A stretch of 64,000 nucleotides of DNA from Azolla caroliniana (Eukaryota > Plantae > Polypodiophyta): contig JBHGNT010000041.1 in assembly GCA_043228905.1 (NCBI GenBank), forward strand, positions 62,001 through 126,000. Direction: 5' to 3'. Shown here in pieces: positions 1 through 64,000 of the stretch (position 1 is the stretch's first letter; each line of letters opens with the position of its first letter). A program made the position numbers and the translations under genes. The notes under the pieces are model-generated. The model was not told the origin of the DNA and made no database searches. It was given only the letters and a program-made list of their open reading frames with translations.

Positions 1-1547
1 AACGTCACGAAGTACTGCGCTCCGACATGTGACTTCGTGTCTACTTGACAAACATCCGTATGCACCAACTCCAGTGGTGCATTACGTCTCATCGGTGGCC
101 TTGGTCGGAAGGAGGTCCGGTTCTGCTTACCGGCCAGACAATCAGTGCACTTCTCTAAGTGCACGTTCTTCACTGGAATGAGGTTGTCGTCTCCAAGCCT
201 CTTCATCCCCTTCTCACTCATGTGACATAGCCTCTTGTGCCACAGCTCACCGGTAGTGTCGGAAGCCACGTTCACTTCTTCCGGACATAACCGGGCATTC
301 ATCAGGTACAGTGTGTTTACCTTCCGGGCCCGAGCCACAATCAGGCTCCCTTTGCTGAACTTCATGACACCGTTCCGGATGCTACCCGTGTAGCCTTCAT
401 CATCCAGCCGACCGGCTGATATCAGGTTCAGACGAACTTCCGGAACGTGTCGGACATCCTTCAACAGCAACTTGCATCCGGTTGGTGTTGTCAGCCACAC
501 ATCTCCTATGCCGACAATTCGGCATGTTCCTTCATTCCCCATCCGGACACAGCCGTGATCACCGGCTGAGTAGGATGAGAAGCATTTCCGGTCCGGGGTA
601 AGGTGGAACGACGCTCCGGAGTCTACCACCCAGGTCATCTCGTCGCCGGCATGGTTTATCTCACTCTCCTCGGTGATGAGCATCAACTCCTCTTCACTTG
701 CCGCAATTGCCGTCGTTCCCTTCCGGTCCGGCCCCCTCCGGGCTTTACCGTTCCGGTTCGGGGTTTGCTTCGAATCGGTACCGTCGGTTTCCTTGTCTTT
801 ACGGAAATGCCGACAGTTCTTTTGGAAGTGTCCCGGCTTGCCGCAATAGAAGCAAGTAGGCCTCCCCCTTGACTTTGACCGTGTCCCCGACTTCTCCCGG
901 TTTTGGGGACTACGGTTTCTATGTCTTCCGCGTTCTGATTCGGTAAGGAGCGCTTTGGAGTCGGAGCTCGTATCTTTGTCTTTCCGACGAGCCTCCTCAT
1001 CTAGCAAGCTCGACTTTACTCTTGCTAGGGATAACCGTTTTCCTTCCGGCCCGGCGTTGCCCAAAGTGACAACCAACGTCTCCCAACTATCCGGGAGGGA
1101 ACCGAGCAGGAGTAGTGCTAGGACCTCATCGGCAAGAGGTACTTCCAATGACGTTGCCTGGTGAATCAGCCCTTGGAAGGCATTCATATGCTCCGCCATG
1201 CTGGAGCCATCTTGGTACCGGAGTCTTACTAGCTTCCGGAATACCGACACCTGATTGACAGCATTTTTGTTCTGGAACATTATGCCGATCTTCTCCCAGA
1301 GCTCCTGAGACTTGCTCTCTTCATTGAAGTTGTTGTACAGGCTCATGTCGATGAAGCACCGTATGTACGCCGTTGTCTTCATGTGCATCACCTCCCATAT
1401 CGCAGCGTCGATTTTGTCCGGTCTCTTGTCCCCGAACTGAACCGGCAGCCAGAGGTCTTTAACCACGAGCATGTCCCTCATCTTCGACTTCCACACTGAA
1501 TAGTTGGAGCCGGTGAGCTTGAAAATGCCACCAAACGATTCGTCCAT
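1..1547 (-). mobile_element. gag-pol: Ty1/copia (Tnt1/Tork-like, family A) gag-protease-GAG-pre-integrase-integrase start, runs off the window
   Basis: Minus-strand translation from ATG 1547: MDESFGGIFKLTGSNYSVWKSKMRDML..., zinc knuckle CFYCGKPGHFQKNC, protease WVVDSGASFH, LWHKRLCHMSEKG, LVHTDVC. Homologous to 39957-41759. No PBS or LTR upstream (deleted junction). Confidence 0.9.
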
Positions 1548-1626
1548 TTTCTGTGTCGATTTTGATTTCGCTTTTGCATGATTACTTCGCTTTTTTAAAA
1601 ATAAATAAATAAATTGTAGTGTGAGG

Positions 1627-4600
1627 TTACTTGTCCGTTGGTCCTATCGGACCCTTACCGGCCTCATTACGGTTTGCCGTTGCCTCATTCTCCCCCGTTT
1701 CCGCACCGGTTCCCAATCCGGTGTCGGTCCTTTGCTCAAATGGGTTCTTGGGCATCGGTCCTCTATATGGCTTCAATCTGAATCCGTTGACCCATTTGCC
1801 TAGCACTTCGCCGGCAAGTGTCCCTAACTGGTAGGACCCATTATACTCACGTGTCAGCCAATACAGGCCGGTCCATCTAAACCGTAGTTTACTCGGCATC
1901 TTGCCCATCCAGGTCTGAAATACTAACACCGGCTTGCCGATTTCGAACATTTTTTCATTTCCTTTCTGGTGCCGGTCGACAAATGCTTTCCGTCACCGTT
2001 GTTCCAATTCTAAGTGCAGGATGCTTGCCAGTCGTTGTTCCTCGAGTTCACACAACGCTGTTAACCGTATTGCCTCCGACTCCTTGTTCAGCTGTTCCCG
2101 TAGCTGGATCCGTAAGCTTGGTACTTGGAATTCCACCGGCATGACGGCCTCTAGTCCGAACGCTAACCGGAACAATGTTGTTCGGATGCTCGTTTTGTAT
2201 GCCGTCCAGTATGCCCAAAGCGCGCTATGTAGCTTGGTATCCCAATCCGTTCGGTTTTCGTTGACGATCTTCCGGAGGATATTCTGGAGCGTTTTGTTCG
2301 TCGACTCAGCTAACCCGTTTGCTTGCGGATAGTACGGTGTGCTTTGTTTATGGACAACGACATAGAATGTCGTTAGGCTTTCAACTACTTGGCCGAGAAA
2401 GTGCCCCCCTTGGTCGCTTATTAATTCGATTGGGCATCCGTAATGGCACCAGATGTATTCGTATAGAAATTTTGCCGTTGACGCAACGGTGTTGTCTCTT
2501 AAGGCTTTGGCCTCCACCCATTTCGTGTAGTAATTCGTCGCGACGATGACGTACCGATTACCTGTTCTCATTGCCGGTGGTTTGAACGGTCCAACAAAGT
2601 CCAGCCCCCACTTCTGGAATGGTTTGAGTGGTAGTACAGGCTGGTGTGGCATCCGAGCTTGCTCCATTGGCTGGCCCATTCGCTAGCATAGGTCACATTC
2701 TTTTGCGTACCGTACAACATCTCTTAATGTAGTTGGCCACCATAGGCCACTTTGCCATATTTTCCTGGCCGTCGCATCTCCGGCATAGTGACCTCCGACA
2801 ACTCCGCAGTGGGCTTCCCTCAGTATAAGGTCCTTTTCATCGCTGTGCACAACCCGTCTCCATATGCCGTCCACGCCCTTGTGGTAAAGTGTGTCTCGCA
2901 GTAAGCAGAAATGTCGGCTTTGCACCGCTAGGCGTTTCCTTTCGTCCTAGTTCATCTCCTCCGGAGGCAATCCTGTGCTCAGAAACTGGTGCATATTTGT
3001 GAGCCACTTGTCTTCCTGTGCCACCGTTTCATCTGCTGCCGTTTCCGTAGTGACACGAAAGAACTCCGCATCCGGAAACTCGTCCGCTACTCCATCGCCC
3101 GTCTCTTCGGACTCTAATCGGCTTAAATAATCCGCTACGGCATGCTGTATACCGGGTCGGTGGAATATTTCGAACTCGAATTCCTGTAATAGTAAGGTCC
3201 ACCCGGCCAACTTACCGGTGAGTGACGCCTTGGACACCAGGTAGAGGAGTGCCGAATGATCTACATGGAAGGAAAACTTCCTTCCCAATAAATAATGCCA
3301 AAACTTTGTCACACTGTAGATCATCCCTAGAGCTTCCCGTTCCGTGGTAGAGTAGTTCCGTTCCGCTTGGGATAGCTTTCGGTTGGCATAGTACACTGGC
3401 CGGTACCAGTTTGGCTCTGTAAGCTGCATCAGTGCGCTTCCGATTGCGATGTCGGAGGCGTCCACGAACACATGAAATTCTTTACTCCAATCCGGAGGCT
3501 GCACTACCGGTGCTTGCGACAATAGTACCTTGAGGGCCCTATACGCCCTATCCTCGGTGTCGGTCCACTGGAATGGTGTTCGATGTACCGCGGCATGCAA
3601 CGGTGTAGCCAGGTCGGCCAAGTATCGGAGCATCCGGTTGTGCCACCGGATCTGGCCTAAGAACCGGCTCAATGCCTTTGCCATTGCCGGCACCGGTGCT
3701 TCTAATATGGCTTTCACTTTGTCCGGGTCGACTGCAATGCCTTCCTTGCTCACAATATGTCCTAGTAGGGTTCCACTAGACATGCCAAATACACACTTCG
3801 CCGGATTCAAGCTTAGCCGGTACGCTCTACACTTTTCTAGACAAAGACGGAGGTGCAGCAAATGATCCTCTTCCCGACTATAGACGGCGAAATCGTCAAG
3901 GAAAACTGCATAAAAGCCGGAATATATTCACCAAAGATTTCCATGATGATTCGTTGGAATGTTGCCGGTGCCGTTTTGAGTCCGAATATCATCACCACGG
4001 CCACAAACACCCCCCATTCGGTGACGAAAGCCGTTTTCTCTTGGTCGTCGGGGTGCATCCGGATCTGATTATACCCGCTGAATCCGTCTAGAAAGCTATA
4101 GACCTCATGGCCAGCGACGACATCCAACACTCCATCTGTGAATGGAAGTGGAAACGCATCCGTTACCGTAGCCGCATTGAGTTTCCGGTAGTCCACACAA
4201 ACTCGAATTTTTCCGTTCTTCTTTGGTACGACTACGATCGGGCTCAGTCATGTCGCTTTCTTTACCAGACGGATAAAGACAACTCTTAGCAGTTTGTCAA
4301 TTTCCTCCTTGACTTTGGCGGCATAATTGGGATTCATCCGGTACCGTCTTTGTGCCACTGGTTTTGCGTCCTTGCTCAAATGAATCTGGTGCTGGTATAA
4401 CTGAGGGTCGAGCCCTCGCATGTCTTCGTATGACTAGGCAAACACGTCGCAAAATTCCGTGAGAAGTGTGATCATCGCCGTTTTGTCTTCGGACTTCATC
4501 TCCTTGGCGATGTGCACCGGTTTTGCTTCGTCCGTGGTCCCTAGGTTCACCTCTTCAAGTTGCGATGCTTTTACGCGATGTGAAACGACCATTTCCCGTT

Positions 4601-4805
4601 CCAACGCTTCCTGCGCTTGCCGTAACTCTCGGATTGCGTCCTTATCCGGTTCTGCTTCAGTCTCTTCCGGCTGCGGTAAGTATGGTGCTACTGCTTCGGC
4701 AATGTCAATTTCGAAGAGGGGTACGATCTTCGGGTTTTCCTGCAAGTACTGAGCTTCTTCTTCGTCAGCTAACCCTTCTAGCATGTTGACGCACTCTGCA
4801 TACAA
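1627..4805 (-). pseudogene. pol: Gypsy family C pol (RT-RNase H-integrase) with stops and frameshifts
   Basis: ORFs 4434-4805, 3837-4196 (DYRKLN, FLDGFSGYNQI), 2947-3861 (DASDIAIG, NYSTTERE), 2683-2925 (HHCC), 1993-2679, 1627-1950. Confidence 0.9.
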
Positions 4806-5740
4806 TGGTGTACATTCCTTGCCAGTGCTCGTCCTTGGCTGTGTTGGTACACGTACCTTGGCTTTTCCTCGCCGGAAGGTAATTATATTTTTCCTCCAAT
4901 TCTATTTGATATGTGCTGTTTTCAACCACGGCCGCCCCAGCAATAGCGGGTACGTGCCTTGTGCCTGTAATTGTAGCACTACTGCCGAGATCTGGCATTC
5001 TTGCAACGCTTGCCATGTCTCGTTCTCGGAGTGACTACCGCCGGCAAGCCCTACGGTGTTCTCCTTTTGCCGCTCTAAGTCTATTAAGTTTTGCTCGTTT
5101 GCTTCCGGATGGTCTCCTGCGTCTCCCATTCCTTGGCCATGCCCTTCGACCTTGTGGTCACCTGCTGTAGATTTGCCACTTCAGGGACTACCATATTTAC
5201 TGCCAGCCGTTTGTCATAGCTCTTCGCCAGGCATTGATTACTATAATGGCCTTCCTGTTGGCAGTAGTAGCAATAGGCTTTCCGGGTATTGCTGGATTCG
5301 GCATTGTTTGTTGTACCCGGGACAGGTCCTGTGGTAAGCGCGGGGTTTTGGGCTGGTTGGCTACTTGAAGCTCCTTGTTCCGGATCCCGTGGGTGGCCGC
5401 CTTTTTTGAAATGCCGTTTTTTGTTATAATTCTTCTTATTCCGGTACTCTTGGCGAGGTTGGTCGTTATATCTGCCGTATTCCTCCTGTTGTTGACGATA
5501 CCCGGGGGAGTGCTCCCAGTCGTAATGTTCATATCGTCTATTGTAATCCTGGTACCGATCATATCTATCGTACCGATTGTAGTTATCCCGCTGATCACCA
5601 TACCGGACATCATTCTCCCGTCGATCGCCATACTGGTCATCCTGTGCCGGTCGGTATCAGTCCATTCGCCGCCAGCGTTGTCGTGAAGGATTTGCTTCAC
5701 GATATAAAAGTAAACTTGAATATTGTATTAAGTAACATTT

Positions 5741-5798
5741 GAGAGACTTGAACCCGTAACCTCACACACCAAGGACGAAGCATATACCATTAAGATAA
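5741..5798 (-). promoter_or_regulatory. tRNA-like Pol III A-box/B-box cassette in U3, antisense to element (second copy near 8680-8737)
   Basis: Minus strand reads tatcttaatggtatatgcttcgtccttggtgtgtgaggttacgggttcaagtctctc: A-box-like ...taatgg and B-box ggttcaagtc at tRNA spacing. Confidence 0.55.
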
Positions 5799-6084
5799 GT
5801 TATTTTCTATAATTATATTTTTATCACAATACTTATGACATGTGTATCTTCATACATTAGAGCTTAGATGAGCATGATGGCTATCATGCATCACATGTAA
5901 AGCATGTGCGCCAAATGGCAATCATGCATCACATGCATCACATGCATGCCATGCACCCCCATATCATCATATGCATGAGAGAACCTATAAAGAGAGGCAA
6001 GGAATTAAGGGATGGATCAAAGGAAAATAGGGTAATGAATGAATCAAGAGAAAGTGAGAAAATAATACAATCAAGTAAAGAAGA

Positions 6085-6140
6085 CTAGCTCATTGGGTGG
6101 AGAACCTCTCGTTTCGAAGTTGAGGTCGTGGGTTCAAATC
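6085..6140 (+). promoter_or_regulatory. Second tRNA-like A/B-box cassette in the LTR, sense (second copy near 9024-9079)
   Basis: ctagctcattgg...aggtcgtgggttcaaatc: A-box tagctcattgg, B-box ggttcaaatc. Confidence 0.55.
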
Positions 6141-6530
6141 AAGGGTCGGTAGAGAATGTGTTCAGTTTGTGATCAAGGATTGTAAAGTTGGTAAAATATT
6201 GTCTTTTTAATATACATCATGTTTATATCAAATACTCTTGCTTCTTGATTCATACTTTGTCTCAATCTTAAATCATATTTTGTCTATATCTTGCTTCTTG
6301 AATCATATATTGTCTCTATCTTCTATCTATTCTCATCTCTCTCTCACACACACATTACTCATAACTCTTCTTCTTGCTACTCTTAACCTTTCTAACATCA
6401 CCATACAAGCCTTATTAAAATTTAAGTTCCTTCAACTCCCCTTAACCTTCGTCCCTGCGACTTCGCCGCACGAACCACAACTACCCCGACACATTTGGTG
6501 AACCCGACGTGAAGGCGGCGACGAGGAGAA

Positions 6531-8579
6531 ATGGAGCAGCAAATGAGGCTTATGTGTACGATGATGGAACGAGTGATGCGGGAACAAGGGATGATGGCAA
6601 GCATCGACAAAGCCGTCGACAATATTCTCGCACGAGTAGGAATCTTTGAAGGTATAAATTTAACAAGATTTCTGAAGATTTATAATGAAGAAATGCTTAA
6701 ACGTGGTGTCGACAAAGCTGCAAAAATTAATAGCTTTAGTCGAGTTGCTGCGATTGGGCTACAAGAAAGGATCCAGGAGCTACAAAGGGAACATCAGACA
6801 TGGGTGACTTTCGAAAGAGCATTGCTAAATGAATACAACCTCAACGATATGTCAAGGATGACAAGGCGAGCTTTCATGGATTGGGTAGAGTCTAATAAAC
6901 ATTTAAGTGTTTTGGAAGTATTAAAAGAGTTTTCTGAAATATTTGAGCAACTAAATGTTAGAGATAGAAATATAATAGTGCCAGATAAAGTAATATTGTT
7001 TCTATAAGCTACTAATATTAAAGACAGGAGGGACTTGGGAATGCTTTTAGAAGATCAGAATAGTCCAAGTGGACTTACCGAAGATTGGGAGGAGGTGAAA
7101 AGGGCGTGCGCCCATTTCTGCAAAAGAAAGTTATGGTTTATGGAGTTGCCCGATAGAAATGATGAAGAAACGGGGAACGAGTGGGGAGAAAAGAAAGTAG
7201 AAGAATCACTCTTACACGAATTGGTGAAAGGCATGAAAGACTTGTCGATCAAAGTGACGAAGCTAGAATCGGGACAAAGCTTGACTTCATCAAGGCAGGG
7301 AGGTGGAATGGTCCGAAGGTGTATGTGGTGTGATAGTATCGACCACCAGAAGAAAGATTGTCAAGAACATAGGGATGCTCTTAATCATGATAAAATCTAT
7401 TATCAAGATGGTAAGATTCACTTGACAGAGACTCGACAACCACTTCAACTCAACTTTGGGCAAGGTGGAATGAAAAAGCTAATGGAAGATGCCGAGAGAG
7501 AAACGACTCAAGCAATACAATCTATGGCAACCTTAGGGTTGCGTGTAGAAGACTCGTATGGTGGATCTGACTTTTGGCAAGGTGTGATGGAGTATGCAAG
7601 AAAAGGGAAGGTTCAAATGAATGAATTAAAAAGCGCGGGTGATGAAATACGGAACTTCACTGGATGGAATGATCCAGTAGACACACTATCAGCATTTGCC
7701 CAAGTGAATGTACAAGATGCACTAGTGGAAGAGAAGCGAAAGAGAGCTGAAGAGGTTGATTTGGCAAAGAAACATGAGACACAAGAAAAACTTCAGAGAA
7801 GAGAGATGGAAAAGGATGCTCCTGATGCAGAAGAAGCTAATAAAGTCAAAGGGAAGATAGACCCAACTTTTAAGCTTGCTTCAGACACAGAAGCCACGAC
7901 GGATATAAAAAATGTCATGGAAGAAGTTAGGAGAGAGTGTACAGCAACAAGTCTCCAAGATTTGGATCATGAATCCATCAATGTTGCAAGTGTAAAAAAC
8001 AGAAATGATGTTGGGTTTCATGAAGAGGATAGGAGTCACTATACAAGGGACCATTGGGCACGAGCAACAACAGAGGCACCTGCAAAAATTGGGGAGCAAA
8101 ATATTCCATGTATTGCTTTGATCGATCATGGATCTGAGATTAACATGATGTCATCGGAATTTTACGCTCAAGGACGGTGGCCAATCGATAAGAATCATGG
8201 TTCGAAGAAAAGAGTTGCAACAGAGATGATGGAGGATCTATTCGGAGCATGTCCTAATGTGAAAGCAACAATGGGAGATATGTTGGTGGATCAAAATTAC
8301 TATGTGCAAGATGGATCAACCTACCCTGTCATCCTTGGTCAACCATACATCAGCGTAGTGAGTATGGAAACAATGGATGGTGAACTGTACATCAACGTAG
8401 TAAGGATGGAAACAACTGTGATTAATGATGATTCGACTTTCGTGAGGATCAAGAGTCAAGATGGAAGGAAGAGGGGCCATATCTTAACCATGATGCCTAA
8501 CAATGAAAGAAACGAAGAATTCTTGAGGGGACATCCAGTTCAGGAACAAAATGAAGAGTTTTTCCAAGACTTTGGATGA
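6531..8579 (+). CDS. gag: Gag + retroviral-type aspartic protease, one in-frame premature stop at 7005-7007
   Basis: ORFs 6531-7007 and 7035-8579 are in the same frame. CCHC knuckle CMWCDSIDHQKKDC; protease ALIDHGSEINMM and VILGQP. Confidence 0.8.
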
Positions 8580-8617
8580 ACTTTGCACAACTAGTGTGCA
8601 AGTTCAGAGGGGGTGGG

Positions 8618-9437
8618 TGTCGTGAAGGATTTGCTTCACGATATAAAAGTAAACTTGAATATTGTCTCAAGTAACATTTGAGAGACTTGAACCCGTAACC
8701 TCACACACCAAGGACGAAGCATATACCATTAGGATAAGTTATTTTCTATAGTTATATTTTTATCACAATACTTATGACATGTGTATCTTCATACAATAGA
8801 GCTTAGATGAGCATGATGGCTATCATGCATCACATGCAAAGCATGTGCGCCAAATGGCAATCATGCATCACATGCATCACATGCATGCCATGCACCCCCA
8901 TATCATCATATGCATGAGAGAACCTATAAAGAGAGGCAAGGAATTAAGGGATGGATCAAAGGAAAACAGGGTAATGAATGAATCAAGAGAAAGTGAGAAA
9001 ATAATACAATCAAGTAAAGAAGACTAGCTCATTGGGTGGAGAACCTCTCGTTTCGAAGTTGAGGTCGTGGGTTCAAATCAAGGGTCGGTAGAGAATGTGT
9101 TCAGTTTGCGATCAAGGATTATAAAGTTGGTAAAATATTGTCTTTTTAATATACATCATGTTTATATCAAATACTCTTGCTTCTTGATTCATACTTTGTC
9201 TCAATCTTCCTTATTAAATCATATTTTGTCTCTATCTTGCTTCTTGAATCATATATTGTCTCTATCTTCTATCTATTCTCATCTCTCTCACACACACACA
9301 TTACTCGTAACTCTTCTTCTTGCTACTCTTAACCTTTCTAACATCACCATACAAGCCTTATTAAAATTTAAGTTCCTTCAACTCCCCTTAACCTTCGTCC
9401 CTGCGACTTCGCCGCACAAACCACAACTACCCCGACA
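8618..9437 (+). repeat. 3' LTR of Trp-primed element
   Basis: Direct repeat of 5679-6491, preceded by PPT. Confidence 0.93.
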
Positions 9438-10873
9438 ACGTTCCTCTTCTTCATCCCGGATGCTGCGTGGCTCTATTTGTCGGACGGGCGGTGCTTGCCG
9501 GTTCAATAGATTATACTCACACTTATCCGTCGTATGGCCCTTGGATTGACAGATTACACATTGCGTCCTCATAGTGCATTCTAGTGCCGATTGTCTAGAA
9601 TTCATGCAGGTTGTGCATTGTATTGCTTGCTGAAACCGGAGGTCTTCATCGGACGGTAACGCCCGTTGAAGTGCTCCTAGTGTGAGCCAGGAGCTTGTCT
9701 TTTCCATCTCTCTCACCCGGTCAATGACCTGGTCGATGGTACTTGCGGGAAGTCAATTACCGTGCAAACCGTGCGTAGGGGTTCCCGGAGCGCATTTAGG
9801 AATATAGTCTGTAATTCCTCCTCCGGGGGTGCGCGGGCAAGCTGACTATGCATCCGTTGAAACCGGATGACAAACTGGGGAATGCTCTCCCCTGCCTCTT
9901 GTCGGATGGTATAAAACAAGCCCACCATTACTGTCTAGTCCACCTCCTTGTGGAAAAAATGCAAGAATTTAGCTTTTAAATCAGTGAAGGTGGTGATGGT
10001 AGACGGGTCCTGCGTCCGACGCCATCTTACTGCCGGTCCCTCCAATGTGACGCCAAATTCCGCTATCTTAGAGCGTTCCTCTTCCTCCGGGGTCAATCGC
10101 TGGGACACATGGTTTGCTTCCCATGTCTGTTCAAAGGCGTGAACATGAGCTTCCGCGTCCGGATCATCTCTATACTTGGAGTATTGGAACGGCATGTTGT
10201 CGTCCGGTATCGGTGCGCGGGCTGGTGGTGTTGGTGGTCGTTCCTGGTTTTTCTCCAGCGTCGGTTGTCGTTCCTGATTTGTCTCCGGTGTCGGTGGTCT
10301 TTCCTCTTCTTTTGGTGATGGAGGCCTCTCCTCCTCGACTTCCGGTGTCGGAGGTCGCTCTTCCTTTGCTTCTGGTTCCGGAGGTTCCAGCCCTAGCACT
10401 TCCGGTTCCAGTGTCGGTAAGGTGTCCGATCCTTCGTCCTTCGGTCCGTCCGGGGTGTCGTTGCTGCTACGGTAGTTCGTGTGCACGCTGTATCCCCCTT
10501 CGGAATCCGATTCATACGCTGGAAAGGCTTCTGCTTCACCTTCTCCGCTTGCCAACGCCTGGAGAAGGGATTCGGTTTTCCGGAGGCTGCAGAGGCTGCT
10601 GCCGTCGTCCGGGTGCGATGTTTGCTGTAACCGGAGGGACTCCTCCGCTACTCTCCAGATTACATTGGAAAACGAGCGATCCGCTCTAATTTCCTGCGCC
10701 GCTTGCTGGAAAGCCTCACGTCTCCTTTGCCTTTCGGCAAGGCGTCGAGTTCGATCTATAACCAGGTCGTGCGTTGATCTAGTCATCCATTCATGCCGTC
10801 GTTCGTTGCAAAAATAGGAATCGTGGTTGCCAAAAACTGTGTTAACTCTTAGGGCCGGACAATGGCCTAACAC
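9438..10873 (-). pseudogene. gag: Gypsy family C gag, frameshifted, with Pro/Glu-rich ERPPTPE repeats
   Basis: ORFs 9935-10873, 9713-9928 (IRQEAGESIPQFVIRF, MHR-like), 9378-9716 (CVICQSKGHTTDKC). Confidence 0.75.
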
Positions 10874-10906
10874 AAGGTGTCTACGGAAGACACTTCACCA
10901 AAGGGG

Positions 10907-11273
10907 TGTTACGGCAAGAGGATTAGGCTCAACGATTAATTTGACTTAATTAGGTTACTTAGCAAGATCGTCCTTAATAATCACATGCGTAAGATATAAC
11001 AATGAATGCAGAACGACAATTAACACAGAGAGATAAAACACTAAGCTTCATTAATTATCTGCTCCACATTACATTGTATCCGGGCCTTTAAATAGGTTTC
11101 CGGTTTGTAGTACAAAATGGTGCCATCCGCACCTGTTCGGGATCGGTTTGGATCCGGAACGACATACCGATTCTGGTCCGTCCGTCCACACTAATAGCTC
11201 ACTTACAACCATTCCTTAGTAATTAAATAACTCCTTCGTTTCACACTCTGGACTCCTTTGCCGGTCGGTAACA
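10907..11273 (-). repeat. 5' LTR of gypsy family C
   Basis: Inverted termini tgttac/gtaaca. TGG-starting PBS-like tract at about 10884-10900 on the minus strand. Copia coding sequence resumes at 11274. Confidence 0.7.
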
Positions 11274-14200
11274 CAGGAGTGCAGAATCCCAGGGACCAGA
11301 GAGGTACCCATCCGATTGCCCAATGACAACATGATCACCCTGCACCAAGTCAGGCATGTACCTGATCTAAAAAGGAGTTTGGTCTCCATCGGCATGTTAG
11401 CTGAAGATGCATACCAAACGACTCTAAGTGAGTCGATATGGATGATCAACCGGGGAAATCTCAGAATTGGGAGTGGACACAAGTACAATAACCTGTACCC
11501 ACTAATGGCGATCAATCCAGAAGGGGCCATGAACGTAGCTGAAAAGACAGACCCAAACCTATGACATGGCCGACTCGGCCATATGTCTCAAGCTGGACTT
11601 GATCGACTGATGTCGGTAGGCTACATCCCAAAACTCCAAGCAAAGTCGGACTTCTGTGATCACTGTCAATATGGGAAACAAACCCAAAGTCCGCACTCTC
11701 TCCACTACGAGATAATACGACAAACCCTAGAGCTCGTGCACATAGATATATGTGGGCCCATGCTAGAGTGATCACCAGGAGGCTCCCGGTACTTCATCAC
11801 ATTTGTAGATGACTGTACGCGGAAAGTTTGGGCATACTCCATCAGGTCCAAAGATGAAGCGCTCGAGGTCTTCACTCGGTGGATATCTGAAGTGGAGAAC
11901 CGGTCGGGACATAGAGTAAAGACACTCCGATCCGACAACGGAGGCGAATACACCTCTAGAGCCTTCAAGTAGTACCTGTCCAACAAAGGGATCCGACATC
12001 AAAAGACCGTTCCCTACACACCCATGCAAAATGGAGTGACAATCAACAAAACGATCCAGGAGAGGGTGACGTCAATGATTCAGCTAGCTAGACTGAAGCT
12101 GGAATTCTGGGCAGAAGCATTGCAGACGGCAGTATAGTTGATAAACCTGGCGCCGTCAAGAGCAATTAGGCTCGAAGTGCCACAGGCACTATGGTCATGC
12201 AAAAAACCGACCTACGATAGGCTCCGTGTATTCGGATGCGAAGCCTACGCGTTCATCCCCAGGGAGAAAAGGACCAAGTTGGCACCCCATGCAACGAAAT
12301 GCGTATTTCTCGGTTACGGAACCGATGGGGACTTTGGCTACCGGCTATGGGACCCTGAGAACTGGAAACTGATCCGGAGCAGTGACATAGTCTTTAATGA
12401 AGACTGTATCGTCTCTTAGTGGAACCAGTAGAAAATAGAAGGGAAAAAGGTATATTTCAAAGACGACAGAGATGTCATAGAAAGACCAATCCACCGGGCC
12501 GGCTCAGAGATTCGACAAACAGTCGAACTCGAACAAGCCGAAAACATACTTGCCGACTCCGAATAAGTAGGAAGTCCATTAGTCGAACTCGAAGACAAAG
12601 CCATCAATGACAAAGCCAACTCGACAAGAGTCAAAGCAGGCAAAGCCAACAATATGCGAGTAGGAAACACAATCGAGTTGACAAAGTCCGTAGGGGAGGA
12701 CAACGACAAGACACCTGACACAAATGGTTCAACAAATACCGATCGCCCAACCGAGTCGATCGAAGAATCCAAACCACTTATCTCGGCACCCAGGAGATCT
12801 GGACGAGCTCAAAGGCCAACAAAGTTTTATCAACCGGGCCTCGACTATGTCAACTACATCGATGTAGGCGAACCAAGCACTTATGAAGAAGCTATGGCCG
12901 CAACGGACGCCGACACATGGCTACAAGCTATGAAATCTGAAATGGACTCGATCCACAAGAATCAGACATGGGAGCTGGTTGAACTACCAACTGGAAGAAA
13001 GCTACTACCTTGCAAATGAGTATTCCGATATAAGTATGTATCTGACTCAGAAAATCCCAAGTACAAAGTTCAGCTTGTCACGAAAGGGTTCAAGCAAGAA
13101 CATGGGGTCGACTACGATGAGATATTCTCACCAGTAGTCAAGATGACCACCCTCCGTCTCCTACTAGGAGTTGTTGCGATAGAAGGTCTTGAGCTTGAAC
13201 AAATGGACGTAAAGACGACATTCCTACATGGAGATCTAGAAGAAGACATCTACATGTCTCAACTGGCAGGTTTCTTGGCGACGGGGGAGGAAAGACACCT
13301 TGTATGTCGATTAAAGAAAAGTCTATATGGCTTGAAACAAGTGCCGAGGATGTGGCACCAGAACTTTGACTCTTACATCAGGCAACTTGGATATCATAGA
13401 ATTGACTCCGACCCATGTATGTATGTTCGGCAACTGGTTGACGAGTCCAAGATCTATCTGATCCTATATGTCGACGACATGCTGATTGTAGGAAGCAATC
13501 AAGTAGAGATCGGAAAGCTGAAACAGAGCCTTCACGACAAGTTCACAATGAAGGAACTCGGACAAGCCCGACACATGCTGGGCATGAGGAGCGAGCGAAA
13601 TCGGACGACCAAGACTCTCTGACTCTCCCAGTCCGACTATATCCAGAAGGTGCTAAAGCGCTTCAACAAAGAGAATGTGAAGCCAACACCAACACCGCTT
13701 CTGATGTCGATCCGACTATCGAACAAAGACTCTCCTTCAACGGACAAGGAAAGAGAGAGAGAGCTTAATGGAAAGATGCCCTACGCATCGGCTGTAGGAA
13801 GTATCATGTACGCAATGGTGGCAACTTGACCCGACCTAGCCTATACCGTAGGGGTGGTCAGCCGGTACATGTCAAACCCAGGATGGAAGCATTGGGAGGC
13901 CGTCAAGCACATCTTTAGGTACCTGAGAGGGACCGAAGATACACAGTTGACTTTCGGACTGACAACCTTAGCCAAAGTCGAAGGCTACACCGATTCCGTC
14001 TATGACGGGAATGCGGACAATTGAAAATCGACATCGGGTTAAATCTTCACCTATGGTGGCGGTGTGATATCATGGAGGTCGAAACTTCAAGAGTGCATGG
14101 CTCTGTCGACCACAGAAGTCGAGTACATAGCAGCATCGGAGGCAGCAAAGGAAGCGATTTGGCTGCATCGAATGTCTGCCGACTTCACAACTATAAACCA

Positions 14201-14945
14201 AACCGACCGACCTAGACCGACCATCTATTGTGACTCACAGAGCACAATACACCTCATCAACAATCCCTTCTATCACACAAAAACGAAGCATATTGAGGTG
14301 TGGTATCATCGCATCCGGGAGCTCATAACCGAGAAGAAGCTCGATGTCCGGAAAATCGACACCGAGGTGAACATCGCCGATTGTCGGGCGAAGCCACTCC
14401 CAGATCTACGCTTCGGAGCACTAAGGACGAAGATGGGACTATGACAAGCGACCGAGCAAAAGAAAGCCAAACGAGGGACAGTAGGTAAGACCTAATCGGA
14501 ACAACTATATCTATGCTTACTATACCTCTGTTGACTCGGCCGCATGCCAACTGACTTGGAATGTAAATTTAGGATAATCTTGTAATCTAGATTTACGGGG
14601 GAGATAACCCCAAACATTTGTATACGCAAGAAAGAGTAGTCCTTTTACGGGGGAGTTTGTTGGCATAAAAGCCCGACTCCTTCCAATTTGTATTCGGCCT
14701 AGCGTGAACTCGTCCACATAGTTAGGGCTTAGTATATAAGCAATAACCTGATGTTGTAGAGAAGAGATAGATATATACACATTGTATCAAGACTCTGAGA
14801 GAGAGAGAGAACGTAATAAAGCTTTCCATTAAAGCTCATTTCTGTGTAAGTCTCCGCCTTCCTCCCCTTCTGTGTTGTTTTCTGACATATGCAAACAAGT
14901 TCTCATATGCTTCCGCATACGCACACACCTACCAAACTTTCTACA
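11274..14945 (+). mobile_element. pol: Ty1/copia family B, 3' portion (integrase-RT-RNase H-3' LTR), degenerate
   Basis: VRHVPDLKRSLVS, LVHIDICGP, RVFGCEAY, QMDVKTTFLHG, LYVDDML, TKHIEV. PPT ttacgggggag, then LTR 14658-14945 (tgttgg...ctaca). Confidence 0.9.
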
Positions 14946-15183
14946 AGATGTTCACAGAACAGTAGATCCATGAAAGTACTTAACAACCACATTGTCAAGT
15001 CGACACAAGCTCAATCCCATAGATTGAAAGACATTTCTTGCCACAACATAATGTATATGGAATTGTACATATTGAATGGGCTTTGTTGGCCACATAAAAT
15101 ATTTTTGGAATTGTACATGGTTGATGTGCACTACTTGCCATGTAAAAGGTACTATTGGTAGATGAAAGAATTCATGTTATCTA

Positions 15184-15256
15184 GTCGGCCTAGCTTAGAT
15201 GGTAGAGGGCAAGGCTCTTCACCTTGTGGTCGTGGGTTTGAGCCCTATGGCCTACG
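15184..15256 (+). pseudogene. tRNA-Lys(CUU) degenerate copy
   Basis: Homologous to 17935-18007 with substitutions in the anticodon loop and T-loop. Confidence 0.8.
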
Positions 15257-15588
15257 TCATACCATGTAAAATGTTTATTGAATTGTAGATTAATGAAAGT
15301 ATTTAACAAACATGTCAGGCTACCTTAAATGCTAGAACCACATGATTGGCGTTATTTGCCATGTAAAATGTTCATGGAACTCAAAAAAACTTAAGAAACA
15401 TGTCAACATAGACTCAATACCCACCCATGTCTGACGAGTGTTTCTTGCCACATAAAATGTATATGACATTGTACATGTTGGACAGGCTTTGTTGGCCACA
15501 TAAAATGTTTTTGGAACTCTACATGCTTGATGGCACTGCTTGCCACATAAAAGGTACTCTTGGTAGATGAAAGACTTCATGTTAGCTA

Positions 15589-15661
15589 GCCACCCTAGCT
15601 TAGATGGTAGAGCACAAGGTTCTTAACCCTTTGGTCATGGGTTCGAGCCCCATGGCCGACA
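15589..15661 (+). pseudogene. tRNA-Lys(CUU) degenerate copy
   Basis: Homologous; acceptor and anticodon stem mismatches. Confidence 0.8.
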
Positions 15662-16006
15662 TTTCATACCACGTAAAATGTTCATTGAATTGTAGATCAA
15701 TGAGAGTATTTGACAAACATGTTAGGCTAGCTTAAATGGTAGAACCTCATGGTTGGCGTTATTTGCCATGTAAAATGTTCATGGAACTCTAGACCCATTA
15801 AAGAACTTAAGAAACATGTCAGCATAGGCTCCATACCCACCCATCTTTGATGTGCGTTTCTTCCCACATAAAATGTATATGGAATTGTACATGTTGGACG
15901 GGCTTTGTTGGCCACATAAAATGTTTTTTGGAACTCTACATGCTTGATGTGCATTGCTTGTCACGTAAACGATACTCTTGGTAGATGAAACACTTCATGG
16001 TATCTA

Positions 16007-16080
16007 GCCGGCCTAGCTTAGATGGTAGCGGCCCAAGGCTCTTAACCTTGTGGTCATGGGTTTGAGCCCCATTGCCGATG
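16007..16080 (+). pseudogene. tRNA-Lys(CUU) degenerate copy
   Basis: Homologous; D-arm and B-box mutated. Confidence 0.8.
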
Positions 16081-16469
16081 TTTCACGTTACCACGTAAAA
16101 TGTTCATTGAATTGTAGATGAATGAAATTATTTAACAAACATGTCAGGCTAAGCTTAAATGGTGGAAACTTATGGTTGGCGTTATTTGCCATGTAAAATG
16201 TACATGGAACTCTAGATCCATAAAAGAACTTAAGAAACATGTCAACATAGGCTCAATACCCAACCAAACATAGTAGCATAGGCTCAATACCCGCCAAACA
16301 TATTAGCATAATCTAAATACCCACCCATGTTTAACGAGCGTTTCTTGCAACATAAAATGTATATGGAATTGTACATGTTGGATGGGCTTTATTGGCAACA
16401 TAAAATGTTTTTGCAAGTCTACATGCTTGATGGGCACTGCTTGGTAGATGAAAGAATTCATATCATCTC

Positions 16470-16540
16470 GCTAGCCAGCTCAAATGGTAGAGCGCAAAGG
16501 CTCTTAACCTTGTGATCATGGGTGAGTCCCATGGTTGGTG
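16470..16540 (+). pseudogene. tRNA-Lys(CUU) degenerate copy
   Basis: Homologous; small indels, T-loop deleted. Confidence 0.75.
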
Positions 16541-16887
16541 ATGTTCATGAAACCCTAGATACATGAAAATACATAATAACCGCATCATCACGCCCACATG
16601 GCCAACCTAGTTTAAATGGTAGAGGGTGGTTGGTGTTGCTTGCCATGTAAGATGTTCACAGAACTCTAGATCCGTGAAAGTACTTAACAACCACATTGTC
16701 AAGTCGACACAGGCCTGATCCCCTAGATTTAAGAGCATTTCTTGCCACATAATAATGTCTATGGAACTGTACATCTTGAACGGGCTCTGTTGGCCACATA
16801 AAATGTTTTTGGAACTCTACATGCTTGATGTGCAGAGCTTCCCATGTAAAAGGTACTCATGGTAGATGAAACGTTTCATGTTATCTA

Positions 16888-16960
16888 GCTGGCCTAGCTC
16901 AGATGGTAGAGCGCAAGGCTCTTAACCTTGTGGTCATGGGTTCAAGCCCCATGGCCGGCG
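16888..16960 (+). tRNA. tRNA-Lys(CUU), near-intact (T-loop TTCAA)
   Basis: 73 nt, paired acceptor stem GCTGGCC/GGCCGGC, anticodon loop CTCTTAA. Confidence 0.75.
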
Positions 16961-17404
16961 TTTCATATCACGTAAAACATTCATTGAATTGTAAACCCAT
17001 GAAAGCATTTAACAAACATGTTAGGCTAGCTTAAATGGTAAAACCTCATGGTTGGCGTTATTTTCCATGTAAAATGTTCATGGAACTATAGATCCATAAA
17101 GTAACATAACAAACATGTCAGGCTCAATATTTTCCATGTAAAATGTTCATGGAACTAGAGATTCATAAAGGAACATAACAAACATGTCACATGTCAGGCT
17201 CAATACCCATGTTTGAAGAGCGTTTCTTGCCACATATAATGTTCTATCGAACTCTACATGTGGGAAGGGCATTTTTAGCCACATAAAATGATTTTGGAAC
17301 TCTACATGCTTGATGTGCATTGTTGGCCCTGGTTGAAGGGAGAATATGAACAAACGAAGGAAAAAGAAAGATATATTGGTACATGAAACCTTTCTTGTTA
17401 TCTA

Positions 17405-17477
17405 GCTGGCCTAGCTCAGATGGTAGAATGCAAGGCTCTTAACCTTGTGGTCATGGGTTTGAGCCCCATGGCTGGTG
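17405..17477 (+). pseudogene. tRNA-Lys(CUU) degenerate copy
   Basis: Homologous; D-stem and T-loop transitions. Confidence 0.8.
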
Positions 17478-17934
17478 TTTCATACCACGAAAAATGCTCA
17501 TTGAATTGTAGATCAATGAAACTATTTAACAAACATGTCAGGCTAGCTTAAATGGTAGAACCTCATGGTTGGCGTTATTTTCCATGTAAACTGTTCATGG
17601 AACTCTAGATCCATAAAGGAACATAACATAAAAGAAAAATATATTGAAATGGTGGAGTTTTATCCAATAATTCGACTCGACTTGACAAGTATTAGGAGGA
17701 GATAGAAATACACATGTATTACTAGGAACGTGGAAGTTTATTTCTTATTGATGAAGATGGGTTTGTCTTTAAATATACCACGGATTTTAATCCAGATAGA
17801 CCTTTCTCTGACTATTCGTTGCAGAATTATCTGCGTCGACCAACCTTGTTAATTAAGCTTCAATTATTGTTCGGTGAAAACAACATTTACGGGACTCTAG
17901 GTAGATGAAATACACAAATAAACCATGTTGTCAA

Positions 17935-18007
17935 GCCGGCCTAGCTCAGATGGTAGAGCGCAAGGCTCTTAACCTTGTGGTCATGGGTTCGAGCCCCATG
18001 GTTGGCG
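17935..18007 (+). tRNA. tRNA-Lys(CUU), intact cloverleaf
   Basis: GCCGGCCTAGCTCAGATGGTAGAGCGCAAGGCTCTTAACCTTGTGGTCATGGGTTCGAGCCCCATGGTTGGCG matches the plant cytosolic tRNA-Lys(CUU) layout. CAA at -3 to -1. No immediate T-run terminator. Confidence 0.82.
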
Positions 18008-18321
18008 ATGTTCGTGAAACCCTAGATACATGAAAATACATAATAACCACGTCAATAACTTCACATGGCCATTTACCTAAATTAAATTGTAGAGGGTGGT
18101 TGGTGTTGCTCTCCATGTAAGATGTTCATAGAACACTGGATCCATGAAAGTACTTTACAACCACATTGTCAAGTCGACACAGTTCTTGCCACATAAAAAT
18201 GTATATGGAATTGTACATGTTGGATGGGCACATAAAATGGTTTTGGAACTCTACATGCTTGATGTGCACTTCTTGCCACATAAAAGGTACTCTTGGTAGA
18301 TGAAACGTTTCATGTTATCTA

Positions 18322-18394
18322 GCTGGCCTAGCTCAGATGGTAGAGCGCAAGGCTCTTAACCTTGTGGTCATGGGTTCGAGCCCCATGGCCGGCC
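18322..18394 (+). tRNA. tRNA-Lys(CUU), intact cloverleaf (C discriminator)
   Basis: All four stems pair; A- and B-boxes intact. Confidence 0.78.
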
Positions 18395-18933
18395 TTTCAT
18401 ACCATGTAAAACGTTCATTGAATTCTAGACCAATGAAAGTAATTAACAAACATGTCAGGGTAGCTTAAATGGTAAAACCTCATGGTTGGTGTTATTTTCC
18501 ATGTAAAATGTTCATGTAACTATAGACACATAAAGTAACATAACAAACATGTCAGGCTCAATATTTTCAATGTAAAATGTTCATGAAGGAACATAACAGA
18601 TATGTCAGGCTCAATACCCATGTCTGAATAGCGTTTCTTGCTACATATAATGTTCTATCGAACTCTACATGTGGGAAGTGCATTTTTTGCTACATAAAAT
18701 GATTTTGGAACTCTACATGCTTGATGCGCATTGTTGGCCCTGGTTGAAGGGAGAATATGAACAATCGAAAGAACACCACGGATTTTTAATCCAGATAGAC
18801 CTTTCTCTGACTATTCATTGTAGAATTACCCCCGTCGACCAACCTTGTTAATTACGCTTGGATTATTGTTCGGTGAAAACAATGTTTACGGGACTCTAGG
18901 TAGATGAAATACACAAATAAAGCATGTTGTTAA

Positions 18934-19006
18934 GCCGGCCTAGTTCAAATGGTAGAGCACAAGGCTCTTAACCTTGTGGTCATGGGTTTGAGCCCCACGG
19001 TTGGCG
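18934..19006 (+). pseudogene. tRNA-Lys(CUU) degenerate copy
   Basis: Homologous; D-arm and T-loop transitions. Confidence 0.8.
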
Positions 19007-19237
19007 ATGTTTGTGAAACCCTAGATACATGAAAATACATAATAACCACGTCAATAACTTGACATGGCCATTTACCTAGTTTAAATTATAGAGGGTGGTT
19101 GGTGTTGCTCTCCATGTAAGATGTTCATAGAACACTGGAGCCATGAAAGTACTTAACAACCACATTGTGAAGTCGACATAGGCTTGATCCCCCAGATTTA
19201 AAAGCATTTATTGACACATAAAAATGTATATGGAACT

Positions 19238-19753
19238 TGTTGAGAATGGCGCGGAATATTGCTCGGCCACAATCGAGTCTTGAACACTTCTATGAGAATG
19301 AAACACAGAAATGGGAAGTGGAGGGTACACAAAAGGTAATACACAGGATGTTTACGTGGAAAACCCTGAATGGGAAAAACCACGGGAGCTCACAGACTCC
19401 AACTATCACTATGAAGAAAAAGAGGGTACAAGCAGAGACTCGGAGGCAACGACCTCGAGCTCTGTATCTTTGCCAACCGGCGGTTACAACAGGGTATTTC
19501 TTTGTATCTCACACTCTCTCTTTGTCGCTCTCTCTCTCTCTCTGTACAACAATATGACAATAACAACAACAACCACTACATAGAGTGATTGCCCTAAGTC
19601 ATATTTATACTTATTTGAACTTAGGGCTATTTACAAATATAGCCTCAATAGGCTTACTCAAAACATATTTACAGATATGTCTTCTCTTCTGGTTCTCACA
19701 GAGTCCTCTTTATTCATCACCGAATCCCATCCGGAGAGACCGATTTCCCAACA
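19238..19753 (-). repeat. Copia family A LTR (probably a 3' LTR), reverse orientation
   Basis: Reverse complement of LTR 39351-39927; TG...CA ends; no matching TSD on its own flanks. Confidence 0.85.
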
Positions 19754-20329
19754 ATCTCGCAACTTGGATACCGCCAATCTGACTCTGACCCATGCATTTA
19801 TATTAGGCAACTGGTCGACGAGTCTAGGATTTATCTGATCCTATATGTCGATGGCTAGAGATCGGAAAGCTGAAGTGGTGCCTTCACGACAAGTTTGCGA
19901 TGAAGGAACTCGGACAAGCCCATTGCATACTGGGCATGAGGATCGAGCGAAATCAGATGACCAAGACTCTCCAACTCTCCCAGTCCAACTATATCCGGAA
20001 GGTCCTGAAACGCTTCAACATGCACAATGCGTAGCCAACACCAACACCGCTTCCGACGTTGATCCGACTATTGGACAGAGACTCTCCTTCAATGGACAAG
20101 GAGAGAGAGCTTAATGGAAAGATGGCCTACGCATCAGTTGTACGCAATGGTGGTGACCCGACCCGACCTAGCCTATGCCGTAGGAGTGGTCAGCCGGTAC
20201 ATGTCAAATCCAGGACGGAAGCATTGGGAGGCCGTCAAGCACATCTTCAAGTACCTGAGAGGGACCAAAGATACACAACTGACTTTCGGTTTGACAACCT
20301 CAACCGAAGTCAAAAGCTACATGTCATGA

Positions 20330-20397
20330 TATGGCAAGACTCGAACCCATGACCTTATACTACATGGGTCGAGCTCTTGACCATTAGACTATACATT
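20330..20397 (-). promoter_or_regulatory. tRNA-like Pol III A/B-box cassette at the U3 end of family E LTR, antisense (also near 25553-25620)
   Basis: Minus strand reads gtatagtctaatggtcaagagctcgacccatgtagtataaggtcatgggttcgagtcttgcc: A-box tagtctaatgg, B-box ggttcgagtc. Confidence 0.65.
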
Positions 20398-20739
20398 GTA
20401 ATATGTAGAATAATATTTTCATTTATGTTTTATTATAGAAAATTGATGTATATTCTAGATTTCTCTGGAACATTCTAGAAACTTCAGGAGTATTCCTTAG
20501 AACACTATAAAAGGAGGCACAAGGCATTATTTTGAGCCAAATCGGTTCAACGCCAGTCTTAAGCCTCCTAGCTACTGTACATTTTCTTCACATAATATAT
20601 ATCTTTTCTTATCATCACTCACTCTCTCCCTCCCTCCCTCTCACTCACTCTTTCCTTCTCTCGAGAGTTCTTCACCTCTCTTAGTACTAATACTTCTTTT
20701 AGTACTAATTCCTTCTCTGTCTTAGTACTGTTCCTGACA

Positions 20740-20754
20740 GTTTGAACCGATTTT
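20740..20754 (+). promoter_or_regulatory. Self-priming PBS (Tf1-type)
   Basis: ttgaaccgattt (20742-20753) is the exact reverse complement of aaatcggttcaa (20539-20550), about 33 nt after TATAAAA at 20506. Confidence 0.8.
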
Positions 20755-20813
20755 CCCTACCTTTTGTCTCTCTCATTTCCTACTAATCTCTTATTCCTCT
20801 TTTCTTTCATCCC

Positions 20814-21965
20814 ATGGCCACTGTTAGCGCTGAAGAATATCAATCTGTTTTCTCGGAATTTCAATGCTTGAAAGAGAAGTTCCATGCTTTGGAACAAGAA
20901 AACCATCGGTTGCTGGGGGATCTTCAGCAAATCTCCTTAGAAAAGCAGCAAACGCAACAACAACATGGGGAACTTGCGTTACGCGTGCAACAACTCGAAG
21001 CAACCATCATAGCGATGCAACAACAAGGGCCCGGAACACAAGGGATTCATAAAGAACCCAAGATTGGCCTTCCCACGAAGTTCGATGGAACGCGATCGCA
21101 GTTTAGAGGGTTTCTTAACCAGGTACAATTAGTTTTTCAAATGCATCCTTCCCAGTATCCCACCGATGCATCACGAGTGGGTTTAGTAGGCACTTTGTTA
21201 AGTGGCTCAGCATTGGCATGGTTCGCTGCACTATTAGAAAAGGAATCTCCGTTACTCAACAATTTTGAAGAGTTTCTAGGTGAGTTTAAAGCATGTTTCG
21301 GAGATATTGACAGCATCAGGACCGCAATCAACAACATTCGGCGATTATGCCAAGGTGACCGTCTAGCCTCCACATACGCTGCAGATTTTCGCCTACTCGC
21401 CGCCGATATCCCTTGGGATGATCAAGCGTTGATGGAGCAATTCCGTTCTGGTTTATGCAACGACGTCAAGGATTTACTCTTGACCTTCCCCGAAGAGCCA
21501 AAGTCCTTAACAGAAGCAATAAGTCGCGCGGTGAGATGTGACAATCGCCTCTTTGAGCGACGTTCGGAACGACAGCTACAGATGTCGAGGGCAAGATCAG
21601 AGCCCATCTACGCCTCAGTGGTAGCAAGACCTTTTCCGAGGGAGTCATATAATGCGCCTCCAGCGAATACTCCGACTCCGATGGAGATTGACACTACACG
21701 TCATCGAGGGCCATTATCCGAAGAAGAAAAGCAGCGACGCCGTACAAATCGACTATGTCTTTACTGCGGTGGACTAGGACATATTGCAATAAATTTCCCC
21801 CGTAGGCCAAGAAGACAGGTAAACCAAATAGTCGCTAGTTCTAATTGTACTAAACCCGAGCCTATTTCAGTAGGGATATCTAATAGTCCTAATAGTACTA
21901 ATAGCCCAGATCTAGCGAACAGATTTGATGTCCTTAGTCAGTTAGAAGAAGAGTTAAACGACTAA
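20814..21965 (+). CDS. gag: Chromovirus Gag (Tcn1/Ty3-like capsid, degenerate CCHC knuckle)
   Basis: 383-aa ORF: PTKFDGTRSQFRGFL, AWFAALLE, PTPMEID, LCLYCGGLGHIAIN. Confidence 0.9.
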   Translation: MATVSAEEYQSVFSEFQCLKEKFHALEQENHRLLGDLQQISLEKQQTQQQHGELALRVQQLEATIIAMQQQGPGTQGIHKEPKIGLPTKFDGTRSQFRGFLNQVQLVFQMHPSQYPTDASRVGLVGTLLSGSALAWFAALLEKESPLLNNFEEFLGEFKACFGDIDSIRTAINNIRRLCQGDRLASTYAADFRLLAADIPWDDQALMEQFRSGLCNDVKDLLLTFPEEPKSLTEAISRAVRCDNRLFERRSERQLQMSRARSEPIYASVVARPFPRESYNAPPANTPTPMEIDTTRHRGPLSEEEKQRRRTNRLCLYCGGLGHIAINFPRRPRRQVNQIVASSNCTKPEPISVGISNSPNSTNSPDLANRFDVLSQLEEELND

Positions 21966-21991
21966 GTCCAACCAAAATAGGAGCCGTTTGG

Positions 21992-24900
21992 TTGGACAGC
22001 CCTAGATCTGTGCAGCCCATTAGTGGTTCCATTCCCTCTAAGCAAGTTAGTGATGTGTTCGTAGCCCAAGTAATAGTTAGTACTAAAAGTACCCCTCCAG
22101 TACATGTCCTAGCACTCCTAGATTCCGGAGCTAACTCTTGCTTTATGGATAAGAAATTTGCTCAAGCTCATAAGATATCCCTAAGAAAACTCCAGTGTCC
22201 AGCCTCTGTAGTAGTCATTGATGGACGTCCCATTGCTTCCGGAAATATCATAGAAGAGTCAGAGCCCATTAATATTGTCCTAGATAACTTAGCATGTGTA
22301 GTATCATTTAGTATTATTAGTATCCCAGAACATCCCATAGTTTTAGGATTACCGTGGTTCGAGTTACATAACCCAGACATAGATTGGAGAACAAGAGAAA
22401 TCCGGTGTCAACAAACCCAAGGGTCAACTTAGAAGATGGAAACCATTTCGCTACGTTAGTTGCGTAAAGAAGGGCACAAGGAGGAAATGTTCCTCTTTGC
22501 AATATCAGTAAACCCCTCCAGCACCACTAAAGAAGAATCCACCGTTCAACATCCCGAGAAGTATCGTCATTACGCCGATGTGTTCGATAAAGTACAAGCC
22601 AACACACTTCCTCATCATCGACCGTACAATTGCCCCATCGATTTACAACCGGGAAAAGAGCCGCCATGGGGACCGATCTACAATTTGTCACCAACCGAGC
22701 TGGAAGTCCTTCGGGCCTATATAAAGGAGAATTTGGAAAATGGTTTCATCCGGCATTCGAAATCTCCAGCCGGCATGCCCATTTTCTTCGTCAAGAAAAA
22801 GGATGGATCGCTTCGTCTCGTTGTAGATTACCGTGGCCTGAATAAGGTTACAATCAGGAATAGGTATGCTCTTCCCCTTATCTCAAGTCTTTTAGAATGG
22901 GTCAATGGTGCCAGGTTCTTCACGAAGATCGACTTACGGGGAGCATATAACCTCGTACGGATCCGACCAGGAGACGAATGGAAGACTGCGTTTCGCACCA
23001 GATATGGGCACTTCGAGTATACGGTCATGCCGTTCGGCCGCACTAATGCACCGGCAGTCTTCCAGCACATGACTAATGATATATTCCAAGATCTATTGGA
23101 TGATTGTTTGATCATCTATTTGGATGATCTACTGGTTTATTCAAAGACCCAAGAAGAACATGATTCTCATGTACTATTAGTACTAAAACGACTTCAAGAA
23201 CATGGTCTGTATGCAAAGTTGGAAAAATCTAGTTTCGGGTGCAACCAAGTGGAATTTCTCGGCTACATCATTTCGTCAGAAGGCATCTCCATGGACCCAA
23301 CTAAGGTCAAAACGGTGGTAGAATGGCAGACTCCGCGTTCGTTGCGGGATGTGCAATGCTTCCTAGGCTTTGCCAATTTTTACCGGAAGTTCATACAAGA
23401 TTACTCAAAGATCGTTCTACCTGTCACACAACTTACTAGGAAGGGACAACTGTTCATCTGGTCTAAAGAAACGGACGTGGCTTTCGAGAGACTTAAAAAG
23501 GCATTTACATCGGCTCCAATTCTAGCTCATGTCAATCTGGAAAAACCATTCATTATCGAAGCTGACGCATCGGATTTTGCATTGGGGAGCATTCTGTCAC
23601 AACAAGGGAATGATGAGAAGCTACATCCTGTGGCTTTTCACTCACGCAAGTTTGACGCCGCCGAAATCAACTACGAAATTCATGATAAGGAGCTATTGGC
23701 AATAGTGGATTCTTTTATGCAATGGAGGCATTTTCTGGAGGGATCCTCTCATCCGGTCACCGTATTTAGTGATCACAAGAACCTTGCCTACTTTCAGGAT
23801 GCTCGTGTGTTGAATCGACGTCAAGCTCGGTGGGCCCACTTCCTCACGCGTTTCGACTTGAAAATTACATATCGTCCGAGGAAGCACCAAGGGAAGGCAG
23901 ATGCATTATCATGACGTTCGTATCTAGCACCCCGTCCTGGCGAGCCAACTTTCGATAACCAAAAACAAGTCATCTTGGGACCGACACGACTACAAGCAAC
24001 ACAGATCTTTGACATGCCCATGGATTCCCGTGTTATCGATACCATACGCGAAGACAGAAAGACAGATGCTTTCGCCCAAGCTATACTAGCACAAATTGAT
24101 CCCTCTCGAGCGACGTGTTCACAGTCGCAACCACCAGGTACGGACTATCGGCAATTCAAATACCATGATGGATTACTCTTCTTTAAAGAACTTTTGTATG
24201 TTCCTAATGGTTCTTGCCACCTTCAAGTAGTACAAAACTGTCATGACACATATACAACTGGGCATTTTGGTAGTACTAAAACACTACGTTTAGTACAACG
24301 ATCATTTTGGTGGCCCTGTATGCGACAATTTGTCGAGGATTTTGTTCGGACTTGTGATACATGCTGCAGAGCGAAAATGCCAAGGCATCATCCATATGGT
24401 TTATTAGAACCATTACCAATTCCAAGCGAACCGTGGCAATCCATTGCTCTAGACTTCAGCACAGATCTTCCAGTCTCTAAGGGATTCAATGCGATTCTAA
24501 CGGTGGTCGATCGATATACGAAGATGGCTCATTTCTTGCCATGTACTAAGGAGATCTCCAGTGAAGACACTGCCGAAATTGTCATGCGTGAAGTATGTCG
24601 GCATCATGGACTTCCCGATAGTATCATCAGCGGCCGTGGACCCCAATTCGTGTCAAAATTCTGGAAGCACCTTTTTAACATGCTCAAGGTCACTTGTAAC
24701 CTCTCCTCCGGCTACCACCCACAAACCGACGGCCAAGCCGAACGAACCAATCAAACGCTGGAGCAGTATCTGCGGTGCTTTCTCAGCTATCATCAGGATG
24801 ACTGGGCAGATATCCTCTACTTCGCCGAATTTGCCTATAACAACTCTATCCATGCATCCACGAAAGTTACACCATTTTATGCTTATACGGGATGTCACCC

Positions 24901-25552
24901 CCGGTGGTGTGTACTTGAAACCCCAGAGGTGTCCACAAATCCTTGCGGAGGATCGTCTAGAGAGGTTACGCAAGATACAAGCGGATTTATCTACTCATCT
25001 CCAACAAGCTCAACAAACACACAAGGTTTATGCGGATCGTCATCGACTCCCATCTAGTTTTAACATTGGAGATCGGGTATGGCTACTCCGACGACACATC
25101 AAGACTACTCTACTCGCCCATGCGAGAAGTTGGATTATCGGCGATTAGGTCCTTTTCGTATTATCAGAAAGATTAATGATGTCACTTTTCGTCTTGATCT
25201 ACCTCCACAACTTCGGATACATCCGGTGTTTCATAGTTCTCTCCCCGAACCCTATCAAGAGAGCACCATCCCAGGACGTATTACACAGCCTCCACCCCCG
25301 ATCGAGCTTGAAGATGGACCTGAGTACGAGGTTGCCGCCATCCTTGATTCCAAGCTTGTTCGCAACAAGCTCTACTATCTAGTCGATTGGCTAGGATATA
25401 GTCCCATCGAGCGTACTTGGGAACCGATAGAGAATGTCACCAATGCTCGTGCTCTTCTTGAAGACTTCCATCGTCAATATCCAGACAAACCGGGTCCTCA
25501 ATCTAAAACGACTCGTTACACTAGTTGTTTTAAAGGGAGGATAGTGTCATGA
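21992..25552 (+). pseudogene. pol: Chromovirus Pol (PR-RT-RNase H-INT-chromodomain) with a few stops and frameshifts
   Basis: LLDSGANSCF, IYLDDLL, DASDFALG, GYHPQTDGQAER, GPF, chromodomain YEVAAILDSK...YLVDWLGY...TWEP. Confidence 0.92.
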
Positions 25553-26693
25553 TATGGCAAGACTCGAACCCATGACCTTATGCTACATGGGTCGAGCTCT
25601 TGACCATTAGACTATACATTGTAATATATAGAATATTATTTTCATTTATGTTTTATTATAGAAAATTGATGTATATTCCAGATTTCTCTGGAACATTCTA
25701 GAAACTTCAGGTGTATTCCTTAGAACACTATAAAAGGAGGCAAAGGCATTATTTCGAACCAAATTGGTTCAACACCAGTCTTAAGCCTCCTAGCTACTGT
25801 ACATTTTCTTCACATAATATATATCTTTTCTTATCATCACTCTCTCTCTCTCGATCTCTCTCTTAGTACTAATACTTCTTTTAGTACTAATTCCTTCTCT
25901 GTCTTAGTACTGTTCCTGACACTACACTGACTCCGACTTTGCCAGAAATACGGACAATCGGATGTAAACATCAGGCTATATTTTCACCTATGGTGGTGGT
26001 GTGATATCATGGATGTCCAAGCTTCAAGAGTGCACAACCCTGTCGACAATAGAGGCCGAGTACATAGCAACATCAGACGCAATGAAGGAAGTGATCTAGC
26101 TGCATCTACTGTCTCCCAACTTCTTATCTACAAGCTGAATCGACTGACCAATGCAGACCATCTATTGCGATTCACAGAGCGCAATTCACCTCATTAACAA
26201 TCCCTTCTATCACGCAAAGATGAAGCACATTCAGGTACGGTATCATCACATCCGGGAGCTCATAACTAAGAAGAAGCTTGAAGTCCGGAAGATTGACACC
26301 AAGGTGAACATCGCCTATTGCCTGACAAAGTCACTCCGAGATCAACGCCTCAGAGCACTAAGGACAAAGATGGGACTACGACAAGTGACCGAGCAGAAGA
26401 AAGCTGAACGAGGAGTAGAAGGTAAGAGTCGACCAAATCAATCATGATAATGAGGCATGGTAGGCTCGACACGAACCTCACCTATGCCGACTCGACTATA
26501 TGCCGACCGACTTGTAACATAAATTTAGATTAGTGTTGTAATCAAGGTTTACGGGGGAGACAACCCCAAACACATGTACATGTAGGAAAGAGTAGTCCTA
26601 TTACGGGGGAGTTTGTTGGCATAAAAGGCCGACTCCTTCCACTGTGTATCCTAGTGTGAACTCATCCATATAGTTAGGGCATACATCGAGTCT

Positions 26694-26741
<48 letters not shown>

Positions 26742-26877
26742 AGAAATAAAGAGAGCTTCCATTAAAGCTTCATTTGTGTGTGTGTTTATTATCTGTCTAT
26801 ATCTTCTTACCTTCCCTCTGTGTTGTTTGTTAAGCATAACCGACAAGTCCTCACATATGTTTCCGTGCATATCTGCC

Positions 26878-27058
26878 CTTCAACGGCACGAGGGCACATT
26901 TTCACGGTTTCATCAAACAAATTCGGCTAATCATCCGATAACAACCCCAACAGTATGCTAATGACTTTTCTCAAATTGGCCTCATCGGCACCCTTCTCTT
27001 TGGGCCAACGCAAGCATGGTTTGCACCCTTGGTCGAGACCTCATCCCCTCTCTTACAA
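26878..27058 (+). pseudogene. Short Tcn1-like gag fragment from a different subfamily
   Basis: Translates FNGTRAHFHGFIKQIRLII...IGLIGTLLFGPTQAWFAPLVETSSPLL, homologous to Gag 20814-21965. Confidence 0.7.
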
Positions 27059-27967
27059 CTTCCACGTTCCTAGTAATACATGTGTATTTCTATCTCCTCC
27101 TAATACTTGTCGAGTCGAGTCGAATTATTAGATAAAACTCCACCATTTCAATATATTTTTCTTTTATGTTATGTTCCTTTATGGATCTAGAGTTCCATGA
27201 ACATTTGACATGGAAAATAACGCCAACCATGAGGTTCTACCTTTTAAGCTAGCCTAATATGTTTGTTAAATACTTTCATTGATCTATAATTCACTGAACA
27301 TTTTATGTGGTATGAAACGCTAGCCATGGGGCTCGAACCCATGACCACAAGGTTAAGAGCCTTGCGCTCTACCATCTGAGCTAGGCCAGCTAGATAACAA
27401 GAAATGTTTCATCTACAAATATTTCTTTCTTTTTCTTTCGTTTGTTCATATTCTCCCTTCAACCAGGGCCAACAATGCACATCAAGCATGTAGAGTTCCA
27501 AAATCATTTTATGTGGCCAAAAATGTCCTTCCCACATGTAAAGTTCGATAGAACATTATATGTGGCAAGAAATGCTCTTCCGACATGGGTATTCAACCTA
27601 ACATGTTTGTTATGTTCCTTTATGGATCTCTAGTTCCATGAACATTTTACACAGAAAATATTGAGCCTTACATGTTTGTTATGTTACTTTATGGATCTAT
27701 AGTTCCATTAACATTTTACATGGAAAACATGTTTGTTATGTTGCTTTATGGATCTCTAGTTCCATGAACATTTTACATGGAAAATATTGAGCCTTACATG
27801 TTTGTTATGTTACTTTATGGATCTATAGTTCCATTAACATTTTACATGGAAAATAACGCCAACCATGAGGTTTTACCATTTAAGCTAGACTGACATGTTT
27901 GTTAAATACTTTCATTGTTCTACAATTCAATGAACGTTTTACGTGGTATGAAACCCCGGCCATGGGG
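27059..27967 (-). repeat. tRNA-Lys satellite block 2, inverted relative to block 1
   Basis: Reverse complement of about 16950-17740. Confidence 0.9.
27318..27390 (-). tRNA. tRNA-Lys(CUU), intact cloverleaf
   Basis: 73 nt; acceptor GCTGGCC/GGCTAGC pairs; CTT anticodon; GGTTCGAG B-box. Confidence 0.8.
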
Positions 27968-29800
27968 TGAAAAGAATGTCGTGCGGAAGCAATATAGGAG
28001 ACAGAACAATAGAAGACGCGGGTTTAATGGAAGCTTAGGTTTGCATAGTACGCACGAGATAGACAGAGAGAGAGAGAGAGTAAGCACAAGAACTTAATTC
28101 AAAAATAATACTCAATTTGTACATAGGATTTGCTCAGTGAGCACTTTTATACAAGCCCTAACAATCGGGCCGACACAAGTGCTGACACAAGTACTGACAG
28201 TACTGGACTACTCATAAATGAGCCTCGACACTTACTCCCAAAACTATTCCTTACGAGGAATATCTTTCTAACGGCCTTTCGGTCTATGCACCGATACGAC
28301 CTCTCGTTACGCACCGATTTGCGTACCGGTTTACACATCCGTTTTACGCACTAGTTACGCATCGAATTACGCACAAATGTTGAGCTTGTCTCTCAACACT
28401 CCCCCTCAAGCTCAACTTGAGGTTCCGCTTGCTCCGCCGGATCTACGCTCCGGCTTCTCCTAGCTCCACGCCTTGCTCGCGCTCCTCGGCCTGTTCGACT
28501 CCGCGCGCTTCGACCCTTCCGATCGGCTTGTCTACTCCCATGGCCCTTCACAACTCCCTTGCTGCCGCGGTGTTGACGTTTCTCCTATTGCCTTCTTTTC
28601 CGCTTGGCCCTCGGTTGATTTAGATACACTGAATCAAACATCCGAACCGACTCGGCTACCTCCGATCGGTTTTTGCTCTCGTTCGAGTTGGCTGTCCCCA
28701 ACTCGTCTTCGGTCTTCTTGCCCTTGATGGCGTCATCTCCCCCATGCTTGGTTGGCTTTGGCTCTTTCTTCTGGCTGCTCCCCTTATGTCCGTTTTCGGA
28801 CTCTTCCGCGGATCCGCCCTCGGCGTCTTCAACCGATCCGAAGTCGAATTCGTGATCCGACTCGGTGCCACAGTCTTTTCCACTCCTTTCCTGCTCCCTT
28901 CCGTGCTCATCTGGGACGTCTCTCCCCCTCAAGTTCGGCACGTCGAGGTGACGCAACCCAAGCGCACCCGAGAATTTCCGCAACTTGTCTAGACCAAGAG
29001 GCTTGGTGAAGATGTCAGTGGTCTACCGATCCGTCGGAACATACTGAAGTTCGACTTCACCAGAAAGGACACGCTCATGGACGAAATGGTAGTGCACCTC
29101 AATGTGCTTGGTCCGTGCGTGGAAGACAGGGTTCTTCGCGAGCTGGATGCTGTTGAGGTTGTCACAGTAGATCGTCGTCGGATCGGACACCTCCACCTAC
29201 AGATCCTTAAGTAGCTGCTTCAACCATATGGCCTCGCATGTCGCGACAGCCGCTCCTCTATACTCGGCTTCAGTGCTCGACAGTGCAACTATTGGCTGCC
29301 TCTTGCTACTCCACATTATCGCGGCACTCCCAAGAGAGAACGCATATCCGGACGTGGATCGGTGATCAACGATCGGTGGTGTTGCCAGCCATATCAGCAT
29401 CGGTGTAGCCGACCAACTACGAGGCTAGACCGGTCCAAAATAGCAGTCCCCGGTCCTTAGTACCGCTTACGTACCGCAGTACGCGTTGTGCAAACTGAAG
29501 GTGCTCCTCGGTAGGTCGCGCCATAAACTAATTGATCACCCCGACCGGATAACTGAGATCGGGTCAGGTGATTGTCAATTAGATAAGGCTTCCGACAATT
29601 TGTCGGAACCTTGTCGGATCGCAAACCTTGTCGGAATTGGGGTGACGCTTGACGGTTCTATCCAAAGGAGTCGAGACAGACTTACAGTCGGCCATCCCGA
29701 ATTTGAAGAGCATATTCAGCGCGTAATGCCATTGGCTGATCAGTATGCCTTCGGAGGTGCGGATCACTTCGATCTCGAGGAAGTAATGAAGGTCCCCTAG

Positions 29801-32800
29801 TGTTACGGGCATGACCATTTAATATCCCGTGGTGAGAATTTACCGTAGTATTCTATACACGTGGATAAGTGTGAGGGTTAAACGAGAGTGTAAAGAAGGG
29901 GAGGATTATTTTTAATCCTCGGGATTGAGACAACCCATTAGGTCAAGTGTAAACTTGCCTGGGGGCCTTGGGTATCGCTATAAATAAGAGGCCTAGCTAC
30001 CCTCATTTGATCATCTTTTTTACTACATTGAGACTCTGCTCTTGTGGTGGGTCAACTCTTGTAGCGAGCGCGCCAGCACCAGGTATGACTCAACGCCACG
30101 GTGGTGGTATGGGACGCCGATCGAGGCTCGAGTCCGTCTCGATCCCTTCGCTCGGGGGTGGTCAGGTGGATCGGCACCCTTCTTTCTCTTTCTCCTTTCT
30201 ATCTATCATTTGTTTATCCTTATCTTAAGCTTACTTTAGTACTTAGATCTCTAATATTTGGTAATAGATTTATGTACTAATGTTTCTTTGTTTTTCATTT
30301 GTCTTTTGATTGATGCCGATCGATCGTTGTGCGGTCGGCCTTGATCCAGACAACGATCAACAAAGAACTTCGGTAACTCTTTCCATAATTTTTTTTTTCT
30401 ATTCTCTCTTCTCCCATCTAATCGTGTGTTTAGTTTATATGTCAATTTTTTTCATTAAGTCAATGATGTTGTAGTGGTCTTTAATTGATTATCTAAAACG
30501 TTTACATATGTGCACGAGGTCAATACCTCGTTTGACATATTAATAATATGTGATGAGTGTCGTATGCGTACGAGGTTAATACCTCAATTACGTATTACAT
30601 TCATGAACACATGTTACGTTTGCGTATGAGTTTAATACCTTGATTTGTTGTAAACGATATGCGGTTGGTTTCGTATGCGTAAGAGGTCAATACCTCAATT
30701 GCGTATTACGATGATCTCTTATTTGAGGATGTTTCGTGTGCGTAGAGGTATATACCTCGATTACGTATCTCGATCACATCATTTGTGGCTATTTAATATA
30801 ACGATATGTTTAATATAGGCATATGTGGTCACATATATACGTATTTGATCGTATATATGTGATAATTAAACATATGTGTATATTCGTTATTACGTGATTA
30901 TATCGAAAGTTGTTCTTGTCGGGAAAAGGATGTTGGTGGCCGTCCTCACATTTTTGTGAGACATAATGATGTTGAGTACGTAGGGCTTGACCCACTTCAA
31001 GTGAGGTCGCTCCAATGATGCACGTATCCAACATCCCTCCCTCGTTACATGGATACGATGCCACCATGAGCTCGTTCTTACGAGAGGCATTCGTAATGAC
31101 GTGACCATGTGATGGGCCATGTGGGCCTACTACGAAACGAAGGCTCATTTGGCTTGACCATTAGGTTGCAATTTGGCGTATGCCATCGTAATTACGAGAC
31201 TTGAGGTTAGGTAACGTACCAACATAGTTTTGGTAAATGAGGGCGAAATAAGGACCCTTGAAATATATGTTCTTTTAAAAAAAAACATATATGATCAATT
31301 GCCTTGCACATCTCTTATACGCATCAAACATTAAGCATTCGAGAAGAGCAACTTACTTGGTTGGCTCAAGTGTTTAATGTATTTGTTCTCGAGGTCTCGA
31401 GTTCAAATATGACCAAGACCATACAACATCCCTGATACATATGACTATAACACATGTTTAGACTTAAGGTCTAAGTGCACCTCGGGGTCCTCGTAATAGG
31501 ACTTAAAGAGCCGAAACCACATATGTGGGCACTGAAACATTGTTTATTGTTAACATTTTTTTCGTGTATAAACAATTCATGACGCGAACATACATGGTTG
31601 AGCCTCGGGGAGCCACCATGAAAAAATCGATATAGAGATCAGGGAAAGACATTTATTTGTCACCCCCATGGTTTTTAAAACACCTTTGTGTTACCATAGT
31701 AACTTGATCTTGAACCTCATCTCATACGTCTAGAGGGGTATTGACGTGAGATAATGATATCGATTAATGCTCGCCCATGATATGTTTACATCACGACATG
31801 ATGTTATGACTATATCTCTGACCTTGTCCTATTTCTTTTCCAGAAATAATCTTTAATGGCTCAAATTAACGACCCGATGTCATCCGCTCAAGCGGAAGGA
31901 ACTCAAGGGAATCCTCCTGGACAAATGTCCACTGAGATGTATTTGGCACAAATAACCCAATACCTTAGTTTCACTGTTCAACAGATGACCAAACTTCGGC
32001 AATCTCAGAGTGTTCTTGAGGCACGTGTCATTAGTCTACAAAACCTATTGTGTGGAATGGTACACTAGACCTCGCCTTTAAGGAAGTCAAGGACCTGGTT
32101 TGCAAGGCTCCTTCACTTCTTTTACCTGATCCTTCAAAACCTTTTGAGGTTGAAACCGATGCAAGCGATTATGCTATAGGTGCTGTCTTGTATCAAGATG
32201 GTAAACCAATAACATTCGAGAGTAAGAAACTTGATTCTGCTCAATGTCGGTATACCGTTCAAGAAAAGGAATTATTTGTAGTTATACATGCGCTCAAAAC
32301 ATGGCGCCATTATCTTTATGGAAATCGCTTTGTGGTAACTACGGACCACGAGTCCTTGAAATATTTTTGTGACCAACAAGACCTGAAAGGTCGTAAGGCA
32401 CGATGGGCTGATCTCATCCAGGACTTTGATTTTTCCATACGATATCGTAAAGGTTCCATGAACACTGTCGCTAATGCACTAAGTCGCATTCGTGAAGTTT
32501 AAACATGCTTAGCTTCACTGAAATAACATCAGATCTTTATGATCACCTTCGAGGAAAGTATCCTGATGACAGTTATTTTGCAAAATACTGGGCAAGAGTT
32601 GAGTCTGGAACAGACACCACCACATCCTCGAAGGAATACTTCCACATTGCTAACGGTTTGCTCTACCGTAATGGGAAGGTTTGTGTTCTAGATTTACCCG
32701 AGGTCAAAAAGAGGATTCTTTTTTAATGCCATGATGCACCCTCAGTAGGGCACCCTGGAATACATCGTACACTCGTTCTCATCTCCACTCAATTTTATTA

Positions 32801-34420
32801 GCCTAAGATGCGTCCTGACATACATAGCTATGTGACTAAATGTCACCAGTGTCAGGTTAACAAAGCCGAGCGACTTAAAGCCGCAGGACTTTTACATCCC
32901 TTGGACATTCCCAATAATAAGTGGGAAAGTATATCCATGGATTTTATTGTTAGCCTTCCTCGCACCCAAGAAGGTCATGATGCCATCTGGGTTGTCGTTG
33001 ATCGACTAACTAAAATGGCCAGATTTATTGCTACTAAAACCACGGTAACAACTCCTAAATTGGCTTACCAATTCGTTGACGAATTGTTTCGTTTTTATGG
33101 GTTACCGATGGATATCGTGAGTGATTGAGGTCCTAAGTTTACTAGTGACTTCTGGACGCAAGTCTTTAAGAAGTTAGAAACTACGTTGAGCATGAGTAAA
33201 TAATATTATTGAGGACATGCTTCGAGCATACGTTGGTGCAAAACCAACAAAATGGGAACGTTATCTCCCAATTTTGGAGTTTGCTTATAATAGCTCCAAG
33301 CATACGTCGACGGGATATAGTCCTTTTATGTTGATGTATGGTTTTCAGCCACGAGCCCCGATTGATGTTAATATACATCATGATGAGTTGCGAAGTACGC
33401 AAAACTTTCTTCGGGATATGCAAGATATGTTGCATATTGCACGAGATAATATAAAAACAACTCAAGATAGAGCGCGTTTTTATGCCGATCATCATAGGCA
33501 ACCTCATGTATTCAACCCTGGACAAAAGGTATTTTTACGTGTACCTCACAATTCTAAGACATTGTCTACGGGTAAGTGCGCTAAGTTAGCCCCACGGTTT
33601 TGTGGACCTTTTACAGTCCTCAAACGCATTGGGTCATCAGCCTATTGTCTTGCTCTTCCCGATGGTGTTGGAATTCATCCAGTCTTCCATGTGAGTCGTC
33701 TAAAAGAACTTCTAGGTTCTGGCGACAATACAGTTACAACTGAAACTCAGGTTACTTCTCAAGAATTATCTTCTAAACCACATGTACCAGAAAGAATTCT
33801 CGATGTTAAAACAAAAAAATTACATACTAAAGAAATCCGAGAATTTAAAATAAAATGGATGGATAAATCAATAAAAGATGCCACATGGGAACGCGAAAAT
33901 ACTCTCAGAACTAATTTCCCTAACTTTCCATTGCAAGAGTGCAATGTTTTAAAGAGGGGGAGTATGTTACGGGCATGACCATTTAATATCCCATGGTGAG
34001 AATTTACCGTAGTATTCTATACACGTGGATAAGTGTGAGGGTTAAACGAGAGTGTAAAGAAGGGGAGGATTACTTTTAATCCTCGGGATTGAGACAACCT
34101 ATTAGGTCAAGTGTGAACTTGCCTGGGGGCCTTGGGTATCGCTATAAATAAGAGGCCTAGCTACCCTCATTTGATCATCTTTTTTACTACATCGAGACTC
34201 TGCTCTTGTGGTGGGTCAACTCTTGTAGCGAGCACGCCAGCACCAGGTACGACTCGACGCCACGACGGTGGTATGGGACGCCGATCGAGGCTCGAGTCCA
34301 TCTCGATCCTTTCACTCGGGGGTGGTCGGGTGGATCGGCACCCTTCTTTCTCTTTCTCCTTTCTATCTATCATTTGTTTATCCTTATCTTAAGCTTACTT
34401 TAGTACTTAGATCTCTAATA
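29801..34420 (+). mobile_element. Internally deleted chromoviral gypsy (family F)
   Basis: 456-bp LTRs 29801-30256 and 33965-34420; TSD cctag/cctag; degenerate PBS tggtaataga; PPT aagagggggag. Gag start at 31856 is joined to RNase H near 32050 (most of gag, PR and RT lost). Integrase and chromodomain (PERILDVK...KIKWMDKSIKDATWE) retained. Confidence 0.9.
30505..30775 (+). repeat. Five ~56-bp degenerate tandem units, each with a gaggt-N4-acctc hairpin, in the 5' leader of family F
   Basis: Hairpin cores at about 30516, 30572, 30628, 30683 and 30745. Confidence 0.75.
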
Positions 34421-35517
34421 CCTAGATCCTTCATGTCGAATGATGCCGCAAGTTGGAGCTTCACGCGGTCCATTTCACCTAGGTCAGCGTCGGTGATGAC
34501 CAAGTCATCAACATATAGTAAAATACTGACCGGCCCGAGTCGACCTTTCCGGATGAACAGGGAAGAGTCTGATTTGGACGTTGCAAAGCCCAACCGACGC
34601 AGTTGCTGCGTGATCTTCACGTTCCAGGCACGCGGGGCTTGCTTCAGTCCATAAAGGGACTTCTTCAATCGGCACACCGCCGAAGTGTTCGTTCCAGAGT
34701 GAAATCCGGGGGGTTGTACCATGTACACCTGTTCCTCAAGCTTACCTTGCAAGAACGCATTCTTTACATCCATTTGATGTAAGTGCCACACCTTTGCCGT
34801 AGCTACCGCGAGCAAAACACAGACGGTCGACATCTTCGCGACCGCCGCAAACGTCTCATCGTAATCGATGTCGTGTTTCTACGCAGAGCCTTTTGCCACT
34901 AACTGGGCCTTCTATCGGTTGACCGAGCCATTGGTGTTGTACTTGACCTGGTACACCCACCTACATCCGATCGGCTTCACACCCTTCAGTGCGTCAACCA
35001 GGTCTCAGGTTTCATTTTCCACCAATGCGTGCATCTCTTCCTCCATTGCGGTGCACCAATTCACGTCCATAGCTGCTTCTGCGTAGATCTCCGACTCACG
35101 CACTTCCGCTACATGGGTCATGTACGTATAATGATGCGCCATGTACTCGTTGTATCCGAACCACACAACAGGGTTCTTCTGGCGGGTAGATCGGCGTAAT
35201 TGGTCATTAGCCAATGTCAAGGTCTTCTCGGCCGACGCGGACTTCGCTCTTGAAGACCCATCACCGGTTCCCTCGGTGTCGGACTCGCATCGGTCTGACT
35301 CGTTCCTTCCCGTGACGGAATCCGACACCTTCTTCGTCCCTCTCTCTCTGCACGTAAGCCGTCTCCTCGGCTTCCTACGCGGGGAATGCACGGCTGAGTC
35401 TCCACTACTCGCCGGCTCTTCATCGGACTGGTCGAACCGACTCAGTCGTCCATTCAGTCCACTTATCCGAAACGAAATCGGGACTCTCTTCGTGAGTCCC
35501 GATTTCAGGTTCATCCG

Positions 35518-36165
35518 TGTTGGGAGACAAGTCCCTCTGGATGGGAAGGGAGAAGAATAGTGATGATAAGCAAACTCGGTCGAGGCCAATAGGCCTCGGC
35601 CGAAATCGGATGAGGAGTACCCGGCTACGGAGAGCCGGATGGTGCAGACCCGGTGAGAACCGGATGAGGAGTACCCGGCTACGGAGAGCTGGATGATGCA
35701 GACCCGGTGAGAACCGGATGAGGAGTACTTGGCTACGGAGAGCCGGATGGTGCAGACCCGGTGAGGAGTGCTCACCGGATGAAGAGACATATTTGTAAAT
35801 ATGTTTCTGAGAGTCCACCATGGCTATATTTGTAAATAGCCGAAAAGTCATATTAGTATAAATATGACTTAGGGCAAACTTTTAGCAGTAGTTGTCATTC
35901 TTACTGTGTACAGAGAGAGAGAGAGAGAGAAAGAGGTCGTTGCCTCTGTTGTAACCGCCATGAACTCACTGTTGTACATTCTAACACAGTGATAGTTTGC
36001 AGCCTGTGGGCTGCCGTGGTTTTTTCCCTTAGTTTGGGTTTTCCATGTAAACATTCTGCGTACTCGTCTCTTCTTCGTGTCGTTCATTATTTCCCATTTT
36101 CTGTGTATGATTCTAAGCTCCGTTGTGGCCGAGCGTTGCGTATACGGAGCGTGTTGTTCCTGTCA
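35518..36165 (+). repeat. Solo LTR related to copia family A, with three ~54-bp internal tandem repeats
   Basis: tgttgg...tgtca ends; TSD atccg/atccg. Unit ggatgaggagtacccggctacggagagccggatggtgcagacccggtgagaacc at about 35608-35765. Confidence 0.88.
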
Positions 36166-38554
36166 ATCCGGAGGAATCTCGGCCTCGCTGACCTCATCGT
36201 CAGAACTCGGATTGGAGGTAAGGTCCGGAGTCGGAGGCAAGTACCAGGACGCGGACTCGTCAATCACAATGTCACGGCTCACGCGCGCTTGTTTAGTGCG
36301 CGAGTTATAACACTTATAACCCTTCTGCTTCTCCGAGTAACCGACCAAGATACATTTCTCGGCCTTTGTGTCTAGCTTCCTCCGTTTCTTTTTCGGCACA
36401 TGCACATACGCAATGCTACCGAAAACTCGTAAGTGTCGCAAGTTCGGCTTCGTTCCGAAATATAGCTCGTGCGCCGACAGTTTTTCTCCGATCCGATTCT
36501 GGATGTATACCGTGGTCCTTACCGCCTCGGCCCAGTAGAACTTGGGCAAACTCTTCTCTTCCAGCATTTCCCGTGCCGCTTCCACAACCGACCCATTTTT
36601 CCTCTTGGCCACGCCATTTTGCTCCGGCGTGTATCTAAAACTGAATTCACGCCGAATTCCCATTTGTTGCAGATAGCCATTGAATTGACCAAAAAAGTAC
36701 TCTTTTCCACCATCCGACTGTAGGCACTTGATCTTTCTTCCTGTTTCCGTTTCCACGAACCCTTTGAGGTCCTGGAAACAGCCGAAGACTTCACTCTTCC
36801 TCTCCATGAGGTAGATCCATGTGTGCCGCGTGTAGTCGTCGATGAAGGAGACGAAATATCGGCTCCTGCCAAGACTAACATTTTGTGCCGGCCCCCACAC
36901 ATCAGAGTGTATCACGTCGAGCTTGTTCCGGCTCTGGTTACGCTCGTTGGGGAAGGGAAGTCGGTGTTGCTTCCCAAGCTGGCAGGCTTCACAAATTTGT
37001 GCCTTCCGGCCACTAAATTTGGGCAATCCGAACTCCACTTGTTTCGATTGTAGGTCTTGAAGCCACTAGTAGTTGACGTGGCCTATCCGATTGTGCCATA
37101 AGTCAATGTCCGACTGGACTTTTTGTCCCTTCGCGAACATTGCGGTGCCACTGTCAATAGAGTGGAGGATGAACATCCTTCCATCTCTGCGCCCTTGCGC
37201 AATAATACGGCCTTCTTCCTCAATGAAGCACCCGAGGTGTGTAAACCAAACCTGCATCCCCTGGTCGACGATCTGCCCGACCGACACCAGATTCTTCGTG
37301 ATGGTCGGGATGTGTAACACGTTCATAAGTCTCCCTTTCTGCCCAACATTGCTCAAGGGAACTTCATCGACATTCGCGATAGGATGCAGAGTGTCGTCTC
37401 CGGTTGCAACTACTCCTGGTTGCGTCGGTTTCTCAAGGTATGAGAACCACTCCTCATGGCACGTCATGTGGTTTGACGTGCCGGAGTCAACGTACCACAC
37501 CTCCTCTGACTTTGGGGTGATCTTCTTCATTGAGTTTGCTTCGTGTCTCGTCACGAAGACTGACCCTTTTCCGACTTTTCCGGATCCTTCGGCGTAGTGC
37601 GATCGCTGCCGGTTTCCTTTGTCGATATTTCTGGAACCTGATCCGGAACCGGTCCTCTCCGACTCGGCGCGCTTTTTCCAACACTCGCTCTCCTTGTGGC
37701 CTTTGTTGCCACAGTACCAGCATTCCGCAGCGGATTTCCCTTGCCAGTTCTCGTCGCCTCGATTCCCCTTGTTTCCGGAGGGTCCGGAATTGTTGTCGAC
37801 ATCACTTCGGTGCCTTCTTCCTTGATCTCGTCAGCTGTCTGAGTTCCTAATACTCAATCTGTACATAGGATGTGCTCAGTGAGCACTTTTATACAAGCCC
37901 TGACAATCGGGCTGACACAAGTGCTAATAGTACTTGACTGCTCATTAATGAGCTTCGACACTTACTCCCAAAACTATTCCTTACAAGGAATATCTTTCTA
38001 ACGGCCTTTCGGTCTACGCACCGGTTTACGCATCCGTTTTATGCACAAATGTTGAGCTTGTCTCTCAACATGGGGCTCGAACCCATGGCCACAAGGTTAA
38101 GAGCCTTGCACTCTCCCATCCGAGCTAGGCCAACTAGATAACATGGAACATTTCATCTACCAAGAGTATGTGTTACGTGGAAAGAAGTGCACATGAAGAA
38201 TGTAGAGTTCCAACAGAGCCCATCCAACATGTACAGTTCCATATACATTTTTATGTGGGAAGAAATGCCTTTAAATCTAGGGGATCAAGCCTGTGTCGAC
38301 TTGACAATGTGGTTGTTGGATCCAGTGTTCTATGAACATCTTACATGGAGAGCAACACCAACCACCCTCTACAATTTAAACTAGGTAAATGGCAATGTGA
38401 AGTTGATGACGTGGTTATTATGTATTTTCATGTATCTAGGGTTTCACGAACATCGCCAACCATGGGGCTCTAAAATTTAAACTAGGTAAATGGCAATGTG
38501 AAGTTGATGACGTGGTTATTATGTATTTTCATGTATCTAGGGTTTCACGAACAT

Positions 38555-38627
38555 CGCCAACCATGGGGCTCGAACCCATGACCACAAGGTTAAGAGCCTT
38601 GCGCTCTACCATCTGAGCTAGGCTGGC
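38555..38627 (-). tRNA. tRNA-Lys(CUU), intact cloverleaf
   Basis: GCCAGCC/GGTTGGC acceptor stem; otherwise identical to 17935-18007. Confidence 0.8.
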
Positions 38628-39150
38628 TTGACAACATGCTTTATTTGTGTATTTCATCTACCTAGAGTCCCGTAAACATTGTTTTCACTGAACAATAATC
38701 CAAGCGTAATTAACAAGGTTGGTCGACGCAGGTAATTCCGTAATGAATAGTAAGAGAAAGGTCTATCTGGATTAAAATGACCAATAGGTTGAGCGCCTTG
38801 CGCTCTACAATCTAAGCTAGGCCAGCTAGATAACAAGAAATGTTTGATCTACCAATATATCTTTCTTTTTCTTTTGTTTGTTCATATTCTCCCTTCAACT
38901 AGGGCCAAAAATGCCCTTCCCACATGTAGAGTTCGATAGAACATTATATGTGGCAAGAAATGCTCTTCCGACATGGGTATTTAGCCTGACATGTTTGTTA
39001 TGTTCCTTAATGGATCTCTAGTTCCATGAACATTTTACATGGAAAATAACGCCAACCATGAGGATTTACTATTTAAGCTAGCCTAGCATGTTTGTTAAAT
39101 ACTTTCATTAAGTGGTCTACAATTCAATGAACGTTTTACGTGGTATGAAA

Positions 39151-39226
39151 CGCAGGCCATGGGGCTCGAACCCATGACCACAAGGTTAAGAGCAAGGTTG
39201 CGCTCTTCCATCTGAGCAAGGTCAGC
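39151..39226 (-). pseudogene. tRNA-Lys(CUU) degenerate copy
   Basis: Homologous; anticodon stem disrupted by a small insertion. Confidence 0.75.
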
Positions 39227-39350
39227 TAGATAACATAAAACGTTTCATCTACCAAGAGTACCTTTTACGTGGCAAGAAGTGCACATCAAGCATGTAGAGT
39301 TCCAAAAACATTTTATGTGGCCAACTGAGCCCATCCAACATGTACATTTC

Positions 39351-42300
39351 TATTAGGAAATCGGTCTCTCCGGATGGGATCTGGTGATGAATAAAGAGGA
39401 CCCGGTGAGAACCGGAAGAGATCCGGAAATCGGAGGTGAACCGGTGAAAACCGAAGAAAGCCAGTGAGAACTGGAAGAGAAGACATATTGAGGCTTGTTT
39501 TGAGTAAGCCTATTGAGGCTATATTTGTAAATAGCCTTTTGTTCATATAAGTATAAATATGACTGAGGGCAATCACTCTATGTAGTGGTTATTGTTGTTA
39601 TTGTCATATTGTTGTACAGAGAGAGAGAGACAGAGAGCGGCAGAGAGAGAGTGTGAGATACAGAGAAATACTCTGTTGTAACCGCCGGTTGGCAAAGATA
39701 TAGAGCTCGAGTTCGTTGCCTCAGAGTCTCTGCTTGTACCCTCTTTTTCTTCGTAGTGATAGTTAGAGTTTGTGAGCTCCCGTGGTTTTTCCCATTCAGG
39801 GTTTTCCACGTAAACATCCTGTGTATTTCCTTTTGTGTACTCTCTACTACCCATTTCTGTGTTTCATTCTCATAAAACTGTTCAAGACTCGGTTGTGGCC
39901 GAGCAATATTCCGCGCCATTTTCAACAAATTGGTATCAGAGCCTACAACACGAGAAATGGAAGATTCGTTCGGCTCCAACTACTCAGTGTGGAAGTCGCA
40001 AATGAGGGATATGTTGGTGGTCAAAGATCTTCGGTTGCCGGTTCAGTTCGGGGACAAGAGACTGGATAAGATCGACACCACAGTGTGGGAGGTGATGCAC
40101 ATGAAGACGATGACATACATCCAGTGCTTTATCGATATGAGCCTGTACAACAACTTCAATGAAGATAGCAAGGCTCATGAACTCTGGGAGAAGATCAGCA
40201 TCATGTTCCAGAACAAGAATGTTGTCAATCGGGTTTCGGTATTCCGGAAGCTAGTGAGGCTCCGGTACCAGGACGACTCCAGTATAGCGGAGCATATGAC
40301 TGCCTTCCAGGGACTGATCCACCAGGAAACCTCGTTGGAAGTACCTCTCGCGGATGAGGTACTCGCATTGCTCTTGCTCGGTTCCCTCCCGGATAGCTGG
40401 GAGACATTAGTTGTCACCTTGGGCAACACCGGGCTGGAAGGAAAATAGTTGTCCCTAGCAAGGGTAAAATCAAGCCTGCTAGATGAAGAAGCTCGCCGGA
40501 AGAACCGGGAGTCTGGAACCGATCCGAAGGCCTTGGTCACGGAAGATGGCCACAACCGGGGAAGAGGCTGGTATCGGAGTCCCCAAAACCGGGAAAAGTC
40601 AGGGACGAGGTTGAAGGGAAGGGGGAGGCCCACTTGCTTCTATTGTGGGAAGCCGGGGCACTTCCAGAAGAACTGTCGGCATTTCCGGAAAGAGAAAGAA
40701 ACCGGTAGCACCGATTCGAAGAAGAGTTCGAACCGAAACGGTTCTGACCGGAGAGGCCCGGATCGGAAGTGAATGTCGGCGATCGCGACAAGGGAAGAAG
40801 AACTTATGCTCATTACCGAAGAGAATGAGTTAAACATTGTCGGCGACGAGACAACATGGGTTGTTGATTCCGGAGCGTCGTTCCACCTGACACCGGATCG
40901 GAAATGCTTCTCATCCTACTCAGTCGGTGATCATGGTTGTGTCTGGTTGGGGAATGAAGGTACATGCCGAATTATCGGCATAGGAGATGTGTTGTTGATG
41001 ACATCAACCACATGCAAATTGCTCCTAAAGGATGTCCGACATGTTCCGGATGTTCGACTGAACCTGATATCAGCCAGTCGGCTAGATGATGAAGGCTACA
41101 CGGGTTGCATCCGGAATGGAGTCATGAAGTTTAGCAAGGGAAGCTTGATAGTGGCTCGAGCCCAGAAGGTCAACACACTATACTTGATGAATGCTCGGAT
41201 ATGCCGGGAAGAAGTGAACGTAGCATCTGATACTTCCGGTGAGCTGTGGCACAAAAGGTTGTCTCACATGAGTGAGAAGGGGATGAAGAGGCTTGCCGAA
41301 GATAACCTCATTCCGGTGAAGGACGTGCAACTTGAGAAGTGCACCGATTGCTTGGCCGGAAAGCAAAACCGAACCTCCTTCCAGTCAAGACCATCGATGA
41401 GACAGAATGCACCACTGGAGCTGGTGCATACCGATGTGTGTCAAGGAGATACGAAGTCACATGCCGGATCGCAGTACTTCGTGAAGTTCATAGATGACCA
41501 CAGCCGGAAGTTGTGGGTCTCACCATTGAAGACAAAGGATCAGGTGTTATCCGTCTTCGAGGAGCTCCACACAAGAGTAGAAAGAGAAACCAACCGGAAG
41601 TTGAAGGCGGTTCGAGCAGATAAAGGAGGAGAATACCGGGGGCATTTTGAGGAGTACTGCCGATCGAAGGGAATCTGGCTCGAATTCACCGTGCCGAAGA
41701 CGCCGGAACTAAATGGGCTGGCTGAACGGATGAACCGGACCATGATGGAGAGAGTCTGAAGCATCCTAGCACAGGCCAAGTTACCCAAGACGTTATGGGC
41801 CGAGGCGCTGACAACGGCGACCTATGTGATAAACAAATCACCCTTAGCACCACAGAAAGTATGGACCGGTAAAGATGTATCCTACTGGCATCTAAAGGTG
41901 TTCGGGTGTCTCGCCTACATGCATGTGGCAAAGGACAAGAGAGCAAAGCTGGATTCAAAGTCCAGGCCATGCATATTGCTTGGATACGGCGATGATGAGT
42001 TCGGTTACCGGGTGTGGGATATTGTCGACAAGAAGGTGTTCCGGAGTCGGAACATAGTCTTCATGAAAGACAAGACCATTGCCGACTAGGAGTCGGAGAA
42101 GAAGATGATCAACTCCGGATCATCCAATGAAAACTGGCCAAAGGACACAAGGACTTACCTGGTTGAAAACCGGATGTTAGCCGATAACCGGATGACACTC
42201 GAAGAACCGGCCAGATATGGACAGGAATCCAAACCAACCGAAGAAGAGGACACCGGAACCGGACAAGATCCTGAATCAGATGAGGATGAGGAACAAACAG

Positions 42301-42915
42301 AGGAACCAAAAGATAGAAACCAGGGACGGAGATATCCTCTCCGAGGAAGAAGAGCCCCCCAGAGATTTCCGGATGCAGAGCATGTGTTGCTAACCGATGA
42401 GGGGGAGCTGGAAAGCTTCGAAGAAGCAAAGAGAGACACCCACAACCACAAGTGGTTGAGTGCCATGCAAGATGAGATGGATTCCGTGCATGAGAACCAC
42501 ACGTATGAACTGACCGAGTTGTTGAAAGGAAAGAGGGCACTCCGGAACAAGTGGGTGTACAAGCTGAAACCGGGAGATGCCGGAAATCCACCAAGGTATT
42601 TAAGGCCTGAATCGTGGTGAAGGGCTTCTAGCAGAAGATAGGAGTGGACTTCAATGAGATCTTTGCCCCAGTAGTAAAGATGACATCCATCCGGACGGTA
42701 TTGGGCATAGCGGCAAGCATGGACCTCGAGGTAGAGCAGCTGGACGTGAAGACGACTTTCCTCCATGGTGACCTCAAAGAGGAGATCTACATGCATCAAC
42801 CTAAACGATTTGAGAAGAAAGGGAAGGAGCAACTAGTGTGTCAGCTGAAGAAGAGCTTATACGGACTGAAGCAAGCTCCCCGGCAATGGTACCGGAAGTT
42901 CGACTCCTTCATGTC
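39351..42915 (+). mobile_element. gag-pol: Copia family A (Tnt1/Tork-like): 5' LTR-PBS-gag-PR-INT-RT start, 3' truncated
   Basis: LTR 39351-39927; iMet PBS tggtatcagagc at 39931-39942; ATG 39957. [42 protein letters not shown]. Breaks after KFDSFM. Confidence 0.92.
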
Positions 42916-44308
42916 TGTAAAAGAATAGCGTGCGGAAGTGATGGATAACCGAACACAGACTCTCCTCGGCAATGGTACCGGAAGTTCGACTCCTTCACAC
43001 TAGGAATATACAAATACAAATGGTTTAGACACGCCATACACCCTAGCAAACGTTTATTCTACCTACTTAATAGATCCCCCTCCACCCAAGACACATATAT
43101 GTGGTTTGGTGGAAAACAGAAATTATTTCCCTTCCTTCCACACCCCAAATCCCGAAATAAAAAACCTAGAACCAACTTCTGGAAACCTCTTACTAGTACA
43201 CAAGTAATTCATAGTAAAATCCATAACCTCTCTAAACATAACCTCACTAAAAATGAAACACAATTGTTGAACCTAGGCCTTAAGTATATCCCACCATCCC
43301 CACCTCCCTCCCCCAAAAATATCCTAAAAGAATTCACCCACCTCTCTAGATCCCTCAAGCTAAAACATTTTTTTAGAAATACACCTTCACTTCCTCTCAA
43401 CCCCTTCAAACTACCTAACCCTAGTTGGCTGCCACCCATAGAATATCCACCTCTAGTCTCCATAATAGAAAAACACCAACACATCCTTAACCAAATAGCA
43501 CACAACACTAAGCCCATAAACACTAGAATCCCATACCACCTCTCTAGAGCCTTTAAAAGCCTCCAACACAACAAACACATTATCATCCTCCCAGCCAATA
43601 AAAATATGGGAGTATGTGTTCTAGATAAAGACACATACTACACCAAAGCCATAGAACACCTCAAGAATTCTACCACCTATAAGAGAGTCAGCCACCTCCC
43701 CTTGGAAGAGTTACTATACCGCCTTAATAACATAATAACAAACCACTTAGGTACACTTTCCCTAATTGAAGCTAATTTCATCCTCCACAAACCCAAAAAA
43801 GGATATCAAGTATCCAACCTCTATTTCCTCCCTAAATTACACAAAACACCTGTGGGTTTTCAACCCATTTGTTCATATAATAACTCCTTATTTGAACAAA
43901 CATCAAAGTGGTTACATCACCAACTTCTACCAATCCTCCTTCTCCAACCACAATATCTAAAAGACTCACACACTAATCCAATCACTAGAAAACCTACACT
44001 CACCATCTAATAGTTTCTTATTTACGTTTGACGTTGAATCTCTCTATCCTAGTATCCCCCCTAAGCTAGAACTCCAAGCCCTACGTAGTCTAATCACCCC
44101 CCACTTTTCCCCTTCGAAAACAAATCTCATCTATACCCTTAGTGCCCTTGTTTTAGAATATCACTATCTTACTTTCGATGACATAGTTTACCAACAAATA
44201 AAAGGTACGGCCATGGGTAGCAACTTTTCAGTCGTATATGCTTGCCTCTTTTTAGTATATCTCGAAAACTTACAACCATCGCCCCCCCATCTCTTCTACT
44301 TCACCCGC

Positions 44309-45478
44309 TGTCGTGAAGATCCGTCACTACGCGCGGATCGTGAGGCAGAACCGTCGGGGTTCTGGACTGGAAGGATTCAAAGTCGGTACAAGCTTTCGCG
44401 CAAGCTTTAGCGAGAAAGTACTTAAGATAGATTGGGAAAGAGAGAAGTTGAGATTAAACGATTGAGAGAGATTGATTGAACTTTTATCTTTGGATTTAAG
44501 AAACAAGTTACACGATCAATTTGATAACGAATTTCTTCTTCTTAATTTCATAACCCAAAAAAAAAACATTTTTTCTCCTCCCCCTTCCTTCTTTTATAGA
44601 TGCTCTCATGCATATGCATGTGAGGGTACAAGACATGCATAAAATGCATGTTTGCCATTTGGCGCTCATGTATTACATGTGGTGCATGATAACCATGTCA
44701 CTCATTTTAGCTCTCATGTATGAGAATTTACATGTAAAAAGTACAATGATAGAAATATAAATCCAACTAAATGGCATGGTTTAATGGTAAGCCAATTGAC
44801 TCCTAACTTGGAGGTGCAAGGTTCGAATCCTTACTTGCCTTCCTTGTATATATATATATGTATATATATTTATATATTTATTTATCTAGTCACCGGACGC
44901 CGGTTCGTCGTCGCCTTACCGGTGTCGGATGCCGTCGGTTACCGGTGCCTCGCCGGATGCCGTCGTCACCGGTTGCCGCCGGATGTCGTCGATTACCGAT
45001 GCCTCACCGGATGTCGCCGCCTCGCCGTCGCCGGATTGCCATCGGATGTCGGTGTCTCACTACCGTCGGATCACCGGCTCCATCGCCGGTCCGATTTTAG
45101 TTGGCCAAAACCCTTTATGAGTAGCTAGCCCACCTCCACTCTTAGTTCAAGTTACCTTGAACTCTCTATGCTCCACACATAGACACAAAGATAATATATT
45201 TTTCTCTCCCTTATATATGATAAGAGTCGTATTTGTCGTGCCTATGTGGGATATCTCACAATTTTCTCTTTTCCTTTCACAAACTTTATACCCTCATATC
45301 TTGACATTTAGTTGTCCGTTTCTCGTGTAATAAAGTGCATTCGAAACCTCCATCATTTTGTACTTAGATATTAAATTTATTTAAAATGTTATCTTCACAA
45401 TTATTGTATTATGTGATTCATAATCGATTTTGTACGTTTTATGGGATTTTCACACTACTGCCGAAAATCTTCACGACA
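44309..45478 (-). repeat. Solo LTR of the Trp-primed gypsy lineage
   Basis: Termini tgtcgtgaag...cttcacgaca; 4-bp TSD ccgc/ccgc; 44590-44740 is a reverse-complement homologue of 5840-5995. Confidence 0.88.
44773..44839 (+). promoter_or_regulatory. tRNA-like Pol III cassette in solo LTR, antisense to element
   Basis: A-box tggtttaatgg (44777-44787), consensus B-box ggttcgaatcc (44820-44830), T-stem aagg/cctt, ggca...tgcc termini. Confidence 0.7.
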
Positions 45479-46074
45479 CCGCTATATTGATGATGCATTT
45501 GGGGTCTGGACAGGCACCAAATCTCAACTTTTAGAATATCTCGACTTTTACCCTTTACACACAAATAACTCTATCAAGCTTACCATTCAAACTTCCCCCA
45601 TATGGATCAACCTCGAAAACTCATCTTTTTCATTCAATTGTTTTCAAAAACCTCTCAATTTATACCAATACTTGCCTTTTTCATCGAATCATCCTTCCCA
45701 TACAAAACAACACTTTATCACTAATGAAGTGAAGAGATATCTCATTAGAGAAAGCACCCCATTAGGTTTCTACCAAATGAAAAAACTCTTTTTCAATAGA
45801 CTAGTTAACCGTGGTTACCCTCCGTCCTTTATACTAAAAAGCTATAAGAAAATACCTTTTAATCTTAGAAAAACACTCCTATATCAAACCATAACTATTA
45901 CTTCCCTTAACCCCACAATCTTTAAACTTAGATACACCAAACATACCCCAAAACTAGGCATTCATAGTTTTCTAAAAAATCTCTATAATGACTTAATGTT
46001 AGATCCCGAGCTTACATGCATCTCACGCCCTTTCGTATGTTGGACAAAATCTAAGTCCTTACATGCCCTCCTAG

Positions 46075-46238
46075 TTAAGATTAAGTTTTCAAAAAATCCA
46101 CAAAAATCCCCCACTTAAAACTCAGTTTTCAAACAATCCACCCAAATCCCCCACTTAAGACTAAATTTTCAAACAATCCACCCAAATCCCCCACTTAACA
46201 CTAAGTTTTCAAATAATTCACCCACATCCCTCACTTAA
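46075..46238 (+). repeat. Four 40-bp tandem repeats at the PLE 3' end, overlapping the stop codon
   Basis: Unit ttaagactaagttttcaaacaatccacccaaatcccccac at 46075, 46115, 46155 and 46195. Confidence 0.88.
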
Positions 46239-46343
46239 TATTATACCGCCATCCTAAATCCCCCTTTTTCATCACATTAAGAACTCCCCCCTCACCATCA
46301 TCATTATACTCATTTCCCCTCTCTCATTCCCTATCACTATCCT

Positions 46344-46384
<41 letters not shown>

Positions 46385-46477
46385 CCACATCCTATTCTAT
46401 CTCATCTACTACACAAATCAAATCCTCCCCACTCCTTTTCTCTCACTCCCTCTTCCTTTCCACCCCTTTATAAATCA

Positions 46478-48372
46478 CATTCTCTTCTATAATATTTCCG
46501 GAAGCAATGAGACGACCATCAATGACTACTACAGAGGCTGGAGATGGGAGTTTTTTTAGGGATATCTGATGAGCTTTGGCAAAATTCCTATCCATGAAGC
46601 AAGAGTTGGCTCCGGAATCTAAGAGTGCTAAGACATCTACTGGAGGAGTACTTTTAGTACTAACCATTACTTGAGCTAAGAACACATTGCTAACTTACTT
46701 AGAGGAAATGAAACCACTAATGGGTTGCACAAATCTAGGGTTGTCCAACCAAATGGCTCCTATTTTGGCTGGACTTAATCGTTTAACTCTTCTTCTAGTT
46801 GACTAAGGATTTCAAATTTGTTTGAAAGACTTGGGCTATTAGTACTATCAGACACACCTAGAGAAATAGATTCGGGTTTAGTACTATTAGTACTAGTGGT
46901 TATTTGATTTACCTGCCTTTTCGGCCAATGGGGGCAATTCACTGCAATATGCCCCGGTCCACCGCAATAAAGACATAATCGATTTGCCCGGCGTCGCTGC
47001 TTTTCTTCTTCCGATAGTGGTTCGCGACAACGTGTGGTGTCGATTTCCATTGGAGTCGAAGTATTTGTTGGAGACATATTCAATGACTCCCTTGGGAAAG
47101 GCTTTGCTATGCTTGAAGCGTCGGTGGGTTCCGATCTTGTCCTTGGCATTTGAAACTGACGTTTTGAACATCGTTCGAAGAGGCGATTATCTCATCGCAC
47201 TGCATGATTGATTGCTTCTGTCAATGACTTTGGCTCCACGGGGAAAGTTAAGAGTAAATCTTTAACATCATTACGTAGGCCAAAACGAAATTACTCCATT
47301 TGTGCCTGGTCATCCCAGGGAATATCGGTGGCAAGAAGAAGGAAATCCGCAGCATAAGCCAAGGCCGGCCGCTCACCTTGGTGCAATCTTCGGATTTTGT
47401 TGATTGTTATTCTAACATTGTCGGTATCTCCAAAACAGGCTTTAAACTCGGTAATAAACTCTTCGAAATTATTTAGCAAGGGAGAGCTTTTTTCTAACAG
47501 GGGGGCGAACCAGGCCAAAGTCATGCCACTAAGTAGAGTGCCTACTAGTCCCACTCGTGATGCATCAGTGGGATATCGAGAAGGATGCATTTGAATGACT
47601 AATTGTACCTAATTAAGGAATCCTCTAAACGGCAATCGCATTCCATCAAATTTCATGGGAAGGCCAATCTTGGGTTCTTTATGAACCCCTTGCATACTGG
47701 GTCCTTATTGTTGCATTGCTACTATGGTTGCTTCAAGCTGTTGCACGCGTAACGCTAGTTCCCCGTGTTGTTGTTGCGTCTGCTGCTTCTCTAAGGAGAT
47801 TTGTTGAAGCTCTCCCAACAATCGTTGATTTTCTTGTTCCAATGCGAGAAACTTCTCTTTCAAGCATTGCAACTCCGAAAAAACGGATTGATATTCTTGA
47901 GCACTAACAGTGGCCATAGTATGAGAGAAAAGAGGAATAAGAGATTAGTATGAAGGGAGGGAGAAGTAAGAAGATAAAGGAAGAGAAGGAAGGAGAGCAA
48001 AATCGGTTCAAATTGTCAGGAGCAGTACTAAGACGGAGAAGTACTGTCAGGAACAGTACTAAAACAGAGAAGGAATTAGTACTAAAATATGAGGATTAGT
48101 ACTAAGGGAGGTGTAGAACTCTTGAAGGAAGGAAAGAGTGAGTGAGAGAGAGAGATTGAGGATAACAAAAGATATATTATGTTAAGGGAATATACAATAG
48201 TAGCTAGGAGGCTTAAGACTGGCATTGAACCCATTTGGTTCGAAATAATGCCTTGTGCCTCCTTTTATAGTGTTCTCAGGAGTACTCTTGAAGTTTCTAG
48301 AATGTTCCAGAGAAATCTGGAATATACATCAATTTTCTATAGTAAAACTTAAAGGAAAATAATATCTTTACA
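46478..48372 (-). mobile_element. gag: Truncated family E chromovirus (partial 5' LTR-gag-protease)
   Basis: ORFs 47705-47917, 47291-47590, 46775-47149 and 46443-46685 are homologous to E1. LTR from 48014 has a duplicated terminus (tgtcagg at 48014 and 48045). Self-priming PBS at 48001-48012. Confidence 0.88.
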
Positions 48373-48379
48373 ACGTTAG

Positions 48380-48465
48380 GTTATCGCTTATATACTAAGC
48401 CCTAACTATATGGACGAGTTCACATTAGGATACAAAGTGGAAGAAGTCAGCCTTTTATGCAAACA
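48380..48465 (-). repeat. Copia family B LTR 5' fragment
   Basis: Reverse complement of 14658-14745. Confidence 0.75.
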
Positions 48466-48779
48466 GCCATTCAATTTGTCGGGTAGGCTAACAGTGGGTT
48501 CGAGGACATATGGATCAAGGTTGTTAGATACGGGTAGGCTAACAACCATTCTTTTTGCTTCTTTTTCACTAAAATCTTTTTTTTCTTTTGCTTTTTGTCG
48601 GGGTTTTACTTACAATTTTTTATAAATACGTATTATACATGTTTTTTCAAATGTATATAAATACCATATTGGACAAATGTACATTATATTTGATGAACAA
48701 CATTAAGGTATAGTACGTACTATACAAATTTTGAGGTACTATATGTATTCAAACGTTAAATACGGGTATGTAAACAACC

Positions 48780-49425
48780 ATGATATGGATGGGAAGAGGA
48801 AGTGGTTGGGCTAGGTGCCGACGATGGTTGTGGCTCAACGGGTGGTGGGTTTCTTGTTGTGATGGATTGAAGCTCCCATAATGATTCCTGAAGGATTTCA
48901 TTTTCGAGTTGTAGTTGTTGCAAGGTTGCCACTACTTGGTTTAGGTTGTAGACGGATTCGGACATGGTAGCAATATGAGGGAATGTGAACAAACTGTCAC
49001 GGACAAGTATAATACAGTAGGAACAAGACGACACTAAGAACTAGGAGAGAGAAAAAGAACAAGAAATTGACTTATGATTTTGTAACTGGTGTTGTTCACC
49101 TTGATTAGAATGAAGGTGCACCTGAGTATTTATACAAGAAGGTAGAGGTATGTATGCTAGCTAGGAATAGAGAATGCATGTATGCAAGTTAGGAAAAGAG
49201 AATGCATGTCCGCAAGCTAGGAATAGAGGATGCATGAGGATGCATGAGGATGCATGCAAGCTAGGAACTTCCAATGTTCAATCTACCATACATGAAGTTT
49301 GGATTTTATACAAGGATGCATGGATGGATGTAACTTAGTTGGTCGGGTTGCCAAATGGAGACCAAGTGGTCTTGGTTAGGGTTCAATCCCTACCTTCCAC
49401 CGTGGTGTGGCATATGTCTATGACA
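48780..49425 (-). mobile_element. Second Tcn1-like family (G): 5' LTR 48995-49425 plus gag N-terminus
   Basis: tgtca...tgaca termini; non-tRNA PBS gtttgttcacatt; gag MSESVYNLNQVVATLQQLQLENE (coiled-coil-like). Confidence 0.7.
49326..49400 (+). promoter_or_regulatory. tRNA-like Pol III cassette near the U3 end of family G LTR, antisense to element
   Basis: A-box-like taacttagttgg (49331-49342), B-box ggttcaatccc (49380-49390), T-stem tagg/ccta. Confidence 0.55.
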
Positions 49426-49801
49426 GCATGAAGACATAAATAAAGATCAAGGAGACAAAGATGAGGCGAAACGAGAATTACTAGATTGATGTGTCAATGA
49501 CTGGTGTTGAATCCCTTGAAAGGGACCAAGGATGTTAGAAGTATTTATACAATTTTTGAGATTGAATATCTCTAGAATATACTCAAGAAATATCTCGAGA
49601 ATATACCCGTTTAGAATATACCACAGAATAATTCTAGAATATACTAACGACTAGAATATTCTCAAATGTACTATACACTAGACTATACAATATATACAAG
49701 TTCACAATCGAATGTGGACAATTCACAAGAGTTTCCATATGGTTAACACAACACAATGTATTGTGTGTTAAAAGTAAGAGGTTTGAGTGTAGAATGTGAC
49801 A
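49426..49801 (-). repeat. Probable truncated LTR with ctagaatat subrepeats
   Basis: Ends tgtgaca at 49801 where it abuts gypsy coding sequence; TATA-like tataaata on the minus strand near 49545. Confidence 0.5.
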
Positions 49802-52800
49802 TTTAGGTCAGTTGCGCCCCCTTCCATTCGTTCCCACCTGTCCTCCGGTAAGGGTGTCACAACTAGCCTCACATTCCGATCCACAGTCTTAGACTTGGTG
49901 TTGACTCGGGCAATCCGACCCGACCTGACCATCCGTTCGAACTTCTCTATCTCCTTGTACATTTTGTCCGGCCATCCTCGACCACCTTCTCGATCTCCTC
50001 GAGAGTGTTATCGAACAAGACTACCTCCACGATGCAGTTTATCGGGTCGTCGAGGCCCATGGCTCTGCATGCCTTCAAACGCCTTTCAACTTGTCCTTTT
50101 TCTCGGTTGACAACGACAACTACTCTACAACCTCCATTTTCAGAGAGACAAAACTTCCTACCTATTATACAAGTGTGGGGTTTCCGGTGTCTGTCCGGAC
50201 TATCGTGGCCCCATGCCTTGATAGCCCTCTCTAAAAATCCTCTCGGCCTTCACCACTAAGAGAGTCCTGATTTCAGTCATGGTTCGGCCGAACCGTCAAA
50301 AATTGGACGGAGTGCCAACCATCCTGGCTCTTTACTCGCGCATATGTTGAACCATTGTCCAACACCTTCGTTTCCATTCGAGCCATTGTGACATAGGGCT
50401 CGCCGAGTATGATTGGGTGCAAAGACGACTCATGAACGAAGAAGTGTTGGTCGTGTCAAGAATAGTACTAAAGCAGAGAGAGAATTAGTACTAAAGAAGA
50501 GAAGTACTATTAGTACTAAGAGGACGGGACTGCGTAAGATTCCCGAAAGAAAAAGAGAGAAGAGGAGAGAGAGATAGCGAGGATGAGAGAGAGAGAGATG
50601 ATAATAATAGCTAATATATTATGTGAAGGATAAGTACAAAATGGTTAAGAGGCTTAAGACTGGCGTTGAACCAATTTGGTTCAAAACAATGCCTTGTGCC
50701 TCCTTTTATAGTGCTCTCAGGAGTAGTCCTGAAGCTTCTAGAATGTTCAGAGAAATCTAGAATATACATTAATTTCTTATAATAAAGCATAAATGAAAAT
50801 AATATCTTACAAATTACAATAGATGGTGTGATGGTTAAGAGCTCGACCCATGTACCATAAGGTCATGGGTTTGAGTCTTGCTAGATCATGACACTATACC
50901 CCCCTTAAGACGACGATTGGAACGAGTCAACGCTGATTCAGGACCGGGTTTGTCGGGATATTGTCGGTGAAAATCAGCAAGAAGATCCTAAGCATTGGCG
51001 ACATGCTCGACGGGCTCCCAAGTACGTTCGCTCAAACTATAGCCGACGCCAATGCTCGACGGGCTCCCAAGTACGTTCGCTCAAACTATAGCCGAGCCAA
51101 TCGACCAAATAATAAAGTTTGTTGCAAACAAATTTGGAGTCGTGGATGGCAGCAACTTCATACTCCGGGCCGGCGTCTAACTCAAGCAGGGGTGGCGGTG
51201 GTGTAACATGATCAGGAATAGTGTTTGCTTTATAAGGTTCAAGAAGAGAACTATGGAAGACCGGATGTATACAAAGATGCGGAAGAAGATCAAGGCGGAA
51301 CGTGACATCATTAACCTTACCGGTAATACGGAAAGGACCGAGTCGTCGATAATCCAACTTGTCGCACGATCAAGTAGTCTTGATGTGACGACGTAAAAGC
51401 CATACTCGATCTCCGATGGCAAAAGAGGAGGGAAGCCGATGACGATCCGCGTAAATCTTCTGTGTCTGTTGAGCATGACGAAGATGAGTAGAGAGATCCA
51501 TTTGGATCTTGCATAGTCTCTCCAAATGATCCTCAGCACGAGGATTGGTAGGTAGCTCCGGGGTGTCGATCACCGACCAACGAGGATGAGAACCGGTATA
51601 AGCGTAGAATGGGGAGACTCGAGTCGAGGAGTGAACAACATTATTATATGCAAACTCCGCAAAGTGGAGAATCTCGCCCCAATTATCCTATTGATAACTC
51701 AGGAAACACCAGAGATATTGCTCCAGCGTTTGGTTTGTTCGTTCCGCTTGCCCATCGGTATGAGGATGGTAGCTGGAGGAAAGGTTGCAAGAGACCTTGA
51801 GCATCTTGAAGAGATGCTGCCAAAATTTGGAGACGAATTGCAGTCCTCGGTTACTAATGATACTGTTTGGGAGGCCATGATGCCGAAATATCTCACGCAT
51901 GACAAGGGCGGTGGTTTCCTTGCTAGTGATGGCCTTAGTACATGGCTCAAAATGTGCCATCTTCGTATATCGATCAACGACGGTTAAGATAGCATCGAAC
52001 CCCTTCGAGACCGGAAGATCTGTGATAAAGTCAAGACAAATAGACTGCCACGGCTTACTTGGAATCGGTAAGGGTTCCAACAAGCCATATGGATGGTGTC
52101 GTGGCATCTTTGCTCGGCAGCAAGCATCACAGGTCTGAACGTAGTCGTCGACAAAACGTCGCATATGGGGCCACCAAAAGGATCGTTGAACTAGATCCAA
52201 CGTCTTAGTGCTACCGAAATGTCCCGCCATATGGTTGTCGTGACAACTTTGGACAATTTGGAGGCGATAGGAGCAATCGGGGACATATACAAGGTTTTTA
52301 AAGAATAACAAACCATCATGATATTCGAATTGTCGATAGTCCATACCTAGTTGTTGAGACTGGGAATAGGATGCCCGAGAGGTATCAATGTGCGCCAAAA
52401 TGTCTTGAGCAAAATTGTCCGTCTTCAAGTTCGCATGTATAGTGTCGGTAATCTGGGAATCCATTGGGATGTGAAAAATTTGCGTTGTGTGCAATCGTGT
52501 TGGTCCCAAGATTACTTGCTTTTGATTATCGAACGTTGGATCACTAGGACGAGGTGCAACAAATGAACGCCGTGATAGTGCATCTACCTTTCCTTGCTGC
52601 TTCCCTGGTCGATATGCGATCTTGAAATCAAAACGTGTGAGGAATTGAGCCCACCTAGCTTGCCATCGATTTAGCACACGAGCGTTCTGGAAATAAGAAA
52701 GCTTGTTGTGATCACTGAAGACGATGACCTGATGTGGAGAGCCCTCCAAAAAATGCCGCCATTGCACAAATGAATCCACGATGGCTAATAACTCCTTGTC

Positions 52801-53873
52801 ATGTATTTCGTAGTTGATTTCCGCAGCATCGAATTTGTGTGAATGGAAAGCCACAAGATGTAACTCTTCTTTATCTCCTTGTTGAGAAAGGATGCTACCG
52901 AGGGCAAAATCTGATGCGTCGGCCTCCATGATGAATGGTTTGCTTGTATCCACATGAGCTAGAATAGGTGTTGATGTAAAGGCTTTCTTAAGATGCCGAA
53001 AAGCCATGTCCACTTCATTGGACCAAAGAAATGTTTGTCCCTTCCTCGTAAGTTGTGTGAGAGGTAAAATAATCTTCGAGTAATCCTGTATAAACTTGCG
53101 GTAGAAGTTAGCAAAACCTAGAAAACATTGTACATCTCGTACAAACTGTGGAATTTGCCACTCTAGCACAGTTTGGACTTTAGCTGGATCCATGGAGATG
53201 CCCTTTGAGGAGATAACGTAGCCTAGAAATTCCACTTGCTTGCAGTCAAAGCTACATTTTTCCAGCTTGGCATAAAGACCATTCTCACAGAGTCGGTTTA
53301 GTACTAATAGTACATGAGAATCGTGTTCTTCCTAGGTCTTCGAATAAATCAATAGATCATCCAGATAGATGATCAAACAGATATCCAAGAGGTCTCTGAA
53401 TATATCATTTGCCATGTGTTGGAAGACTGTGGGTGCATTGGTTAGACCGAACGGCATAACAATATATTTGAAATGCCCATACCGCGTGCGAAAGGTGGTC
53501 TTCCATTCATCTCCCGGTCGGATCCGCACGAGGTTATACGCTCCTCGTAGATCGATTTTTGTAAAAAACTTGGCACCATTAACTCGCTCTAAAAGACTTG
53601 ATATAAGAGGAAGTGCATACCTATTCTGGATGGTGACCTTATTTAAGCCTCGGTAATCAATGACGAGACGAAGTGAGCCATCTTTCTTCTTGACAAAGAA
53701 GATGGGTGCTCTGGCCGGAAATTTCGAATGACGAATAAACCCGCTTGCCAAGTTCTCCTCTATGTAGGCTTGAAGGACTTCTAACTCGGTGGGTGACAAG
53801 TTGTAGATTGGTCACCATGGTAACTCTGCTCCTTGTTGTAAATCGATGGGACAATCGTAGGGACGATGATGAG

Positions 53874-56800
53874 TGTGAAAGATTATGTGCGGAAGCAATA
53901 GAAAACGAACACAGAGAAAATACGCAGGTTTAATGGAGCACTTGAATATACACAGTTCGCAGGAGAGATAGAGAGAGAACGCAAAAAAAAAACAATTCAA
54001 AAAATACTAACTCTGTACATAGGATGTGCTCAGTGAGCACTTTTATACAAGCCCTACCAATCGGGCTGACACAAGTACTGATAGTACTTGACTGCTCATA
54101 AGTGAGCCTCAACACTCACTCCCAAAATTATTCCTTTACGAGGAATATCTCTAACGGCCTTTCGGTTTACGCACCGATGTGGCCTTTCATTACGTACCGG
54201 TTTGCGTACCAATTTACGCATCCGTTTTACGCACCGGTCCGGCCTAACCGATCGGTCCCAACTGATCCGGTCCTCGGCTTGCTCAGCAGATCCGACCGAT
54301 GTTGAGCTTGTCTCTCAACACTCCCCCTCAAGCTCAACTTGAGGCTCTTCCGGATCTTCCGGATCACCGCTCTGGTTCCTCCTGGCTCCACGCCTCGCTC
54401 GCGCTCCTCGGCCTATTCGACTCTGCGTGCTTCGACCCTTCCCATCGGCTTGTCTGCTCCCACGGCCCTTCACAGCTCCCTTGTTGTCACGGTGTTGGCG
54501 CTTCTCCTGCTGCCTTCTTTTCCGCTTCGCCCTTGGTTGATTCAGCGTATCTGAATCAAACATCCGAACCGACTCGCCTTTGGTTGCTCGACAGTGCAAC
54601 TGTCGACTACCTCTTACTGCTCCACGTTATCGCAGCACTCCCAAGAGAGAACGTGTATCCGAACGTGGATAGGCGACCGGCGGCGTTGCTAACTCAATCA
54701 GCATCGGTGTAGCCGACCAACTGTGAGGCTGTACCAGTCTGATATAGCAGTCCCCGGTCCTTAGTGCCGCTTACGTACCGCAATACACGTTGCGCACACT
54801 GAAGGTGCTCCTCAGTAGGTCGCGCCATGAACTGACTGATCACCCCGACTGGATAACTAAGATCGGGTCGAGTGATTGTCAAGTAGATAAGGCTTCCGAC
54901 AATTTGTCGGAACCTCGTCGGGTCACATACCTATCCGGAATTGGGGCGAAGCTTCACAATTCTATCCAGAGGAGTCGAGACAGACTTACAGTCGGCCATC
55001 CCGAATTTGAAGAGCATACTTAGCACATAATGGCGTTGGCTGATCAATATGCCTTCAGGGCTACGGATCACTTCGATCCCTAGGAAGTAATGAAGGTCCC
55101 CTAGATCCTTCATGTCGAACGATGCCACAAGTTGGAGCTTCACGCGATTGATTTCATCTGGGTCGGCACCGGTGATGACCAAGTCATCAACATATAGTAA
55201 AATACTGATCGGATTGAGTCGACCTTTCCGGATGAACAGGGAAGAGTCTGATTTTGACGTTGCAAAGCCTATTCGACACGGTTACTGCGTGATCTTCGTG
55301 TTCCAGGCACGCGGGGCTTGCTTCAATCCGTAAAGGGACTTCTTCAATCGGCACACTACCGACGTGTTCGTTCCGGAGTGAAATCCGGGGGGTTGTACCA
55401 TGTACACCTGTTCCTCAAGCTCGCCTTGCAGGAACGCATTCTTTACATCCATCTGATGTAGTTGCCACCCCTTTGCTGCAGCTATTGTGAGTAGAACACG
55501 GACGATCGTCATCTTCGCGACCAACGCAAACGTCTCATCGTAGTCGATGCCGTGTTTCTGTGCATAGCCTTTTGCCACTAACCGGGCCTTGTATCGGTTA
55601 ACCAAGCCGTCAATGTTGTACTTGACCTTGAACACCCACCTACATCCGATCGGCTTCACACCTTCGGTGCGTCAACCAAGTCCCAAGTCTCGTTTTCCGC
55701 CAATGCGTGCATCTCTTCCTCCATCACGGCATGCCAATTCGCGTCCTTAGCCACTTCTGCGTAGCTCTCCGGCTCACGCACTTCCGCTACACGGGTCATG
55801 TACGCATAATGATGCACCATGTACTCGTTGTATCCGAACCGCACAACGGGGTTCTTCTGGTGGGTAGATCGGCGTAATCGGTCATTAGCCGATGTCGAGG
55901 TCTTCTCGGCCGACGCGGACTTCACTCTTGAAGACCCGTCACCACTTCCCTCGGAGTCGGACTCGCGTCGGTCTGACTTGTTCCTATCCGTGCCATAATT
56001 CGACACCTTCGTCTTCCCTTTTTCTTTGCGCGTAAGCCGTCTCCTCGGCTTCCTACGCGGGGAATGCACGGCCGAGTCTCCACTACTCGCCGGCTCTTCA
56101 TCGGACTGGTCAAACCAACTCAGTCGTCCATGCGGTCCGCTTAAGCGAACCGAAGTTGGACTCTCTTCGTGGTTCCCGATTTCAGGCTCATCCGGAGGCA
56201 TCTTGGCCTCGCTGACCTCATCGTTAGAACTCGGATTGGAGGTGAGATCCGGAGTCGGAGGCAAGTACCAGGACGCGGACTCGTCAAACATAACGTTGCG
56301 GCTCACACGCGCTTGTTTGGTGCACAGGTTATAACACTTATAACCCTTCTGCTCGTCTAAGTAACCGACCAAGATACATTTCTCGGCCTTTGCATCCAGC
56401 TTCCTCCGTTTCTCCTTTGGCACATGCACATACGCAATGCTACCGAAAACTTGTAAGTTTCGCAAGTTCGGCTTCGTTCCGAAATATAGCTCGTGCGCCG
56501 ACGCTTTGTCTCCGATCCGGTTCTGGATGTATACCGCGGTCCTTACCGCCTCGGCCCAGTAGAACTTGGGCAAGCTCTTCTCCTCCAGCATTGCCAGTGC
56601 CGCTTCCACAACCTACCGATTTTTCCTCTCGGCCACGCCGTTTTGCTCCGGCGTGTATCTACAACTGAATTTTCGCCGAATTCCCATCTGTTGTAGATAA
56701 CCATTGAATTGACCGGAAAAGTATTCTTTTCCGCCATCTAACTACAAGCACTTGATCTTTCTTCCTGTTTCCGTTTCCACGAACCCTTTGAGGTCCTAGA

Positions 56801-59062
56801 AACAGTCGAAGACTTCGCTCTTCCTCTCAATGAGGTAGATCCATGTGTGCTACGTGTAGTTGTCGATGAAGGAGACGAAATATCGGTTCCCGCCAAGACT
56901 AACGTTTTGTGCCAACCCACACACATTAGAGTGTATAAAGTCGAGCTTGTTCCGGCTCCGGTTACGCTCGTTGGGGAAAGGAAGTCGGTGTTGCTTCCCA
57001 AGCTGGCAAGCTTCACTAATCTGTGCCTTCCGGCTACTAAATTTGGGCAATCCGAACACCACTTGTTTCAATTGCAGGTCTTCAAGCCGCTGGTAGTTCA
57101 CGTGTCCTATCCGATTGTGCCATAACTCGATGTCCGACTGGGCTTTTTGTCCCTTCGCGAACATTGCGGTGCCACCGTCAGTAGAGTCGAGGATGAACAT
57201 CCTCCCATCTCTGCGCCCTTGCGGAATAACACGGCCCTCTTCCTCAATGAAGCACCCGAGGTGTGTAAATTGGACCTCCATCCCTTGGTCGACGATATGT
57301 CCAACCGACACCAAGTTCTTCGTGATTGTTAGAACGTGTAGCACGTTCATGAGTTTCCCTTTCTACCCGACATGGCTCAGGGGAACTTCTCTGACATTCG
57401 CAATAGAATGCGGAGTGTCGTCTCCAATTGCGACTACTCCCGGTTGCATCGGTTTTTCTAGGTACAAGAACCACTCCTTATGGCTCGTCATGTGATTTCA
57501 CGCGCTGGAGTCGACGTACCACACCTCGTCCGATTTCAGGGTGGTCTGCTTCATTGAGTTTGCTTCGTGTCTCGTCACGAAGGCAGACCCTTTTCCGGCT
57601 TTTCCAGATCCTTCGGCGTAGTGCGATAGCTGCTAGTTTCCTTTGTTGGTATGTCCGATACCAAATCCGGAACCGGTCCTCTCCGACTCGGCGCGCTTTT
57701 TCCAGCACTTGCTCTCCCTGTGGCCTTTCTTGCCACAGTACCAGCATTCCGTGGTGGGTTTCCCTTGCCGGTTCACATCGCCTCGACTCCCCCTGTTTCC
57801 GGAGGGTCCAGAATTGTTGTCGGCATCATTTCGGTGCCTCCTTCCTTGATCTCGTCGGCCGCCTCCATCGTGCACCGACTCGCCTCGTCCTCCACGTCCA
57901 CGGGGCCTATCTCCCTCAGTGTACAACATCTTGTTATTGGTGTGCGTTCTGGTTGACGCACCCACGTGGTTCTCCTCTACCAGGAGCATCAACTGTAAAT
58001 CGAAAAAGGATGGTGTATTCTCCCGGGTACACAAAGCAGTTCGGAACGCTCCGAACCTCGACGCCAAACCCCCGAGACAAACCTGGACCATCTCTCTTTC
58101 TTCAATGGTCACATCAATGGAAGCTAAGGAGTCGCATATGTCCTTGATCTTCGAGGTATAGTCAGCCACCGACAAATCGCGTTGTCATAGGTTGCTCAAC
58201 TCCTGTCGGAGCTGAAGCTTCCTGGTTGTGGTGCTCGCTGCGAAGATCTTCTTCAGATTTTCCCACACACCCTTCGGCGTTTTCGCATCCCGAACGTAGG
58301 TCAATAGTTGTTCGCCACACAAGACGCGAAACAGTACAGCACTCTGCTCATTGATTGTTCCCACGCCGGGAAGTCTTTGTGTGTCGATTCGGGTGCTGTG
58401 TCATTTGCTCCGTCGACATAGCTCCAGTAACCGTGCCCGAGCAGGTACTGGTGCATCTTGTAGGACCAAGATGCATAGTTGTTTCTGTCGAGCTTCTCCG
58501 TCGGAAGCGAGCTAGCCATGCCTCTATCCATCGGTTTTACATGTTCTTCTCGGTTGGTTTTTCTTTTCAAGCTATGTCGGTTGTAGAGGTTCTCAACCCT
58601 CGTGCTCTGATACCATGTGAAAGATTATGTGCGGAAGCAATAGAAAATGAACACAGAGAAAATACGCAGGTTTAATGGAGAGCTTGAATATACACAGTAT
58701 GTGGGAGAGACAGAGAGAAAACACAAAAAGAAAACAATTCAAAAAATACTAACTCTGTACATAGGATGTGCTCAGTGAGCACTTTTATACAAGCCCTGAC
58801 AATCGGGCTAACACAAGTACTGACAATACTTGACTGCTCATAAGTGAGCCTCGACACTCACGCCCAAAATTATTCCTTTACGAGGAATATCTCTAATGGC
58901 CTTTTGGTTTATGCACCGATGCGGCCTTTCGTTACGCACCGGTTTGCGTACCAGTTTACGCATCCGTTTTACGCACCAGTCCAGCCTAACCAATTGGTCC
59001 CAACCGATCCGGTCCTCGGCTTGCTCAGCCGATCCGACCGATGTTGAGCTTGTCTCTCAACA
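53874..59062 (-). mobile_element. gag-pol: Near-complete copia family D element
   Basis: 447-bp LTRs 53874-54320 and 58616-59062; TSD atgag/atgag; iMet PBS at 58604-58615; PPT at 54321-54332. Knuckle CWYCGKKGHRESKC. RNase H C-terminus deleted near 54580. Confidence 0.93.
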
Positions 59063-61310
59063 ATGAGGAAGAGTATCGTCTTTTACCTTGTCAAATACGT
59101 CGGCATAAGGATGATATTTCGCTGGAAGTTGCACTAAGGATCCCTCCTTAATATTGCTGGAAGGATGTACTGATATGGCAAATAGGAACATTGCCTCCTT
59201 GTGTCCTTCTTCGCATAGTTGACGTAGTGAAATGGTCGAAACTCGATGAGTAGATTCTTGGGGTTGTCGATATCGGACTTCTCTTGTTCTCCAATCTATG
59301 TCTGGATTATGTAGTTCAAACCAAGGTAATCCCAGGACAATGGGATGCTCTGGACTACTAATTATATTAAATGATACTACACACACAAAACTACCTAGGA
59401 CAACCTGAATGGGTTCTGACTCTTCTACAATATTCCCGGAAGCAATGGGACGACCATCAATGACTACTACAGATGCGGGGCAAGGAAGTTTTCTTAAGGA
59501 TATCTGAGAAGCTTGGGCCAAATTTTGATCCATGAAATAGGATTTGGCTCCGGAATCTAAAAGTGCTAGGACTTGTACTGGGGGAGTACTTTTAGTACTA
59601 ACCATGACTTGGGCTAGGAACACATTGCTAACTTGCTTGGAGGGAATGGAACCACTAATGGGTTGTATAGATCTAGGGTTGTCCAACCAAACGGCTCCTA
59701 TTTTGGCTAGACTCAATCGTTTAACTCTTCATCTAATTGACCAAGGATTTCAAATTTGTTTGAGATACTTGGGCTATTAGTATTATTAATACTATCAGAC
59801 ACTCTATTAGTACTATTAATACTATCAGACACTCCTAAGGTAAGAATTGACTCGGGTTTAGTACAGGCTACGATTTGATTTACCTGTCTTCTTGGCCTAT
59901 GGGGACAATTGATTGCGATATGCCCTGGTCCACTGCAATAAAGACATAATCGATTTGCACGGAGTCATTGCTTTTCTTCTTCCGATAACGGGCCACGTCG
60001 ACGCATGGTGTCAATCTCCATCAGTGTCGGAGTATTTGCTTGGGGTACGTCGCATGCGAACGCTTTAGCTGCGACTGAGGCATATGTGGGCTCCGGCCTA
60101 GAGTGTGGTATTTGTAATTGACATTCGGAACACCGTTCGAAAAGGCGGTTGTCACATCGGACTGCTTGACTGATTGCCTCCGTAAGAGATTTTGGTTCTT
60201 CGGAGAAGGTTAAAAGTAAATCTTTTACATCGTTTCGCAGGTCGTAGTGAAACTGCTCCATTAGTGCCTGATCATCCCAGGGGATATCTGAGGCGAGTAG
60301 GCGGAAATCCGCTGCGTAGGTAGAGGTTGGACGATCGCCTTGACGCAATCGTCGGATCTTGTTGATCGTTGTCCTGATGTTGTCGGTGTCTCCAAAGCAT
60401 GCTTTAAACTCACTAATAAAATCTTCAAATTTATTAAGCAAGGGCGATTTTTTTTCTAGAAGCGGAGCGAACCATGCTAAGACTGAGCCGCTAAGCAATG
60501 TGCCTATTAGGCTGACTCGGGATGCATCAGTGGAGTATCGAGAAGGATGCATTTGGATGACTAATCGTACCTGATTAAGGAATCCCCTGAATTGCGATCG
60601 CGTTCCATCAAATTTCACAAGAAGTCCAATCTTCGGCTCTTTATGAAATCCTTGGGACTTGATCCTTGTTGTTGCAATGCTGCTTCGAGTTGTTGTACCC
60701 GTAACGCTAACTCCCCATGTTGTTGCTACGTTTGTTGTTTTTCTAGAGCGATTTGTTGCAGATCCCCTATCAGTCGTTGGTTTTCTTGTTCCAAGGCAAC
60801 AAATTTTTCTTTTAGGCACTGTAGCTCGGAGAAAACGGATTGATATTCTTGGGCGCTAACAATAGCCATAGTATAGGGAAAAGGGTAGGAGGATGAGGGA
60901 GAACGACAAGTAGGCTTGAGGAGGAAAATTGGTTCAAACTGTCAGGAATAGTACTAAAGCATAGAGAGAATTAGTACTAAAGAAGAGAAGTATTATTAGA
61001 ACTAAGAGGACGGGACTGCGTAAGATTCCTGAGAGAGAAAGAGAGAAGAGGAGAGAGAGATAGCGAGGATGTGTGAGAGAGAGAGAGATGATGATAATAG
61101 CTAATATATTATGTGAAGGATAAGTACAAAATGGCTAAGAGGCTTAAGACTGGCGTTGAACCAATTTGGTTCAAAACAATGCCTTGTGCCTCCTTTTATA
61201 GTGCTCTCAGGAGTAGTCCTGAAGCTTCTAGAATGTTCCAAAGAAATCTAGAATATACATTAATTTCTTATAATAAAGTATAAATGAAAATAATATCCTA
61301 CAAATTACAA

Positions 61311-61376
61311 TAGATGGTGTGATGGTTAAGAGCTCGACCCATATACCATAAGGTCATGGGTTCGAGTCTTGTCATA
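61311..61376 (+). promoter_or_regulatory. tRNA-like A/B-box cassette in E2 LTR (also near 50821-50885)
   Basis: tggtgtgatggttaagagc...ggtcatgggttcgagtc. Confidence 0.62.
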
Positions 61377-63541
61377 TCATGACAGGTCGATCTCGACGTT
61401 ATCGACCTTCACTCTAACATTCGGGCACGCCCCATGCAGCTCCTCCGTGGCGCGGGTCGCCGCGCATATCTTCCAACCACGTTTCGTATTAATCAGTCAC
61501 TTACCCTTCTTATAGAAGTCCCTCGACATCAAGTTAATTTCTGATCTGTGGTTGATTAATACTACCACAGCTCCTGCACATCACCGATCTGAACCGGCGT
61601 CTCTATAGTGGCCCTCGCCTAGTGTGCTTCATGTAGTGGTTGTCGGCATATTCATCTTCTACTACCACTTCATCTCCTAGTGTGCTTGATGTAGTGGATG
61701 TCGTCATATTCATCGTCTACTACCACTTCATCAGTCAACGTTGACCTCACCTCGACCGCTTTTCTGCCTCTGGCTCTATCGAGAGTTGCTTCCTCTTCAC
61801 CAACTCGATGATGATGTTATGGAACTCCTTCTTTGTTATCGCTAATACTTCTCGCATCGTGAGTTCCACCCGACTGTCAAGGATCTGCTCCTCTAAGACC
61901 TTCCCTAGGTCTATCGACTTTTTGATTTCCGAGCTGAATCGGAAGCTTGGAAACTTCCCCTTTTCCTTCTCTTGTCGGCCAGCCGAACCGACGTGCTCCT
62001 TCCTCGGCCCGTTCCGAGTCTTGTACTGGCTTGAAGGGCCAACCCCTCTGGCCTTCTTAACATGCTTGTCTTCGACAAAACCTCGTAGTTCTGGCACATA
62101 GCCTCCATGAAACCGATCTTTTCTTCTACCGGATCATCCCACCCGGTAGCCTTATGGACCGCCTCTCTGCGCAATTTGCCTCTTCCTTCCTTAGCCTCAG
62201 CCCTAGTAAGCCCTCAAGTACAAGCGGCCAGAATCCGGCATTGTTTCTGGAACCGATGCCCTCTCTCCGCCTACCCAGATCCCTACCAACACTAAGGAAT
62301 GAATCGCCTCGGCGTTTCGGGCCACAACTTCCTCCGTTAACCTTTTCATTCCCCATTTACCAGTGTTCCGCTCGAGGGGTTTTCGGGTCTCGCTTGCGTG
62401 TACCCAGCCATTCCATAGGTACACGACATTGTTTTGTAGCATCTCGGCGAACTCGACGCAGTCCCTCTGCATGTGGTTGACACCGTCACATCACATGCAG
62501 TTATAGTCATTCAGAGGCCACTGGTCACGTAAATGACCCCCGCCATCCCTTCGAGCTTGAGTGATCTGGAGATCGCGCACCATTTTCGTCAACTCTTCCA
62601 GAGCTACACCCCCTGATGGTTCCTCAGTCGGAACCGGACCCGACTTGAGCCCTATTCTCATCTCGTCTGACCAAGTCGGGATCTACTCTGACCTCTTCCC
62701 GACTATCGACGACCCCGCATCGTTCCATTTGTGCCATTTGTCGAAACGGCTACAAACCGTTTTGACCACGGCCTAATCGACTGTGAGCCCTTCATCTATC
62801 TCCAAGAGGAGACCAACCTTCTCTCGATCAAGTCGATCAACCGACTTGATAAATAATAGGACCTTGCTTGTATCTAGCATGGTCCAATCTAACACTGAGA
62901 GTTGAGCAAAACATTTTTCAAACTCTTGGAGGAGCACCAATGTATTCCTCCCTTTTCTGATGCTCTCAACCCACTCCATGAACTCCCTCTTCGACAACCA
63001 GAGCGAGTCGTCGAAGCCGTACCTTTCGAGGAGCCGTCCCTCGAACTCTGACCAGACCCGACAATCAACTTGAACCTCGAGCACTTCGGGGTGGATGCTT
63101 GGTGTGACGACTCACGGGAATCCGAACAGTCGTTTGTCCGATGGGAATTCCCACATCAGCACTTTGGCCCTATTCTCGTCTCTTCACATCTTTACCATTA
63201 AATTGGCCTATCGTCCCGTCTATCGTGTCGTCTATCATTTCGATGGCCCTATCGAGGCCACCTGCGATTTCCCGAGCATTCACCAAGGGATCGACAGTCA
63301 CTGCCATTGCTTCCGCAAGCTCATTCCCCTCATTTTAAACTCCTTTGCCGCCACTTTCACGTCGGGTTCACCAAAGATGTCACGGATTTCCGTGTGTGTG
63401 TCACTACCTAGTACTTATTAGTCCTAGAATATTTACAATGTTTTATGTAGATATAAGGCCTCGTTCGTGTGCATCCTTGCACACCCCCGTTCACGAGCAT
63501 CCGACTCCCTTTTCCCCTTATGGTTAGAAATCTTCACGACA

Positions 63542-63715
63542 ACATGTGGTTCTCATGCAAGGAATCCATCTCGTCTTGCATGGCGCTCAACCACTTTCGA
63601 CTGTGTGTATCCCTTTTTGCTTCCTCGAAGCTTTCTAGCTCCCCCTCATAAGTTAAGAGAACATGTTCTTCATCCGGAAATCTATGGCGAGCTCTTCTCT
63701 CTCTCAAAGGGTATT
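63542..63715 (-). pseudogene. Copia family A fragment (INT-RT linker and RT start)
   Basis: Homologous to 42330-42500 (KWLSAMQDEMDSLHENH). Confidence 0.75.
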
Positions 63716-63723
63716 GTTAATAA

Positions 63724-64000
63724 TGTTGGATAACATGTCCCTCCAGATGGGAAGAGAATGAGCCGAATCGATGGGTGTGTTCTCGAAAACCGAAATTGAG
63801 CATCGATTATGACCGATTCGAGGGGTTATAATTGTAAATAGCTTGAATGTACCCCTTGTGGGCTACATTTGTAAATAGCCCGAAAGTTGTTTTAGTATAT
63901 AAGCAACTAGGGCAAACTTTATAGAAAAGAAGAAAGAGTTGAATCATTGTTGTATAGTTATATAGAAGGTAGTTGCCTTTGTAACTAGTGAGAGTGAGAG
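63724..64000 (+). repeat. Start of a family A-like LTR, runs off the window
   Basis: tgttgg start; shares ttgtaaatagcc and tagggcaaact motifs with the LTRs at 35518 and 39351. Confidence 0.6.

What the first reader, a model, noticed from the sequence alone, without database searches (positions are those of the whole stretch)
14946..19237. Satellite DNA built around tRNA-Lys(CUU): about 14 copies, five with intact cloverleafs
Seen: 9 copies on + (15184-19006) and 5 on - (27318-39226), spaced about 400-600 bp in a complex tandem array. No per-unit TSDs or poly-A tails were seen, so these are not dispersed SINEs. Most copies have a paired ATGGG/CCCAT T-stem instead of the usual GTGGG/CCCAC, and the acceptor variants still pair. 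There is no T4+ run right after the tRNA, so Pol III would read into the satellite. Inference: either an amplified tRNA gene cluster decaying into satellite, or a Pol III-transcribed satellite that is a source of tRNA fragments or siRNAs. It is also the substrate into which several copia elements inserted.
Basis: partly seen in the sequence, partly recalled or inferred. Interest (0 to 1): 0.75.

Follow-up and report, generated by a model that had tools for sequence, protein, structure and literature searches.

The report
Decaying tandem tRNA-Lys gene cluster
Fourteen head-to-tail copies of a lysine tRNA gene, mixed with scraps of likely chloroplast DNA and cut apart by jumping genes, form a small local cluster in what is likely a fern genome; it is likely silenced and decaying, an ordinary kind of plant tRNA gene cluster rather than an abundant satellite.

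Summary
In detail: 14 tRNA-Lys(CUU)-derived copies, five still cloverleaf-competent. Target-site duplications join the three pieces (14946-19237 +, 38071-39345 -, 27058-27962 -) into one 6.5-kb array, split by copia insertions (one inside a tRNA) and an apparent inversion. It is not an abundant satellite: in short-read contigs the spacer lies at about 7-8 times single-copy depth, against thousands for flanking LTRs. Each 400-600-bp unit also holds an internally deleted tRNA remnant; three-unit blocks carry organelle fragments (one from plastid rpoC2). The A49-U65 T-stem was likely inherited from a natural variant: a dispersed gene elsewhere (L113) has it. tRNA bodies diverge as fast as spacers (8.0% vs 7.6-7.9%), mostly by C>T/G>A; five intact copies exceed neutral expectation only mildly (P 0.035-0.11). 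Best reading: a locally amplified tRNA gene cluster, likely methylated and decaying, like Arabidopsis Cys/Pro/Ser-Tyr-Tyr clusters but for Lys in a seedless plant. Contigs point to a second, unrelated tandem tRNA-Lys family elsewhere in the genome. Expression is untested. The scan had no look-alike by sequence; it noted analogous tRNA-derived arrays in unrelated genomes.

The parts
14946..19237 (+). Array piece A: 9 tRNA-Lys copies with spacers; left end cut by a copia 3' LTR (ends 14945), right end by an LTR starting 19238
38071..39345 (-). Array piece B, the continuation of A (4 copies: 39226, 38826 partial, 38627, 5' part of 38134)
   Evidence: 5-bp duplication GAACT (19233-19237) / GAAAT (39350-39346, 4 of 5 match) beside a 91.9% identical LTR pair
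27058..27962 (-). Array piece C, the continuation of B (3' end of the split copy, copy 27390); ends at another copia LTR at 27057
   Evidence: perfect 5-bp duplication CCCCA at 38075-38071 and 27967-27963
15184..15256 (+). tRNA-Lys(CUU) copy, decayed (2 broken pairs, C56T, A37C)
   Evidence: (39.1 bits)
15589..15661 (+). tRNA-Lys copy, decayed (5 broken pairs)
   Evidence: (43 bits)
16007..16080 (+). tRNA-Lys copy, decayed (insertion, 2 broken pairs, C56T)
   Evidence: (34.6 bits)
16470..16540 (+). tRNA-Lys copy, decayed (indels, B box lost); not called by ARAGORN or Rfam
16888..16960 (+). tRNA-Lys copy, cloverleaf-competent (type I flanks)
   Evidence: (65.6 bits)
17405..17477 (+). tRNA-Lys copy, decayed (D-stem mismatch, C56T; type II flanks)
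   Evidence: (47.1 bits)
17935..18007 (+). tRNA-Lys copy, cloverleaf-competent, CAA at -3 (type III flanks)
   Evidence: (64.4 bits)
18322..18394 (+). tRNA-Lys copy, cloverleaf-competent but C73 (type I)
   Evidence: (64.1 bits)
18934..19006 (+). tRNA-Lys copy, decayed (A49xC65, C56T, G15A; type III)
   Evidence: (50.5 bits)
39151..39226 (-). tRNA-Lys copy, decayed (3-nt insertion, 3 broken pairs)
   Evidence: (31.2 bits)
38777..38826 (-). 5' 50 nt of a tRNA-Lys copy, fused to a plastid-derived piece by a deletion
38555..38627 (-). tRNA-Lys copy, cloverleaf-competent, CAA at -3 (type III)
   Evidence: (66.3 bits)
38071..38134 (-). 5' 64 nt of the copy split in its T-stem by a copia element (rest at 27962-27954)
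27318..27390 (-). tRNA-Lys copy, cloverleaf-competent (type II)
   Evidence: (66.3 bits)
17542..17574 (+). Example of the internally deleted tRNA remnant (5' arm plus 3' arm, about 39 nt missing); 9 of this kind (15319, 15726, 16148, 17025, 17542, 18459, 39082, 27890, 27253), 4 of a second kind (16601, 18068, 19067, 38393), 1 hybrid at a 101-bp duplication (38486)
17328..17378 (+). Organelle-depth insert 1 (gene not identified); copies at 18739-18773, 38853-38903, 27418-27467
   Evidence: (tables 5, 7)
17639..17722 (+). Organelle-depth insert 2, contiguous with insert 1 in high-depth contigs; copy at 27057-27169
   Evidence: (joint 17370-17639)
17725..17881 (+). Plastid rpoC2 fragment (85% to P0081, RNA polymerase beta' family on 83.6-kb contigs); partial copies at 18775-18889 and 38672-38778
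19238..19753 (-). LTR of the copia element that cut the array; partner LTR at 39351-39929, followed by a primer-binding site and gag
27968..38070 (-). Copia element with nested insertions, inserted inside a tRNA copy
19758..19759 (.). Inferred inversion breakpoint: the LTR's purine tract stops after 5 nt and joins another family's RT; other end near 42912
   Evidence: (table 7, place 19758)

Best explanation
This is one local tandem cluster of 14 tRNA-Lys(CUU)-derived copies that likely grew from a single gene by repeated unequal recombination and break repair, and is now likely methylated, silent and decaying at the same rate as its spacer DNA. Shown: the three pieces join into a 6.5-kb array; each unit holds a full tRNA, a related ~60-bp module repeated several times and an internally deleted tRNA remnant; organelle fragments sit inside units and were duplicated with them; a three-unit block (~1.43 kb, flank types I-II-III) recurs four times; copia elements inserted afterwards. 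Inferred order: a dispersed tRNA-Lys variant (GCCGGCC acceptor, A49-U65) with its 3' flank duplicated as a ~130-bp monomer; one monomer lost its tRNA centre, giving the ~410-bp unit; plastid DNA was captured as filler in break repair; the three-unit block amplified; homogenisation stopped about when the LTR elements landed; methyl-C deamination has eroded it since. The five intact copies would be mostly chance survivors.
For: Rejoining by 5-bp duplications. Spacer depth near the number of units in the window: median 362.5 in X1 where exact-match contigs have about 50, and 93.5 in X3 where they have 6-14; flanking LTRs 18,000-430,000 in X1. tRNA body diverges like its flanks in 7 type I copies: 41/511 (8.0%) vs 24/315 and 87/1105 (7.6%, 7.9%), Fisher p=0.92; none of 6 groupings significant. 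Private body changes 35 observed vs 41.9 expected at flank rates, P=0.16. 53 of 79 substitutions are C>T or G>A; 10 CpG positions carry 10 distinct transition alleles. CpG o/e 0.49 and CHG 0.40 vs 0.88 and 0.80 for the window. 9 of 14 copies are broken, one by a retrotransposon. Block identities to block 1 (90.5-92.8%) are like the LTR-pair identities (91.9%, 93.6%). Arabidopsis clusters are methylated and silent (PMC7544208 abstract) and its 0.4-kb-unit Cys cluster accumulates substitutions (PMC10701932 Discussion).
Against: Five intact copies are more than neutral decay predicts: 1.9-2.7 of 14 expected, P(>=5)=0.035 (pooled rate) or 0.11 (per-copy rate); a simulation that ignores shared ancestry gave P<0.001. 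Private body changes are slightly overdispersed (p=0.049): 3 in the 5 intact copies, 32 in the other 8 full-length ones. All four inferred type ancestors were intact tRNAs, so amplification started each time from intact copies. Methylation is inferred from composition only. Contig depth is a rough measure, not a copy number, and relatives under 80% identity would be missed.
Confidence: 0.68

Rival explanations
1. A partly functional cluster: the five intact copies are kept by selection and are switched on in some tissue or stage, as the Arabidopsis Ser-Tyr-Tyr cluster is in root tips, while the rest are pseudogenes.
For: Mild excess of intact copies; Rfam scores equal to control genes; two intact copies have CAA at -3; the SYY cluster mixes pseudogenes with genes and is expressed despite high methylation (PMC12308677 abstract and section 7); one gene of the Cys cluster gives reads (PMC10701932 Discussion).
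Against: No overall slowing of the tRNA body; stem C>T (pairing kept as G-U) vs G>A (pairing lost) is 9 to 5, p=0.42; no T4 within 79 nt of any copy; the intact copies differ from each other and one has C73; the genome appears to hold hundreds of other tRNA-Lys-like copies, so no dosage need is evident; the locus is buried in nested retrotransposons.
Confidence: 0.18
2. The unit derives from a mobile element (tRNA-headed SINE or a Helitron carrying a tRNA), amplified in tandem at one site.
For: tRNA core has depth 14,000-25,000 in X1 and 28,000-48,000 in another species (X10), so tRNA-Lys-like sequence is highly repeated; SINE-derived satellites exist in reptiles (PMC10702118 abstract); the Arabidopsis Cys cluster overlaps annotated Helitrons; CTAG occurs in the units.
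Against: Depth falls about 40-70-fold at the tRNA ends, so the spacer has no dispersed family at >=80%; the copies are full 73-nt tRNAs 2-3 changes (plus position 16) from a dispersed gene; no poly-A or per-unit duplication; spacer has no hit in 126 control loci.
Confidence: 0.09
3. An abundant (centromeric or heterochromatic) satellite built on tRNA and transcribed by Pol III read-through into tRNA fragments or siRNAs.
For: Higher-order structure and retrotransposon-rich surroundings; no close terminator; a few single-copy contigs show related units not in this window (records 4 and 5), so the array extends somewhat beyond it.
Against: Spacer depth of a few to about 20 times single-copy; units only 84-96% alike within a flank type; no look-alike in the 264 other noted windows of this genome.
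Confidence: 0.04

Closest known systems
Arabidopsis tRNA-Cys cluster on chromosome 5 (PMC10701932, abstract and Discussion read; PMC7544208, abstract and section 13 read)
   Same: Single-isotype tandem tRNA genes in ~0.4-kb units, same orientation, pseudogene members, transposon context, variable unit number.
   Different: Here Lys(CUU), 14 copies, unit built of nested tRNA remnants, organelle filler, three-unit higher-order block, cut by copia elements; most copies broken; no T4 terminator close by.
Arabidopsis Ser-Tyr-Tyr and Pro clusters; maize Ile/Ala and barley Gln clusters; moss Ile/Cys clusters (PMC13437025 sections 10-11; PMC12308677 section 7; PMC11700998 passages; PMC12652284 Results part 1)
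   Same: Block-wise tandem duplication with position-specific flanks; meets the >=5 genes in 5 kb rule only if decayed copies count (9 in 3.8 kb; 3 intact ones in piece A).
   Different: Those clusters keep conserved poly(T) and mostly intact genes; Lys is not among the clustering isotypes named in the passages read (supplementary tables not seen).
SINE-derived satellites of squamates (PMC10702118, abstract only)
   Same: Tandem arrays from a Pol III-type unit that stay at low copy number.
   Different: Source here is a complete tRNA gene, with no SINE body or tail and no dispersed parent family found.
Nuclear plastid DNA (NUPT) captured as filler at repair junctions (own knowledge; organellar insertions in the Azolla nuclear genome noted in 10.1101/2021.12.21.473619 passages)
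   Same: Short plastid pieces from separate places joined into nuclear DNA.
   Different: Here they were amplified as part of the repeat unit and serve as markers of its history.

Membership tests
Plant tRNA gene homocluster | At least 5 same-isotype tRNA genes within 5 kb (PMC13437025) | tested here: met
   8 ARAGORN calls within 15184-19006; only 3 of them intact, so met if decayed copies count
Plant tRNA gene homocluster | Same orientation, shared flanks from tandem duplication | tested here: met
   All 14 co-oriented after rejoining; flanks 84-96% alike within type, except 38627 whose flank holds a duplication
Plant tRNA gene homocluster | Conserved downstream poly(T) terminator | tested here: not met
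   First TTTT at +80 to +328; feature is weaker outside angiosperms
Plant tRNA gene homocluster | DNA methylation and transcriptional silence | not testable with these tools
   Only indirect: CpG/CHG depletion and C>T/G>A excess
Satellite DNA (abundant tandem repeat) | Head-to-tail repetition | tested here: met
   TRF period 418, 4.9 copies at 15034-17120; higher-order block
Satellite DNA (abundant tandem repeat) | High genomic copy number / long arrays | tested here: not met
   Spacer depth about 7-8x single-copy; depth is a rough proxy
Satellite DNA (abundant tandem repeat) | Centromeric location (CENH3) | not testable with these tools
   No genome or chromatin data held
tRNA-derived SINE | Dispersed copies of head plus body | tested here: not met
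   Depth drops at both tRNA ends
tRNA-derived SINE | A-rich or simple-repeat tail and target-site duplication per copy | tested here: not met
   None seen in 40-nt flanks of 14 copies or in the module listing
Helitron-borne repeat | 5' TC, 3' hairpin plus CTRR, dispersed family | tested here: inconclusive
   CTAG motifs occur; ends were not searched formally; no dispersed family by depth
Functional tRNA-Lys(CUU) gene | All 21 stem pairs, invariant bases, A and B boxes, CTT anticodon | tested here: met
   5 of 14 copies
Functional tRNA-Lys(CUU) gene | Transcribed, processed, charged | not testable with these tools
   Needs tRNA-seq of this species

The most novel reading that the evidence does not exclude
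This plant lineage has its own tRNA-Lys(CUU) variant (GCCGGCC acceptor, A49-U65) that repeatedly seeds independent tandem arrays, at least two in this genome, and in this array selection keeps five copies intact for stage-specific Pol III expression from inside retrotransposon heterochromatin; array birth and decay would then explain the huge tRNA and tRNA-pseudogene counts reported for ferns.
Probability: 0.12. Interest if true: 0.62.

Novelty: new member of a known kind. Interest (0 to 1): 0.3.

Why it matters
As it stands it is a well-resolved life history of a tRNA gene cluster in a seedless plant: nested duplication, organelle capture, higher-order amplification, retrotransposon invasion, decay. 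Fern genomes carry thousands of tRNA genes and over 10,000 tRNA-like sequences (Azolla) whose origin is usually put down to genome duplication; local arrays like this one are a concrete second source. If the five intact copies proved to be expressed, it would extend the conditional-cluster model from Arabidopsis to Lys and to a seedless plant, and array-specific alleles make that easy to test.

Tried and rejected
No whole genome is held, so copy number rests on contig depth. Expression: no RNA holder listed; one run guessed to be RNA (X12) laid 0 contigs; neither is evidence either way. Exact A49/T65 pattern: 0 hits in viral contigs and genome contigs. The test 'stem changes that keep pairing, 11 of 26 vs 11.0 expected' is nearly circular and is not used. 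The first neutral simulation ignores shared ancestry and was replaced; both are reported. Minimum-energy folding does not give the cloverleaf for control genes either and is uninformative. The first stitching was off by 2-3 bases at each junction and was corrected. Global alignments among blocks 2-4 (79-84%) are depressed by large indels and are not used. A hoped-for array continuation beside the LTR fragment at 48465 was not there. Organelle inserts 1 and 2 did not map to rpoC2 and remain unidentified. The supplement of PMC12652284 could not be read; it and the supplementary tables of PMC13437025 may list Lys clusters or this tRNA variant. Seven literature searches showed no report of a fern tRNA-Lys array in the listed titles and abstract starts.
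Full report
Observation. The window holds 14 tRNA-Lys(CUU)-derived copies: 11 by ARAGORN, 12 by Rfam, 14 by a profile built from the five best copies. Nine lie on + in 14946-19237 and five on - in 27058-27970 and 38065-39353; a BLAST search with the array finds no other piece in the window. Five copies (16888, 17935, 18322, 38627, 27390) keep all 21 stem pairs, the B box and the anticodon and score 64.1-66.3 bits, like control tRNA-Lys genes from other contigs (63.7-70.7). The rest have broken pairs, C56T in the B box, indels, truncation or a retrotransposon in them.

One array. The LTR starting at 19238 and the LTR at 39351-39929 are 91.9% identical over 516 sites and are flanked by GAACT and GAAAT, and the spacer sequence reads straight through that junction. 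The element at 27968-38070 is flanked by a perfect CCCCA duplication that lies in the T-stem of a tRNA copy, whose two parts sit at 38134-38071 and 27962-27954. Rejoined, the array is 6,472 bp with all copies in one orientation. The minus-strand pieces imply an inversion from 19759 to about 42912: at 19758 the LTR's purine tract stops after 5 nt, where 26 contigs of run X1 continue with the normal tract (table 7). No listed contig bridges this junction, so a mis-assembly is not excluded. Both outer ends of the array are cut by copia LTRs, so it once went further; two single-copy-depth contigs show related units that are not in the window (records 4 and 5). The surroundings are copia and gypsy elements throughout.

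Anatomy. The unit is hierarchical: tRNA, a ~60-bp module, a tRNA remnant made of the 5' and 3' arms with about 39 nt deleted, a second related module (47 of 63 positions alike in one pair), then several ~48-bp modules. There are 9 remnants of one kind, 4 of another and 1 hybrid. So the ~410-bp unit likely grew from a ~130-bp tRNA-plus-flank monomer. Flanks define three unit types, and the block I-II-III (1,434 bp in its fullest form) recurs four times, with deletions in blocks 2 and 3 and a cut in block 4. Types II and III carry foreign pieces. In four DNA runs these pieces have their own depth, about 15 to 250 times the single-copy level and varying between runs (735-872 vs 50 in X1; about 345 vs 3 in X7, on a 4,160-bp contig), as organelle DNA would. 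The piece 17725-17881 is 85% identical to P0081, an RNA polymerase beta'-family protein on 83.6-kb contigs, which I read as plastid rpoC2. A contig at near single-copy depth bridges the spacer/insert junction in X1 and X3 (17561-17814), so the insertion is nuclear and real. That such filler marks double-strand-break repair is general knowledge, not tested here.

Abundance. No genome is held, so I used contig depth, which the tool warns is no copy number. At 88% likeness X1 depth over 15055-16742 is 54-87, against about 50 for exact-match contigs, 18,000-70,000 for the left copia end and about 430,000 for the right LTR. At 80% likeness over one unit, the median of 25 spacer bins is 362.5 in X1 and 93.5 in X3, about 7-8 times single-copy (up to 15 if the X3 level is 6), peaking at about 22 over the most repeated module. 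That is what the 14 units in the window would give. The tRNA core has 14,000-25,000 in X1, so some hundreds of tRNA-Lys-like copies lie in other flanks (overlapping short contigs inflate this). Another species (X10) covers the tRNA and almost none of the spacer. Of 14 runs listed, 9 in 4 studies hold part of the array and 3 hold half of its words or more; the best may be the window's own source.

The variant tRNA. The last, L113, is a lone gene with a fully paired GCCGGCC/GGCCGGC acceptor, 70.7 bits, CAA at -3, flanks unrelated to the array and no T4 within 25 nt. It differs from the common gene at 6 positions and from the intact array copies at position 16 plus 2-3 others. The array therefore likely inherited a natural variant; the organism of L113 is unknown and it is a single example.

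Selection or decay. Against L113, 53 of 79 substitutions are C>T or G>A, and the array is depleted of CpG and CHG (o/e 0.49, 0.40 vs 0.88, 0.80), as expected of methylated plant DNA. tRNA bodies diverge as fast as flanks (8.0% vs 7.6-7.9% in 7 type I copies, p=0.92; p 0.08-0.92 over six groupings); private changes are 35 vs 41.9 expected (P=0.16). Against pure decay: starting from intact type ancestors, neutral simulation leaves 1.9-2.7 of 14 intact and reaches five with P=0.035-0.11; private changes are unevenly spread (3 in the five intact, 32 in the other eight; p=0.049). The simulation's rates, invariant-base list (recalled tRNA rules) and ancestors are my own choices and it ignores indels, which would lower the expectation. 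I read this as a hint, not proof, that some copies were protected by selection or gene conversion. No copy has T4 before +80, whereas 103 of 122 controls have it within 25 nt; non-angiosperm land plants have the lowest T4 frequency (PMC13437025 section 7). Block identity (90.5-92.8%) is close to that of the two LTR pairs that cut the array (91.9%, 93.6%), so amplification ended at about the time of those insertions.

A second family. In one search, 21 X1 and 27 X3 contigs enter the tRNA from a different shared upstream sequence, and 17 and 24 leave it into a different downstream one; motifs from these are absent from the window. 13 of the 15 joints shown go back from one tRNA copy to another, one through a 39-nt linker at single-copy depth in both runs. 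An unrelated tandem tRNA-Lys family thus likely exists elsewhere in the genome; I could not map it.

Host. A seedless land plant, likely a fern: named relatives of a gypsy gag are from Adiantum, Riccia and Physcomitrium at low identity. Earlier scan notes on this genome say fern or moss. Not settled.

Comparison. Tandem tRNA clusters are known in plants: Arabidopsis Pro, Ser-Tyr-Tyr and Cys clusters are methylated and silent (PMC7544208: abstract, section 13); the Cys cluster has ~420-bp units, a pseudogene and one weakly expressed gene (PMC10701932: abstract, Discussion); the Ser-Tyr-Tyr cluster is reactivated in root tips (PMC12308677: abstract, section 7); surveys name Pro, Ser/Tyr, Ile, Ala, Gln and Cys clusters (PMC13437025: abstract, sections 7, 10, 11, passages; PMC11700998: passages; PMC12652284: abstract, Results part 1 of 2; PMC13578239: passages). 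Azolla has about 7,500 tRNA genes and over 10,000 tRNA-like sequences (passages). SINE-derived satellites (PMC10702118: abstract) are an analogy only. I saw no Lys cluster or fern array in these texts or in seven searches; supplementary tables that I could not see may list some.

Verdict. A real, neatly reconstructable, low-copy tRNA-Lys gene cluster that is likely decaying (0.68), with a modest chance that five copies are functional (0.18). New member of a known kind; interest 0.30.

Noticed in passing
window 18316-18393, contigs of X1 and X3 (tables 5, 7; table 5c): A second tRNA-Lys(CUU) repeat family with different flanks and a different acceptor stem, with tandem joints and at least two short linkers (36 and 39 nt), lies elsewhere in this genome.
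   Followed up: partly
L113:273-345: Dispersed tRNA-Lys(CUU) gene with GCCGGCC/GGCCGGC acceptor and A49-U65, 6 changes from the common plant gene; 1 of 129 matches; host unknown.
   Followed up: partly
run X10 laid on window 18322-18394: Another species has very high depth of tRNA-Lys-like sequence (28,000-48,000; single contigs at 330-540), about half with a TTT anticodon: possibly a tRNA-Lys-bearing repeat or SINE family.
   Followed up: no
window 19758/19759 and 42912: The two ends of the inferred inversion fall at almost the same position of the copia RT (matches to 13082-13378 and 13382-13989 abut), although the two elements are of different families; unexplained, could be a mis-assembly.
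   Followed up: partly
window 42949-44310 (+): A strongly C/A-skewed, broken ORF with RT-like motifs (weak RVT_1 hit, E 0.19) that resemble Penelope-like elements (recalled, not tested); it follows a 36-bp duplicate of copia RT sequence (42877-42912 vs 42963-42998).
   Followed up: partly
window 44769-44842 (+): A degenerate tRNA-like stretch (A-box and B-box-like motifs) beside an LTR-like sequence, followed by a TA microsatellite; seen by eye, weak profile hit, not called by ARAGORN or Rfam.
   Followed up: no
window 61321-61368, 50830-50877, 25561-25580, 20338-20354: Weak tRNA-like matches (E 0.002-0.12) inside the LTR ends of one gypsy family.
   Followed up: no
window 5679-9437: LTR pair 97.6% identical around a DUF4100-type gag with no pol in between: a young non-autonomous or deleted gypsy element.
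   Followed up: no
window 17328-17378 and 17639-17722: Two organelle-depth pieces that are adjacent in the source molecule but separated by a whole tRNA unit in the array; source gene not identified.
   Followed up: partly

Follow-up and report, generated by a model that had tools for sequence, protein, structure and literature searches.

Antisense tRNA-type promoter boxes in the LTRs of plant gypsy retrotransposons are conserved in young lineages and may serve as TFIIIC sites

Why would retrotransposons that have a Pol II promoter of their own carry a tRNA-type Pol III promoter in the U3 of their LTRs, pointing backwards? The question is raised by a stretch of 64,000 nucleotides from Azolla caroliniana (contig JBHGNT010000041.1, positions 62,001 to 126,000; called the window below), for which a preliminary description had reported pairs of A-boxes and B-boxes in several gypsy LTR families. 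These antisense tRNA boxes in plant gypsy LTRs are real, and they are conserved in young lineages. The window is made up of nested LTR retrotransposons, with gypsy and copia domains all along and many LTR pairs. The elements concerned are (positions in the window):

20322..25921, plus strand: E1 (family E element), a coding Ty3/gypsy chromovirus, Tcn1-like, 5.6 kb
20322-20739 and 25545-25921, plus strand: LTRs of E1, identical at 367/377 positions, 5-bp TSD CTACA
20468..20485, plus strand: TTCnnGAA array of E1, between cassette and TATA box
20506..20512, plus strand: TATA box of the E1 LTR, 115 nt from T8 of the A-box
20539..20551, plus strand: self-primer at the R start of E1, complementary to the PBS at 20740-20753
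50454-50893, minus strand: 3' LTR of E2, a second family E subfamily
60940-61384, minus strand: 5' LTR of E2 (TSD of the element GGTCG)
48995..49425, minus strand: LTR of G, with a PBS of the self-priming type (48982-48994) and no coding sequence left
49429-49797, minus strand: LTR H, related to E by R start and repeats
5679..9437, plus strand: Phy1, a Phygy-like element of 3.76 kb, 4-bp NCGN TSD (GCGT/ACGT)
44309..45478, minus strand: Phy2, a Phygy-like solo LTR of the Trp-primed lineage, TSD CCGC

According to Pfam, E1 contains gag, RT, RNase H, integrase, SH3 and chromodomain, the last with Y, W and Y at what we take to be the aromatic-cage positions. Phy1 has gag-like and protease-like ORFs only, without RT, and a tRNA-type PBS (at 6496), whose primer is presumably tRNA-Trp. 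As far as PMC6317226 describes them, Tcn1 elements (known from mosses and club-mosses) have a chromodomain, a 5-bp TSD and a self-complementary PBS, and Phygy elements (known from a moss) prefer NCGN targets; these occurrences suggest a non-seed land plant as the probable host. Family E has the chromodomain (PF00385) and the self-priming PBS (20740-20753 against the R start at 20539-20551); Phy1 and Phy2 have the 4-bp NCGN target site, the tRNA PBS and no chromodomain. The hosts are accordingly placed by features, with no named reference in the RT tree, as a Tcn1-like chromovirus clade and Phygy-like elements (Phy1 and Phy2 each lack an RT).

Several further observations were made on these elements. 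A third Trp-primed element (63382-63521, minus strand) has a very short LTR, ~140 bp, without a cassette; its ORF is interrupted by E2, with remnants to 61390 and at 50452-50252. The Phy2 solo LTR splits an RT-like ORF (44100-45950) that we take, by eye and from its motifs, to be Penelope-like; the frame 45417-46118 has no Pfam match. In all E-clade LTRs the R start (20530-20554 in the window) is a small palindrome whose 3' arm is the self-primer, and this arm is also a 9/9 look-alike of a sense B-box, without an A-box; we ascribe this second B-box-like palindrome to self-priming. TTCnnGAA arrays, presumably heat-shock-element-like, are found in the U3 of clade E (20468-20485; L022-L024), in H (49560-49670) and in some fungal-type relatives (L001, L003, L004), and the elements that carry them may be heat-responsive.

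Box pairs were scored against the consensus TRGYNNARN(N)GG plus GGTTCRANNCC (17 informative positions, taken in part from Kojima 2024), with P values per LTR from 1000 shuffles. As the preliminary description had claimed, a pair at tRNA spacing is present at all eight cited places, where it runs antisense to the element and precedes its TATA box, and Phy1 has a second one:

B 20337-20347 / A 20381-20391, minus strand: E1 5' LTR cassette, 16/17, P<0.001, 15 nt from the LTR edge
B 25560-25570 / A 25604-25614, minus strand: E1 3' LTR cassette, 16/17, just downstream of the PPT
A 50824-50834 / B 50868-50878, plus strand (element minus): E2 3' LTR cassette, 14/17
A 61315-61325 / B 61359-61369, plus strand (element minus): E2 5' LTR cassette, 15/17, P=0.002
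A-like 49331-49342 / B 49380-49390, plus strand (LTR minus): G cassette, P=0.004, B-box 35 nt from the edge
B 5744-5754 / A 5787-5797, minus strand: Phy1 5' LTR antisense cassette, 15/17, P=0.005
B 8683-8693 / A 8726-8736, minus strand: Phy1 3' LTR antisense cassette, a copy of the 5' one
A 44777-44787 / B 44820-44830, plus strand (LTR minus): Phy2 cassette, 17/17 (full consensus), P<0.001
6086-6141, with a copy at 9025-9080, plus strand: second Phy1 cassette, in sense and downstream of the TATA box, 15/17, P=0.005

The two kinds of Phy1 cassette flank the TATA box, so that both point away from the core promoter. Pairs scoring at least 15/17 number 23 in the window (12 in a tRNA-Lys repeat, 10 in the cassette LTRs and 1 in coding sequence) against 0.8 (maximum 3) in 30 dinucleotide shuffles, and a chance origin of the box pairs is excluded. 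Seven other LTR copies, namely four copia copies of three families, chromovirus F, H and the short Trp-primed LTR, have no pair (best scores 10-12/17, P at least 0.59). The distance from T8 to G52 is 43-44 nt in E, Phy1 and Phy2, as in the tRNA-Lys copies of the window, and 49 nt in G. With 14-17 of the 17 positions matched at a spacing of 43-49 nt, the pairs have the make-up of type 2 Pol III promoters. The preliminary description had the boxes staying on consensus between subfamilies, but the B-box at 50868 is broken by C56>T (14/17), the E2 A-box tggtgtgatgg, given before as an example of the consensus, departs from it at A14 (A14>G), and the G A-box reaches only 6-7/8. Boxes, spacing and mostly an AGGT motif are what the LTR families that cannot be aligned with each other have in common.

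A functional tRNA was considered and rejected, as the cloverleaf is paired in 57% of cells, no better than in shuffles (216/500) and with no covariation, and the best Rfam tRNA score in the four cassette stretches scanned is 13.7 bits (Phy2) against a gathering score of 29. The E and Phy1 stretches have no Rfam tRNA match, and none of the four stretches has a significant family. ARAGORN with lowered thresholds picks G at 90% and Phy1, Phy1-sense and Phy2 at 80%, among 66 calls that are mostly noise; even then the E cassette is absent from its picks, and we draw no support from them.

In the whole window, the only Rfam match is a tandem repeat of ~400-500 bp with a near-intact tRNA-Lys(CTT), at 14900-19240, 27057-27967 and 38069-39353. 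It gives 12 matches of up to 66 bits, beside partial copies that have degenerated, and no T4 follows the copies immediately. As a tRNA satellite or a SINE-like repeat it would raise counts of tRNA genes artificially. A link between the cassettes and this repeat was rejected (there is only a 15-nt match around the B-box, with 11/30 identity upstream).

The A-box stands near the TATA box in all lineages measured (114-197 nt): at 114-115 and 171-172 nt in the two E subclades, and at 179 nt in Phy2, 189 in Phy1 and 197 in G. This constancy depends largely on one LTR, Phy2. From the B-box to the LTR edge there are 15-65 nt, and ~650 nt in Phy2; an integrase attachment site was rejected on this variation (15 to ~650 nt). 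A primer role was rejected too, because the PBSs are self-priming or match another tRNA. The first T4 run follows the B-box at 0 nt in six old copies, at 34 nt in Phy1 (antisense cassette, within the LTR), at 40 nt in L022-25 and at 47-51 nt in L011, L014 and the E1 3' LTR, and at 162-1416 nt or not at all in G, Phy2, E2, L012, L016 and L017; the Phy1 sense cassette has a T5 run 62 nt after its B-box, also within the LTR. A terminator is thus not common to the lineages, which argues against one defined RNA product. Plant tRNA genes are described (in PMC13578239, as far as it treats them) as having an AT-rich stretch for TFIIIB loading and CAA upstream of the start. At -35..-20 the AT content is 69-94% in all 14 LTR copies with a pair, in a U3 that is AT-rich anyway. 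CAA at -10..-3 is found in Phy2 only, which also has a TATA-like stretch upstream of the cassette; in clade E CAA falls at the notional +1, and in Phy1 and G it is absent.

Relatives of E were chosen by its SH3-chromodomain in metagenome contigs, blind to the cassette. This gave 45 loci, of which 23 extend as far as an E-type LTR start. Of the remainder, 8 stop short of it, 7 have an interruption or deletion there, 6 belong to sister elements that possess an extra ORF, and 1 is distant. At 17/23 LTR starts (after the PPT) the pair scores at least 15, with the same place and orientation as in E, and the other six hold a damaged homologue of the cassette. In the RT tree the cassette bearers form one clade (100/99). 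The sister elements (67-69% RT identity) have no cassette in the LTR stretches scanned; a single 15/17 match in one of them (L033) lies inside an ORF and is read as chance. Among nine fungal-type chromoviruses, none has a box pair in the LTR regions scanned. A viral collection yielded ten distant chromoviruses at 39-50% RT identity and, with the chromodomain as query, no match.

Other features were seen among these relatives. In the sister chromoviruses L028, L030-L033, L035 and L037 the chromodomain is followed by an extra ORF, and the LTR by a self-priming-like stretch with a Met-type PBS ~20 nt beyond it. The A-box of L022-L025, TATTACAATGG, resembles the motif just upstream of the other subclade's A-box joined to GG, as if it had been rebuilt at the right spacing by a short deletion or duplication.

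Conservation was measured in nine high-coverage contigs (21-160x by their names), used as proxies for young multi-copy lineages and with ~68-95% chromodomain identity. Thirteen of 15 box sites are unchanged across them, including all seven of the B-box with its CpG, and the A-box changes only at G10 (twice) and within R9. The four-fold sites of the adjoining gene are saturated (2.25 changes on average; the two main subclades agree at 31% of them). In conservation the boxes exceed these sites (p=1.4e-6), the stretch that separates the boxes (p=0.0014) and the remainder of U3 (p=0.0015, with ~0.9 changes on average), in a contrast between two deep subclades only that treats sites as independent, and the LTR-versus-coding comparison would be flattered by possible LTR exchange between subfamilies. 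TATA box and self-primer are about as fixed as the boxes in these contigs. For all 24 U3 sequences, with changes counted on internal branches only, the raw difference between boxes and U3 has p=0.28, with just 4 consensus-breaking changes over 15 sites. An excess of conservation over the rest of U3 is seen in the nine high-coverage contigs but not in all 24 U3 sequences, decayed low-coverage copies included (p=0.5). These comparisons leave out L013 (same U3 as L012), L046 (unalignable after the cassette) and L020, a high-coverage copy with a decayed B-box whose LTR cannot be aligned after ~55 nt. The E LTR is also present in four DNA runs under four organism labels; among the best-supported 40 of 108 variants in those runs, none lies in the B-box, one is at A-box R9 (a change allowed by the consensus) and two are in or beside the hairpin loop described below. 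Among the runs listed for this LTR none is of RNA, which carries no message about expression.

The full set of 24 sequences speaks for an alternative, namely that a tRNA or SINE head in U3 is a mere passenger, carried along by young, homogenised and swapped LTRs, with its conservation reflecting general U3 constraint. Related LTRs do without the cassette (F, the short Trp-primed LTR and the sister clade), similar box pairs are found in other repeats of the same sources, so that tRNA-like heads are common here, and Kojima mentions 'not a few' Repbase LTRs with part of a tRNA (PMC10886601, in the portion available), which means that the bare occurrence is not new. A passenger, however, would lose its boxes and spacing as fast as its middle. 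Here the middle has diverged to 17/30 identity between E subclades and to 12/33 between Phy1 and Phy2, two LTRs that are ~75% identical just downstream of the cassette, yet the boxes with their CpG are retained and so is the spacing of 43-44 nt; moreover, all lone U3 cassettes have a single orientation. We consider the passenger explanation unlikely. The cloverleaf is lost and the boxes outlast inter-box and four-fold sites in young lineages, which bears out the earlier suggestion of selection on promoter boxes rather than on a tRNA; from the sequence comparisons, this looks to be what keeps them.

Clade E adds a structure of its own. The region of the former anticodon is the reverse complement of the B-box arm, which gives the following feature in E1:

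20331..20384, no strand assigned: inverted repeat spanning the cassette, an imperfect stem of ~20 bp with an 11-nt loop, folding on either strand

The anticodon region had been called unpaired or unalignable; this stands in so far as the cloverleaf is gone, but in clade E the region and the B-box arm form the two sides of a covarying hairpin. The hairpin is paired in 82% of cells (slid controls at most 44%), its covariation score and its two-sided changes exceed those of all 500 shuffles, and double changes affect several pairs that contain no CpG; relatedness is not taken into account by the shuffle control, and part of the double changes stem from CpG decay. Palindromes can also be perfected by template switching, with no selection involved. 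The fold has z-scores of -4.5 (antisense) and -5.7 (sense) in E1 and of -3.0 to -5.2 in E1- and E2-type copies, the decayed L027 apart; it is weak in L022-25 and was not found in G, Phy1 and Phy2 (z -0.7 to +1.1). A strand preference was rejected, as 30 G-U against 26 A-C cells show no G-U bias, and in young E copies both strands are about equally stable.

A hairpin of this kind suggests that the selected product might be a short antisense Pol III RNA, shRNA-like, that tunes the element RNA, sequesters silencing factors or gives rise to small RNAs. The miRNA cassettes in the U3 of foamy viruses are Pol III units with an A-box and a B-box (PMC3993851, in the part seen), and the clade E cassette folds as one long covarying hairpin. 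In an older E subfamily the TTTT that adjoins the B-box would end an RNA at ~70 nt, in L022-25 the T4 at 40 nt lies in the complement of the PPT, and the Phy1 T4 run is inside the LTR. Against this, several young high-copy E lineages have no near terminator, the hairpin is weak or absent outside the main E copies, neither strand is preferred, and the covariation is subject to the two reservations just given; hairpin and adjoining T4 occur together in the older E subfamily only. Such an RNA product seems to us rather unlikely.

In young E copies the hairpin is just as stable on the sense strand, at 10-65 nt from the PPT, and in H an inverted repeat persists at the cassette position although the boxes there have decayed. 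Both facts would fit a hairpin in the genomic RNA or cDNA of clade E with a role just after the PPT, be it in packaging, in strand transfer or in the priming of the plus strand; they would also fit a dyad bound by a Pol II factor. In either case the B-box would be no more than a stem arm. This would leave the A-box, the tRNA spacing and the families without a hairpin unexplained, it does not suit a Phy2 cassette ~650 nt from the LTR edge, and L022-25 have a 9/9 or 8/9 B-box though their hairpin is weak, so that we hold it to be quite improbable.

Regarding origin, the A-boxes of G and of the sense cassette of Phy1 are of a 12-nt TAGCT-type, those of clade E, L051 and the antisense cassettes of Phy1 and Phy2 of an 11-nt TAATGG-type; the two types suggest at least two sources. 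Over the A-box, an 18-nt stretch is identical between the E-clade copy L043 and Phy2, and E1 and Phy1 agree at 16/30 positions upstream of the B-box. Convergent capture by unrelated families, as proposed before, is unproven: G, self-priming like E and without coding sequence, cannot be called unrelated to it, and the sharing of sequence, together with box pairs in other repeats, makes one abundant tRNA or SINE source, or exchange of U3, as possible as separate captures. Inspection of the alignments by eye showed no SINE body, tail or TSD around a tRNA head, traces that would be gone from an old insertion. Regarding the other repeats, L021 contains three tRNA-like box pairs in a non-coding repeat (272-530), one resembling the G cassette and two with an A-box of the TATCCTAGTGG type, and L051 has an antisense pair (1011-1260) ~110 nt inside an LTR-like piece.

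What the lineages have in common is the boxes with their spacing and orientation, and a place near the Pol II promoter; hairpin and terminator are not shared. This points to a DNA site for TFIIIC. Our tentative preference, held with somewhat less than even confidence, is that the cassette is the remnant of a type 2 Pol III promoter in U3, selected as a predicted TFIIIC site that would serve the LTR promoter in cis. A tRNA or SINE would have inserted into U3 and left an antisense tRNA-type promoter, of which the remnant would have been kept in replicating lineages as a DNA site. TFIIIC might then occupy the boxes and bring TFIIIB to the AT-rich stretch between the cassette and the LTR TATA box, and the element's Pol II promoter could thereby stay open, shielded within silenced transposon nests. 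Any outward transcript would be a by-product, and the hairpin a clade-specific overlay. The available parts of the literature describe tRNA genes in nucleosome-poor regions (PMC11346459) and TFIIIC sites as barriers in yeasts (titles cited in PMC13578239); for plants, our literature search found no TFIIIC barrier activity. CpG methylation reportedly excludes TFIIIC (PMC11346459, in the part seen), and as the B-box holds a CpG, the barrier could fail where it is needed. The covarying hairpin of clade E is not explained by a TFIIIC site.

The same geometry could be read the other way, with an active Pol III unit damping the adjacent LTR promoter and keeping the element quiet until a heat-shock-like array is activated. 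Yeast tRNA genes dampen nearby Pol II promoters. The arrangement here is divergent, 114-197 nt from the TATA box, and in E the TTCnnGAA arrays lie between the cassette and TATA; an upstream nucleosome ~140 bp from tRNA start sites, as given in the accessible part of PMC11346459, would cover the core promoter. G, Phy1 and Phy2, however, have no such array upstream of TATA, and we regard this repression as highly improbable.

A bolder form of the TFIIIC reading is possible but doubtful: plant gypsy elements of at least two deep lineages may repeatedly have built a TFIIIC/Pol III module into their U3 as a portable anti-silencing barrier that each new copy takes along, and that in the chromovirus clade would have been remodelled into a hairpin gene. 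The module would face away from the element's own promoter, and in one Phygy-like LTR this promoter would be bracketed on both sides. If this were true, the elements themselves would bring a use of the Pol III machinery for chromatin defence, and tDNA-type insulators could for the first time be studied in plants in a natural setting. More generally, if TFIIIC binds, high-copy retrotransposons spread sites for Pol III factors through the genome, and plant tRNA-type barriers and retrotransposon activity in methylated nests become testable by one point mutation; if a hairpin RNA is the product, there is a plant retrotransposon parallel to the U3 cassettes of foamy viruses. Such cassettes escape both tRNA scanners and LTR annotation.

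Pol III cassettes in plant LTRs are known so far, from the sources as far as they were available, in tiny non-coding elements, where they make the element RNA. The cassettes here stand backwards in full-size coding elements with their own Pol II promoter, cannot make genomic RNA because they are antisense, and must be kept for another reason. A literature search, with subscription journals and Repbase largely outside it, found no conserved antisense tRNA boxes in the LTRs of coding plant gypsy elements. The chromodomain and self-priming of Tcn1 are like those of E, and the tRNA PBS and NCGN sites of Phygy like those of Phy1 and Phy2 (Neumann 2019, PMC6317226), in an account that, in the part seen, mentions no Pol III cassette.

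The tRNA analogue of Cassandra that the preliminary description saw in these LTRs has already been named, as Helenus (PMC10886601), and the present cassettes differ from it in orientation and host. According to the parts of PMC10886601 on which we draw, Cassandra TRIMs have a 5S-derived Pol III promoter in the LTR, in sense, and are non-autonomous and transcribed. Helenus/TRIMp3 (Kojima 2024) is a non-coding TRIM of 311-1263 bp, with one family from Selaginella, in which the tRNA boxes are conserved without a working tRNA and for which a SINE insertion into the LTR was proposed; only TRIMs were analysed there, and autonomous partners were held to use Pol II. The LTRs described here share with Cassandra a Pol III-type internal promoter in a plant LTR, here tRNA-type and antisense, and with Helenus the tRNA-derived A and B boxes. 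Unlike the non-coding Helenus (below ~1.3 kb), E1 measures 5.6 kb with gag-pol domains and Phy1 3.76 kb with gag-like ORFs, and whereas the Helenus cassette is in sense and thought to make the element RNA, the U3 cassettes of these coding, TATA-promoter hosts are antisense; the only sense one, the second of Phy1, is followed by T5 inside the LTR.

Outside plants, and within what the cited sources offered, the Pol III units of foamy viruses and BLV (PMC3993851, PMC4378190) are alike in having A and B boxes and a hairpin in the U3 of an autonomous retroelement, independently of its Pol II promoter, but these are animal retroviruses with defined terminators and proven miRNAs, whereas the terminator here is not conserved and any RNA product would be putative. 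The TFIIIC barriers of yeasts (PMC13578239, PMC11346459) likewise use A and B boxes as DNA elements that act on their neighbours, and so do the tRNA-like extragenic promoter elements of trypanosomatids (PMC4950102), where the neighbour is a Pol III gene; both are host loci, in contrast to boxes that are borne by a transposon.
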